Shown: positions 1 to 64,000 of the stretch, piece after piece
Position numbering within the stretch: position 1 is the stretch's first letter
How the letters are laid out: every line of letters starts with the position of its first letter
Assembly (NCBI GenBank): GCA_973895155.1
Contig: OZ316893.1
Span: 15,964,645 to 16,028,644 of the forward strand
Origin: Marsupella aquatica
Lineage: Eukaryota > Plantae > Marchantiophyta
Length of the DNA stretch: 64,000 nt
Direction of reading: 5' to 3'
Notes under the pieces: generated by a model
Told to the model about the DNA's origin: nothing
Databases searched by the model: none
The model's input: only the letters and a program-made list of their open reading frames with translations
Made by a program: the position numbers and the translations under genes

Positions 1-3000
1 TTATTTCAGAGTGATTGGAAGAAGTAGTAGTAAGAGTCTGTTTGGTGCTGCGCCATGAAATTGGTATCGGGCCCATCAAGAAAATATATCCAGTTTGAGA
101 TTTACCATCTTGTGGATCGGATAGATAGCCAGCGTCAGCATATCCTGTTAAACTGTAATCTGCATCATAAGGAAAGTATAATCCAAAGTCGGATGTACCA
201 ATAAGATAACGGAATATCCTTTTAATACCGTTCCAGTGTCTGATAGTGGGCTGTGCGCTGTGTCTTGCGAGTAAGTTGACCGTGAATGCTATGTCCGGTC
301 GAGTTTGATTAGATAGAAACATAAGAGCACCGATAGCCGAAAGGTATGGCATATCTGAACCTAGTAAAGGTTTGAAATCTTCTCTCTTCCTGAACATATC
401 TTTTTGTATGTCCAAGGTACGTATATCCATGGGGGACTTCACAAATTTTAACGAGTCCATATGGAAATGTTTTAACACCTTCTTTGTGTAAGTCTCTTGA
501 TGTAGGAGAATGCCCGTTTGTAAATGTTCAAATTGAAGTCCAATGTAGTAAGAAGTTCTTCCTAAATCCCGCATTTCGAACACGCGTTTTAGCGTTTGTA
601 TAGATTCTTGCATCATCTTGTTTGTACCAAACAAGTTGAGGTCATCTACATAAATAGCAATTATTATGAATTCAGGTCCTTGATTCTTTATGAATAGACA
701 AGGCGCAATCTCTGAATTTTTGTATCCCATGGATATCATCTCTGTTTTGAAACGCTGGTACCAGGTACGTCCACTTTGTTTTAGGCCGTAGAGTGAACAA
801 AGAACCTGAATAGCAAATTGGGTCTTTCTATTTCCAGGAGTTTCCTGGAATGCAATTGCTTTAGAGGTATTATGGAGTACCAACTTATTTAAGTAGTCAA
901 ATTCATTTGCATGTTTGTTACTATGCATATTTGAATCATGATTTGAATTCGCATGGAAATTGACACGTTCTATAAGCTGTGGTGGAGCTTCCATATAGAT
1001 CACAGTGTCAAGTTGACCGTAAAGATAAGCGGTCACTATATCTAGTTGATGATTAAGAGTTTATGTTGGATTGCAAATGCTATCAAGTAGCGGTAAGTAG
1101 TTACATCCATGACTGGTGAATAAGTTAGGTCATAATCTGTGCCATAGATTTGAGTATATCCCTTTGCAACGAGTCGAGCTTTATATCTCACAATTTCTCC
1201 TTGGGAATTCCTCTTTTTGGTAAATATTATTCTGTACCCTGTAAGGTGTTGGTCTGGGGTAGCAATGGTTATAGGACCAAATACTTTTCGAGAGATCAAA
1301 GAGTCTAACTCTGAGTTCATGGCTATTTTCCATTTAGGCCAATCTGTTTGGTTTTGTGCTTCTTGGACAGATTTCGGGTCAGGTAAGTTAGTAATATCCT
1401 GTGATATATGAAAGGCAAATTGATCATCAGGTATTACTCTAGTTCTATCTAAGATATGGCCAGTGGTATTATAATGTATGGCTATCTCTGGGTGATATGA
1501 TTCTGAAATGTGAGTATGGGTTTTTGGTCTCATTTCAGATGATGTTGGTAGTTTTCGCCTTTGTCTGAGTTGTTTATCAACAGCCCCTACAGGGCGTCCT
1601 CTCTTGGGTTTTAATTGTTGATCAGAAGCTAACCGAGTTCCAATTTGAATCGGGGATGGGGTATTCGCTGCTGGGATATGGGATTTTGTAACATTCGCTG
1701 TATCTGCGAATGAATCAGGTATGGCTTCCATAATCTTTGTAAGTTGAATTATTCTTCTGACTTCTAATTCAGCCTGATCTGTGCGTGGATCAGGACAGAG
1801 TTCAGGACTAGCTTGCCAGGTGAATATTTTTGGTAATGTTAGCTGTTTGCCCTCTGGTAATGTCAGAGTGGGGAAGATGGTTTCATAAAAGTGACAATTT
1901 GTAAATCGAGCTTTGAATATGTCTGCAGTGGTAGGTTCCATGTAACGGATGATTGATGTAGAGTCGAATCCCACATAGATGCCTTTTCTTCTCTGAAGTC
2001 CTAATTTTGTCCATTTTGGACCTAGGATTGGTACAAGTACTTGACATCCGATTATCCTCAAGTGTGAAATGTCTGGAGAATTTCCAAATGCCAATTGATG
2101 AGGTGTAATGCTGTTGAAGGCTGATGGTCTGTATAGAAGAAGAGATGCAGCATGTAGGACTGCGTGTCCCCATGCAGTCGCTGGAAGAGAAGATTGCATT
2201 AATAGAGGTTGGGCTATTTGCTGTATGCGTTTAATAAGTGACTCGGCCATTCCATTCTGGAAATGTACATAAGGTACATTGTATTGTGAATCAATTCCAT
2301 TGATGAGGCAAAATTCATCAAAAGATTTCGATGCAAACTCTCCGGCTCCATCAGTCCTGAGGGTTCGAATTGGGTATTCTGGGAATTGAGCTCTCAATCA
2401 TATAATGTGTGCCAGAATCCTTGAGAAAATGAGGTTCCGGGTTGATAATAGGGAAACCCTTGACCATTTGGAGCTTGCATCTATGACGACCAGGAAATAG
2501 CGGAATGGGCCACTGGGAGGATCGATGGGTCCGCAAACATCTGCATGGAGTCTCTCAAGAAATGCAGGTATTTGATTTTTGGTTTTAGAATTGGAGGGAG
2601 CAGTAATCATCTTGCCCTGTGAGCAAGCAAGGCATGGTCCTTTGAATGTTCTAGGATGTACTTCTTTTGATACTCCTTTAGAATTATTGACAATTCTGTG
2701 GAACATGCTTGTTCTAGGATGTCCCAACCGTCTATGCCAGATCTCTGTGAGGTTCTGTGATTCAGTTTGAACATGGTAGCATTGAGTTCGAGTTGCATAG
2801 TATCCTAAAGGGTAAGCCTGTAAAGTTTCTTTAACAAGTCTGCCTTTTGATGAGTGAGATACTATTTGTAGAACTTCTCATGAGTCTTGAATATCTGTAT
2901 GAATATGTAGGTTATTCGCTCTTATGTCTTTAAAGCTGAGAAGGTTTCTCGTTGCTTGGGGGCATAAATCACTGATGTGATGTTGATTATTGTTCCTTCT

Positions 3001-4480
3001 GGGAGAACTACTGTGGCTTTGCCATGACCCTCCTCTATTTGATGTGGTCCCATGATAGTTGTTATTTTCCTTTGTGAAGGGGTGATTTCATGGAAATATT
3101 TACTATCCCGAAGGATAGTGTGGGTTGTGCCGCTGTCGACAATGCATAAATCTGGATCTTCAATATTTAATGATGAATCCAGCATATGTATTTCTGGTAT
3201 AATCTCTAGTGACTCCAAATAAGCCCCATGAGCTTTGAATTGCGATTCATCCAAGCTCTTCTTATAAAGTAGAACTAGGTGGCTAGGTGCATGGCATACC
3301 TTTTTGGTGCGCCCTTTAGTTCCGCACCTGTTGCATGTAATGGGATGCTCTTGTTTATAACTTGAGGTAGGTCTTTGTCGCTCCCAATTTTGTTGTTGAT
3401 GATCCACTCTGTTACTCTTCCAATTGTTTCAATTTGCATTGTTCATTCTTCCACGACCTCGTCCTCTATAGTTTGAACTGTTTCCACCTCTTTGGGAGAA
3501 ATTACCTCTCCCTCTCATTGTTCCTCGGCCACGGTATGAACCTCTCCCCCTCGATGTGTATCCATTTGTATTTGTCATATTTGTTTCTGCTGTCATATCC
3601 TGTGTAACTAAGTTGGTTTCAGTTTTGGTTGGTACAGGAAGTGTTCCCGGAGGTCTCTCCTTTGCATTGTTCATAAGGAGGATGGAATTTTTCTCTGCTA
3701 AAAGCATATGAGCAATGAGCGCCAAGTATGTTGTAAATGCCATGTTCCTATACTGATTTGAAATCACCAAGTTAGTTGGGTGAAATGTGGCCAATGTCTT
3801 CTCGATTTGCTGTTTATCACTGACTGGTTCTCCACACATTTGGAGTTCATTTGAGATTCTAAACATCTCACTGTTGTATAAATCTACTGATTTGAAATCT
3901 TGTACTCGTAGAGTAACTCAAGGTTGTAGAGCATTTGGCAGATTAATTGTTACGTAGTGATATGCTCGAATCTTGATTTCAATGCATCCCAGAGTAATCT
4001 AGGATTGTATACAGTCTTATATTGGCGTTTGAGAGGATCGACTAAGTGATGTCTCAGTAGTACCAAGGCTTGTGCCTTTGTGTATTGATCCACACCGACA
4101 TCTGTGTGTATGGCCTCTTCAATTCGTTTTGCTATGAGATGGACCTCCACATCTATATACCAATCATTGTAATTCTTACCATCTATTTGCAAAGCTAGAA
4201 ATAGAAGTTTTTTGATGGAGTTCGATGTCATTCTCGTATCAAGAATGTCTAATTGTTTTTCGAATGGATGTTTGGGTAGTGGTTCTCAATGTGTATCAAA
4301 TTGATGTATGTTATCAAATCTATTTTGTGAATCATCCCCGTTATCATTCCCTAAGGGTACGATGTTTTTACTGAAGAAATAGCCTGCATACGTTGCCCAA
4401 ATGTTGACAAATCTGTATAACTGCCAAGTATAACCGCCTCTGACAATGAACGACCCCTTAAAAAAAATTTAAGAGCACTC

Positions 4481-4494
4481 TCGTGCTGATAACG
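4481..4494 (-). promoter_or_regulatory. Primer-binding site complementary to the anticodon region of tRNA-Ile (half-tRNA priming)
   Basis: Plus strand TCGTGCTGATAACG abuts the LTR and matches the recalled plant tRNA-Ile(IAU) segment TCGTGCTAATAACG with inosine read as G. Confidence 0.7.
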
Positions 4495-4631
4495 TGTTAC
4501 AAACCTAATACACCAACAATGATATGATCTTCTATTCCAAGGAGAGAATATATACATATGGTAACTCTGGTTGGAGTTAACCATGGGTTCTAACTATAGT
4601 TAGTATACCCAATCATAGTTAGCGTATAACA
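4495..4631 (-). repeat. 5' LTR (about 137 bp) of the Bianca copia
   Basis: Minus strand reads TGTTATACG...GTAACA (TGTTA/TAACA termini), contains a TATATA box and is followed directly by the PBS. The partner LTR lies outside the window, so the outer boundary is not confirmed by pairing. Confidence 0.7.
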
Positions 4632-5536
4632 CAAAACATACTAGATATGTTCCACTGACTTCTTCTGAGGATGCCCGTCATAAATTGATGTTGAGTGTTT
4701 GCTACCCAAAAACTGATCCCAGACCCAGGGCGGCTTTCGCAAGTTCCAATAGATTGTCAGTTGGGTTCATGCAAGCCGTAATGGAGATCCTTAGTTTGTC
4801 AAAGGACATTGTCATTGATTGGACTATTGGAGATGGAAGTGCTTTTGCCGCTAGGGAATACGCAGGGAGATTTGTTGTGGGTGTTGAAGATCGAGACATT
4901 CTTCATCCGTGTGCTCAAAAACATCTGGCAAATGTGTTGGATAGACATGCCCAGAAGTTGAAAGGGGCCGCAGATCCGAAGAAAGAGGACCCCAATGATG
5001 AAGGATCGGACGATGAGTTCACCATCCCAGGAGATGATCAAGGAGGACCTTCAGATGAGAAGGATGAATTCCCGGATGAATTCAACCTGGAGTAAAGTAC
5101 TTGGCCTTTGATGTAGAACTCCCTATTTGGTGTTTTTCTGTTATTTGTAGAATTTTTGGATGCGTAGTATTGATCCAATGCTGGTGATTTCTTCAGTGAT
5201 AGGTGTTCGGATTGGTTTTCGGAGGAGAGATTCCGACTTCGAAAAGAAATCGAAGATCATTTTCTTGTGACCCCTGAGAAGGGATTCACGCTTCCTTGCT
5301 ATGCTGAAAAGTCTGAAAAGGAGGTTGATGAAGCGCCCGTCGTTTTGACTTGGGAGGGAAAAGGTCTGCAGTCAGTGAGGGGTGCTCGGAAAGCCCTTTA
5401 CTGCCCTCGGTTCATAGATGATGAGGCTGGTACTGTAACCCAGTATGTTGACGATTCAGCTGAGGAGACTGATAGGGAGTCGAGTAGCGATCCTAGTAAT
5501 TCCTCAGATGATTTGGAATCAGAGGATTCTCAATGA
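4632..5536 (+). pseudogene. 3' part of a gene interrupted by the copia; resembles the C-terminus of a beta-class N4-C/N6-A DNA methyltransferase plus acidic tail
   Basis: The frame is open from the LTR edge to 5095: RLSVGFMQAVMEILSLSKDIVIDWTIGDGSAFAAREYAGRFVVGVEDRDILHPCAQKHL. This parallels the N6_N4_Mtase consensus KPxxLxxxLIxxxSxxGDxVLDPFxGSGTTxxAAxxxGRxxIGxE. A second acidic open frame (about 5203-5536, CPRFIDDEA) may be a further exon. Confidence 0.55.
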
Positions 5537-6057
5537 CTAATGGTCAATTTTAGATGCAATCTCTTTCGAGAACATATTTGTCATTACAAAGTTTTATTAA
5601 AGGTGGATTGTGAAAGCTTTTCTGAACTGGTTTTGTTGACATTGATGATGCCTTTTCATTCAGTTCAGTGTTGTGAAGATCTCAAGTTTCTGGGTTGTGG
5701 ATATTTAAGTTTCTGCATTTCCCTTTCTCATAACTGTTTCACAATAAATTTATCCACAATCTTACTTGGGAATCTGCCTCATCTACCCTGAAGGTACCCA
5801 GAAAGTTGCCTCGCTAGCCTGCCTGCCTGCCTCGCTAGCAAAACTCCTGTTTGCTCGCAACATAGAATACCTCCAAGCATGCCACTGAAAAAGTTGTGTC
5901 TATTTGAGTAGCAATGAAAAATGTTTGAGTATCAGAGTTTCCAGTTTATCTCTTGGTTGCCATGGTTATTATCTACAGATTCTCTTGCACTTCCGCTTCA
6001 TGACACTATGAGGTTCCAGGAATTTTGTGTCGTGGTTACCATGGTTATTGTCTACAT

Positions 6058-6174
6058 GGTTTCTTACACTTTGACATCATGACACTGTATTCAGGGAATA
6101 TCAGCCTAGAGAGCCTCGGTTTCTTACACTTTGACATCATGACACTGTATTCAGGGAATATCAGCCTAGAGAGC
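6058..6174. repeat. 60-bp tandem duplication, with a diverged related copy at about 5956-6010
   Basis: ggtttcttacactttgacatcatgacactgtattcagggaatatcagcctagagagc occurs at 6058 and 6118. Confidence 0.9.
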
Positions 6175-6499
6175 TCTCTAGGCTGTGTGATAGGTCATTT
6201 GAGTTGAGACTCATGGGTGGGTCTAGAGTTCAAATATTGTGACTCATTGTTTTCTTTCAGGGGTTCTATGGGGTTTCACAGATTTTACCTAAATAAACTA
6301 AAATAAAAGAAGGTTTCGGGAACTGTAACATTCATGTGTATACTGTAAAACGTTTGTGTACATTCAAGCTTCCACTTCGATATTCCTACAGTAGTCGAAG
6401 GAGAGAAAAGCACCATGGTGGGTGGGCGAAGAAGATTACGAGAGCAAAAGGCGGAATGTGCTTGCCGGGCTGAGGTTTATCGTTCAGTAGTAGTTGCAA

Positions 6500-6622
6500 G
6501 AGAATTAGCCGAGCGACGAAGCTTTGCCCTCGGCCAAGGAGAGCGTAGCAGAGCTGGGGTTGAGAATTAGCCGAGCGACGAAGCTTTGCCCTCGGCCAAG
6601 AAGAGCGTAGCAGGGCTGGGTT
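6500..6622. repeat. 62-bp tandem duplication just upstream of the ClpR2 ATG
   Basis: gagaattagccgagcgacgaagctttgccctcggccaag.agagcgtagcag.gctggg occurs at 6500 and 6562. Confidence 0.9.
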
Positions 6623-6663
6623 GCGACTCTATTATCGTTTCGTTGCAGCTGATATTGTTGGAG

Positions 6664-9572
6664 ATGGCCGCGGTTCTCGGATCCGTTGCTGCGCGGCAGA
6701 ATCCTGCAACCCAGGTGTGGATCTCGAGCGGAGGCCATAGCGAGCGCTCTTTGAGAGATTCGAGGACTGTCCGGTGCGGTTCCCCACTTTTTTCCGTTTC
6801 AGCTGGATTTCCGATGTACGTGTCTACTGTAGTAGAAGAGGTCATTCAAGTGAAGCTTTTCTGTGGTCTGCGTGACAATAATACGTAATCTAGAATGTAT
6901 AGCGTTGTCATCTGTTTGGAGTGTATGGTTTTTTCCAGCATGAGGGTCGAGGACTGCTGATCGGGACTCGAACCTAGAATGTAATCGCACTAAAGGTGAG
7001 ATTCATCCGGAGCTTCAATTCTTGTTTGGTGGTTTTTGGCAGTTGTTCTTCCACCCGAGAGCTGGCCTCTACGTCGACGTCAATTGCGAGCCACACCGGT
7101 CTAAGAACGCTTCGGAAAGGTACATCCCCTTACACAGGTCCTTGCATGGGATGGCAATCTGATGCGCCGAGGGACACTTGTAAATGAACTTTTTTGTTGG
7201 TTTGGTTTGTGCTTTTGTTTTCAATGCTCAGATGGCAGGGCAGCTGTGGGGGGTTAAGGACCGTGAATAGGATTTAGGGTGCGGTATACTAGCTTTAAGA
7301 TGATGCAGCAAATGGATGTCAAGCTTCGAATTCGCAAGTCTTCTCTAGCTCAGACATTGAAGTTCTTTCGTTGCAAAGTAGGGTTAGGGTTCAAAGTTTT
7401 ACTCATGGTGGAGGAGTCATTGCAGGTTGCCTACAGAATTTTCGGGCTTCGGTTTCCTTCCACGAGAAAGTGCAGAATTCACTTAACGCAAGGTTTTGGC
7501 TCAGATTCCACCAGTTTTCGATTTTGCAAGCTGATACGGCCGCTCCTAGTCTGTCTGGATTCTCCAGGCTGTTCCTGTTAGTGAGTTAGTATTGCTGATC
7601 TAGTGCTCACATTCTTTAGCAGGGCTTCGAGTGGAGCATGTCGTGCACAGGTGACTATGATGCCTATTGGTACTCCTAAGGTCCCCTACAGGACTCCTCA
7701 AGAGGGAGGGTGGCAATGGGTGGACATCTGGAATGTTCTTGTAAGGGCTGTCTACCAACTCTATTTTGTTACTTGCTCTTTGGTTTTCCCTAGTTCACTT
7801 GGACATGCTGGTTGGGATATGAGAAAATGACAGAATTATCTGTCCAATCTTGTTGATATTCTTTGGTTGCTTGCAGTACCGTGAGAGAATCATTTTTATC
7901 GGACAATACATTGATGAGGAATTCGGTAACCAAATTCTAGCGACCATGCTCTACCTGGATAGCATTGACAACACAAAACCCTTGAATTTGTACCTCAACT
8001 GTCCCGGAGGAGATGTACGTGATTGTCATTCTGATTGTCGTCTATTAATTACTGTTGTAGCACGTCATTTAGTTAAACAGCTATTGTCGGAGATAGAGAT
8101 AAGTGGACCTCGTTTTTCTCGTTGGACCCGGTTTATCATTCCATGGTCAAGCTGCCGTTGTTGATGTACCATCTCAGTTTCCGGCAAGCTATGAGTTCGC
8201 TGAAACCCTTGTTCAATGGTCTGTGGACAGCTTACACCGTGCATGTCAATATATGACACCATGCATAGCATCAAGAGTCCGGTAGGGACACTGGCTCTGG
8301 GTTATGCTTACAACAATGCTGGATTAATTCTAAGTGCTGGGGAAAAGGTATCATCCCGTTAACTTTCCGTTGTTATCAGGTTCCTCAACAGGTCGCTTTC
8401 TGCAAAGCAAAATAATTAGAGTCATCCATATTTCAGAGCAGATGAGGTTTAAAGTTGTTGATCACTAGAGGTTATATTCCATTGGGATGAAGTCCGCATG
8501 GGACCTGTTTTTTACCTTTGAATTTTTTGGTATTGTCATGTGAGATATGGTGGTTAAGGCTTTGTTAGTTTATATTTCAAGGACTTTCTTGCTGTGGCGT
8601 TATTGATGGCGTCAGGGTTTGCGAGTAGCGATGCCGATGACAAGGATAGCGCTACAGTCACCTGCAGGGAGTGCACGTGGGCAGGTATAATTTAGTTGCC
8701 CATTTTTAATTGTTGTTTTCTCTTTGAGTTTCAGAGTTGAAGAAGTTTGAATAAAGTCAGCCCTACAGCAGCTTTCAGGAGGGCTGATAATACCTGGATC
8801 TCAGATACCTCTGATAGGATCTTGGTGGACTCAGCATGATTTTTGCTTTGCTGGTGGTGCAGGCTGATGATATCCAAAACGAGGCTAAGGAGTTGTCCCG
8901 AGTTCGAAATTATGTCTTCAACCAGGTGTCCAAAAACAGCGGGCAGCCACTGGAAAAAGTAAGTAAAAGCTATAATATATGAGAGGCCATTTCTGGTGAG
9001 CTCGTCACCTTGCTTGGGTGGACGAACCAGATGTCTGTTTGCGTGGTTGTCTACCTCTCATACAAGACGAATAGGGCCTCACGGTTTCCCGTCATATCTG
9101 AGCTGTCATTTTTCTAGGAAATTAAATATGCCAGTCGAACAAGTTCATGGAGGAAGAATTCTTTCTCGTAACAAAATTTATGCCCAGCAGTCTTGAAAGC
9201 TTATTTTTTCAAACTCTTGTCCCATGGCTAAGTAGTTTGAGTGGAAGGCAGTGGTACCGGTTTATTCAAGTCAGTGTGTAGTTTACCTGTTTAGTTTTAT
9301 GTCCTGACTGGTGCCCACCTGTGTCTAACTTAGAATCTTTGGAGTGGTTATATTATTGATGGATGGCTCTTTTGGGTCCCAATACATTTTCGTATTGTTT
9401 GTTCATACATCTCATCATCGTTTTGGTGCAGGTGACAAAGGATCTAAGTCGCATCAAGCGCTTTAGCGCTCAAGAAGCACTAGATTATGGCCTTATTGAC
9501 CGAATTGTTCGTCCACGGAGGATAAAGCCTGACGCCAAGAGGCAGCAAACCGCAGGTGTTGGACTGGGCTAA
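6664..9572 (+). CDS. CLPR2: Plastid ATP-dependent Clp protease non-catalytic subunit ClpR2 (about 9 exons)
   Basis: GT-AG exons: 6664-6773 (or -6815), 7043-7119, 7426-7492 (transit peptide, less certain), 7623-7740, 7877-8014, 8231-8347, 8616-8684, 8863-8958, 9432-9572. Product [56 protein letters not shown]...[24 protein letters not shown]...[17 protein letters not shown]. Catalytic Ser and His are replaced (AYNNAG, IALQSP), as in ClpR subunits. Confidence 0.93.
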
Positions 9573-11614
9573 AGTAAGTCTTACCACCCAAAATGAGTTG
9601 ATGACCCATACCTCTCGTTTGTCTGTTAGTATTGTGAACCTAAATTGGAAGATCTGCTGCACAAATAGCAACACTTGCAAATAAGTTTCTATTTTGTTGC
9701 CTTTTCAGGACAGTAGACATGATATTGTCAATGTCGTTCTCTTTGGATGAGTTGGTGGAAATGACTTAGGGGAGGCTTACATAACTCGGGGGCACAAATC
9801 GTCACTGTTCACCCATGACAAAAGTGAGGTCCATTGCATACACTAAAGTTAACCTGTTTGAGCCAAAATGTCTCAGGTTTAGAGAAAATAAACGCAAAGT
9901 CCTGAAATAGGAAGGAACCAAACGGTCCATCCTTTTGACCACCTCAATAGGAGGTCTAGGTTCTTGACCAAAAAAGCACTGCCACATCAGCAAAGAAAGA
10001 TCCGCCCTCACAACCAGACTGTGCCCCAAGTTCATGTAACGTGAAGTCTGTCTTGCTCCCACATTTGATTACAACTCAGTCATAGATGTGAAAAAGAGAC
10101 CACCCCCTAGTTCTTACACTCCAAATAAAGTTGTCAATGTCCATTTGGATAGGGCGTACAGTTTGAGCACCTGATGTGCAAAATGCTGTGTCTTCCCCAT
10201 AATACCTCAACGATCTTTATATACCATTGATATTGATATTGTATATTTGCAGGAGGAAGTGCAGAAGTTACTTAGTTTGTTCTAGTGAGTATGAACTATA
10301 GAAGCTGTAAGAACGTCAGACAACTCTTCGTTTTATCCAGCTTACAATGACATCAGGAACGAATTTAGTGCCTATAGGCACTATGCACATTGACGTGAGG
10401 TCACTGTGTAGCCCAAGTAAAATGTTCGTAGGTACTTTGTATTCATTAGCAGGTCAAAATTTGATACCCAAGATTTTGGGTAATGGGGTGCAATGTTGTA
10501 AATCTGTAGAAGTTAAAGAAGATTGTCCCAAGTTGGAAGGGTTCGTGGTCCGAATTATCTTAATTACATACTACCTGAAGTTTCATCTTACGGTCCTCAG
10601 TTTCCCTTGCGCTCGCTAGGGTTGTATTGCTTATGGTGATAAACATATCAGTAACAGGGAACTTAAAGGGTGCTGGGCGGAAGCAACTCTTTTGGTGAGT
10701 CAAATTGTCGTTAAGCTTATTAATTTTATGACCCGGATCTGGCATGAATATATATATCTAGCAATTATTAAATCTAATGGGGTGAGACAACAATTGGCTT
10801 CTTTACTAGCTGTCACAACAGTTTGGAGCTCTGGTTGGCCATCTAGTTCCAATCACCCTTCTGCGAAATCTTGTACATGGCTAATCCCGTGGAGAAACAC
10901 GAATCCGTGATCACACTGTTAGCAACCTCCAAAATCAACACACCACATGGATTGATCTCAGCTGATTGAGAGAAGAAAGTGACACAGTTTCCTACCTGAT
11001 GGGGATACAGATCTGAAGTGAATTTGAAGAGGACCAGTGAAGATCTATTCGCGAGAGATTGATCCCAGACAGGCTTCGAATAACAGATCCGAGATACTGG
11101 ACGAAGCAATCAAGATTGCTGCCAAACAGTTCTCTGATAATTATTCCCAGGAAACAATTCGTTCCTGTCAGTACTGACTTGAGACAGACTCCGCTCTCGA
11201 ATGCGCTTCGCGTTGTTCATCACTGAAGGCACTGCGACAAAGGGTCGATCATCAAACGGGACCAACGTGCTCTCACAGGTCATTCCCTTGCTCTTTGCGA
11301 ACATTAGAATGCAGTGAACATTATAGCTACCCCACCAGCCACGATCTGTGGAGTTCTACTGGCTCTCCCAAAATATTGAGTTCCAGGATCAAAGAATTCA
11401 CTCCGACTCTTTGAAGGCAGGATTTCGAGTTGGGAAATTGAACATGGATTCCTGGCCGACAGAGCTTCTTAAAAAAATTCGGACTCGAGCTTTCAGAACT
11501 TTGAAGTTTCGCCCTTGACACCTTTAGTAGGTCTCACAGCAGAGTCCACTTCCAGTTCTGCTTATGTACCAAATTCTACCTGGAACTTCCGGAATCTATG
11601 GAGGATGTAAATCC

Positions 11615-12572
11615 ACCATGAGTTAAATTTATGTCAAGTTAATGCACCCCGATTTTCTCAGGGCACCGTACACTGCCCGTCTCAGTCCTGGAACAACCGT
11701 CTCAGTCCTGCCTGTTCCAGTTCAAGTTTACTAGAACAAAAACAAATACTCTAACATTTTGTCACACATTCCGGTCACATCAACTTTGTGCCATCTACTT
11801 TGGGTTTATGTCTTGGCACCCTTCAATTTTGGTTACGTGCTCTGGCCCGATCGACTTTGACCAGAACATAAACCAAGGCTCTATTAATTGTGACTCTCAA
11901 TCAAGGTATTAGGTTCCCTTTGAACACTTGGATTCTATTATAAAATAGGTATAACTCCATTGGAAAAAATGTTGTGAGAACATAAACCATGACTCCATAG
12001 AAAAGAAGCATTTGGCAAAACATCAACCAAGAACATCAACCAAGACTCTATCAATCCACTCTTAACCAAAATACTAGGCTCTGCCTAAACACTTATACTA
12101 TGTTACCAAGCAAGCATGATTCAGTTGGAAAGAAGTGTTGTCAAAACATAAATCACAACTCCATAGAGAATAAGTATTTGGCATAACATAAACCAAGACT
12201 CTATCAAGCATGACTCTTAACCAAAGTACTAGGTTTCCCTTTACATTTAGACTCTGTTACAAAGCAAGTATGACTATGTTGGAAAGAAGTGTTGCCAGAA
12301 CATAAACCACGACTCCACAAGGAAGAAGTCAATGACACAAAGTCGATTGGGTCGGAGCACGTAACCAAAAGTGAAGGGTGCCAAGACATAAACCCAAAGT
12401 TGATGGCACAAAGTTGATCGGGCCGGAACGCGTGACAAAATGTTAGAGTATTGGTTTATGTTCTGGTAAACTCGGGCCGGAGCAGGCAACAACATTGGGG
12501 ACTGGGACGGGCAATGTAAGGTGCCCCGGTAGAGTGGGGGCAAATTAACTTGACGTAGATTTAACTTGCGGT
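11615..12572. mobile_element. Non-autonomous Mutator-like element (about 958 bp)
   Basis: About 240-bp imperfect TIRs (11615-11859 vs 12339-12572). 9-bp TSD tgtaaatcc / cgtaaatcc. Interior consists of degenerate ~150-bp direct repeats (cataaaccaagactctat...ttggaaagaagtgttg). Confidence 0.8.
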
Positions 12573-13088
12573 CGTAAATCCGACCGAAAGATTTGTGCGC
12601 AAAACATAAGTGTCAGTCCTGGATTCCTGGAAAGCTACTTCTCATGCACCTACAATGCCCCAAGCAAGCGTAGATCGTTGTCTCAAGATTAACTTGTATT
12701 TGAGTAGCTCTATTGAATTTGTCAAGATGTCTCTTTCTTGATCTTTGGTCAGGTCAGACATATTTGTCAGTGGCGCCAATTTGGTGTGCGCTTTGGCTTC
12801 CACTTTAGGTGCCAATTGCAGTCACTTTTTGTTTCTTATTCACAGTATAAAAATGTTTCATCAATAATGTGTAATGATTCAATTAGAGAAAAAAATGTGC
12901 GCACTTTCTCTATTTCAGTATAGGTGTTCTGTGTATCCAATCACATAATTGCAAAATTAGGCGACAGACATATTTAGGACCAATTATAGCTAGAATTCCC
13001 ATTTGTATAGTTTTACTTGTATCGTTTGGATATTCATTGGTCATAGGAACTAAAGACGTACCGTAACGTTTTAAACGGTATGTCGGTT

Positions 13089-14597
13089 AGTGGTGGACCT
13101 TGCCACCAAGCACCCTCACCAACGCCAACACCCACACCTAAGTGCCCTTGGTGCCTGAATGCCTCCACAGAATACATCAAGCAAGCAACCTAGTGCCCCT
13201 TGCACCCCCAGCGGTCCCTCCCATACAAAGCCACACTTGCTCTCCAACACGACCGCTACTCAACGGTCCTCACTGTATGCACAAGCAACCAAGCATCTCG
13301 GTAAGTAACCCTTCAGGATCTAGAACTCCCCAAGTCTAGCATCCTAACTCAAGCTCAACAGTCATTGGTAAGTAGGTCAGCGATATTCCTCCCGATGCCA
13401 TAAGCCGGAACTAGAACCACCGTCCACTATTCATCCAGAATAGCTCCTTCCTTGGGTGCAGCCCGGGTTCCCCCTTGTACCTATCCATCACCAACTGATC
13501 GCCCTCCCCTAGGACATGCTCATGGCCCAAGTAGCGTAGCTTGCCCTAAAACTTGTCCCAAGCTTGTCCCATCACGTTGGGACCAGAATGGCCCCGACTC
13601 TAGCGACCAACTTTTGGTTCTTGCCCCACTGATGGTCTAGGAGCCAAGTGCCCTTGGAACTCAACCTCCACACCTACTTGGCCTTGCCTCCCCAACGCAA
13701 GCTCCCTTGAGAGACTGAACGTGGTTTGGCTGTTGTTTCGACAGGATTTGGCAAGCGGGCGAGATAACACCCGTAAACCTCAAGAATCTATGGTGCCATA
13801 GACCTAGCTGATCTCAGAAGGATGTAGCCCTCCTCAAGATCTTTCCAAGGCACCCAAGAAGTCCTCCAACAAACTTCCCACTAAGAAGTTATCGTTGTTT
13901 CTGTTGACATTTTCCCTTAGTGTCGCAACCGCCGTAGTTCACGACTTCGGCTTGCCCTTAGCCACTAGGGAGACACCACTCCCTTCATACATGCTTCTGG
14001 AGACCTGCCACCCTCGGACCAACTTTGGTCCTCAAACTTTTGGTCTACAACCCGGATCCTATCCCGCCGGGTATCCCGCATGTCTGGGCGCGCCACCAAT
14101 TGGTAATGCCCATAACTTCCTAGTTAGGCGTCCGCAAGCAAAGTGCCTTAGCCCTTTGTGATCGGGGCAACCCAGTGCTGATGCCTAGGCCCTCAGATCT
14201 CATTGCCACTCAGGGCCCCCGATCGGCCAAACCCGCATCGGGTCATAACTCACACCCCCAAGCGTCCGTTGCCCATGGCATCAACTCCATTGGCCTTGGG
14301 CCCAAGAGGAGCTCTCACTCAAGCCCTCAGAACTCAAAGTCCGTCTGGGGTCCGGACGGTCGACCTTGAGCCCAGCCCTTTTCCTCTTGACCTGACCAAC
14401 TCTCATCTAGTCTAAGTCCTTAGTGTGTGTCATCAGCTTGGTGCCTTGCCTTCACTAGTGCCACGTCTCATTGCCCACAAGTTTCCCTATGCTAAGTCCT
14501 ACGCCGGATGGCCTATCTAGGCCTGGACCATAAGGGAGCTTGACGTTGGAGTCAGTGACGCCGGAGCTAAGTGTTAAGGTAGTCGAGTTCCGTGACT
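13089..14597 (+). repeat. About 1.5-kb dispersed repeat, copy 1 (probable LINE 5' region)
   Basis: Colinear with the reverse complement of 43090-44547, from agtggtggaccttgccacc to gccggagctaagtgttaaggtagtcgagttcc, with many substitutions and small indels. Confidence 0.85.
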
Positions 14598-16499
14598 TGG
14601 TTCCATGAACAAACCTCAAGTCGCGTTATCTGATTGGAATCATAATCTCGAGGTTTGAACATTTTCCTTCTTCTGGGGGTAGAGTGCAAGGTTGAGTGGT
14701 AGTTATCGCATTTCCTCGTGCGCTATGATCGAAAGGATATCTAGATCGATATCTTCAATCACAATCTCTAAGCTCTAAATAATTGTCAGGAATTTTTAGT
14801 GTTTTGAGGGAATTTGGGTCGAGCCTTCTTGGGATGACTTTACAAGAGGTTGGGGGCACTTATGACCTTGCTCACCAGAGCAAATTTAGGACTTCTTCTT
14901 CTAAAGATAGGCACCTGACCAATTGTTTCCCAAATGAAATTAAAAAAAAGCAAATCTTCAATGAAGGAGCCAAAGTTTGCAAAATGTTTGGATCACCTAG
15001 GTGCTCTAATTCTAAATGAAACTAGTATGTGGGTCTAGCTCAATTCTTTCACATAAATTATATAGCCAAAGTACATTCAGAGGAGTGTTGTAAATTTGTA
15101 TTAAATTTATGTGCATTAAATTAAATTTATAAGAATGACATCAAAAACTCATTTACAATAACAAGAGTATGTCATAAGAAAAATTATGGCTTGGATTGAG
15201 CCATTAGTTATAACTATCTGCAATACGATCTTGGGCAACTTAGTTTGAAGATTCAATTTGTTAATATATACTAGTAAAAGAAAATTATCATCATTATCCT
15301 AACATCATGGCAAGTGGAAACAAAGACAAAAACCATAAGTGTAGAATCATCACAACTGTTGTGGAGAGAGAGGTTATATATATATATAGACCAACTTTCA
15401 TGGGAGTATGAACACTCATTTTGTCACCCCATGTTGCATTTGAGTTGCAACTTTGTTGGTTGCACATGTGTTGTGAGTTTGGGAGGGTGACCTGGCATAG
15501 CAGGTCACCTGGTAGGGGTGACCTCTTCACCCAGGTTACCATGCCTTTGTGCCATGGGGGTATACCTTGGAGAATGAGGGATTAACTCCTCATTCTTCCA
15601 AGTTGAGCCTCCCGGCACTAGTAGAGCTCTTGTGAGTGTGGCTATGGTGAGAGAGAGAGTGTATGCCGGTTGGCATGAAGAGCAACATTGGCAGGGATCT
15701 GCTATGTGTATAGACTTGGAGTCCTGCATGGTTAGCGGGTGAGTTTGGCTCGACTTAGTGATACCTTGCAGCGGGGTCCCGTTTCGCAAGAGATTACTTG
15801 GAAGAATGAAGGAGGAGAGCGGATGCTCTCAATTTTTCTGAACTGTGCGGACCAGCAGAGGTGCTCGGTGGAGCTCGGTGATTCATCCGTTCGTTCGTTG
15901 TTCATTGGTGCCAATAGTTGGTGGGCGTTTGTTGATCGCTGGTTGATACTGCTGGTTGGCAACATGTATCTGGGCGCGGAAGTGCTGTCAAAAATCAATG
16001 AGAGTATTATGATTTCAACTCTGAATTTCCTGAAATCTGGTTGCACTTTCATCGCGAATCGTTGATGCGGAGAAGCTATGCTCATTGTATGCGCCGATTG
16101 AATGGTTGTGCGGAAAGCTCTGTTCATTGCTGGTTAGAGAGGAAGGCTTGCTGCAGATTTTTGTATGCACAAAGGATGTGCGGAAGCCATGCCCAAATTT
16201 TGATAGAAACTCTGATTGGATGGATAACCACTAGAAATTTTATTGTGATTTCGGATGGAGCATGCCGATGCGGTTGCATGGTGAAGTTTGAGTGAAAAAT
16301 AGCTTGAGAGGTGGACGTTATGTGCTTCAAACGTTTGCTGGAATTTTGTTTGTTGTCGATGATTTTTCCGACGGTATTTGGTGACGGAATTTGTGACGGG
16401 ATTTCAATGCAAATTGTGGTGCAAATGGCTACTTTGTGAAGTTGTATTGTGCACACATTTTGTGCCTACCTTAGGGGGTTCATAAAAAACTAAAAAGAA

Positions 16500-17650
16500 T
16501 ATATGTTTAGAGCCTAAGCTAGCTTGGAGAAGGGAGGAATTCCAAAGCCTGACTTAGTTGGTGGCATTTGGGAAACAAAATCCACTTTAGAGGGGTTCAA
16601 GATATTTTGACTGTTGTGTTTAGTGGCTCAAAACCTGCACACTACCCTCCACCTTTTATCCCTACTTGGTTGCCTCTACTTTTTGTCCCCTTTGACACTT
16701 TATTTGTTACCCTCCTACTAGTGTAGCCATATGCTGCACTTTTATCCCATCCGTGTCCACTTAATTTTGTGCTCTCTTTTTAAGTGATTACCCTTTCTTC
16801 TTTGTTATTTTGGTGGGCCTTTTAGTGCTACCCCTTTTGTTACCCAAGGGAATCATATTTAAAAAGAAATAGGGTAGGGACCCAAGGTAAAAGGGGCTCC
16901 CCACGGAAGCCAAGGCTGGAGTTAAAGTGGGCCAGTTGGGCTCCCAAGGAGCCAGGAGGCCCCTTCTCGAACATTGAGGAGGGGGGAGGGCCCAAGGTGG
17001 CCTGTCACATTTTTTTTAAAAGGAGGGAGGGCCCAAGTGTGCCACGCCTCCCCAAGGAGGTCCAGGTACAAGGAGGGGAGGGACAACATTTAATAAGGAG
17101 GGCCCGCAGCCCTATGAATTGGTTTTAAAGAGGGGTGAGGAGCGAAGGAGGCAGGGAAGGGGCATTCCAAGCTCCCTCCTCTTGGGAGCATTCAAGGAGG
17201 AGGGCTCGTAGCCCTATGGAGTGTCATTAAGAAGGGGCCCGAGGTGGCAGGAGGCCCCCCACAAGGACAGGAGCGAGCCCATTGGCCCCAGATGCCCGGA
17301 GATCTCCCAGCACTTAGGAGCGAATTGGGAGAGGGCGCGGCAGGCGAGGGGTGGCAGGGCATTAATGCAAGGCAGGGCCCGAGGCCGGCAGGTGTCCACG
17401 CCTCATTAGGTGTATTTTGGCCGTATCCTGCCGTGTCCAAGCCCATTTCTCCGTATTTGGACACCGTTTCCCGTATTTGTGCTGTATTTTCGTATTTGTG
17501 CCGCATTTTTGTAATTTGGGTTGTTTCCGCACAATTGCCGCTGCGGGAAACTTCCAGGAAGCTTCCTCTGTACTTGGTGCAGCAGAAAATCCAAGAGCTC
17601 ATTTCTGCACTTTGCCCGACACCATTGTGACCCCCCCCGTGGTTGCACCA
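16500..17650 (+). repeat. Candidate 5' LTR/leader of the gypsy element (boundaries approximate)
   Basis: Non-coding purine/GC-rich block directly upstream of gag, with ccgtattt mini-repeats and weak resemblance to 57000-57350. No partner LTR, PBS or TSD was identified. Confidence 0.3.
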
Positions 17651-20639
17651 CCATAGCTCGGTCATCTGGAGTCCATTTTGCTCACCGATTACAGGGTTGG
17701 ATGCGGTGGCTCATTGGCTATCAGAATCAGTTGTCTGCACACTATTCCGACACATTTCATTTTTTGGCCATTTTGTGGTGGTCTTGTTGCAGTCATTGGC
17801 GGTAGTTACTGCCAAGTGATTGTTGTGCCGCAGGAGTGCTACATTTTGTTGCATAGCCACACTGGAGACAGGAGTGACTCGCAGTGGTGCCCGATTTTGA
17901 CCATTGGAGGCAGAAGAGGGCACTGTGTCACCTGGGCGTGGCACTGGCACCGACCCTGCCGTGGAGGAGGCGACGCGATTACTGTCCCGATTGTCACTGT
18001 ATTCACGCATTAGTCCCTACAATTGGGACATGGAGCATTCCATGGATAGTCGGATTCGGAGGTTTTCGGGAGATGTTGGCACCATGGAGTTGCCACATTT
18101 CATTATGGAGTTTGAGCGGTGGTGTGATCAACAGAAGTTGCACAGCACGACATTCTCCCCTTTCATGGCATGGCGGGCATTGTTCCAGCACTTGGAGGGG
18201 CCACCCATGCATGACTATGAGGAGTTCCAGACAATGTATGCTGAGCACATTGAGTCTTGGAGACGCAAGTGGTCTCCAAATTACGTCTCACTCACAAGTG
18301 AAGACGTGTCCCCGAAGGAGGAAGAGGGTGCTAGCAGCTCTAGCACATCGTTGCCAATCCCCAGGTTCAACCCGATGGTGGAGTTCTTCAAGGTGTTGAA
18401 GAAGAATTACCAGGGTGTCCGCGTGGACAAGTTGTTGAGCCTCCAAACATTCAGCAGGATGGAGGGTGAGAGTTTGCGCAAGGCGTACACGCGCATGAGG
18501 CGCTTGATCAGTACCACAGAGGGCATTACTGATGCTCAGGCTATCCAGATTTGGTACCAGGCCCTGGATAAGGATTTGAGGAACCGGGTTCGGTTTTTGG
18601 CGTTGGCCACTGATGAGAAACTGACACTGGAGAAAGTTTTCCTGCTTTCTGATACCATTGACATGAACCGGTCAGAGGAGAAGGTTGTCACCCTTGGATT
18701 TGGCAAGGCGTCCCCTGGAGGCAGTGCTGCTAGTCCATCTGGTGGGCAGCAGCCACATCGATTAGGGAATGTGCCAGGGAGGGCACAGCCCAATGCTCCC
18801 GGTGGTGCTATTGCTGGTGGCAGGAGAGCAACAGCACCCCAACGTCCCTTTCAGCCCTCTTATGCCACTCAGGTGGAGTGCTGGAGCTGTAAGGGACCTC
18901 ATAACCAGCGTGATTGCCCTGAGCGGAAGGGTCCACCACGTGCAGAGCCGGGCGGAGCTGCCCCTAGACAACCTGATCTTAGGCGTTGTGACCATTGTCA
19001 CTGAGATGGGCATACTATTGACAGGTGTTTTGAGCTGCATCCAGAGATGCGTTTTGGTGCTGCCCGCAGGGGAGTTCCTCCTAGAGGTCGTGGAGGCCCC
19101 CGCCCTGGTCGTGGAGGTGACAGGGTAGTCCCCGCAGCCGATGCACAGACCACCGATCCTGCAGCAGCCACCAGGATCCAAGAGTTGGAGAAACAATTGG
19201 CAACAGCCAATTTGGCGTTGCGGGCCCCTAGCAACGGTGAGGCCTCTAGTTCCCGCACCATGGATAGTTCACAGATTGCTCCTGGATTCAGTGACTTGGA
19301 TTACATGTGCGGTGTTGCACAATTAGACAGTGTTGCAGCTGTCACCAGAGCAGTGGCTAGGATTGCTGAGCCACGAGGTGCTCTCGTGGAGCTGGATCCA
19401 CAACGAGGGGAGGCCAGCCGACAACAGAGATTACCATAGAGTTTTACATTGATGGATACTACACAGACTTCTACTATGGCACCCATTGCTGACAGCAGTG
19501 GACCTTTTGTCCACTCTCGTGATCATATGGGGCCACCCAACATTGATTTCTGACATGGTCATTAGCCCAGTGTTGGGGGCGGCTAGAGCCTTGTGTCAGG
19601 TTCCATTGTTTTCTTGTGCTCAATTATCTTCTCTTGGAGTTCCTATTGCAGAAGTGTTGCGCCAGGCAGCTGCATTGTATGATACTGGAGCAGTTTTGGC
19701 ATCTAGCTGTGACACAGCTGGTCCACCGGTTGGCCCAGATGACACAAGGTCCAGCCATTCTTTGTTGAGAGATGCTAAGACTTCTTGGCAGGCTTCTGTT
19801 GCTTGATTGAGTGAGCTCCCTGCCAGACCAGCCATTGATCAGAGTGTTGTGACTCCCGGTGTGGTTGTGGTGGACAACCGTGCTGGTGTTTTTACATTGG
19901 TTGGCCCTAGTGGCACAGTGTATGTGCCACCCCGTGTATTGTTGGATTCAGGTGCACAACCTCTCATGCTGGGGAAAGCAGCTATCCAGGGCTTGGGCTT
20001 GAAGAAGGCTAAGGTGGAGCCTTGCCCATTTCAGATTCATACATCTTTTGGTGTCCAAGAGAAGGCACAGCACATGATGCGAGACAACCTTACTGTGAGG
20101 TTAAATCCCCACCGCACTGGAGATGACTCTGCCTTGAAGCCGTTGTCACACCTGCAGAGTCTTATGATGTTTTGGTAGGGGGAGCCGTACTCTACCCCAT
20201 GAGCTTTGTGTTGGATTACTGGCAAGAGACTGTTCACTATCGACCAGGATGGCAGTCTGGTGATGGTAGGAAGTGTGAGTTACCAGTCCACTACTTTCTA
20301 TGTCGGACTGAGCCGTCAACAGAGCAGATGATTAGTTTGTCAGCTTGTGCTGGAGCTATCACCTGGCCAGGTGATCTCTTGGAGGGTAATGCCCATGCTG
20401 CAGACATCCCCGTAGTAGAGCAGTTGCACGACTCCTCAGGTAACCGCAACATTCCCATTGTCCCACAGGTATGGGGTTCCACTCCTGAGTTACAGCAGCA
20501 TGCTGATTCATATATATAGGCAACTTGGCGTGAACCATTTGCCCCTTTAGTGGAGCCACCTGTGGTGGATGGCATTCCCAAGTTGATCACTGTGTCCCCT
20601 TTGGACACCACTCCCATTTTGTGGACATACCCTACTGAG

Positions 20640-21620
20640 GGTATTCGCTTGTTGGAATTGTTTGGTGGCATGAGCACTGGTTTAGCTGTTGTCTTACATG
20701 CTAGCATTAGAGTGCAGCAGTATCTCTATGTGGAGCGCGATGACACAGTCCGACGTGTCTCACTGCGTCATGTTGCTCAGTTGCATCAAGAGTTTCCTGA
20801 TTTGTTGTCTCTATCAGCTATCAGAGGTTATTAGCACGCTTTGCCAACAGACATCTCACTTTTGGGGGCGCTGGATTTAGTACGCATCGGTGCGGTTCAC
20901 CTTGTCATTGCTGGTTGGCCATGCCAGGGCCATTCCTCTGCTGGGACAGGATCTGGTCTCAAAGACCATCGTTCTCACATGTTTTGGGAGATGCTGCGTG
21001 TCATGAGGTTTTTGCAGGAGCAACAACAAGTCTCTCCTGCCTACATTCTGGAGAATGTTCCCTTGTTGGGTGATACTCGGTCACAGATGGTGGCTAGTAT
21101 GCACCAAGTGAGGTCTTGGTTAGGACCTGCTGTTTTTTTAGATGCTGCTAGTGTCGGATCAATAGCACATCATCCACAATTATGGTGGACCAACTTGATG
21201 TCGCCTGAGGTTTTGCGGAGGGCATATCAGCACATTGTGCGGCCTATTGGGCTCATTGTGGACCGCATTTTGGATGCTGGACGGCATGCACAATTGGTGC
21301 GTCACGATGATCGCTCCCCATTGGCAGTGGTGAACCGGGTCACTGGTCAGCCCCGTGCAGCACTTCCCACTTTGGTGAGTTTCCCTTCATCATATGCTTA
21401 CCGTAATGGTGGACCGGGGTTAATTTGGGATTTCCAACATAGAGAGTTGACGGAACCTACTGCTGATGAGCGTGAGCATGCTATGGGATTTCAGACTCGC
21501 CCCACAGCAGTACCCTCAGTGACTGAAGCGGCACATCGTCACATTCTGGGTCAGGCTATGGATCTTAATTGTTTGACTTGGATTGTGAGCTTAGCCTTGG
21601 CAGAGCAGCGCCGGTTATAA
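20640..21620 (+). pseudogene. C5-cytosine DNA methyltransferase domain within the gypsy pol
   Basis: Motif I LLELFGGMSTG, II YVERD, III DI, IV AGWPCQGHSSAG, VI ILENV, VIII AHHPQLWWTN, IX EREHAMGF, X ILGQAMD. One internal TAG at 20832-20834. Same frame as the end of the protease and the start of RT. Confidence 0.93.
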
Positions 21621-23004
21621 TCATTTGTGACACCTCCACATGGATGTTCTTCCTCTCTTGGGTCCTTAGCGTTCAGAGCAGGGGGCGACAATGCCACAGA
21701 TCGTCATCCCTGGACTTCATGGGGAGTCAATGGAGAGGCCAGTGGGCTTTCTTTTTTGCAGCAGCATGGTATTGCTGCTCGTGAGGTTGCAGCATAACAA
21801 CCACAGTTGGCGCTCTCTGCACCTTCTGCCGAGGTTACCATTGACAGTTGGGAGCCAACTACTGGCCCCAAGATCATTGGAGGTGAGAGACGACGTGTAC
21901 GACAGTTTCTAAGGAGTTATGGAAGTTGTTTTGCTTTCAGCATGCAAGATTTGGGCATGTTAAAGGGACCAGGCATCCGGATAGATTTGGCAGTTGATGC
22001 TCCCATCTTTCGGAGACCATATCGGTATTCAGATATGGAGAGGGCACTGATTCAGGCAAGGTGCTAGGATTTGTTGGCAACAGGACTTGTGGAGAAGTCA
22101 TTTGGTGAGTATGCTTCTGCCACTGTGATGCCAGCAAAGAAGGATATGCATGGCAATTGGACTGACAGAGAATGTGTGGAGACTATCGTCCAATTAATCG
22201 GCAGACTAAGTCTGACAGTTATGCCATGCCCACACCGGAGGAAATATTTGATGCCATTGGGCATGCGAGAGTGTTTAGCACATTGGATCTCAGGGCTGGA
22301 TATCACCAGCTGCCTATCAGGATTGGTGACAAGCAGAAGACAACATTCTGGGGGATTGTTGCTCATGGGAAGGATGTGTTGTATCAGTGGCTATTCTTAC
22401 CGTTTGGATTGAAGAATGCACCAGCTGAGTTTCAGAGGGTCATGGATCGGATTTTGGCAGACCTGGATTTTGCCAAATGTTATATCGATGACATTATTGT
22501 CTACAGTGACACTGTGGAGGAGCATGCTATACATTTGCAACAGGTGTTTGAGCGACTAAGAGAACATGGATTGAAGCTGCATCCTGGCAAATGTAAGTTC
22601 TTCCATGACCAGATTGCATATTTAGGGCATACCATTTATCCAGGTGGATTGGGTGTGCAACAGACAAAGGTGGAGGCAATTGCTGGCATCCCTCAGCCTA
22701 CAGATGTGAGTAGAGTCCGAGCATTTTTGGGGCTTGCAAACTTCTACCGAAGGTATGTGAAAGGATTCAGTGCAATTGCAAAACCTTTGACGATACTTAC
22801 AAGACTGGACCATGAGTGGCAGTGGGGTGATGATCAAGATAGAGCTTTTCATCAGTTGAAGGAGAAGCTCACATCAGCGCCCATCTTAAGGAGACCTATC
22901 AGGGGGCGTCCATTTAGGTTGCATACTGATTGGAGCATGCTGGGACTTGGGGCAGTGCTCGCTCAACAGGATGATGAGGGAAGGGAGTTTGTGGTAGCAT
23001 ATGC

Positions 23005-23291
23005 CTCGGGGGGTTAACTAAGTGTATATTTTGGGGTACCACGTGCGATCCTAGCCTAATATAAATAGACCTATTTTATAAAGAAAACATTCCAAGAATA
23101 TTCTCCATTTTCAATATTAATAATCTATTTTATTTTATAAAAAGTATATATTAGAGAATATTCTATAAACATGAGTTTATAATACCTTCTTTTGCCTCCT
23201 ACGTTTTTTAAAAATTTAGTTAATTTCTATAAAAAATACTTATTTTGGATCACACGTGGTTCATAAGATTTTTGATAGTCAACCCCCCGAG
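23005..23291. mobile_element. 287-bp AT-rich MITE (hAT-like) inserted in the gypsy RNase H
   Basis: TIR CTCGGGGGGTTRACTA. Perfect 8-bp TSD gcatatgc (22997-23004; 23292-23299). Removing it restores VVAYASRSNN. Confidence 0.92.
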
Positions 23292-25080
23292 GCATATGCC
23301 AGTCGATCGAATAACACTGCAGAATCAAAGTATGGCTCCTATGAGGGAGAATGCTTGGCTGCAGTGTGGGCAGTGGCTCATTTTCGATGTTACTTGTTTG
23401 GTAACCCCTTCACTCTTGTTACGGATCATCAACCACTCAAATGGTTGATGGAGTCAGACAAGCTTACTGGTAAGCTTGCTCGTTGGGCACTCATACTTCA
23501 GGAGTATGATTTTGAGGTCTTGCATAGACCTGGTCACTTACATCAAGATGCTGATGGATTGAGTCGCAATCCCTGCCCGAGCCAGAGGGATTTGATAGGA
23601 GCACGTTGGCATGATGAGGCAGACGAGGAGATGGTTCCAGGTTGGCATGCTTCTGCTTATTTGTGCTTGTTGCAAAGTGTGGATGGTCTTGGTGTAGTGA
23701 CATCATTGGAGAGGCCCAATGCAGACTTTGTGGATCCAGAGATTTCTAGTGAGGAGTCTGTTGGCCATGATATTCATGATGATGCAGATGTTGTGATGTA
23801 TCTATGCACGGGCAGCATGCCAGGCATGGTAACTGCCAAGGAGAGAGATCGGATCCTACAACGAGCTAAGAGGTTTAGATAGGAAGGATCTCACTTGTTG
23901 AGAGTTTGGGATGATGGCAGGGTGCGATTGGTACCTCCTTTATCCCAGCGTGCACGATTGGTGTTATGGATTTTGGCGTACATGTGTTGTGTGTCGTGTG
24001 ATTATTTATTTTCTTGTTTACATGGTGTGCCGCGATGTGAGTTGTGTATGGATGTGTGTCCGCACGACAATTTCCTTGCATGATGTAGATTCTATAATAT
24101 ATTGTACTTTATGATGTTATTTGTCTTATTATTAAATGTAGCTTTCTTCAGTATGTAGAGATTAATAGCTCTAATAAACTGAACAAAAATAAGTTGGATA
24201 GAAGATTAGTGATGTTGTATTCAATGTTTGGGGGCTTGTGCAGATTGATTGGAGGTTTTACTCATAATTCTTTTGGTGTGCCTAGGGAGGATTATAGTGA
24301 GGATTACAACATACTTCACACTAGGTGTGAGGAGAGTTTACATGAGACATTCAAGCTTGGAGGCAGACATCAAGTGGTAGAGTATTTTCGTAGGGCTCTC
24401 ATCGTGTGACCAGGTAGGTTTGTATGATTGCATGTTTTGTTTGATGATTACAATTTGTATGGATTTTATTAGTTGTGAAGTGGCCTAATGACCTTTGAAT
24501 TCAATTCTTGACCCCATTGACCCTTTCTTGAGATGAACATTTTCTTCTTGGTTGCTAGAGAAGCTTGGGAGAGTTTACAAATTATTTGGCAATCAATAGC
24601 AAACTCAACTTTATTACAACACTTCGAATTCAGGTTTGATTTTTTTCTCTTCTCTCTATATGGTTAATAGTTGTCATTGCTAATATTTTTGTGTAATAAA
24701 CCAATATCAAACATTTATGCAGTTCCAAGATTTCACCTCTAGTATATTGATTTGTGATAATTATTTGTGAATAAAAGAAAGTATAAAGTACTAATTTTCA
24801 ACATTCTGATATTCAGATCTAAACTCAGTGTACTGTTTGACCAGAAAATTGGAGCTTCATATTTGACTTGTAAATGTTTCTCAAATCTTAACAAGTAAAG
24901 AAAAGTAAACACTAATACTGTATCTAAGGAGCTTTGCTACAAAGAAAAGCATAAGAAAACTTAAGCTTGAGAGTTATTTCATTTTGTTCCTTTTCCAATA
25001 GAAATAGCAGACGCAAGATCTACATTTGATACTACTCTTAACATCACAAGCCATTACCTTAAAAATCAAGAAGATTCCAA

Positions 25081-25500
25081 GTTAAGGCATCATGATGCAC
25101 ACATTTCCAAGTGTACTTTGTGACCCCAATTGTAATTTTAAAATTAATAAGGTTACAAGTTAAGGCATTCTGGTGCACACATCCGCAAGGGTCGGTGTAC
25201 TGTTTGACCCACATTGTAACTTTGAAATTGATAAGGTTACAAGTTAAGGCATTCTGGTGTACTCATCCGCAAGGGTCGGTGTACTGTTTGACCCCAATTG
25301 TACCTTTGAAATTGATAAGGTTACAAGTTAAGGCATGTTGGTGCCCACATCTGCAAGGGTCGGTGTACTGTTTGACCCCAATTGTAACTTTGGAATTGAT
25401 AAAGTTACAAGTTAAGGCATTTTGGTGCACACATCCGCAAGGGTCGGTGTACTGTTTGACCCCAATTGTAACTTTGGAATTGATAAGGTTACAAAGTTAA
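25081..25500. repeat. 84-bp tandem array A (5 units)
   Basis: Unit gttaaggcattctggtgcacacatccgcaagggtcggtgtactgtttgaccccaattgtaactttgaaattgataaggttacaa starts at 25081 (degenerate), 25159, 25243, 25327 and 25411. Confidence 0.97.
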
Positions 25501-25788
25501 GATCAGTGATTTCACTAACTCTGGACATTCTTTTGTCCAATTTTTTATCATGAAATTTCCAACACCAATTATTCTTTTCCCTATAACTTGAGTTCTAGAG
25601 TACATTGTATGCTATGCATAGATTTATTAGGAGTAGCTTGTTAAGCTTCATATATCTTGATCAAAAAATTTCAAATATGATATTGATAAGTCTCATATTT
25701 ATCTACAATTCAGTTGATTTAAATTTCCAAAAAGTTGTTATGAAATTTCCAAATCGTTAATAATATTCCAGAATTAGTGAAACTATTG

Positions 25789-26226
25789 ATTAAGGAATTC
25801 TGGTGCACACATTCGCAAGGGTCAGTGTACTATTTGACCCCAATTCTAACTTTGAAATTGATAAGGTTACAAGTTAAGGCATTCTGGTGCACACATCTGC
25901 AAGGGTCGGTGTACTGTTTGACCCCAATTGTAATTCCTGGGCCCTCACTCTGTGTAAAAGAAGTAGACCCCCCTACGATCGGGCCCTTTTTCCTGTTTAC
26001 CCCTTGTTATTTCCATTTTACTATTAAAAGTTCCCTTATTACCGGTAATAATTATAATTATTAGTTCAAAATGAATAAAAATTACCCTTCAAGCATTCGC
26101 ACGTCCTCCACATATTAGTTAAGGCTGAGGGCCCAGGGATTGTAATTCTAAAATTGACAAGGTTACAAGTTAATTAAGGCATTTTGGTGCCCACATCCGC
26201 AAAGGTTGGTGTACTGTTTGACCCCA
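25789..26226. repeat. 84-bp tandem array B (about 2.7 units, split by a MITE)
   Basis: Same unit at 25789, 25873 and about 26169; ends abruptly at gtttgacccca (26226). Confidence 0.93.
25936..26138. mobile_element. About 200-bp MITE inserted in an 84-bp unit
   Basis: TIR cctgggccctca / tgagggcccagg. Duplicated target attgtaatt (25927-25935; 26139-26147). TSD length is ambiguous (8-10 bp). Confidence 0.88.
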
Positions 26227-26713
26227 CAGGTGACTCGTCTACTGGATCCTTGACTTTGCTTTCTTCAAAGTACAAAGCTTGAGACAGATCAGCTTCCCTG
26301 TCACCCTTGACATACCTGATTATCCAAGTCCCAGCCAAAACCTGATCCCTAATCTGGTCTCTCCTATCAATGTTTGAATCCCTGTACTCCTGGCCCGTGA
26401 TCACCATCAATTGCTGATCATTAGCTTCATTCACTTGAAGCACAATGTTGCCAACCTGCACAGCAAAACAGTACATGTATGTTCCTTCCCCATCCCTTGT
26501 ACAGGTGTGTTGAAGTCTGCTGCGAGATCGAGGACCCAATGGTGACTCGGGGTTCTGCATTCTCAACCTGCGTTTGTACTTCCCCAAAGTGCAGGGACGA
26601 CCATCACTCAAAACTCCCCCACAGCCTTCATACGTAAAGCCTCTGGCACATAGACCCCATATCCTATCAATCCTGACTTTGTGAAGAGTATCATACAGGC
26701 TAAGCTTCTCCAT
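26174..26713 (-). CDS. Exon encoding an RPA70 C-terminal-like (OB-fold/zinc ribbon) domain
   Basis: FTYEGCGG...CTLGKYKRRL...HTCT...YMYCFAVQVG...QQLMVITGQEY resembles Rep_fac-A_C (YxxC..CxKK..C..C..Y.l.v.v.D...llG.ta.el). Preceded by the acceptor ttttgcag. The last 16 codons and the stop come from an 84-bp repeat unit. Confidence 0.5.
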   Translation of the reverse strand: MEKLSLYDTLHKVRIDRIWGLCARGFTYEGCGGVLSDGRPCTLGKYKRRLRMQNPESPLGPRSRSRLQHTCTRDGEGTYMYCFAVQVGNIVLQVNEANDQQLMVITGQEYRDSNIDRRDQIRDQVLAGTWIIRYVKGDREADLSQALYFEESKVKDPVDESPVGSNSTPTFADVGTKMP

Positions 26714-26809
26714 CTGCAAAACTGAAGCACCTCATTCTCAGAAGCAAGAATTCAAAAGTGTCCGCAGAAGTTCCAGTTACAAGAAACCAGTTACAAGAGC
26801 CCCATGGAC

Positions 26810-27500
26810 GTCAAGTCCTTCCCTGAGTACTTGCAATCATTCCCCCGGCCAGTACTTAAAGCCCTTTCCACAAGGATTTGGAGTCATTCCACAAGGACCC
26901 AGAGTCGTTCCAGGACTTTGAGTCCTTCAAAATCCTTCCATAAGGACTCAAACTCCTTTGGAGTCCTCCCACGAGGACGCGGGGTCCTTGCCCAAGGAGC
27001 CGGAGTCCCCTCTAGTCCTTTCTCAGGGATGTTTAAGTCCTTTGAAGTCCTTGCCCAAGGATTCTAAGTCCTTTCCCAAGGACTCAGAGTCCTTCCACGA
27101 GGACTCTGACTCCTTCCATGAGGACTCTGACTCCTTGCCCGAGGACTCTGAGTCCTGTCCGAAGATGACTCGTAGTCCTTTACCCAGGACTTGTAGCCCT
27201 TGCCCAAGGACTCGCAGTCCTTTCCCAAGGACTCTGGGTCCTTTCCCAAGTCCTTTTACAAGGACTAGGAGTCCTTTCCCAAGGACTCGGGTCCTTTCCC
27301 AAGGACTCGCAGTCCTTTCCCAAGGACTAGGAGTCCAGTCCTTGCCCGAGGACCTCCGACTCCTTGCCGCCCGAGGACTCCAAGTCCTTCAAAGTCCTTC
27401 CACAAGAACTTGGGGTCCTTCAGAGTCCTTTGACAAGGACTAAGTCCTGGACCAAGGACTCTATCATTGACTCTACCAAGACCCTAAGGACTGAAGCTCT
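26810..27500. repeat. Degenerate ~21-bp palindromic minisatellite (core AAGGACTCNGAGTCCTT)
   Basis: Many copies of ccaaggactc.gagtcctt variants. Isolated copies also occur at about 31185 and 31470. Confidence 0.85.
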
Positions 27501-27637
27501 TGCCCACAAACTTCAAGTCCTCACGCTAGGACTTGAACTCCTCAGGCCCTGCTGTCCAAGCTAATTTCAAACAAAATAGTCACGATTCTAGTCAAAGACA
27601 TAAAGGGGAACGGTTTGAGATAGAAAACCAAAGTTAC

Positions 27638-30297
27638 CTGCTTGATTGTTTAGACTCCGTTCACAGCTTTGGCTCTTGTTTTCCGCCCTGATTTTATCTG
27701 CTGCACATGAAACGATATTCTTTGTTATTCAGTTCATAGTACCCAGAAAACCCTCAGATTCCATTTGCTATGGGTCTCTTACAAGAAGCTGCAATCGTTT
27801 CCTGGAGTTTGAGCACTTGGGAGGAAGAACAAGGGATTCAGTTGTACTGCTGTTCGACCGTGGAGGTGTTTCTCCTGCTTCAGTTTGAACAAGGCTCAAC
27901 AGTCGCCTGAATGAAACACGAGACACGGACTCAGGAGTAAAGGGCAAGGTGCCAAGCTCAAGAGGTGTCAATAGGGTACTGGTCACCTTGCTAGCTAATT
28001 CACTCTCTTGCTTCTGTTTCTTCCTCACATGCAGTTCATTGGTCAATGTGGGATCCAACGCTGGCATTTCAGGAGAGTCATCCTCATGAGTACCCTGTTC
28101 ATGCACAGAAATAGTGTGGTTCACATTGCACAACCGCACAGCTTGGACTTGGGCTTCTTCCTGCACACACAAATGAAGACATAATTTACTACATGGCCCA
28201 AAACCGGAACCTTAGAAACCAAATACCAATTGAAACATGACAGTGTGCCTCTACATACCAGAGCTTGCGTGGACTGCATTTGTTGCACAAGGTGACGACG
28301 TCTGCCCAAGCAGGCACTGTTTACCCCGTATGTTCCCTTCATCTCTTGAATATAGCCACCTTCACCCAATGGCAACTTGTCCTGCCCTATGTTTGGAAGA
28401 CCCCAACTTTGAACCCAATCTTCCAAAAAGGGTTTCCCACATGCAAAGCAACAGGGTGCTCTTGTTTTATCCCCCAACAATGTAAATAAACAATGTGGAT
28501 GATACATGTGGCCACAACTTGCTGGAACCCAGTTGAAACAATGGTACCCGTGGCAACAAATTGGACAATTACTCACAAGCACTTCCGTTCCCACTATTGT
28601 AGTTGATGTGGGAACAAAGCGAGGTTGCAACACTGGACATGGATTGGACAAAAGAGACTCCAAAATAACCAGTTCAGACTTTTGAGCTGCTGCAGACAAC
28701 TCAAGGGGCTTCAGGTCTACTTCCAACTGTGACTCCACAACTTTTAGACGAGCTACCTTCTCTGGTACCCGTTCAAAGCGCTTGTTGTTGGTATCTATGA
28801 GCTTGTCAAATGTTGCCATCCCCTTCAGAATAGATGATTCATTGTTCTTCAACGCCTCCATGTCCTTGTTACCATCCTCTAACTTCTGCCGTAAGATAAC
28901 AATGTAGCTATCCTGCCCCCCCCGAAAAGAAAACAACACATGGCAACATTATTTTGCAGTTCATCATGCATCAATGCCTCGTCCTGCCAAACCGAATCCA
29001 ACCACCCAACAAAACATACATAGCCTACAGGTATTTTGAGCAACACAAGGACAGGCCTATGGTCTGACAAGCAGTATACCTCCTCGCCTTGCTCTCCCTT
29101 CAGCTCCTTGAGCTCCATTTCTGTTGACAAGTCATCATGTAGGGTGTCCCTTGCCTGCATTTTGCTTCTCACCTCACCCAACTCTTCCTCTAGTTTGTTA
29201 CGTTGCTCTTGAATGACAGAGATGACTGCTGGATGATCCCGTTTTGACCCCTCCAAGCTTTCCACAGTCTTCTGAACCGCACTGATGCGCTGACGAGTCT
29301 CTTTTAGACTACATTCAATCGTGACGATTTGCCCATCCAGAATGGACAGCAAAAGACTTCTTGGCAATGCAGGGAGAACAGGAGTCTCGGGCTTGGTAGG
29401 GAGAAGCTTTATCTGGGGGACACAAAGGGCTGCAGCTTCCAATGGTTTGGGATGTGGGCTCCCCTTGCTGCAAGAATCCACTATCCCTGGGTGAGCTTTG
29501 TCCCTCGCCGTTTGATTCTCGGTAGAAATCCGTGGGACGGGCTGTGGGAGATGCGTTGAAGGGTCATCCACAAGCCACTTCAAATTTTCTTCATCAAATT
29601 CCGCAGGCACTGGTGGTGAATATAGACGTAGCCTCCTTACGCAAGGAGGCCCGTCTGGCTTACCCTTACCATCTCGCTCCCATTGGGCAATTTGCCCCTT
29701 TAGCTTGGACACTGCATACACACACCAGTCCACCTTTTGCCTTTGGATCCTCTCTGCATAGGCCCCTTTGATGAAAGTGAATGACAGAAAGCCATTCATT
29801 GGTAAGTCGTAACCATCCACAACTTGGGATAGCTGCAAAACCTCCTCAATTGGAAGGCCGACACAAAGACTCAGCTTATACCCGTTCCTGTCTTTCTCTC
29901 CAAACACCTCGGCCAATTGTTCCTTGGAAATGTCTTTGATCTTATGAGGATTAATACCTTCGTTTGGAAGACCAAATGTGGTGTGGAAATACTCTGCGTC
30001 CTTAACGTAATCTTCAGGATCCCATGACTCTACAGGCACCTCCACCTTAGCCTTTCCTTTTAACGCTTTGGTACTCTCAGATAGGGGAGCAGGAGAGTCA
30101 GTCGTAGCATGGTCCGTAGCTAGGGAAGCAGAAACTTTGGGTTTGCTAGTAGTTCGCGCTCTGCCGCTACGAGGGATAACAGGGTGTGGGACAACTATCT
30201 CCTTTTCTCCTAACTGAATGGTAGAAGTTGGAGGAGCTTTTGGCTTATTAGTTGACGCATCCATGACTGCATTCGAACAAAGTGTAGAAGGTATCAC
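27638..30297 (-). CDS. Spliced, probably TE-borne gene: uncharacterised N-terminal domain, coiled coil and RING finger
   Basis: ORFs 30297-28879 and 28939-28121 can be joined through GT-AG introns. RING-like pattern CPICCHGYHCFNWVPASCGHMYHPHCLFTLLGDKTRAPCCFAC. Further putative low-complexity exons extend to about 27638. The exon model is approximate. Confidence 0.6.
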
Positions 30298-31522
30298 TGA
30301 GGAAAGCTAGTGTTCAATGGTGACAACTTCAACTACCATCGGGCGCACACCTACAGTAATTACCTCAGGGCTGTTGCGGATTGAAAATGGATGTTCAATC
30401 ACCAATGACTTGCAGGTAAAGTTTCCTCCACTGGCTCAATTCAGGCCAACCGCACGACCTGCATCCAATTTATACAAATGACGAGTCACTTTAAAAGGTT
30501 CGATTACTGAGAAGGCTTGTACTCAATCTGTGATTCATTGGTATAGTTGTTTGAAAACTACAAACAGGGCGCTATGACCTATCGGAAGTCAGCTAAGGGA
30601 ACCAAAACAAAGCTAGCCATTGTTTCGAGAGTTTCATGATTGCGCAAACCAAACCTAAGGCGACCAGTGGAAGCTTAAGACACCATCTGAAGAATAGATT
30701 TCTGATAGCTGTTCAATCAAACTTAATCCAGAATTTGCAAATGACGTTTAACATACCAAGCTATTGTACAGTTTGACTGTCGAAAAAGCTCCCCTCAATT
30801 TGAACTTCCTTCACTACCTTGCCTGTGTTGCCAACAAAGCTCCTTTCGAACCTCCTCCACTGACTGCCGATGTCTAGCTTCAAGCTATTTCACAATGAAA
30901 GCTCCCCTGTATTCTCAATGGTTTGAACGAGAGTCCTCTAAATCAATTGCGATCAATGTGACTCAATGCGTCCATGGAAGGTAGACCTCAGATTATCTTG
31001 CTAACCATCGTCGCTCTCCCTTCCTCACCCGACATTGAAACGTTCACTACTTTCTGATTTCGGCAACTATGGTTTTCAAGCTCGGTTTTCACCATCAAAA
31101 AGTTTGAGAAATTGTGGAATGCTGATAAAACTTGCCGCGTCCGCAAGTCCTTACCACTATTGTCATTGTCGTGGCTAGGATGGAAGGACTCGGAGTCCTT
31201 GTTTTCAAATAGTCCTTGACGACGTGGGACAATAGGACTTAATTATCGTCCACTTTCCAAAGTCAATTCATGCAGGCTACTTCCCCGAGGACATTTATTA
31301 AACACTTGTCGCATGTAAGTACTTTATGACTTAAATTAGAGTTCTAGGCTACTAAATCCAAAAATGGTTATAATGGAATCATTTCTCAATCATTTAATTC
31401 TAGCCTTTGATCTATGAATTTTCAATCTTGGCCATTGAGGGATATGTTGCACATTTAATGCAACATGGAAAGGACTTGAGTCCTTGTCTAGGAGAAAAAA
31501 GGACAAAAATGGTAGTCCTCAA

Positions 31523-34435
31523 TCATGCAATCCACCCTACCATACTACTGACAGGAAGCCTTTCAGTTGGTGACCCATATCCCGCTTCGGCATACTTCTT
31601 CAATTTCTCCGTTTGATTGTCAGCACGCTTCTGCAACCCGAGCATCTTATCCCTGGCTTCCTCCAATTCCTAAGATACGTCTTCAACTTCATCATTAAGC
31701 CGTTGTATCTCGGACCTGGCCATCTTCAGCTCCTCATTTAAGATCTGCACGATCTCCAACTCTTGCTTATCTACGGCTGCTTTCAAGGAGTTGTTGATGC
31801 CTTCTAGTTTTGTGACCTCTTCCGTCCATGCCTGCTTTGTCCTGGTTAGCTCCTCCTGAAGCTCCTTGCGTATCTATTGAACCCGGTTTAGGTGATCATT
31901 GGCCGTTGTGCACATGGCGTCATCATGCTTCTCACGCATGGCCTCCAACCGGTCGAGTAACTTGTCATACTTCCTTTGGGCTTCTGCCAAGGCCTTCTCG
32001 CTTTGGGTGGCCTGATCCTTAGCCGTCTTTCTGAGCCTCTCGACCTGGCGATTTAGACCCTGTACTTCTGCTTTTGAATCGGCTAACTCTAGCTCTACCT
32101 TTGTCAATTTTTCCTTGATCTGCTGGTTATCCAATTGGTAGTTTTCCAATTGGTTGTTCGCCACCTCCAATTCCTGCTGCTTAGCCAAGAGATCCTGCTG
32201 AGTTGGTTGACCAGACTTCGTCTTAGCAACTTCGGCTTCCATGGAGCAAAGTCGAGCGATTACCTCCTCTTTCTTTAACCGCTCCAACGTCATTGCCTCC
32301 TCCAGTCTCGTTTGATCAGCCACTTCTTTTCTAAGAAATGGCCCGGATTCCAACTCGTTACTGAAGATTTCTAAGGCTAAGAGTCCACACATGTCTCCAT
32401 ACTCCTTAGCCCAATTTCTTGGGTAGTTTGACCTCCCAGGTGATACTAGCATCTGCCATCGAGGTCGTCTCTCCCAAGCCTCTGCCCATAATTGATCAAA
32501 GTTAGTGAGAGGTTCGGCCTGCCTCTCACTAAGCCGTCTTATTTCTTCCGGCCACTCTCCTCCTGGTAGCTGGCATTCCTGTTTTGCATTCCGGGCCCCC
32601 CACTCCTTAATCCTCTCTTGTAGCCCGGCTTCAGCTTCCTTCATCTTGTCAAATTCCAATGGCGTCACCTCTGGTGGAGGAGATTCTGGTGTTTTCTGGT
32701 CCTCCGGCTTGCCATAGAAGACTGCGGGAAGTCTTCTACAAAACCTTCCCATCATTCTAACTCCTGGTACCGGCCTCTCCCCGTGATCGACATAGTCATC
32801 GCCGTAATCATCCACATTAACCTGACTACCTAGCATGCTGGCCTCTCCTCCAAAGCCCCCAATCTCTTCCTCCAAATATTGTTGGGCTGCTGCTGGTTGA
32901 CTTTCCTCCACAGGTCCCTCCACTTGGGCTCTGTTAGAAGCTCTTAATACCGGCCTCTCCTGGCTTTGGCTTACCTTCTCATCTGTCTCCGAATCCATTC
33001 GCTCGTCATATTTCTTTCTCTCTTCGGCAGTCATCTTCCTTTCGACCAATTGGATGCCTGCATATGGATTATTATGAGTAGGTCGGCGCAACGGATTTCT
33101 CACTACATCATATGTTACTACCTTTGGCTCCTTGATAGGGGAATGCTCCCGTTCTTGTGTTGCCGGTGTTGCCGACCTCCTCCCGTGGCGTCGTTTGCTT
33201 AGAGGCTCCTCGTCCTCCTCCACCTCCTCAAGTGGTGCAGTGATCGGCATCCGCTCTTGTATAGGCAACACCGGTGCAAAAGACTGGCTTCTTGCATATC
33301 GGCAAAGTAATTGCAGATGGTACCCTAGTCTGGATACCGCTCCCTCCCCAATGCTCTGCTTCTCTTCATTTAATGCCTTCTTCAACTGCATTAAGAGATA
33401 GTCGTTGTAGTCTCGGCTTGGATCGATATTCTCCACCAAAAATACCTAGGCTTTGCCGATTTCTGCTCTCGGCAAGGTACAATGCAACGTGACTCTCAAG
33501 AAATCAATCAGCTGCCCTATATGCGGGTTGGTACATTGATTCCTAAAAAACCCATTCTTAGTGGAAGGCCCTGGAAATGACCTAAACTGGTCATCCGTCA
33601 ACATCTTCCTCTGCTCCACCTTAGTCTTCTTTCCTCTTGGTAAAGCGAAGATGGCTTCAATAAGTGCAGGTGTTAGTTTGAACACCTTTCCATACAGCAG
33701 CGTCGTGTTGGAAGAAGCCTCCCAGCATCCCACGAAGTCCAACAGATCCTCATCTGGTATGTCTACCATCCTCCAGGACAACCTGACAAAGCCCTCCAAC
33801 CCAGTGTCATTCATATATCTTGCATATTTATTATCCTGAACGGCATTGAAGACCTCATCCTCATCTCTTTCGAACTGTAATTGTAAATTGGCAGGTAACC
33901 TGTTCGCCCACCCTGTCATGGTTTTATCCTCTACAGCCCAATCTCTAACTGGCCCAAATTCCATCTTGATTGGTCTCTTCGACCTAGTTCGCTTTGCTGG
34001 AGTGGCGGATGCCGAACCTCCCTTGCGCTTCATCTCTTGAGCGCCTGAATACTCCCCAAGAATGGCTTCCTTTGTCCACTTCATAGTGTGACCCTTCAAT
34101 TCCCAAAGTGGCTGCCCTGCGTTCTTGATTGCCTCCCTAATCCCCACGACCTTATTCTCCCGGATCAGCAATTTGTCAAGCTCTGCACTGGTGGGTGTCC
34201 ACGAGAACTTTTCCAACACCTCCTCCGTATCTACGAATGCCATTTTGTGAATTCCCCACAATCGCGCAAGCTCCGCTCGTTCTCTGGCTGCGCGCTCCGG
34301 CTCAACGTCTTCATACGTAGGTATCAGCTGCCTTGCTTCTTCAAGCAAACAACCCCAAAACTTCCCTGCCTGATTCACCGTGTTCATTCCACCGAATGCC
34401 AAGAACTTGCGAAATCTCCCAATCCACCTTAGCAC
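31523..34435 (-). pseudogene. About 950-codon reading frame: plant mobile domain (PMD)-like region plus long C-terminal coiled coil
   Basis: ORFs 34435-33446 and 33439-31874 and the continuation to TGA at 31523 share one frame, broken only by three TAG codons (33446, 31874, 31670). GLEGFV...LLDFVGCWEASSNTTLLYGKVFKLTPALIEAIFALP resembles PMD/plant transposon protein motifs (LVERW..ETHTF..GEMTITL.DV..LLGLP). Confidence 0.65.
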
Positions 34436-34568
34436 TCGACTGACAGTTGCTCCTCAATGTCAAAACCGTGTACATGAGAATGCGAAATGGTAGAGTATTG
34501 GTCACCTTACTCTGAAGCCGCCACTTAGGGGTCCTTGTGATCAAGCATGGATTAGGTCATAACTCCAA

Positions 34569-34594
34569 TCCGTTGGATCTCAACCGTTGGATCC
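34569..34594 (-). promoter_or_regulatory. Paired MSA-like (MYB3R) elements upstream of the PMD-like ORF
   Basis: Minus strand GGATCCAACGGTTGAGATCCAACGGA carries two TCCAACGG cores. Confidence 0.4.
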
Positions 34595-34721
34595 TTTCCT
34601 TTATCATCTACACGTAGAAATTGGCATCGGTCTTTATTGTTACCTTATACTCTCTATCTATCCTTATTTAGCCATTTTTTTAGGCTTAGTTATTACTTCG
34701 TGATCCTGGCAAGGCATCATA

Positions 34722-36068
34722 GTTACAAGTTAAGGCATTTTGGTGCCCACATCCGCAAGGGTCGGTGTACTGTTTGACCCCAATTGTACCTTTGAAATTG
34801 ATAAGGTTACAAGTTAAGGCATTCTGGTGCCCACATCTGCAAGGGTCGGTGTACTGTTCGACCCCAATTGTAACTTTGGAATTGATAAGGTTACAAGTTA
34901 AGGCATTCTGGTGCACATATCCGCAAGGGTTGGTGTACTCTTTGACCCCAATTGTAATTCTAAAATTGACAAGGTTACAAGTTTAGGCATCCTGGTGCCC
35001 ACATCCGCAAGGGTCGGTGAACTGTTTGACCCCAATTGTACCTTTGAAATTGATAAGGTTACAAGTTAAGGCATTCTAGTGCCCACATCTGCAAGGGTCG
35101 GTGTACTGTTCGACCCCAATTGTAACTTTGGAATTGATAAGGTTACAAGTTAAGGCATTCTGGTGCACACATCCGCAAGGGTTGGTGTACTGTTTGACCC
35201 CAATTGTAATTCTAAAATTGACAAGGTTACAAGTTAAGGCATTCTGGTGTACTCATCCGCAAGGGTCGGTGTACTGTTTCACCCCAATTGTACCTTTGAA
35301 ATTGATAAGGTTACAAGTTAAGGCATGTTGGTGCCCACATCTGCTAGGGTCGGTGTACTGTTTGACCCCAATTGTAACTTTGGAATTGATAAGGTTACAA
35401 GTTAAGGCATTCTGGTGCCCACATCCGCAAGGGTCTGTGTACTGTTTGACCCCAATTGTAATTCTAAAATTGACAAGGTTACAAGTTAAGGCATTTTGGT
35501 GCCCACATCTGCAAGGGTTGGTGTATAGTTTGACCCCAATTGTAACTTTGGAATTGATAAGGTTACAAGTTAAGGCATTCTGGTGCACACATCCGCAAGG
35601 GTCGGTGTACTGTTTGACCCCAATTGTAATTCTAAAGACAAGGTTACAAGTTAAGGCATCCTCGTGCCCACATCCGCAAGGGTTGGTGTACTGTTTGACC
35701 CCAATTGTAACTTTGGAATTGACAAGGTTACAAGTTAAGGCATCCTGGTGCCCACATCCGCAAGGGTCGATGTACTGTTTGACCCCAATTGTACCTTTGA
35801 AATTGATAAGGTTACAAGTTAAGGCATGTTGGTGCCCACATCTGCAAGGGTCGGTGTACTGTTTGACCCCAATGGTAACTTTGAAATTGATAAGGTTACA
35901 ATTTAAGGCATTTTGGTGCCTGCATCCGCAAGGGTCGGTGTACTGTTTGACCCCAATTGTAACTTTAAAATTGATAAGGTTGCAAATTAAAATTCTTCAG
36001 TGAACACATCCTTAAGGGTTGGTGTAATGTTTGACCCCAATTGTAACTTTAAAATCATTTGATAAGGT
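34722..36068. repeat. 84-bp tandem array C (16 units)
   Basis: Units start at 34729, 34813, 34897, 34981, 35065, 35149, 35233, 35317, 35401, 35485, 35569 (3-bp deletion), 35650, 35734, 35818, 35902 and 35986. Same orientation as arrays A and B. Confidence 0.98.
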
Positions 36069-37495
36069 ACAGGAAAATTTTCAAAATTCCCAACACTAAA
36101 TTAACATCATCTGAACATATTTTTTCATCACCATTTTTTCGTAATTAAAAATGCAAAGACATGACCTAAATTATGAACGTGGCTTTGACTTACTCAACTT
36201 AGGTAAAGTTGGCTTAGGGTAAGGTTGGCGTAACATAAAGTGGAGGTATCCCCTTACTAGCTCTTCTTCTCTCAAGAAAATTTCAACTCATTTGATTAAG
36301 TAAGGTGAAGTCTGTTTGAATCTTAATCTTTTTAACTCACTATTGGGAAATTTGTTTGAGCTCAAATGTCTAGAGTCCACATATTTCCCCTAGTTTTCTC
36401 TCTGTCTTTGAACATTTTCAGCCCATTTGATTGAGTAACAAAAAATGATAAAGCCCACTGATTGGATTGGTTTGGCCCTAACTTAAGCTTAGTCGGCTTA
36501 GGAAAGTTGACTTAGGGTAACATTGGGCTAATTTCAAGTATAAATATAGTTTTATTTTGAACTCACAAATTTGACCTCAGTTTGAGCTCAAACTTTAAGT
36601 ACATATTCTCCTAGTTTACTTTTATCTCTCAACAAGTTTTTAGCACATTTGGTTAAGTAAGGAGAAAATGCAGAATCACAAAGCTTCAGATAGATTTTGG
36701 TTTCTTGACTTTGATTTGGTCAGCTTAGTCAGAGTAGACATAAAGTACCTAAGATGGGTTTAAGACAAGATTGGAGAGCTCAAACTTTAGCTTCCCTTAT
36801 AGATTTCCCTAGCTTTCCTCTATCTTGTAGAGATTTTTCAGCCCATTTGGTTGAGTACAACAAAAATAATTGAAAGTTTTAGAGATCCAATTTGATTTTG
36901 GCTTCAACTTAGTTTCCCCATAATACTGGCACATATTTAATTATGTTTTGCCAGTTTCTTAGTGACATGCAACTAGCACATACTTGACATGTGTTACAAC
37001 TCTCACACACATCAACATTCTTGCATGTGTTTCCATTCTCACACGCATGACAATTCTAACACGAGTGAGTTTATTGTGCATCAATCCACGTTTCACAATT
37101 CTCACCAATGATCAATAAACATAAATGGTTAAGATTTGACTTGTTGTCTTATTTTATTGCCCAAAGTACTATGCAAGTTTTTGTTTAAATTTGGTATCAC
37201 AGAATATGTATCATTCCTGCACATGAACCAGAAATTTTCTTCACGCTTGTCACACGAGTGTCTTCAACCATCACACGAGTGTTAAGGCACGTTGCACAAT
37301 CTCCACCATTGATAAGTAAAATCCAACGGATATGAATTAATTGTTGACGTGAAATGTTCTCTGAATTTTAAAATTTGCAAGAGTCTCTAACTGGACCCGT
37401 AAAAAGTATTTTACATTACTTGGGGCCAGTACATGTCATCTAGGATTGATACATATCATACTTGAGTGGACCCCACTTCTTTACACCGATTCCGA

Positions 37496-40400
37496 GAGGG
37501 ATATGCTCAATAGACCCCCTCCAGGATAAACTTTACTTGATCAGCCCCCTCCAAATTTTTTTGCCCCAATCAGCCCCCTCATTATGGCCCGTACCCTTTT
37601 CCCCCGTGTAAGGCCCTATTCCCCCGTGTAAGGCCATACTGCACAGTTTTCAGCCATGCCACCATGCAGGGTTGCCTCCCATAGTCGACCATGCGACTCC
37701 GCTGCAGTAGGGCCGCAATTATGTGGTTTTGTGTTCTCGCACTATGGTCCCTTATGAGTGTGAATACATTGTGGTTTATGTATTCAACAAAATTTCTGTT
37801 TTAGGGCGCACATTGTCGGGGCGCGGTTTAGGGTCAAGCTCGAGAGTCATTTGTCGAGGGTGGGATCGACATTTTTCATTGTTTTACGGAGGGGACTGAG
37901 GCATCGTTTGCTGCTGGCGGCTGGCCATTTTGGGGAGGTTCATGCTTTGATCGTGTGCACATTTCATTGATCGATGCCAAAGGAGAGCTTGAGGTCTGAG
38001 TCGCAACCCACTGCTAGGATCGAGTAGTGTTCATTCACCCCATTCTCCAAGATTTCTTTCACATTGTAGCGCCTGCCAGATTGTTGGTGGGTTGTTTTGG
38101 TTTGGTGAGAGTGTCTCCCTTTGCTGTTCTTCAATTCCACAGGAGGATTGTCCGCCCACCAATGTAGCCCAAGAAACTGTTTAATCCTGCATACCATAAC
38201 ATGAATGACGTCTCCTGCATTATCTTATCCATCTGGTCGTAAGTTCTTCTGCATTGTTCAGATTTGCATTGTTCAGATTAGTTCAGATCATTTGCAGAGT
38301 CTCCTTGTTCTTGTGCATTTTTGTCACCATGAAATCCATGTCCTCCAGTTCTGCTGCATAGTTTGAATACATGGATAACAGTGTAGGGCTAGGTTGCATT
38401 TGGGAGTTCAATCCTGTTCTTTGAATTTGTGGCTTCAGTGGGGGCTTCAGTTTCCTCTCAGGATTTTGTGGTTGCTTGCGAGCTTTAGGCAAAGTGGACT
38501 TCATGACAGAGATTAATCTGCATCCCACTTGAACCCGTCTGTCTTTGTTTCTTGGTCGAAGCACTAGGTATGATTTTAGCTCTTTTTGCCTAAGTATAAA
38601 TCTTGTAGCACCATTATTTGCAAAGTGCTGAAGAAGTTATTAATTTCTGAATGCTTCATGACGTGCATTGCATCTTGAATTTTACAAACGTGGTCTACAT
38701 GTTGACAAGTTTGAATGTTGTGCGTTTGAATGCATTTGAATGTTGTGCATGTTTCGAATACCATGACATGAATGTCTTCAAGTTTTGCTGCCCTGTTTGA
38801 ATACCAAGACATCTGTGTATTCTAGTTTTGCTTATATCTGAACCTGTTCTCTTCTTGGTTTGGTCCAGCTATCATTAGAATCGCCTCTTGTTGTGCTCTT
38901 GTTGCAAACATTGATGGGCTGTTTTGTTTTGGTGAGAGTATCTCCCTCTCGGGCTCCCTCTGTTGGTCTTTCAGAGGAGGATTGTCCGTCAATGTAGCCC
39001 AAGATACTGTTTCCTGCATTTTTTGCATCGTGTTGATGCGCAGAATACCATTACCTGAATGTCTCTTGCATTCGGCAATTTTTGATCACCATCACATCCA
39101 TGTCTTCCGGTTCTGGCACTGCATAGTTTCAATATTACGTGGATAACAGTGCAAGGACTGATTCCATATATGGCAATTGAATACTATCCTTGAATTTGTG
39201 AATGAAGTTTCCTCTCATGATTTTGTGGTTGCCTGCAAGCTCTAGGCAAAGTGGACTTCACGACAAGGATATGTTGAAGTTGTGAGCATGAGTATAGGGA
39301 CCACTTTGCTTCCATTAAGGAGTGGAAAGCAGTACATGACGAAGGTCAAGGTCATAGGCTGGAGAGGTTGGGTTTGATTTTGAGCCCAACCAAGGTTCAA
39401 GCTCAGTTTCCATGGCGCCACAAATGAGAAAAATTCAGGTAGTAGAGGAAGAGAATCATTTTCGATATCGTGTTGATGCTGAAGGCAAGCATGTGTTTGT
39501 CTGCATAGCAAGTATGGTGTTGCTACCAAATGCTGGTCCCAAATGACTGCTTCACAAGATACATTCAGGGAGGCTATTGACCAACTCCCGCACACAGGTT
39601 CCCAGTATGCTGACTGAGCATGGACACCCTTCCCGTGTGGTACTAAGCCATTTTTGTGGTAGCTTCAGTGGTCTTCAGATGCAATGTAGCTTGAGGTAGC
39701 TTAAGATATAATGTAGCTTCATTGGAAGGCAAGGAGGCCCATGATACATCTAGACTGCAAGGTCACAACTTGACTTGCAGCTTGTACTTGAAACATTTAT
39801 GAATAAAAAGCAAGCTGCATTCACTATGTTCTGATGTATAAAAGTTATTCATTCTGCTGGAGACTACCTTCAGTTTGCACCTTCAGTTTTGGAAGACATC
39901 GTCCACATTGTCTTCGCACCACACTTAGCAATTTTTCCAACAACAGGATATTCTGCTTCAAGAAGCCATTTGAGCAGGGGTAAATGGCCGATGTTGTGGG
40001 TTTTGGAAGACATCGTCCACATTGTCTTCGCACCACACTTAACAATTTTTCCAACGACAAGATATTCTGCTTCAAGAAGCCATTTGAGCAGGGGTAAATG
40101 GCCGATGTTGTGGGTTTTGGAAGACATCGTCCACATTGTCTTCGCACCACACTTAGCAATTTTTCCAACGATTTTTCCACCCTCGACAAATGACTCTCGC
40201 GCTTGACCCTAAACCGCGCCCCGACAATGTGTGCCCTAAAACATAAATTTTGTTGAATACATAAACCACAATGTATTCACAATCATAAGGGACCATAGTG
40301 CAAGAACACAAAACCGCGTAATTGCGGCCCTACTGCAGCGGAGTCGCATGGTCGACTACGGGAGGCAACCCTACGTGGTGGCATGGCTGAAAATTGTGCA

Positions 40401-40524
40401 ATATGGCTTTACACGGGGGAAAAGGATACGGGCCATAATGAGGGGGCTGATTGGGGCAAAAAAGTTTGGAGGGGGCTGATCAAGTAAAGTTTCTCCTGGA
40501 GGGGGTCTATTGAGCATATCCCTC
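37496..40524. mobile_element. Non-autonomous Mutator-like element (about 3.0 kb, Pack-MULE-like)
   Basis: About 350-370-bp TIRs starting GAGGGATATGCTCAATAGACCCCCTCCAGGA (37496-37863 vs 40175-40524). 10-bp TSD ccgattccga / cggattccga. No transposase motif recognised inside. Confidence 0.92.
39886..40170. repeat. 114-bp tandem repeat (2.5 copies) next to the right MULE TIR
   Basis: gttttggaagacatcgtccacattgtcttcgcaccacac occurs at 39886, 40000 and 40114. Confidence 0.93.
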
Positions 40525-42099
40525 CGGATTCCGATGATTTTTGATTTAATGTAATAAAATAAGCTTGCAGACTGACAGTAAAAAGGCATCGAAGTAAAGT
40601 GTAGCCATCGCATCTTCTCATTAGTCAAGGGTTATTGACCGTGCTGAAGACCGGCCCCGTGATATTCCTGTCTCGTGAATTTGACTCCTACACGATAGGC
40701 TTCCATCTGCGGTTCGTAGTAGACGGGCAGAACAATGACACAGAGAACAATATTTGTGTTTGATGTGGGAACATGCTCACTACAGCGAAGTGCTGAGTAA
40801 AGCCGCAGGCCGTTACGATTAAGACTTAGAGGTGACGAAGTATATCGGCATCCAAGACACGTGACGGAACCCCATCAGAAATCCTCACTAGTCAAACCAT
40901 TCTATTGACCATTTGATAACGACTACAGTTGCCCCCCGTGATTTGCTCTAAAGCCCCGTGACTACTCAGTAGACATCATTGTATCGCAACAAGAGTGCAA
41001 CTCGTAAATCACAAATAACATATTGACGATCATTTCGACCATTCCGCACGTAGTCATGGTGGCCTTCTTCGTCTACGGCAAGCTTCCTTGTCAATTATTA
41101 CAGTAGACATGAAACGCCGGGGGAGTGTTCGAGTCGAGAATCATCTCCATTCAATGTCTTTGTCGTTAAATTAGTTTGTGACTGTTCAGTAAACAAACAT
41201 AGACACATGATGTAGGGTTCCAAATAGGGAGCCCTCACTCGCATTGCATTGACTATAATGACGACAAGCCCCTACTACAGTTGTCTCTTGCTAGGAGTCC
41301 ATAAGTGCAAACCCTGGCTAGTGGCAGGCCTCCCGTTCTCCCACGGAGTTTGCACTTTTTCTTGACTTTTCGGAAGTGCAAAAAGGCCAGCAACATTTGC
41401 TAAAAGATAACATTATAAGTGCAAAACCTTGATAAGTGTACTTATTGGTGAGCACACTTTTCTATCATTATACACTTACCCATAAATCCAGGGCATTTTC
41501 TATTGAGTGATCCATATAGCTCATCTCAAAGAGAAGCTAGAGTTGGAGTTAGGCTTCAAGAGTGAAGCCTGTAGACCTTGACTCTAGGGCCCCACCAAAA
41601 TTTATTTGGATGGAAAACATGATGGATGTCATGTATGTCAAAATATCATGCATGATAACTTTTGTCATCATTTCTATTAACAAAGAATGTGCATTCAGGC
41701 TTGTCATGTTAGGGTAGGGATTTTCAATTTGGGATGAGAATGTCCACTGAAAGAGGGACCAACTGGACATGGAGACATTGTAGCTCTTACAAAAAAAAAC
41801 ACAGTTTTATGACAAAGGGCTTTTTGCACATGGAGGCACTGTAGCTTGTATTAATATATGCACATTTTGCACTTATCACATTGTGCAACCCTCTGTTAAG
41901 TGCACCACCAAATGCTTCTTCCCGGGAGTGTGCACTTAAAGAGATTCCAGTACCTGTGATTTCTTAGCTTAAACGTGAATCACCAACTTATGAACCGGCT
42001 TTATAAACAGTTTGGGACCCTCCAGTTTGGGACCCTCCGATAATGGAATGTAGCCCTCAGTTGGCTGAACTCAGGGCTAACAGTTGTCACTATACCGTG

Positions 42100-44547
42100 T
42101 TTCCTTTCATCTACAGGTGTGGTCAGCCTCTTTATTCATTTGGAAGGAGGTGGAGTGCATCTCTCCAATCCCGGAGAGGTAGATTGTAGTGATAGATGTT
42201 TCTGAACCATATGATCTTCTGAGATTTACAGAGAACCTTTAGATCTGATGATTCATTAATTTTGGGAGGTGAGTGGCAATCTCTTTACTCCCTCAAGAAG
42301 TAGTTAATAGTGCAATTCTTGAAAGTATCCCCTGCCATGTTGTTTGAAACATCAACCTGTGATGACACACTGGAAACTCCTTCCAGATATATTTTTGACA
42401 AACTCAATCTTAACTCTTACTCTGGATTTTATTTTTTGTCTGAATGGATGCTTTCTAACCAGTGAAGGCAATAATGGACTGAGCCCCCTCACAATTGAGA
42501 AGAGGGATGGGACCAAGCTAAATACAACACATGTCCCTGTGATGGTCCAAAACCCCGTCCTAAACTAAGTAGTAAAGGATTCATACTAAACATGCCTAGA
42601 AGTCACACTAGCCTGAAAGTGTGTAGTAAAGCCCTGTCACGAGGGCAGTGTCCCTGATAAAGCCCAAGGGCAAGCTTGCCTGAGGTACTTTGAGAGGGAC
42701 AGAGAGGGCTTTAGGAGTGTGGAACTCTATTCCAATTCTTCTTATTTTTGCAAGCATTTTTGAAATATTGGGTAGCTGGAAATCTGCCCAGGGTACATGC
42801 ATGTTGACACCTCGTCTCCCAGTGGCATTGATTATGTCAGATACCATCATTTATTCTCGTGTTTATCTTCTACTTGTCTCCAAATCATTGTCTAATTATG
42901 AACCCAACCCAATATTCCAATACGGGCCCATTCAAGCGTCATCTGCAGGTTTCATTCCTCCGAGCAACATTTTACGGTGGGTCAATCGAAAGTTTGAGTC
43001 CAAATGGGTATCAACCCATTTATCAAGCTCATGAAAACCAAATGGGTTGAGGCCCATAATCTTGTTGGTAATAAGAAAATCTTTCAATGAGTCGTGGAAC
43101 TCGACTACCTTAACACTTAGCTCCGGCGTTGCTGACTTTGACGCTGAGCTCCCTTATGGTCCATTCCCGGATAGGCCATCCGGGGAGGACTTAGCATGGG
43201 GAGACTTGTGGGCAATGAGACGTGGCACTGGCGAAGGCAAGGTGCCAAGCTGGTGACACGCACTAAGGACTTAAATAGACTAGCTGAGAGCTGGTCGGGT
43301 CAAGGGGAAAAGGGCCAGACTCGAGATCGACCGTCCGGACCCCCGGACGGACTTTGAGTTCTGAGGGCTTGAGTGAGAGCTCCTCTTGGGCCAATGGAGT
43401 TGACGCCATGAGCAACGGACGCTTGGGGCGCGAGTTATGGCCCGATCCGGTTTGGCCAATCGAGGGCCACGAGCGGCGATGATATCTGAGGGCCTAGGCA
43501 TGAGCACTGGGTCGGCCCAATCACAACGGGCTAAGGCACTCCGCTTGCGGACGCCTAACTAGGAAATTATGGGCATTGCCAGTTGGTGGTGTGCCCAGAC
43601 ATGCGGGATGGGGTCCAAGTTGGGGGCCAAAAGTTTTGGGACCAAAGTTGGTCCGAGGGTTGCAGGTCTCCAGAAGTATATATGAAGGGAGTGGTGTCTC
43701 CCTTGGGGCTAAGGGTGAGCCGAAGTCATGAGCCGCGGCGGTCGCGACACTAAGGGAAAACGTCAAACGGAAATCTTCTCAATGAGAAGTCCGTTGGGGG
43801 ACTTCTTGGGTGCGTTGGAAAGCTCTCAAGGAGGGCTACATCCTTCTGAGATTATCTAGGTCTGGGGCGCCATAGATTCTTGAGGTTTGCGGGTGTTACC
43901 TCACCCGCTTGCCAAATCCTATCGAAACAACAGCCAAACCGTGTTCAGTCTCTCAAGGGAGCTTGCGTTGGGGAGGTAAGGCCAAGTAGGCATGGAGGTT
44001 GAGCACTTGGCCCCTAGACCATCAATGGGGTGAGAACTGGGAGTTGGTTGCTAAAGTCGGGGCCATTCTGGTCCCGGCGTGTAGGGGCAAGCTTTGGGAC
44101 AAGCTACGCTATTTGGGCCATGAGCATGGCCTAGGGGCAAGGGTGGTCAGTTGGTGATGGATAGGTACGAGGGGGAACCCGGGCCAAGGAGCTGTTATGG
44201 ACAAACAATGGGCGTCGGTTCTGGTTCCGGCTAATGGCATCAAGAGGACCTATCGCTGACCTACTTACCAATGTTTGTTGAGCTTGAAGTTATGATGCTA
44301 GACTTGGGTGATCTAGATCCTGAAAGGTTACTTACCGAGACGCTTGGTTGCTTGTGCATACAGTGAGGACCGCTGAGTAGCGGTTGTGTTGGAGAGCAAG
44401 TATGGCTTCGTATGGGAGGGGCCGCTGGGGGTGCAAGGGGCACTAGGTTGCTTGCTCGAGGTTTTCCGAGGAGGCGTTCAGGCACTAGGGGCACTTAGGC
44501 GTGGGTGTTGGGATTGGTGAGGGCGCTAGGTGGCAAGGTCCACCACT
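42100..44547 (-). mobile_element. Copy 2 of the 1.5-kb repeat (43090-44547) continuing into a degenerate LINE ORF1-like remnant
   Basis: Inverted homolog of 13089-14597. Downstream on the minus strand, fragments LGRGFWTI and IWFRNIYHYNLPLRDWRDALHLL recall DUF4283-type ORF1 motifs. The repeat is certain; the LINE call is tentative. Confidence 0.55.
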
Positions 44548-44689
44548 CATTCTCAATGATTGTTGTGATTTTCTAAAATGCTTGTAAGTGTTTAGCAGAA
44601 AAGGTGTCATTGCAAGATAAGTAGGAAAAGAGATCATGATTAACTGAATCCTTCTTGGTTTTCAATAAGCATTATTTACATTGGTAGCT

Positions 44690-45570
44690 TGAGTCAAGTA
44701 CCAAGTAGATCATGAGTTTATCAACTTTTCTAGGTTTCCACTAAGTTTTACATGAGAGATATGCTTAGTAGACCCCCTTCTGGAAAAGTTTGCTTAATCA
44801 ACCCGTCGATACTTTTCCCCAATCTGGACAATTGATGGACCTTTCAATCTCAGATCTAGACCGTACGTTGATAGACCTCAAGGGGTCGATCAAGTAACAA
44901 GTTTCATTTTGGGGGTCCATCAAGCAAATACCTTGTTTTACATTGGCAGACTTTGTCAAGTATCAAATGAGTTTCTGAAATTGTCTATCTTCCCCATGAG
45001 TGTGACCTATATATAGAGATTTTGTCAAGTTCTACAAAGATCACGAGTTCATGAATTCTTCTAGCTTTTCAACTTTGAGTCCAAGTGAGTCCAAGATTGA
45101 CAAATTTTATGTCAGATTTTGTCAAGTACGTACGAAGGATATATGTCATGAATCTCTCTAGTTTTCTAAAGAGTGGCATTGAGAGTTTTGTCAAGTACGT
45201 ACTAAAGATGTCATGAATCTCTCTAGTTTTCTAAAGTGTGACATTGAGAGTTGTTTTTGTCAAATACGTACTAAAGAGATCATGAGTACTGTTTCTAAAT
45301 TTCTATAGCTTTCCAATGAACCTAGTATTGATAGATTTAGTCAAGTATCACAAAGAATGATGAGTTTTTGAATTTTCTTGCTTTCCAACAAACTTAACAT
45401 TGACAGATTTTGTCGAGTACTAAGGAGAGAATAAGTTCCTAATTTCTCTAGCTTTTTAGTGAGTGTGACATTGCATTGGGAGATACTATCAAGTAGTGAT
45501 GAGGTTCTAAATTTCTCTTAGTAGCTTTCCAATCAATCTACCATTGACAAATTTCATCAAGTACTAAGTA
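44690..45570. repeat. Degenerate ~60-80-bp tandem repeat region
   Basis: Recurrent gattttgtcaagtac...gatcatgagtt...ctctagctttcc...tgacattga. Confidence 0.75.
44754..44934. mobile_element. 181-bp Mutator-type MITE
   Basis: Perfect 9-bp TSD gttttacat (44745-44753; 44935-44943). Imperfect TIRs (gagagatatgcttagtagacccc) are related to those of the 37496-40524 element. Confidence 0.85.
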
Positions 45571-47815
45571 GATTGACTATTTACTTTGCTTTACACTATG
45601 AAACCCAAGAGGTCCTAACTATTTATATCTTTTTTGGTTGGTTTTTTCAAAAAATTGCAAAACATTACAAATATAAGTATTTTGATGTGAAACACTGATA
45701 TATCATTGAAAAGACATAAATGGTAACTATGTTTTATCCAATTGTTTGTTGTTCTAAAACTTACTTTTCTAATTCTTGATATTTTTATTGTTACTGAGTA
45801 TAACTGTTTTTTTTTGAATTGCATCAAACATGAATAGTTCTGTTTGTATCTTGTATAGAGGCATCATTGTTCCTGTTTGTGACTGAACTTGATGATGTGG
45901 GACGTGGCGCTAGAGATTTTGGAAGGAGCTCCCCATGGGGATCCGTAACAAGTTGAAAACTACATAAAGACTGGCTAGTTGAATGTAATGACAAGATGAG
46001 AAAACAAGGTAGGGTTCTTGACTTCTCAAGGAAAAGCAACACGGGAAGGAAACCAATCTTCCTTGTGAGAAGAATGACAGACAACAGTGATGGACATGGA
46101 GGGGGCTGTCCATAGCTATTTCAAATTTGTATTTGAAACCAAGTGGGAGCTCCCTCCCAACCCCTGTACTTGTAGAACTTTGCAAGAAATGTCAATTTTT
46201 GTCTCAAATCAGCGGCAAGTTATGACAAAGAGTGAGCTCAAGACAGGTCAGGCAGAAGATTATCAGACCTCCACAGGTGCAATAGTCATCCACCAGGTTG
46301 AGAGTGTCGCATGAGCAGAAAACAGCCCAAACCAGGGCGCCATGTAGGCTTGGCTGCTCCTAGTACTAAACTTGTCGCGACACTATTTTAAACCGAATTG
46401 GAGCATGGGCAGGTTGAACGAAGGGTGGAGATTTATTTCATCAAGTTAAAAACTTGCATAAACTGCCGCAGCCTTCTAAGTCCTCCATGGTAACTTGCCA
46501 TAAAAACACGAAGGGAGCTCAAAAGCAGAGTTTATTAATACCAAACAGAACGCACTGACGGAGACAACCGCCGTCTAAAAGGTAACGGCCGCTCTCTGCC
46601 TCCGCGCCCCCGCGCTACTCACGACCATCAATAAAGTCCAGCACAGCAATTTGGACTGTCTCGTTCAAGTCCCTCGCAACCAGGTCCAAGCAGTTTCTGG
46701 AGCTCCGGCAAAGAAATGTTAGCTCGATACACTCACACTCTGTCTGTGCACTACACTACAGTAACTTAGCACAGAACTCTTAGATTTACAAACACTCTGT
46801 CTGTGCACGGGCTTTTCGAGCATTCAGTGATTTGAATTGACGCACTGTGAATCTTTGAATGAGCAGTCTGCAATGATGGCCCCTGCAGATCACGTAAATG
46901 TCTGTGCGGCAATCAGAACTCCCGCTTATCATTTTCTAGCAAGGAACTGACAAAAATTAGGAATCCCGCTCGGTTTCTTCCCCTGTCCCGTGCGATTTCT
47001 CAGCAGGGACGGACGGACAATACTTTTGCTAGGGATAGTCCTCACTTCACCAGCAGAACTGCAGCCAGGTGAGTCCTGATAACCGCCTCGCTATGAATCT
47101 ATCACATTTAGAGCTGAAGGTGCCAGCTACATCAGCGAAGGCAAATATGTGTGGCTGCAACGGGACTAAATGCAGTGAGGAGAGGCTCACGATCGTTTGA
47201 TCTTTTATCGATGATATAGGATTGCCGAGCAGAGGTTGCCACTTCGAAGGCTAAGGAAAACTAAGGGGCACCAATACTTTACGAGGGAAACCGACTCTTT
47301 AAAGATCGATCTCGTCTGTCAATTGCAAATTGGTGAGCAGTGATGTAAATGAGTTCTATCCTTTCAGCGGTACCATGTACTGAAAGATTGTCTGAAATCC
47401 GATGTATTTCATGTAGATACTCGTAGATTAAAAGTAGAGGGAGTTCTGTTATAAATCTAATCTGATGAATAGCGATTCCTCGATCTTCGTCAGGTTTCGA
47501 TTTGAATAAATCTTTCTTCAAGCTACTTTACCTTGCACGTTTTTATATTTGGTGCGTGCTAGCTAAAATTGTACATATATGTCAGTGAGAATATCTTGAT
47601 GTACATCGTGAATGATACTGCAGTGAGTTTACTGACCACGATAACGAAAAAGCACTCTAGAAGTGAACTCGATAGTGAACTTAATCTTTGAAGCCAAAGC
47701 ATCGTAGAGCTTTCAATTGGTTGTATCTAGGTCGACATCATTCTAAGGTCACCCTGACTTTGTCGACCATGTACCAGCACATCTCAATTTGGCAACAATT
47801 TAGCCAGAGTTCCAA

Positions 47816-50212
47816 ATGGCGAAGAACGACTGGTTCGGTTGGCGAGCAGCGTTCCGGTTACTTTTAGTGGGACTCGTGCTGATGCTGAGCCTCCTCTTCG
47901 CGCGGAATAAAGTCCACAGGTCGAGGGAGTCACCGCTTGAGGGAAACAGAAGGTCGACGTCAGTAACGGTAGTTTCCTTTGCCACAAACGAATCAAAGTC
48001 AAAGTCAGTAAGAATATCCGTCTGCTTCGATGACGTCCCGTCTCCGAAGCTGCAGAAATTTGTTGATCCTCTCCCGATACTTCATCATGTGAATGTCTCA
48101 GATGGCCAACAGCACGTAATGAAAGCTTACAAAACCACTCAGGTGAGCTAAATCGTACGCACGCTTGACTTATATTCTCCCTGCGATAATTTCGGGCTCT
48201 CCACTCAGGACTACTCTCTTGTTCTAATATACTCGTGGCTGCTCGTAGTCTGGCGATTCTTTAGAACTCCGCTCGCGTCTTCGTTGCGTTGCCTCGATTC
48301 ACTTCAATCGGTTCACTTGGTGAATTTTGTTCCAACATGCAAATCCTATTAAGCTATTTCAATTCCTTGCCTCTGTAGACGATGACTGCGTTTGAGTCAG
48401 CTTGTTGAGTAATGTATGATTAAAGATTACTAGTCTTCGGTGAGTTTGGAAGATGAGTGCAGCACAAGAACTTTATCAACATGAAGGACTATTTTTCGTG
48501 ATTTTTCAAATTGTGACTATCAGAATTCAAGTTTGTCATGATTAATATCGCAAAGCAATCAGTGATTAAGTTGATCGAAGCTTTTGATTATGCTTTCTTA
48601 CAGTCCTTTGATGCGTGAGCAGACCCTTCATCGAGATCTTCCGCCGACTACGGTGTACGCATTTGGAACAAGCAAGGGCAAGGCTCAAGTGCCGGGACCG
48701 GCTTTGATAGCGAAACGCAACGTCCCAACGTATATACGGTGGGAAAATCACATAGAAGGCGATGAGCACATTCTTCCTGTAGATGGCACTCTGACAAGAG
48801 CAAATCCACCAAAAGGAGGAGTTCCGATAGTGCCTCACCTTCATGGAATGGAGTCGGAAAGCCAATATGATGGCCATCCCGAGGCCTGGTTTACGATACT
48901 AGGAGACACAGGACCAGCATATAAAACGCAGGATTACATTTATCCCAACACTTTGCTCCCGGCAATGATATGGTATCACGATCACACAGTGGGCATGACC
49001 CGTCTAAATGTTGCTGCTGGACTGGCTGGCCCTTATATCATCCGCGGAAATGCCGATGACGAGGCAGTGGGGTTGCCACACGGGGATCGAGAAATAATTC
49101 TCTTTCTACAGGACAAAACGTTTTTCGACGATGGATCCATCAACTACCCGACCGTCGGCGACGACATCATGGTTCACCCCAGTTGGTGCCCGGGATACTT
49201 CGGCGACACCATTGTAGTGAACGGGAAAATATGGCCATATCTTGACGTACTTCCATTCAAATATCGGCTGAGAATTCTAAATGGCGCCAGTGACCGCTAC
49301 TTCCACCTCTCTCTTAACAATAAGAACATGTCATTCATAAAAATTGGGACAGATGGAGGTTATCTTGCAGCTCCGGTGATTCTTGATATGATTATTATGG
49401 CTCCGGGAGAACGGGTAGATTGCATTGTAGACTTTGGAGGGCTGCGGAATGGGACAAAAATCCTGCTTAAAAACGCTGCTCCTGCACCTTACCCCGGAGG
49501 ACCAGGATTACCTCCATTCGATCCTGAGTCAGGTGTGGGCTCTGTGTTGCAGTTCCGCGTGGGATCATCGTCATCGACTGATCAGAGCATAGTACCAAGC
49601 ACGTTAGGGAACGATGTATGGGGCAACCATACATTGTCTTCCTTAGCGGATCAAATACGTGTCCGCCGGTTCGCACTAACAGAACTAATTAACAACGTTG
49701 GAAACGGTACAGAGCTGGAGCTTGCAAATCGGACGTGGGACGATCCTGCCACGGAGCTTGTACCGCTAACAACTACGGAAATCTGGGAGTTCATCGGCCT
49801 TACCCCAGGTGTCGACCATCCCATACACATCCATCTTGTCAAATTCCAACTGCTATCAATTCAGCAGTTCAACGTCACTAGATATATTGACCAGACCTGC
49901 GATATTCAGAAGAGCTATGGTCATTCTGACAGCTGCTTTCTTAACGTCTCGAGAGGGCCGAATGCTCACGAGATCGGATGGAAGGATACTCTGTCCACAG
50001 CAACAGGAGCGGTTACTCGAGTAGTGATAAGGTTCGCCTCCCAGAATGGAGATTCTTTCCCATTTGATGCGACAACTGAACCTGGCTACCTTTGGCATTG
50101 TCATCTTCTGAGTCACGAGGACAATGCCATGATGAGGCCACTGCTCGTCAAAAGCTACGATTACCGACCTGATCCTGATATGTTCAATGATACAACCGGC
50201 TTTCGAAGATAG
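47816..50212 (+). CDS. Multicopper oxidase, LPR1/LPR2-like (CotA/bilirubin oxidase type), 2 exons
   Basis: Exon 1 47816-48142 (hydrophobic signal/anchor, LQKFVDPLPI). Exon 2 48623-50212 (HRDLPPTTVYAFG). All four copper motifs present: HLHG, WYHDH, HPIHIH, HCHLLSHEDNAMM. Confidence 0.93.
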
Positions 50213-52316
50213 CCACTGTAAGAGAGGCCAGGTTCGTAGCGTTTATGTCTCGAGTACAATGGCACTTGAATCAAGTTTCAAAACAACGCGACGGTTCCTT
50301 TGTTCTAAAAGAAAATTATTTTCAGGGACTTATTCTAGTTATTTGCTCATATCGACCTCGATGTCGAGGGGTCATGCTTGATCTGAGTACTATAAATATA
50401 AAATTGATAGGCTGATCTTAGAGGAGTAGCTTCCTACTCATTCATGGATTTCAATGAACGGATGTGGGCCGGAGTAATTGTGAGAAAGCTGCCAAAGTCA
50501 TATTGCCAGGCCAGGAACTTTATGTGAGATGCTCTAATAATCTGACTGGACAGATATAATACCGCGGAAGCAGTGATCTTGAAATATGTACTTGCAACGA
50601 TTCCACGTTGGCATGTGAAATTTGAGGATGGCTGTGCCAGACCCCACCTTGTCCCCCATAAACAACCGTATCTAGAGTCCAGTTCGCGTGTACAAGTTAC
50701 AATTATGTTTGTCATTAAAAATCTAACGGGCGTGCCATAAAATGTAGTCTCCAGTGAAAAAGTTTTTGCATTCGTTTACAGTGATCTGCACTACTGTTTA
50801 AGACTATAAAGCCATGAGCGTCGTACTCGTAACTACACGATAGAAGCTTAGAACTAGTGTTCACTTGAAAGTTACGTATACGTAGTTCATACGGCCAAAT
50901 TCGTCAAAGGTTCGGTGATTTTTACTAATGACAATATCTTCTACATTTCGTGGTCTTTCTTCCCTTGACAGCAATCACTAGATTCAAGAAGTATAATTTA
51001 CAGAAAGCGGAGAAGTAAGCCATGATGGACCGCCACCTCGTCTCTGGCAAGTCCCATCACTGAGACACGTACAGTCAGTTCCACAGTGTACACCTGATGG
51101 TCCTATGATGGACGGAACTGGTAACGAATTGAAAGCTTCAGCAGACCACGAACAATAATCCAACCGAATTCTGAGGGTTTTTCAAATGCAACTTATCTCG
51201 ATGCACAAATTTGAGAAGCTTATCTCGATGAGAAACAACAATGATTGGACCTTCTCCCATTTATTCGTGCCATTATAAACATTCCGGAGTCCATTTAAAT
51301 CTCCTAGTAGTACGTAGATAGTTAATCCAGCGACCTCACTAAGAATGATTGACTTGTGGGATTTGAAAGTTGTTATACTATTACGTCATACTTGAATGGA
51401 TAATATCCATGGATTTACTAAAGGAAACTAAACTAAACTATTTACATAATCTATTAATTTCTTATTTTCAAGCATTCTTCTAGCAGAACATCCACCTGGG
51501 GGGGATCGAGGTGCTTAAATGTTGATTGAGTGCATGATCGATCATCATCGGTCTGAAGAGCAAATGATATCTGAACAATATCTGTTTTTGTGGACTGTCC
51601 TTCCATGTAACCATTTTCGAAACGTGCCAGACAGTGGCAGCCCTTGTTCAACATACAACCGCGGGAGAGGGCCTTTGTCAAAGGATATCTGTTCAAATGC
51701 CTCGGTGTTCTCCATCTGGGTCTCCATGGCTCCAGTTGGCCTGAACTAGAGAAAGAAGTTCTATTTGCACTTGAGCTCGGAAGCTAGAATCACAGAAGCA
51801 ACAGTCACGATTTGATACTCGGACAAAAATTTCAATATTGTAAAAACTCTTTCTACAGTTCGTCTCACAAGCTAATTACAATCGCATGTATTCACGAAAA
51901 TGCTTAAACACTTCTGTCACCCGTCAGAGAGAGTCCAGCTGATTGAATGCGAGAATCCAGTGAAAACAAAGTTGGGGATTAGGAGAAGGATGATGCCGGT
52001 CGGAGGATACTAAGAATAGATTGTCTTGAAATGGCGGCAACGCCTCCATGCCAGTACGTAGTTGCCGGGATGGCAGATCTCTTGTTCAAAATAAATTTCA
52101 ATATAGCTAGCTAGGCCAGGTTTCTAATTTGTCGGATTGTGCTTTGGACACGCATCCTGCTACACGAAACAAACGATGCTGCAAGGAGCGGGGCGTTTAA
52201 ACAACTTAGAATCGAGCCCACGCTTAACGTATGATTGATTGACCGACCGTTTCAAAGCACTGCTCACGAGTTGACATGTTGAACATCGGGCACGGATTGG
52301 CTGCAAGTGCTAGTAG

Positions 52317-52443
52317 GAGCCCGAGCCTGAATTGCTTGATCCAGAGTTGCAGCTGCTGCCAACGCCCGGCCAACCTGTTGCTATTGTCTGTGGAAAGAGC
52401 CCAAGCCTGAATTGTTTGATCCAGAGTTGCAGCTGCTGCCAAA
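52317..52443. repeat. Short direct duplication (about 46 bp, 80-bp period)
   Basis: gagccc.agcctgaattg.ttgatccagagttgcagctgctgccaa occurs at 52317 and 52397. Confidence 0.8.
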
Positions 52444-55400
52444 GGAAAGCTCGGACAACCTGTCTATGGGAAGGGAACCAAAGCTATTGCTGAAATATTC
52501 TTGTCCACAAATTGATTTCGCTGCACACAAATTTGTTTTCTTGCTTTTCACCCTTTGCCCTCACTTTGATCACCATCTCTATTCAGAGTGATTCCAAACC
52601 TACTCCCATCTCTATTCAGAGTGATTCCAAACTTACTCCCTATGCTCTCCCCAGCCGACTTCTCTCTGGTCTCGTCTCTAGTTTGCTCTCTCATTCCAGA
52701 AAGTTTGGCTAGTAGCACAAACCAGTATGTGGATCTAGTTGGGATTTTTTAGTAACTTTGAGTTTTCAGTTTTCAACCACTTTTCTATCAAATGGACTCT
52801 ACCAAAAGGCAAAAATATGTTTGGTGCTAAAAACATAGGAAAGTTAGTTAATGTGGTTAGGGGGGGGAGGGGGGATAAGGGAGAATTAGGGTGTCCCATT
52901 CTTTTACAAATGCCCCATCCATCACTACATTGTTGAGAGTAGCAAGGGTTAATAACTTGTTGATACTTAACTGTAGCAAGTGGTTGAATAGGTTAATTAT
53001 CTGAGCACAACTTAACCAGGGTTAAGTGTTGCTGAGGTTAGACTAGTGGAAAAGGGCCTATTAATACTTTGGAGGAACACTTCATTGTGCTCACACTAGA
53101 TATCAATGGTCACGCGGTGGAGAGTGGAGAAAGAAAAGTATTGTGTTATGGAGCTTAGCTTGTGACTTGCCAGAGCTATGGCAAACTAATCAGACAATGT
53201 TGGCTACCTTTGCCTATTCTTGACCCTGTGATCCATTGGTACTAAGATTAATTTTGCCAGTGTATAGGGTCACAATGTCTATTCTATGCTCTCAAAAAAA
53301 ATTCAACGTTTAAATCAAGTAGGAATGAAAGACAGTAAAAATGCACTACCATGGTCTAGGTTTTGAATTCGGCATAGGTGTCCAGGCATGGTTGCACAAT
53401 ATGGGGGGATGTCTTATTTTTAAGCCACTTTGAATACATATTTAAATAATAATTTAATTGGAATTTTCTCCAAAATTTCCAATTTTTGTTATATTTTCAT
53501 TTTGGGCAGATGCGAACAAGCATTGGACAGATATTTGAGGTACGTGGGAGGAGTGTCTAGGTGGATCTGATGGCACCCAAAAAAACAAGTTTTGATGAAG
53601 AGCTAGGATTGGCTCTCACTTTTTCCTCATTTTGTAAAGGACTACAATACTTTTTTGGTGGATAGTGTATTACACTGTTTGATGGAAGTATTTACAAATG
53701 ACAGGAAACAGTTATTGGTAATAGGAAAATGGGTGATAAAGTTTTTGAAAAAAAATGACTTTTATTTATTTTTCAAGTTTTTGAAAAAATAATAAGTTGT
53801 GTGTGTTAGTTGACATTTTGCTAGTGCCCGAAGCTGGTAATAGTAGCACGCAAAACTAGCAAGAAAAAGTTGTGTGTTTAAGGATTATGGAAAATGAGAC
53901 TTTTCGTGAGACATTTTCAGATTAACTTTTTTCTGGTAACATTAACATTTTGCTGGTAACAGGAAAATAATTGTTGGTAACAGAAAACATATTTGGTATT
54001 TCTTGTCAGGGTCGCAATACCCATACCCGTTTGATGAGTTGATCTAAAATGGATGTGGAGGCATGGAATGGGGGTGTACACTCACTCATTTTGGCGTGGC
54101 ATGGTTGAGAAAAATGATTGAGAAATGTACATGCATCTATTTTGGTATGACATGAATGCATGGACATTATCTAATGCAATGTGACACCCACTTCTCATTT
54201 TTGTCCCAAATGATTATGCATATAACTGTTCCCATATGCAAGGAATTTAAATGCTCTAATTAGAAACATCCAATGGCTGAGAATCAAATTTGCCTTTTGT
54301 CACACACGAGTGGTCACAAAAGTGCTCACATGTGAAAAGAATGGTCACACAAGTGCTCAAACATGAAAAGAATCTGAATGGTCCAATTACACAGATCCAA
54401 TGGCTTAGAATTTCTGAGATGATGTGTATTAATTTTCCACAAAAATTTTAGAATTAGAAGAGTCTCTAACTAGACCCCAAACAGTCTTTTCATTTCTTGA
54501 GGAGCACGATGTGCTTGCATTGGTCTGCTTCCCTATGTTGTAATCTGGATCAACATTTTACCAACTTAAATATTTTTGGACTATGGTGTCTAATTATTTA
54601 ATGAGTAACTGTCCTTTGCCTCACCAATCTGTGGTGCATTCAAAGTACTTCTTGATAGTGGGAAAGTAATATGATGGATGTGCCATCCAAGTGTTCAAAA
54701 TATTTATCAAAGTTGCAAAAGGGAAATTTACAGTAAGCTCAATGGATAAATTTATTGTACAAAACTAAGTTCTTAAAATAACAAGGGAGATTTTAATGTT
54801 GTCCCAAAATAACAAGGGGTAATAGGGAGAGGGGTGATCACACTTATACCTCTACTCTACCAAGGCTGGGCCAGAGAATTTGGAAAAAACTGCCCATGGG
54901 GTCTGTAATAATTGGACATCACAATTCTATAGGCGTGTATCTATACAATTTTAGACATTTAGTGGTACAGATTTCTAACCTAGTGAGCCCAACTTGCACT
55001 TATATATAGGATGTGTGACCACTGCATTAGATTTTCCTTTCAGAAAAGGCACCATCATGCACCTATCCACGATTACAAACAAATTAACAAAACTAATCCA
55101 CATTTAGCACTTATGCAGGTAAGTAGTTCTTAGCCATCTAAGAACATAACTCAAAACCAGAGAAGTGTAGAAAGCAAGCTAGTGTGACGAGAGAGCCTTG
55201 GCCTCACTCTCTAAGCACCAAAAATTGGTTAACTATACTGTCCACCACAGTTAGGGTTACTAGCCCCGACTACCTGGTCTTTGAAAATGAATAGCAAGGA
55301 GAACAATAAAAATGTCACCAAAATATTGTCAGACTCCATCCTCTAGACTTGACAGCAATACGAAACATGAGAGCACTCAATCTCACACTACACCAACAAA

Positions 55401-56065
55401 ACACCACAATGGAAAAATTCTTGAAGGCATAGCTATGCAAAGTATACAAAGACATACTTTGCAAAGCTTGCACTTCCATACAATCTATTTAGTACATTTG
55501 TATTCTTTGATAATTTACATTCTTCGGACATTGGCATTCGTTGGGCAGGTGTTCTAACATTTGTTTAAGTTTATAGCATGTCTCATGTCAGGTGATATGG
55601 TGCAAAAAAACTAAATCTGAATGATGTCATTGATTCCCTCAAAAGTTGTTTGTAAATAGAGATGGCTCCTTTTGGCCAGATTAGATATTATAGTGATTGA
55701 TGCCCTCAGGCACCTTACAAAAATACTAAATATAAATTTAGTGGTTGCTGTGGAGAAAACCTCATCTTGGATGTTAGCTTATACTTCCAGAGAGCAGAGA
55801 GCAGCAAAAAAGGTCAAACCGGGGTACATGATCCCAATGGCAAAGAAGTCTAATGAAGGGAATAAAAAGAGGGGAAACGGCCCCAAGAAAACAAGCCAAT
55901 GGGTTGGGTGTAGACTAACACCATATTGAATAGAGAAGCCTGGTAGAACTCTAGAGTAACCCACATAGAAGGGTCACAAAATGGAACCTGCCTGGAAACC
56001 AAAAAAAAAAGTTCTTGACTCTTCCGTAGCAGACAGCACCTAAATAAAATGTTATTATATAACAT

Positions 56066-56837
56066 ATGGAGATGGGTTACTTGGATTATGCAGAGGGCAG
56101 GATCGCGAGTCTTGCAAAAATTTTCTTTCTCTGCGGTTCATGTGATCATGGGTGCTCCTTTGGATTGTTCTATTCGTGGTACCCCAATTAAACTTTGGCA
56201 TTTAGTCCGAGGAATTACGATTTGGCATTTATGGAAGGCTCAATGCTCATGGGAAAATGAGAAGGTGCCTATCAGTCTGGTGGGGATTCAGATTAATATT
56301 TGGAGAGAGCTCAGATTGAATATGAAAATTGCTTGGAAGCAAGGGAAGGATTTGCTACGACTCAATGACAGTGGAAGGCAGGATTTGCGGGGAAGGATAA
56401 TCCGGGATTTTGGTCATGATGGTGGCCTATTCCGTATGGAGGATGGTCTTTTTATCGTGGAATTCACTCCAGTGTGGCTTTTTGATCCACCTTGAAGACC
56501 TTGTAGTTTTGGTCATGTCTGTGTCTTATCCATTGTTTAGTTGTTGGCAGTTGGCGAATCCTTCTTTGATTGGGGATTTTTGCTGTGGTTCAGTGTGTCA
56601 GGAGTTGGTTCTTACTGCTTCTCTCCCTCTTCTTCAGTTTGAGTTTGGCCCTCAGTTCTGCTTGTCTTTTGGTTAGGTGTTTTGTTTTTTTGGTGTGGCC
56701 GGTTTAGTGGCTTCCACCTCTTTTTTACCTTTTTAGCCTGTGCCCACTTGACTGAATGTGTTTGGTCTTTGTGTGGCATTGGGTCTGGCCTGTTTTACTC
56801 CCGGATTTATTGGGTTTTACTTGACATATAAAAAAAA
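56066..56837 (+). mobile_element. 5'-truncated LINE (ORF2 C-terminus, 3' UTR, poly-A)
   Basis: IWRWV...LWHLVRGITIWHLWKAQC matches the WxIWKxRN-type motif that follows zf-RVT. T-rich 3' UTR ends catataaaaaaaa. No TSD found. Confidence 0.8.
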
Positions 56838-57949
56838 TCCTAAACTATAATACACAGTTGCGCCAAAAAATGGCGTGGTCGTCATTCAAATTTGGAGTGT
56901 CCTTTTGGGTGAGAATAATTGAAACCTGTAAATATGGAACCAATAAGGGGGAAAAAAAAGGAACTTGAGGAAACCTGGTACAGGGCTTGGTGTGCACAAA
57001 ACAAGTACACAAAGATGCACAAGACAGGTACTATTGTACCTTCAAGAATATGAGCTCATTACTCTTAGGAACCCCAGGTACAAGGTACAAAGGGGATAGA
57101 GGTCCTGTAAAAGAAGGCACAGTTGTACCATCAGAGTACAACTTTTAAGAGAGAGGGAAGAGGGTAGCTTCTTTCCTTTTGGAGTTTGGAGCTCTCTATT
57201 CCAAGCCTATGTGAGCTTATAAGGGCTCCAGGCATTTAATGAGTACTTTTAAGCAACAACAACTACCCAATGGCAAGAAGAGTGAGTGTGAAGAGGAGCA
57301 ATACCCATTACCCAATAGCTAGAAGAGGGAGAGCGATGAGGGAGAGTGAAGAGGAAGGAATGATGACTCCTGAGACTACCCTGGCCCTGGCCTCATCCAA
57401 ACAACGTAGTTTTTAGGTGCAAACTTTTGCCAAATTCCACCTCCCCAAAATATGTTCACCACTTTTTCCGTCATTTTTGCCAAAAAATTGCTAGATTCTT
57501 TGCATACCATTGGCCACTCTCCCACCAAATCATGGACCCATTTGCCAAAATCTAACCATTGTATGTCAATCTAGGGATATCTGATGAAGAAGATATAATT
57601 CAAGAAAAATTGTTGAAGAATACTCCTAGCATTTCCTTCCTTTGAGAGGCTGACATTTGTCACACTGGCCAAAAACCAAAAAATAATGTTGTAAAAAATG
57701 CTAGACCCAACATCCCGGGGTGGAATGAAACCCGAGACCCCAAGGTCCCATCCCCAACCCTAACTCAATCTTGCCCCGGGTTCCAACTCCCCAACAAGCC
57801 CTCAGTTGTTGTTATGTCTTGCCACTTTGTTTAGCACATGAAGAGGCATGGGGTGGGGGCCAAAATATCTGGACCAAAGTTGGTCCGGGGGTGGCAGGTC
57901 CTCCAATGTTGGAAAGTGTTGCAAACCACACCACCACCCCAGGGGGGCA

Positions 57950-58530
57950 TGGTATTGGCAAGTAAGGAGCCGAGTAAACTTGGATGAGGTTACCAAAGGG
58001 GTTCCATGCAAGGGGTAGGCAAATTGTTTTGTTGAAAAGTGGGCTGAGTCGTGCCGTTGCCCCAAGGGGAATTGGCATTGGGGCGGCCACAGCCAAGTAC
58101 TAAGCGGCCACGGTCAACTTTAAGCAAACTAAGCTTAAAGTAACCAAAAGAATTGGGGTTACTGATGGGGTTCCAAGATATATGCAAGGGTAGGGAAAGG
58201 GCCGCTGAAAAGTCAGCCAAGCTGCTCCGTTACCCGAGGGGGTCTTGATATTGGGGCGGCCAATGCCAATTAAGCTATTGCGGCGACTTTAAGTAAGAAC
58301 TCTAAGGTAGCCAAAACTTTGGGCCCAATGGGGTTCTAAGATGCAAGGGGTAGTGAAGAGTTGTTGAAAAGTCAGCCAAGCCATGTCATTATTGCAAGGG
58401 GTCTTGGCATCCCGCTCGGCATTGGGGCGGCCAAAGCCAAGTAAGCAGCCATGGTAACTTTAAGTAAAAAGCTTAAAGTAACAAAAACTTTGGGGTTATC
58501 AATGGGGCTTCAGGATGCAAGGGGTGGCAA
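57950..58530. repeat. Degenerate ~170-bp tandem repeat
   Basis: Recurrent attggggcggcca...actttaag...ggggttc..agatgcaaggggt...gaaaagtcagccaag. Confidence 0.75.
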
Positions 58531-58559
58531 AAAAGTGGCAACAACTTAACAACTTTTTT

Positions 58560-59880
58560 ACTTAACATGGTTTACTAGCAATATTTTCAATTGTACTTAA
58601 GAACATTTTTTACTTCACAACTTACATCTTTGTCTAATGACATCCCTTTACTTATCGACCATTTTGTACTTAACAAAAAAATACTTAATAACATCTTTCG
58701 TAAAACATCATCTTTTACCTGACAACATCTTGGATATAAAGACATCTTTGGTGCAACGACATCTTTTACTTCACAACATTTTTCACATAAAAACATTTTT
58801 TCTTCACAACGCCTTTGGCATCACGACATCATAGTTCTTAATGACATCTTTTTACTTCACAACATCTTTCACATATTAACAACTTCTTTGGCAACATGAC
58901 ATCTTTTTTCTTAAAACAATCTTTGACAACACAACATGTTTTTACTTAACAAAATTGTTGGCAACATCACCTTTTTCATGACAACATCTTTGGCAACACA
59001 ACATATTTTTTCTTAACGATATCTTTTGTGCAACGCACGGGTATTGAGCCATCTTTCACATATTAATGACATTTTGGGTGAAACAACACCTTTTTATTTA
59101 TAACATCTTTTACTTCACAATCACTTAGTTTGGCAAAATGACACCTTTTTCTTAACGCCATCTTTCACATAATGACATCTTTGGCAAAATGACTTATTTT
59201 TTCTTAACGACATCTTTTTACTTCATGACATCTTTCAGATAACAACATCTTGGGTGACACGACATCTTTTGTGCAATGCACTGATATTTTTCCTCAATGA
59301 CGTCTTGGCCAACACGACATCTGTTTTCTCAACGATGTCTTGGCCGACATGACTCTTTTTTCTCAATGATGTCTTGCCCAACACAACATATTTTCTCTCA
59401 ACGACGTCTTGGCCGACATGACATCTTTTTTCTCAACGACTTCTTTGCCAACACAAGATCCTTTATCTCAATGATTTCTTGGCCGGTCACACGACATATT
59501 TTTTATCAATGAGATCTTGGCCAACACGACATCGTTTTTCTCAACGACCTCTTGGCCAACACAACTTTTTTCTCAACAACCTCTTGGTCGACACGACATC
59601 TTTTTTCTCAACCAAATCTTGGCCAACATGACATCTTGGTCGACACGACATCTTTTGTTCTCAATGACATCTTGGCCGACACGACATCTTTTGTTCTCAA
59701 CGACATCTTGGCCGACACGACATATTTTGTTTATCATCAACATCTTGGCCAACACGACAATTCTTTGTTCTCAAAAATTTCTTGGGCGACACGACATCTT
59801 TCTTCTCAACAACCTCTTGGCCGACATGACCTCTTTTGTTCTCAACGACATCTTGGCCGTCACTACATCTTTTGTGCAAC
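58560..59880. repeat. Degenerate ~33-36-bp minisatellite
   Basis: tcttggccgacacgacatcttttgttctcaacgaca variants; better conserved toward the right end. Confidence 0.88.
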
Positions 59881-59885
59881 GCACG

Positions 59886-60047
59886 GGTGTTTTGTTTTTT
59901 TGGTGTGGCCGGTTTAGTGGCTTCCACCTCTTTTTTACCTTTTTAGCCTGTGCCCACTTGACTGAATGTGTTTGGTCTTTGTGTGGCGTTGGGTCTGGCC
60001 TGTTTTACTCCCGGATTTATTGGGTTTTACTTGACATATAAAAAAAA
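59886..60047 (+). mobile_element. Second copy of the LINE 3' end (162 bp including poly-A)
   Basis: Matches 56676-56837; one substitution seen (ggcattggg vs ggcgttggg). Confidence 0.92.
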
Positions 60048-61032
60048 GTTATTATAATTAAATGGGTAATGATGTCGACATCATCTAAATATTGTGTTTC
60101 CTCAGCCTACTGTAGCTGCTCTCCAGAATAAAAAGATAAAAAGTACTCAGGCTGGTAAGTCTCGAGCATATATTTTGGACAACTCGCTCACGGCCTCTCA
60201 CGGGAAGCCTTTACCATACTCTTTGTTCTCTTTGTCCCGTGCTGGTGCTCCTTGACTGCGCTGGATATCATTGGAAAAAAGCAGGCTACTCTTAAGCACG
60301 CTTGACTTAATTGTGAATTCTGACAAAAAAACGTATGTCGGAGTTTTGATTGATTACAGTGTTCTCAGTTCTCACGCGAGTGAGGCCTTTTCGATTCTTC
60401 CAGAGGTCGGCTGCTGTAGGTTTCGAACGACTTAACTCCCTCTCTTTCACAGGTCAGTCCAGTGGGTCGTGATGGCGACGAAATGCCATTCCTTCTTCAA
60501 CGCCGTCGAGTCTGTGCGTACGAATGGAATGGAATTTTAGCTTCGGTGCCCCGATTTTGTACTTCAGTGGTTCTACCGTCCCTTGGCAATTCATCGCGTT
60601 AGTTGCTCCGGGCTATGTTGGAAGAACTGGAAGAAGTCTGCTGCTAGGTTCTTTGTGCGCATCTGTGCTGAGAACTGTTCTCTAATCCTGAAGGCACTTG
60701 CTACCACCATTGGTCTCACAGTTCTCTGCCGATAGTTAACTGTCGACACCCTTTCTCGATTACTCTGCTCCAGGGTTTCCTTGTTACCGAGCCTGCGAGG
60801 ATTTTGTCCAGGAATTTCTGTCCACCGCCGCCAGAGCACTTCTGCGTTACGTTGCGGAGCCCGGAAATATCATCAGCAGCTCAAAATTCCGTCAGGTAAC
60901 GCCTCATATTTTTGCTAAATGACTTTATGACGGATGTCGATTTGACCTCCATCCTCTACATCTACTGATTCCAGCAATGTTGTCGGGTTCTGAATTTCCC
61001 ACTCATGCTTTATGTCCATGCGCGGTAACTGG

Positions 61033-61077
61033 GAGGAGAGGAGAGGAGAGGAGAGGAGAGGAGAGGAGAGGAGAGGA
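61033..61077. repeat. (GAGAG)n microsatellite upstream of the SPL7-like gene
   Basis: About 8-9 perfect pentamer units. Confidence 0.95.
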
Positions 61078-61470
61078 TTTTTTAGGGTAATCTCCGTCCT
61101 TACGGACTTTGACACGGGAGTGATCAACAAAATGGGGAGGCTACTACTACGGTGGTGGTGGTGTTAAGCTTGCTCACTCGCTACCATTTGATTGACCCCT
61201 TTGGTGATCTCTGCTCTCGCCGGTTCTAATTTTAGTCTTGACAATTACTTCGTGCGTGCACCTGAGTCCAGGCGAGGACATGCTGGTCCGGCCTAGCGTC
61301 AGATTCTTGGGGTAAAGTACAGGGAACTTAGCTGCGGAACGGAGCTGCTGACTAAAGAGTTTGGAGGCTAAGAGCTGGAGATTCCTTCTTAATTAGGGAA
61401 CTCGGCGAGTGCCGAGGTATGTGAGATGTAGACGGAAGGTAAAGGATTGGACATGGAGAAAGTTTGAATT

Positions 61471-63957
61471 ATGGCACACGGACGTCATCATGATACAGGG
61501 CTGTCTTGGGAGTGGGATAGCGTGCTGCTGTTATCTAATCCATGCCCGCTCCCTACACCCTTACTGGAAGCTGATGGGAGTAGCACTGGCGGTGCAAGGG
61601 AGAATCTAGGTTCTGCTCCGATTTCACCTTTAGACCAAGGGCACTTCCATAATGATTCTCTCCGTAATGAGACGTCCTCCAACAACCATGGCCACACAGA
61701 CTCACGATCATCCGAAACTCAGCGCCAGGATAGCAAAGGAGGAGACAAGAGGAGGGATCCGAGATTGGACTGTCCCAATTTTCTAGCCGGTAGGGTTCCT
61801 TGCGCTTGCACGGACAATGACGATGACGACAGTGGGGTAAGCAGGAAACGATCGAAACCGGTGCCGCGATGCCAGGTAGCAGCATGTGGTGCGGAGCTGA
61901 CAGACTTGAAGGGCTACCACCAGCGCCATCGAGTGTGCCTACGCTGTGCTCATGCCACGCGAGTGATTCTGCGCGACCAGCCTCATCGATACTGTCAGCA
62001 ATGTGGCAAGTCAGTATTTCTGAGTGCCTATGGTTTTCAGTTGTTATGCTTTATTCTGCTTTAGAGTTATTGATTGCCTCCCGTGTCCGTATTTATCCCC
62101 TCTACTTCCTCTCGTAATCTTGGACCACATAACAGTCCTGAGATAAATTACGTCTCATGCCATCTAAAATTAGAAGAGACCCGTGTTTTGGAAGTTGCAG
62201 TCGACTTTTCTAGATTTATTGTTAGCTTGCCGAGCTAGTTTCCTGTGAAGGTAGTCTAAAGAGTTTCGCTGAAATTAGCACAGAAAACATGTTCTGTTAT
62301 AGCCGAACAGCTAAGTCTTGGGATTGAGAATGTCTGGTTGCCACTTCTTCAGATTCCATCCCATCTGTGATTTCGATGAAGGAAAGAGAAGTTGTAGAAG
62401 GAAACTGGAAAAGCATAACAATCGGAGGCGAAGGAAAGCTGGTGAAGATAGTCTACCGGCTTCAGATTATGGGGACACGGATACTCTTAACGAGGGCAGC
62501 CCTGGAGATGGTACGTTGACGTCGGGACCTCTGCCTTTGGTGCGATTGGTCGGAATGGTTGGTAATTACCTTGTATGTTTGCTCAAGTATTTGAGCAAGT
62601 GGGTCTTAGAGAAGACCAAGCAAGCCCTCCTGCAAAAGTACTTCTCATTCTGGAGTTTTACAGCGAATAGGTTCGTGTTTGCTGGAATTGCTTCTTTGAC
62701 ACAAAGCACTGGATTTCTTACCAGGCACAAAAGGTGATGTACTGAGCGAGATGTATGTGAAAGTGTCGGAGACATCCGGTTTGTCACAAATTTCCTCAGA
62801 CAGTCCATCGCAAACCTTGGAGCCGAGTGTGGCAACAGGTGGACAGGGTATTCGTTCTTCTTTTATACATTAGTTTTAGGACCCAATTCTGTTGTGTTGA
62901 AGATGAATATTCATGTTCTCTTAGGATGTCACTTGATGATTAATTGTCTGTCGGATTTTTTTCAGAAAATGCGCCAACTGGCGAAGATACACTGAAAGAT
63001 TCAAAGTTTTCCCAGCATGTGGAGTTGCAATTTGTTCAAGAACAACCTTCTTCGTTTGCTGAACAAGCTCCTGTCATTGCGGAATCTCATGAACAAAGCA
63101 TCCATGTCACCGGCCCAAATAACTTCTCACTGCAAGACAGTCCCCATACAAGAGATACAGGAGTTCAGATTAGAAGGGAAAATGACGAAGAATCTTTACT
63201 GGCTTTGCTCATGGATGAGAATGGTGTAACAGAAGGCTCTCAATTTTCTGAAAGGAATGGTGAACATCTCGTCCTTGACCCAATACATTTGTGGGAAACG
63301 TCCACATCACCTAAGGATCTCAGTAAAAAAGTGGCATACTCTTCTCCGGTGAGTCTGATTTTGCTCTTGGCTAGCAGTGCAATAGGTGATCAATTTAAGA
63401 TGAGTCTTCAATTGGAAGTAGATGTCAAAGCAAGAGTCAGTTGTGTATCGGAGTTCGTTGAGTTTTCTTAAGGTGGCCTTATGGTCTTTCTAGTATGGGA
63501 TGCCTGGAATCCAATCCTCATAGGCATTCGACGTTTAGGTGTTGCTTCTGTACTCTTCTCTTCTTGAATTCTGATCAGGTGTATTATACCACAGCTTCCA
63601 ACTGGCCGCATTTCCTTCAAACTTTACGACTGGAATCCCGGTGACTTTCCTCGGCAGCTACGGCAACAGGTATGCGATTCACGATGTTTCCCCGGGGTTT
63701 CTCCCAACTGTTTCAGCTCCTGACATGATGGCTCAGATCTCAAATGTAGAACACTTTGCTTTATCACTTATGAATGCTTGGTTTTCTTATGTTGATGTGG
63801 ATGGGGCAGATGCTTCACAGGTCCTAACCATTATTTTGTGATGCTCCAGGTGATGGAGTGGTTGTCAAACATGCCTGTTGATCTAGAGGGGTATATTCGA
63901 TCGGGATGCACCATCCTAACAATTTTTATTGCCATGCCTCAATCAGTATGGGAGGAA
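61471..63957 (+). CDS. SPL7: SQUAMOSA promoter-binding-like factor, SPL7/CRR1 clade; 3' partial
   Basis: Exons 61471-62009, 62353-62510, 62800-62847 (tentative), 62966-63348, 63595-63669, 63850-63957. DPRLDCPNFLAGRVPCAC motif; SBP domain with a C4-type first finger (CQVAAC...RVCLRC) and CQQCGKFH...KRSCRRKLEKHNNRRRRK; RISFKLYDWNPGDFPRQLR; LEGYIRSGC. Confidence 0.92.
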
Positions 63958-64000
63958 GTGAGTTGATGTCCTCTTTGCTTGACTTTTCTGGCCTCCTTGC

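Follow-up and report, generated by a model that had tools for sequence, protein, structure and literature searches.

The 64,000-nucleotide stretch of Marsupella aquatica DNA analysed here (the window) contains a dead Ty3/gypsy copy from a family in which a DNMT3-type cytosine methyltransferase is encoded in frame with Gag and protease, upstream of a stop codon conserved across the family. Our overall account, which we consider probable, is that the Gag-protease-DNMT (Gag-PR-DNMT) frame of this family closes at a likely leaky stop and is followed by reverse transcriptase (RT), RNase H, integrase and a PHD finger.

The element spans positions 15422-24069 of the window, a wider range than the 17904..23963 of the preliminary description. 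It is flanked by a 4-nt target-site duplication, ATTT (15418..15421 on the forward strand, and 24070-24073), and an empty site is represented by contigs joining 15417 directly to 24070, with the element absent. TG...CA ends with a short target-site duplication (here ATTT/ATTT) are as expected of Ty3/gypsy elements. Exact 4-nt duplications also border four related loci (L049, L062, L064 and L065, the last two sharing flanks), and L011 shows one mismatch. The 5′ terminal repeat (repeat A, 15422..15794, forward strand) starts with TGTCA, and the 3′ terminal repeat (repeat B, 23962..24069, forward strand) ends with CGCACGACA, as it does in relatives. Both are delimited by contig joints, 15794 to 23962 (A-B) and 24069 to 15422 (B-A), present among the best 40 matches in sequencing-run contigs, and the position of A agrees with the layout in relatives. 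Paired LTRs, which the preliminary description had proposed to look for, were not detected by self-comparison of the window; the family has instead a split-repeat layout, A-coding-B-A-B, complete in 5 of the 27 loci examined. The B|A junction was found in 10 loci, against 0.33 in shuffles. In the window copy the inner B-A is missing, gone together with most of the integrase. TGG directly behind the first A, used as a proxy for a tRNA primer site, was absent in all five complete relatives. The 64-kb window contains no tRNA gene, and a search of viral contigs gave no match. An SPL7-like SBP gene is located near the element. The region 15795..17900 (forward strand), covered by contigs in all four runs, is from its position a putative 5′ leader; the first in-frame ATG, near 18030, comes only after about 2.2 kb.

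The coding parts, all on the forward strand, follow the Ty3/gypsy order gag-PR-RT-RNase H-integrase, with an integrase that is shortened here and whole in relatives. The gag-like region (17901..19487) has two CCHC-type knuckles and nonsense codons at 19002 and 19437; it gave no Pfam match and is 44% identical to residues 12-491 of the Marchantia protein P0004. The aspartic protease region (19549..20300), with LLDSGA near 19940, is recognized by alignment with P0004 and by a weak Asp_protease_2 match below the cut-off. It is broken by a nonsense codon at 19804 and a frameshift near 20135. The methyltransferase domain (20628..21617, nonsense codon at 20832) is followed by the family stop with CAA CCA (21795..21803), likely a TMV-type (stop-CAR-YYA) signal ending ORF1, and by the RT (21840..22800; YIDD, RVT_1 E=2.4e-32), which carries a nonsense codon at 22065 and a frameshift near 22168. 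The connection and RNase H region (22801..23600), with RT_RNaseH matches on both sides of an insertion, is interrupted by a 287-nt MITE (23005..23291, no strand assigned). The MITE has terminal inverted repeats, and 22997-23004 and 23292-23299 are the two copies of its 8-nt target duplication. The length of this duplication suggests a hAT-like MITE, and sequencing-run contigs skip 295 nt at the site. The integrase start (23601..23961, nonsense codon at 23880) ends before the zinc-binding and core domains, its match to P0224 stopping at 23963. The C-terminal PHD of relatives, seen as a PHD-type C-terminus in L037 and L065, is absent. With its nonsense codons, frameshifts, interrupted RNase H, mostly deleted integrase and both motif VIII arginines lost, the window copy is dead.

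The preliminary description had placed a C5 methyltransferase between protease and RT, and this was borne out. The suggested PF00145 search matched the frame above the gathering score (E=3.6e-9), all 25 PDB sequence matches were DNMT3A, DNMT3B or DNMT3C, and the predicted fold (pLDDT 90) matched DNMT3A with E=2e-18. In the ESM Atlas, only PF00145 clusters, viral and eukaryotic, were recovered. The domain is Dnmt3-type, intronless, not rearranged and contained within the coding region; motifs I, IV (PCQ), VI (ENV) and IX-X stand in canonical order on a DNMT3 fold. The main motifs said to be present are indeed found for FGG (near 20661), PCQ (20919), ENV (21051) and GQAMD (21549), but motif VIII RxR is broken (21165-21185), both of its arginines, near-invariant in relatives, being replaced. 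C99 (PCQ), E142 (ENV) and both arginines of motif VIII vary little or not at all across 17 diverse sequences. Purifying selection acts on the DNMT of the family: its dN/dS is 0.10-0.20 between divergent copies, a rough value because dS is mostly >1.3, and 0.41-0.93 between close decayed copies. The RT gives lower values (0.05-0.08). The single frame proposed from about 20172 to 22170 corresponds to a frame at 20127-22175, which holds the C-terminal part of the protease, the full methyltransferase domain and the RT N-terminus, and which the frameshifts near 20135 and 22168 sever from the protease and RT cores. It contains five stops; these had all been attributed to point mutation, whereas the one at 21795-21797 is conserved across the family and is thus not a decay mutation.

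A stop codon is present at the DNMT-RT junction in 60 of the 63 metagenome loci that hold both DNMT and the RT start (TAG in 45, TAA in 15), these loci being kin and not independent draws; with near-duplicates removed it is found in 50 of 53. It is located 14-21 codons upstream of the RT anchor, so that the DNMT, earlier assigned to the inside of pol, is separated family-wide from RT-RNase H-integrase. Near-intact elements carry the stop as well: in L037, 1369 open codons are followed by TAG CAG TTA and then by 1047 open codons. The Calypogeia P0002 and Marchantia P0004 proteins end 92-94 residues past GQAMD. Among the best 40 matches in sequencing-run contigs, other copies differ from the window at position 21797 by a base that would turn the codon into TAG. 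Three loci depart from the pattern (L032, L043 and L051), two with TAC at the stop site and one without the stop. In the Coleochaete protein the 64 codons upstream of the conserved WEP are all open, so that it has no stop at that distance, and P0235 joins DNMT to RT without a stop, though by its RT it belongs to the same clade. In L001 an additional TAG, with a codon other than CAR behind it, lies upstream of the DNMT. The DNMT3 likely ends a Gag-PR-DNMT frame, and RT-RNase H-integrase-PHD would be produced by readthrough.

If most ribosomes halt at UAG, Gag-PR-DNMT should exceed the RT- and integrase-bearing product several-fold, and the DNMT would be an abundant, Gag-level protein of the element. 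The protease could then free it inside the particle, where it would methylate new cDNA, or it might act on element chromatin after integration; new copies would thereby resemble host DNA or start out marked. That the element methylates its own cDNA seems to us quite possible, at slightly below even chances. Related dinoflagellate DIRS-Dnmt3 enzymes methylate CG de novo, as demonstrated in yeast for SymbioDIRS-Dnmt3 (PMC5890265), and the conservation of C99, E142 and the motif VIII arginines points to catalysis. Alternatively, the domain may be kept for another role: it could bind DNA or chromatin and, with the PHD finger, direct integration, or it could damp the element's own copies in trans. 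This we consider unlikely on those two grounds, even though no methylation was obtained in yeast with the K. nitens enzyme, a result that its authors called inconclusive (PMC5890265), Gag-level output would exceed the need of one cDNA per particle, and the DNMT is less constrained by dN/dS than the RT.

The sequence following the stop suggests how it may be passed. The next codon is CAR in 57 of the 60 loci, and all 60 have two pyrimidines behind that codon; in the loci at large nonsense codons occur about once in 100 codons, and CAR comes next in 10 of 397 cases. The window and 8 of 60 loci have exact CAR-YYA. The sixth base is A in 9 of 60 and a pyrimidine in 51 of 60, mostly from one abundant subfamily with CAA CCC ATG. 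Five subfamilies with nearly saturated synonymous sites (pS 0.62-0.79) retain the signal. Folding of the 110 nt after the stop in five copies, run without a shuffle control, gave no evidently shared hairpin. Conservation of CAR is what a readthrough signal predicts (PMC5382211, PMC2754532), and viral signals of this kind give 9-32% readthrough in plant reporters (PMC2754532). We regard readthrough of the stop as quite probable. Alternatively, a genuine stop might be avoided by splicing or by restarting translation at an ATG further on, in which case the DNMT3 would still be a Gag-level product. In Ogre elements, splicing removes a segment with a stop that lies between protease and RT. An ATG does lie two codons past the stop in the commonest subfamily, and the gene models P0008 (Marchantia, without the linker) and P0038 (Sphagnum), which are predictions only, unite DNMT and RT in one protein. 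We nevertheless find bypass improbable: there is a single stop with the frame kept on both sides (DNMT and RT share it in 50 of 62 loci), and the window, L001, L037, L052 and L057 keep CAR-YY with no ATG right after the stop.

Relatives of the element occur in liverworts and Sphagnum. A protein search returned 66 relatives, up to 68% identical over the whole query, with Calypogeia fissa, Marchantia polymorpha, Sphagnum troendelagicum and S. fallax among the named sources; a further search (best 120 of 143 matches) added M. paleacea and Riccia sorocarpa. Fern, lycophyte, hornwort and seed-plant names are absent from the DNMT matches listed (all 66, and the best 120 of 143). Trees were built on chosen subsets, leaving out short fragments and near-duplicates (126 sequences with FastTree, 62 and 36 for RT-RNase H, 60 for DNMT). 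In the RT tree the window element falls in a clade of seven (99/96) that also holds Calypogeia and Marchantia. This clade and three further sequences have Coleochaete scutata P0218 as their sister (94/86), and K. nitens P0253, which may or may not belong to a KnitGypsy-Dnmt3 copy, lies further out in a group of 25 (93/92). No DNMT sequence of K. nitens turned up, and support at the nodes placing Coleochaete and Klebsormidium is under the star level. The DNMT tree, midpoint-rooted without host DNMT3, DRM or bacterial Dcm as outgroup, repeats the main nesting and places the window element among liverwort and Sphagnum sequences. This position in the trees and the nearby SPL7-like gene both point to a land-plant host. 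The preliminary description had left it open whether the lineage persisted into or re-entered land plants. A land-plant family does exist, and the agreement of the two trees, which fits vertical descent, favours persistence over re-entry. The family very probably belongs to the same lineage as KnitGypsy-Dnmt3, as a land-plant branch of the Klebsormidium elements, and would have been inherited from streptophyte algae rather than recaptured. Klebsormidium, Coleochaete and bryophytes branch in that accepted species order. The RT tree follows it, and the split repeats are common to the family and KnitGypsy-Dnmt3; we accordingly give little credence to a secondary entry by horizontal transfer from an alga, or to a DNMT3 capture independent of the Klebsormidium elements. 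Such events would suit the absence of other land-plant names noted above and the grouping of Marchantia with Sphagnum-type loci instead of Calypogeia (DNMT 84; RT 98/91 with L023), which departs from the species tree, but Calypogeia has two separate sublineages (P0215, P0216) and paralogy can explain this mismatch.

The DNMT is almost certainly a trait of the whole retrotransposon family, and part of the element as first described. It is present in the 66 proteins and in 80 metagenome loci (kept of 97 confirmed), all fetched by their DNMT, so that family members lacking it could not appear. As had been proposed for checking, these loci preserve the order gag-PR-DNMT-RT-RH-IN for whichever parts they contain, L076 (RT-RH-DNMT) being the exception. 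A one-off capture or passive insertion in the window copy is rejected as virtually impossible, since the one hint of separate boundaries, a 10-nt direct repeat flanking the domain, is a low-complexity CAG run, 57% identity to P0004 continues unbroken over both borders, dozens of loci have the DNMT at the same position, and contigs of other copies bridge the borders (records 20150-21089 and 21583-21859).

Taken jointly, these elements might represent a single ancient DNMT3-gypsy lineage passed down through the green plants, chlorophytes and streptophyte algae as well as liverworts and mosses, whose land branch moved the DNMT into the Gag-level frame through a TMV-type leaky stop, loading particles with a cDNA-methylating DNMT3, and whose cDNA ends would be templated from the internal palindromic B|A junction and not from a tRNA-primed LTR pair; we advance this combination only tentatively. 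The chlorophyte members in it, Scenedesmus and Hariotina, have the DNMT between RNase H and integrase. The family brings a retrotransposon-encoded DNMT3 into the genetic model Marchantia polymorpha, where Mp_4g09160 and Mp_8g17980 are annotated Gag-PR-DNMT frames, and the role of the element's methyltransferase, an open question of the 2018 paper, becomes testable with existing Marchantia methylation mutants. Given the conserved stop, the enzyme is expected at about one copy for each Gag instead of one for each polymerase. In annotated bryophyte genomes, Gag-PR-DNMT frames would raise the number of supposed "DNA methyltransferase genes", and tools that search for paired LTRs would miss the family because of its split repeats.

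The plant Ty3/gypsy lineages in the catalogue of Neumann et al. (2019, PMC6317226) share the order GAG-PROT-RT-RH-INT; a search of the text of that paper found no PHD, Marchantia, Klebsormidium or Sphagnum, and "methyl" only for histone lysine. EpiLTRs/DAM-LTRs are likewise LTR retrotransposons with captured DNA methyltransferases, but their DNMTs are sister to DNMT4 and accompanied by DAM and a chromodomain, whereas ours is DNMT3-type; their authors set them apart from Gypsy-DNMT3 and report that Streptophyta lack DAM-LTRs (bioRxiv 10.64898/2026.05.21.726589). Type I readthrough signals, UAG-CARYYA, of TMV, benyviruses and pomoviruses (PMC5382211, PMC2754532) resemble the family's UAG or UAA followed by CAR-YY with a polymerase downstream; here the putative signal lies in a retrotransposon after protease and DNMT, and its sixth base is usually not A. 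Leaky gag-pol stops are rare in LTR elements, and those of VdLTRE5 and Tca2 directly follow gag (PMC3441728), in contrast to the position after protease and DNMT. SymbioDIRS-Dnmt3 of Symbiodinium also combines a Dnmt3 domain with A-coding-B-A-B repeats (PMC5890265) but uses a tyrosine recombinase, whereas our elements have a gypsy RT and a DDE integrase and make 4-nt target duplications. In the literature covered, outside subscription papers, theses and Repbase entries, we found neither a report of Gypsy-Dnmt3 from land plants nor an account of the stop. KnitGypsy-Dnmt3 of Klebsormidium nitens (de Mendoza et al. 2018, PMC5890265) matches our family in its Gypsy domain set, its intronless, unrearranged Dnmt3-type domain, a dN/dS under about 0.2 and the unusual DIRS-like A-coding-B-A-B repeats. 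The hosts differ, Klebsormidium there and land plants here, with no Marchantia or Sphagnum row in the paper's species table. In KnitGypsy-Dnmt3 the DNMT is assigned by its authors to the Pol ORF, together with RT and RNase H, whereas a conserved stop intervenes in the present family; because this in-frame stop is found in 60 of 63 loci, we classify the family as a variant of Gypsy-Dnmt3 rather than as a plain member.

In the Marsupella element, the methyltransferase segment lies in one translated frame of 683 positions carrying five stops (20127–22175). Pfam searches matched the stretch 20835–21617 to PF00145 (E = 3.6e-9), with a weak aspartic protease match upstream and RT and RNase H matches downstream. 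All 25 matches of a PDB sequence search were DNMT3A, 3B or 3C, and a DNMT structure predicted from a 17-row alignment (mean pLDDT 90) had DNMT3A as its top Foldseek match (E = 2.3e-18, TM 0.72/0.82). These matches agree with the preliminary description, which had placed a C5 methyltransferase between protease and RT, and by sequence and predicted fold the domain there is a DNMT3-type enzyme of non-rearranged motif order. The statement that all main motifs are present is slightly too strong for this copy, because both motif VIII arginines, near-invariant among relatives, are replaced.

The window copy is dead. It carries nonsense codons at 19002, 19437, 19804, 20517, 20832, 21618, 22065 and 23880, and frameshifts between 19487 and 19549, near 20135 and near 22168. 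RNase H is split by a 287-nt MITE (23005–23291) whose terminal inverted repeats are G-rich and whose target duplication measures 8 nt; the bin holding this MITE had the top depth across the stretch covered by contigs in 4/4 sequencing runs. The integrase region stops at 23961, and the inner B-A of the split terminal repeats is absent, gone together with most of the integrase. Self-comparison revealed no paired LTRs within the 64-kb window. Contigs from four sequencing runs of two organisms (2463 to 5924 pieces placed per run) join 15794 to 23962, 24069 to 15422 with GC between, and 15417 to 24070. On the plus strand the element begins with TG at 15422, ends with CA at 24069 and is bounded by two ATTT copies.

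Several other features share the window. An SBP-domain exon on the plus strand (61468–62064) has Arabidopsis SPL7 as its nearest match in the set of solved structures. An unbroken multicopper oxidase frame of 545 codons, also on the plus strand (48575–50212), has mostly bacterial, CotA/PhsA-like nearest clusters in the Atlas, whose taxa do not establish transfer. A decayed Ty1/copia element with RVT_2 and SH3-like matches occupies 1042–3917 on the minus strand. An 84-nt tandem repeat forms two arrays (24984–25932 and 34638–36110) separated by about 9 kb, and these enclose minus-strand frames of 275, 475, 523 and 335 codons, none with a Pfam match; arrays and frames may possibly form a single unknown mobile element. 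A 1.5-kb repeat is present as two inverted copies, 84% identical (13089–14597 and 43090–44547), and fold-back-like elements that have tandem repeats inside and long inverted arms lie at 37496–40524 and 11621–12566.

Relatives of the domain are numerous. The DNMT search returned 66 proteins, with a best identity of 68% over the whole query and with Calypogeia fissa, Marchantia polymorpha and two Sphagnum species as named hosts; M. paleacea and Riccia sorocarpa came in through a profile search (among 120 of 143 rows listed), and a 50%-identity protein library gave 214 proteins with E up to 1e-30. Among the DNMT matches listed there is no vascular-plant or hornwort name. From metagenomes, 80 of 97 confirmed loci were retained, and wherever parts are present they follow the order gag-PR-DNMT-RT-RH-IN, with the exception of L076 (RT-RH-DNMT). 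This recurrence bears out the earlier proposal that the domain belongs to the element and is not a passive insertion. The integrase of relatives ends C-terminally in a PHD finger (PF00628). Between divergent copies dN/dS was 0.10–0.20 for DNMT and 0.05–0.08 for RT, and between close decayed copies 0.41–0.93 for DNMT, all rough ratios since most dS values are greater than 1.3. NCBI attributes one RT-integrase-PHD protein of the lineage, P0455 (cluster of P0224), to an uncultured cyanobacterium; its source is likely eukaryotic DNA inside a metagenome bin.

The preliminary description had the frame broken only by point-mutation stops. Five stops are indeed there, but the one at 21795–21797, between DNMT and RT, is conserved in relatives. 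Among 63 loci having both DNMT and RT start, which are kin, 60 have a stop 14–21 codons ahead of the RT anchor, a conserved WEP motif (45 TAG, 15 TAA; 50/53 once near-duplicates are removed). The exceptions are TAC in two loci and no stop in one. The following codon is CAA or CAG in 57/60 and the next two bases are pyrimidines in 60/60; random nonsense codons occur about once per 100 codons and are followed by CAR in 10/397. In 50 of 62 cases, including the window copy, DNMT and RT are read in one frame. In locus L037, 1369 open codons lead to TAG CAG TTA and then 1047 more, and in L052 TAG CAA TCA precedes a 1047-codon frame. At 21797, 10 to 22 contigs in each of the four runs carry a TAG-giving difference, amounting to 93–100% of depth; at 21618, in contrast, most of the contig depth has a sense codon. 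The annotated Calypogeia P0002 and Marchantia P0004 proteins terminate 92–94 residues past GQAMD, a motif near the DNMT C-terminal end.

In plant viruses the type I readthrough signal reads UAG-CARYYA (PMC5382211). The conserved stop resembles it in CAR and the two pyrimidines and differs in the sixth base, mostly not A here: exact CAR-YYA was found in 8/60 loci and in the window, CAA CCC being the version in the commonest subfamily. Readthrough measured with reporters in plants was 32% for the TMV context and 11% and 9% for two further viral ones; UAA was effective too, and changing C to G after the stop abolished readthrough (PMC2754532). We infer from the sequences that ORF1 would encode Gag-PR-DNMT, with RT-RNase H-integrase-PHD produced by readthrough. 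This inference is weakened by the rarity of A at the sixth base and the kinship of the loci, and also by an ATG downstream of the stop in the commonest subfamily, a Coleochaete protein without a stop within 64 codons of the RT anchor, and P0235, an in-frame DNMT-RT fusion inside the same RT clade. The stop would set the enzyme at Gag-like, not polymerase-like, amounts.

In the alignment, catalytic residues are conserved among diverse members, so that the methyltransferase of the family, as distinct from that of the dead copy, is presumed active. Its target would most likely be new cDNA inside the particle, as proposed for algal elements (PMC5890265); the same source reports no activity in yeast for the K. 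nitens domain.

The RT-RNase H tree groups the window copy with Calypogeia and Marchantia in a clade of seven rows (support 99/96). The sister of this clade and three further rows together is Coleochaete scutata P0218 (94/86), with K. nitens P0253 branching farther out (93/92). Such a position would by itself point to a bryophyte host. RT-RH-DNMT-IN elements, including Scenedesmus, form their own clade in the RT tree (99) and the DNMT tree (99). This sister group counts 44 proteins (P0089, P0047 and 42 others), its named members being the chlorophytes Scenedesmus sp. and Hariotina reticulata; Hariotina P0047 shares the DNMT position between RNase H and integrase; the rows of the two trees do not include it. 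In the literature searched we found no paper on chlorophyte Gypsy-DNMT3. The main nesting of the RT tree recurs in the DNMT tree, which fits one old DNMT capture followed by vertical descent and, of the two routes in the preliminary description, favours persistence into land plants over re-entry; this is not proof, the trees being chosen subsets (the DNMT tree without the K. nitens DNMT) with two key nodes under star level, and the listed DNMT matches naming no vascular plant or hornwort.

Relatives with the same domain order as the window copy were found; their complete copies have, instead of simple paired LTRs, the layout A-coding-B-A-B (5/27 loci examined; A about 320–345 nt, B about 115 nt), with 4-nt target duplications. 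The B/A junction is a near-palindrome, CGACA-NN-TGTCA, in 10 loci versus 0.33 in shuffled loci, with a GC spacer in 6/10 and a purine run 103–111 nt upstream. The two spacer bases could template two-base overhangs, trimmed by integrase off both cDNA ends. All ten loci (L011:14408, L052:8232, L062:10344 and seven more) combine split repeats and the palindromic junction with an encoded integrase, and in them the purine run precedes B1, not A2.

The same A-coding-B-A-B layout is reported for KnitGypsy-Dnmt3 of Klebsormidium nitens (PMC5890265). The gypsy polyprotein P0261, which combines PF05869 (Dam-type adenine methyltransferase) with a PHD finger, resembles the DAM-LTRs of bioRxiv 10.64898/2026.05.21.726589. 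That preprint and PMC12344493 mention, citing earlier work, DNMT3 retrotransposons "in streptophytes"; in the literature searched we found no report of a land-plant Gypsy-Dnmt3 and no mention of the conserved stop. The family is most likely the land-plant branch of Gypsy-Dnmt3, itself a known kind, of which it would be a variant with a conserved, probably leaky stop placing the methyltransferase in the Gag-protease frame.
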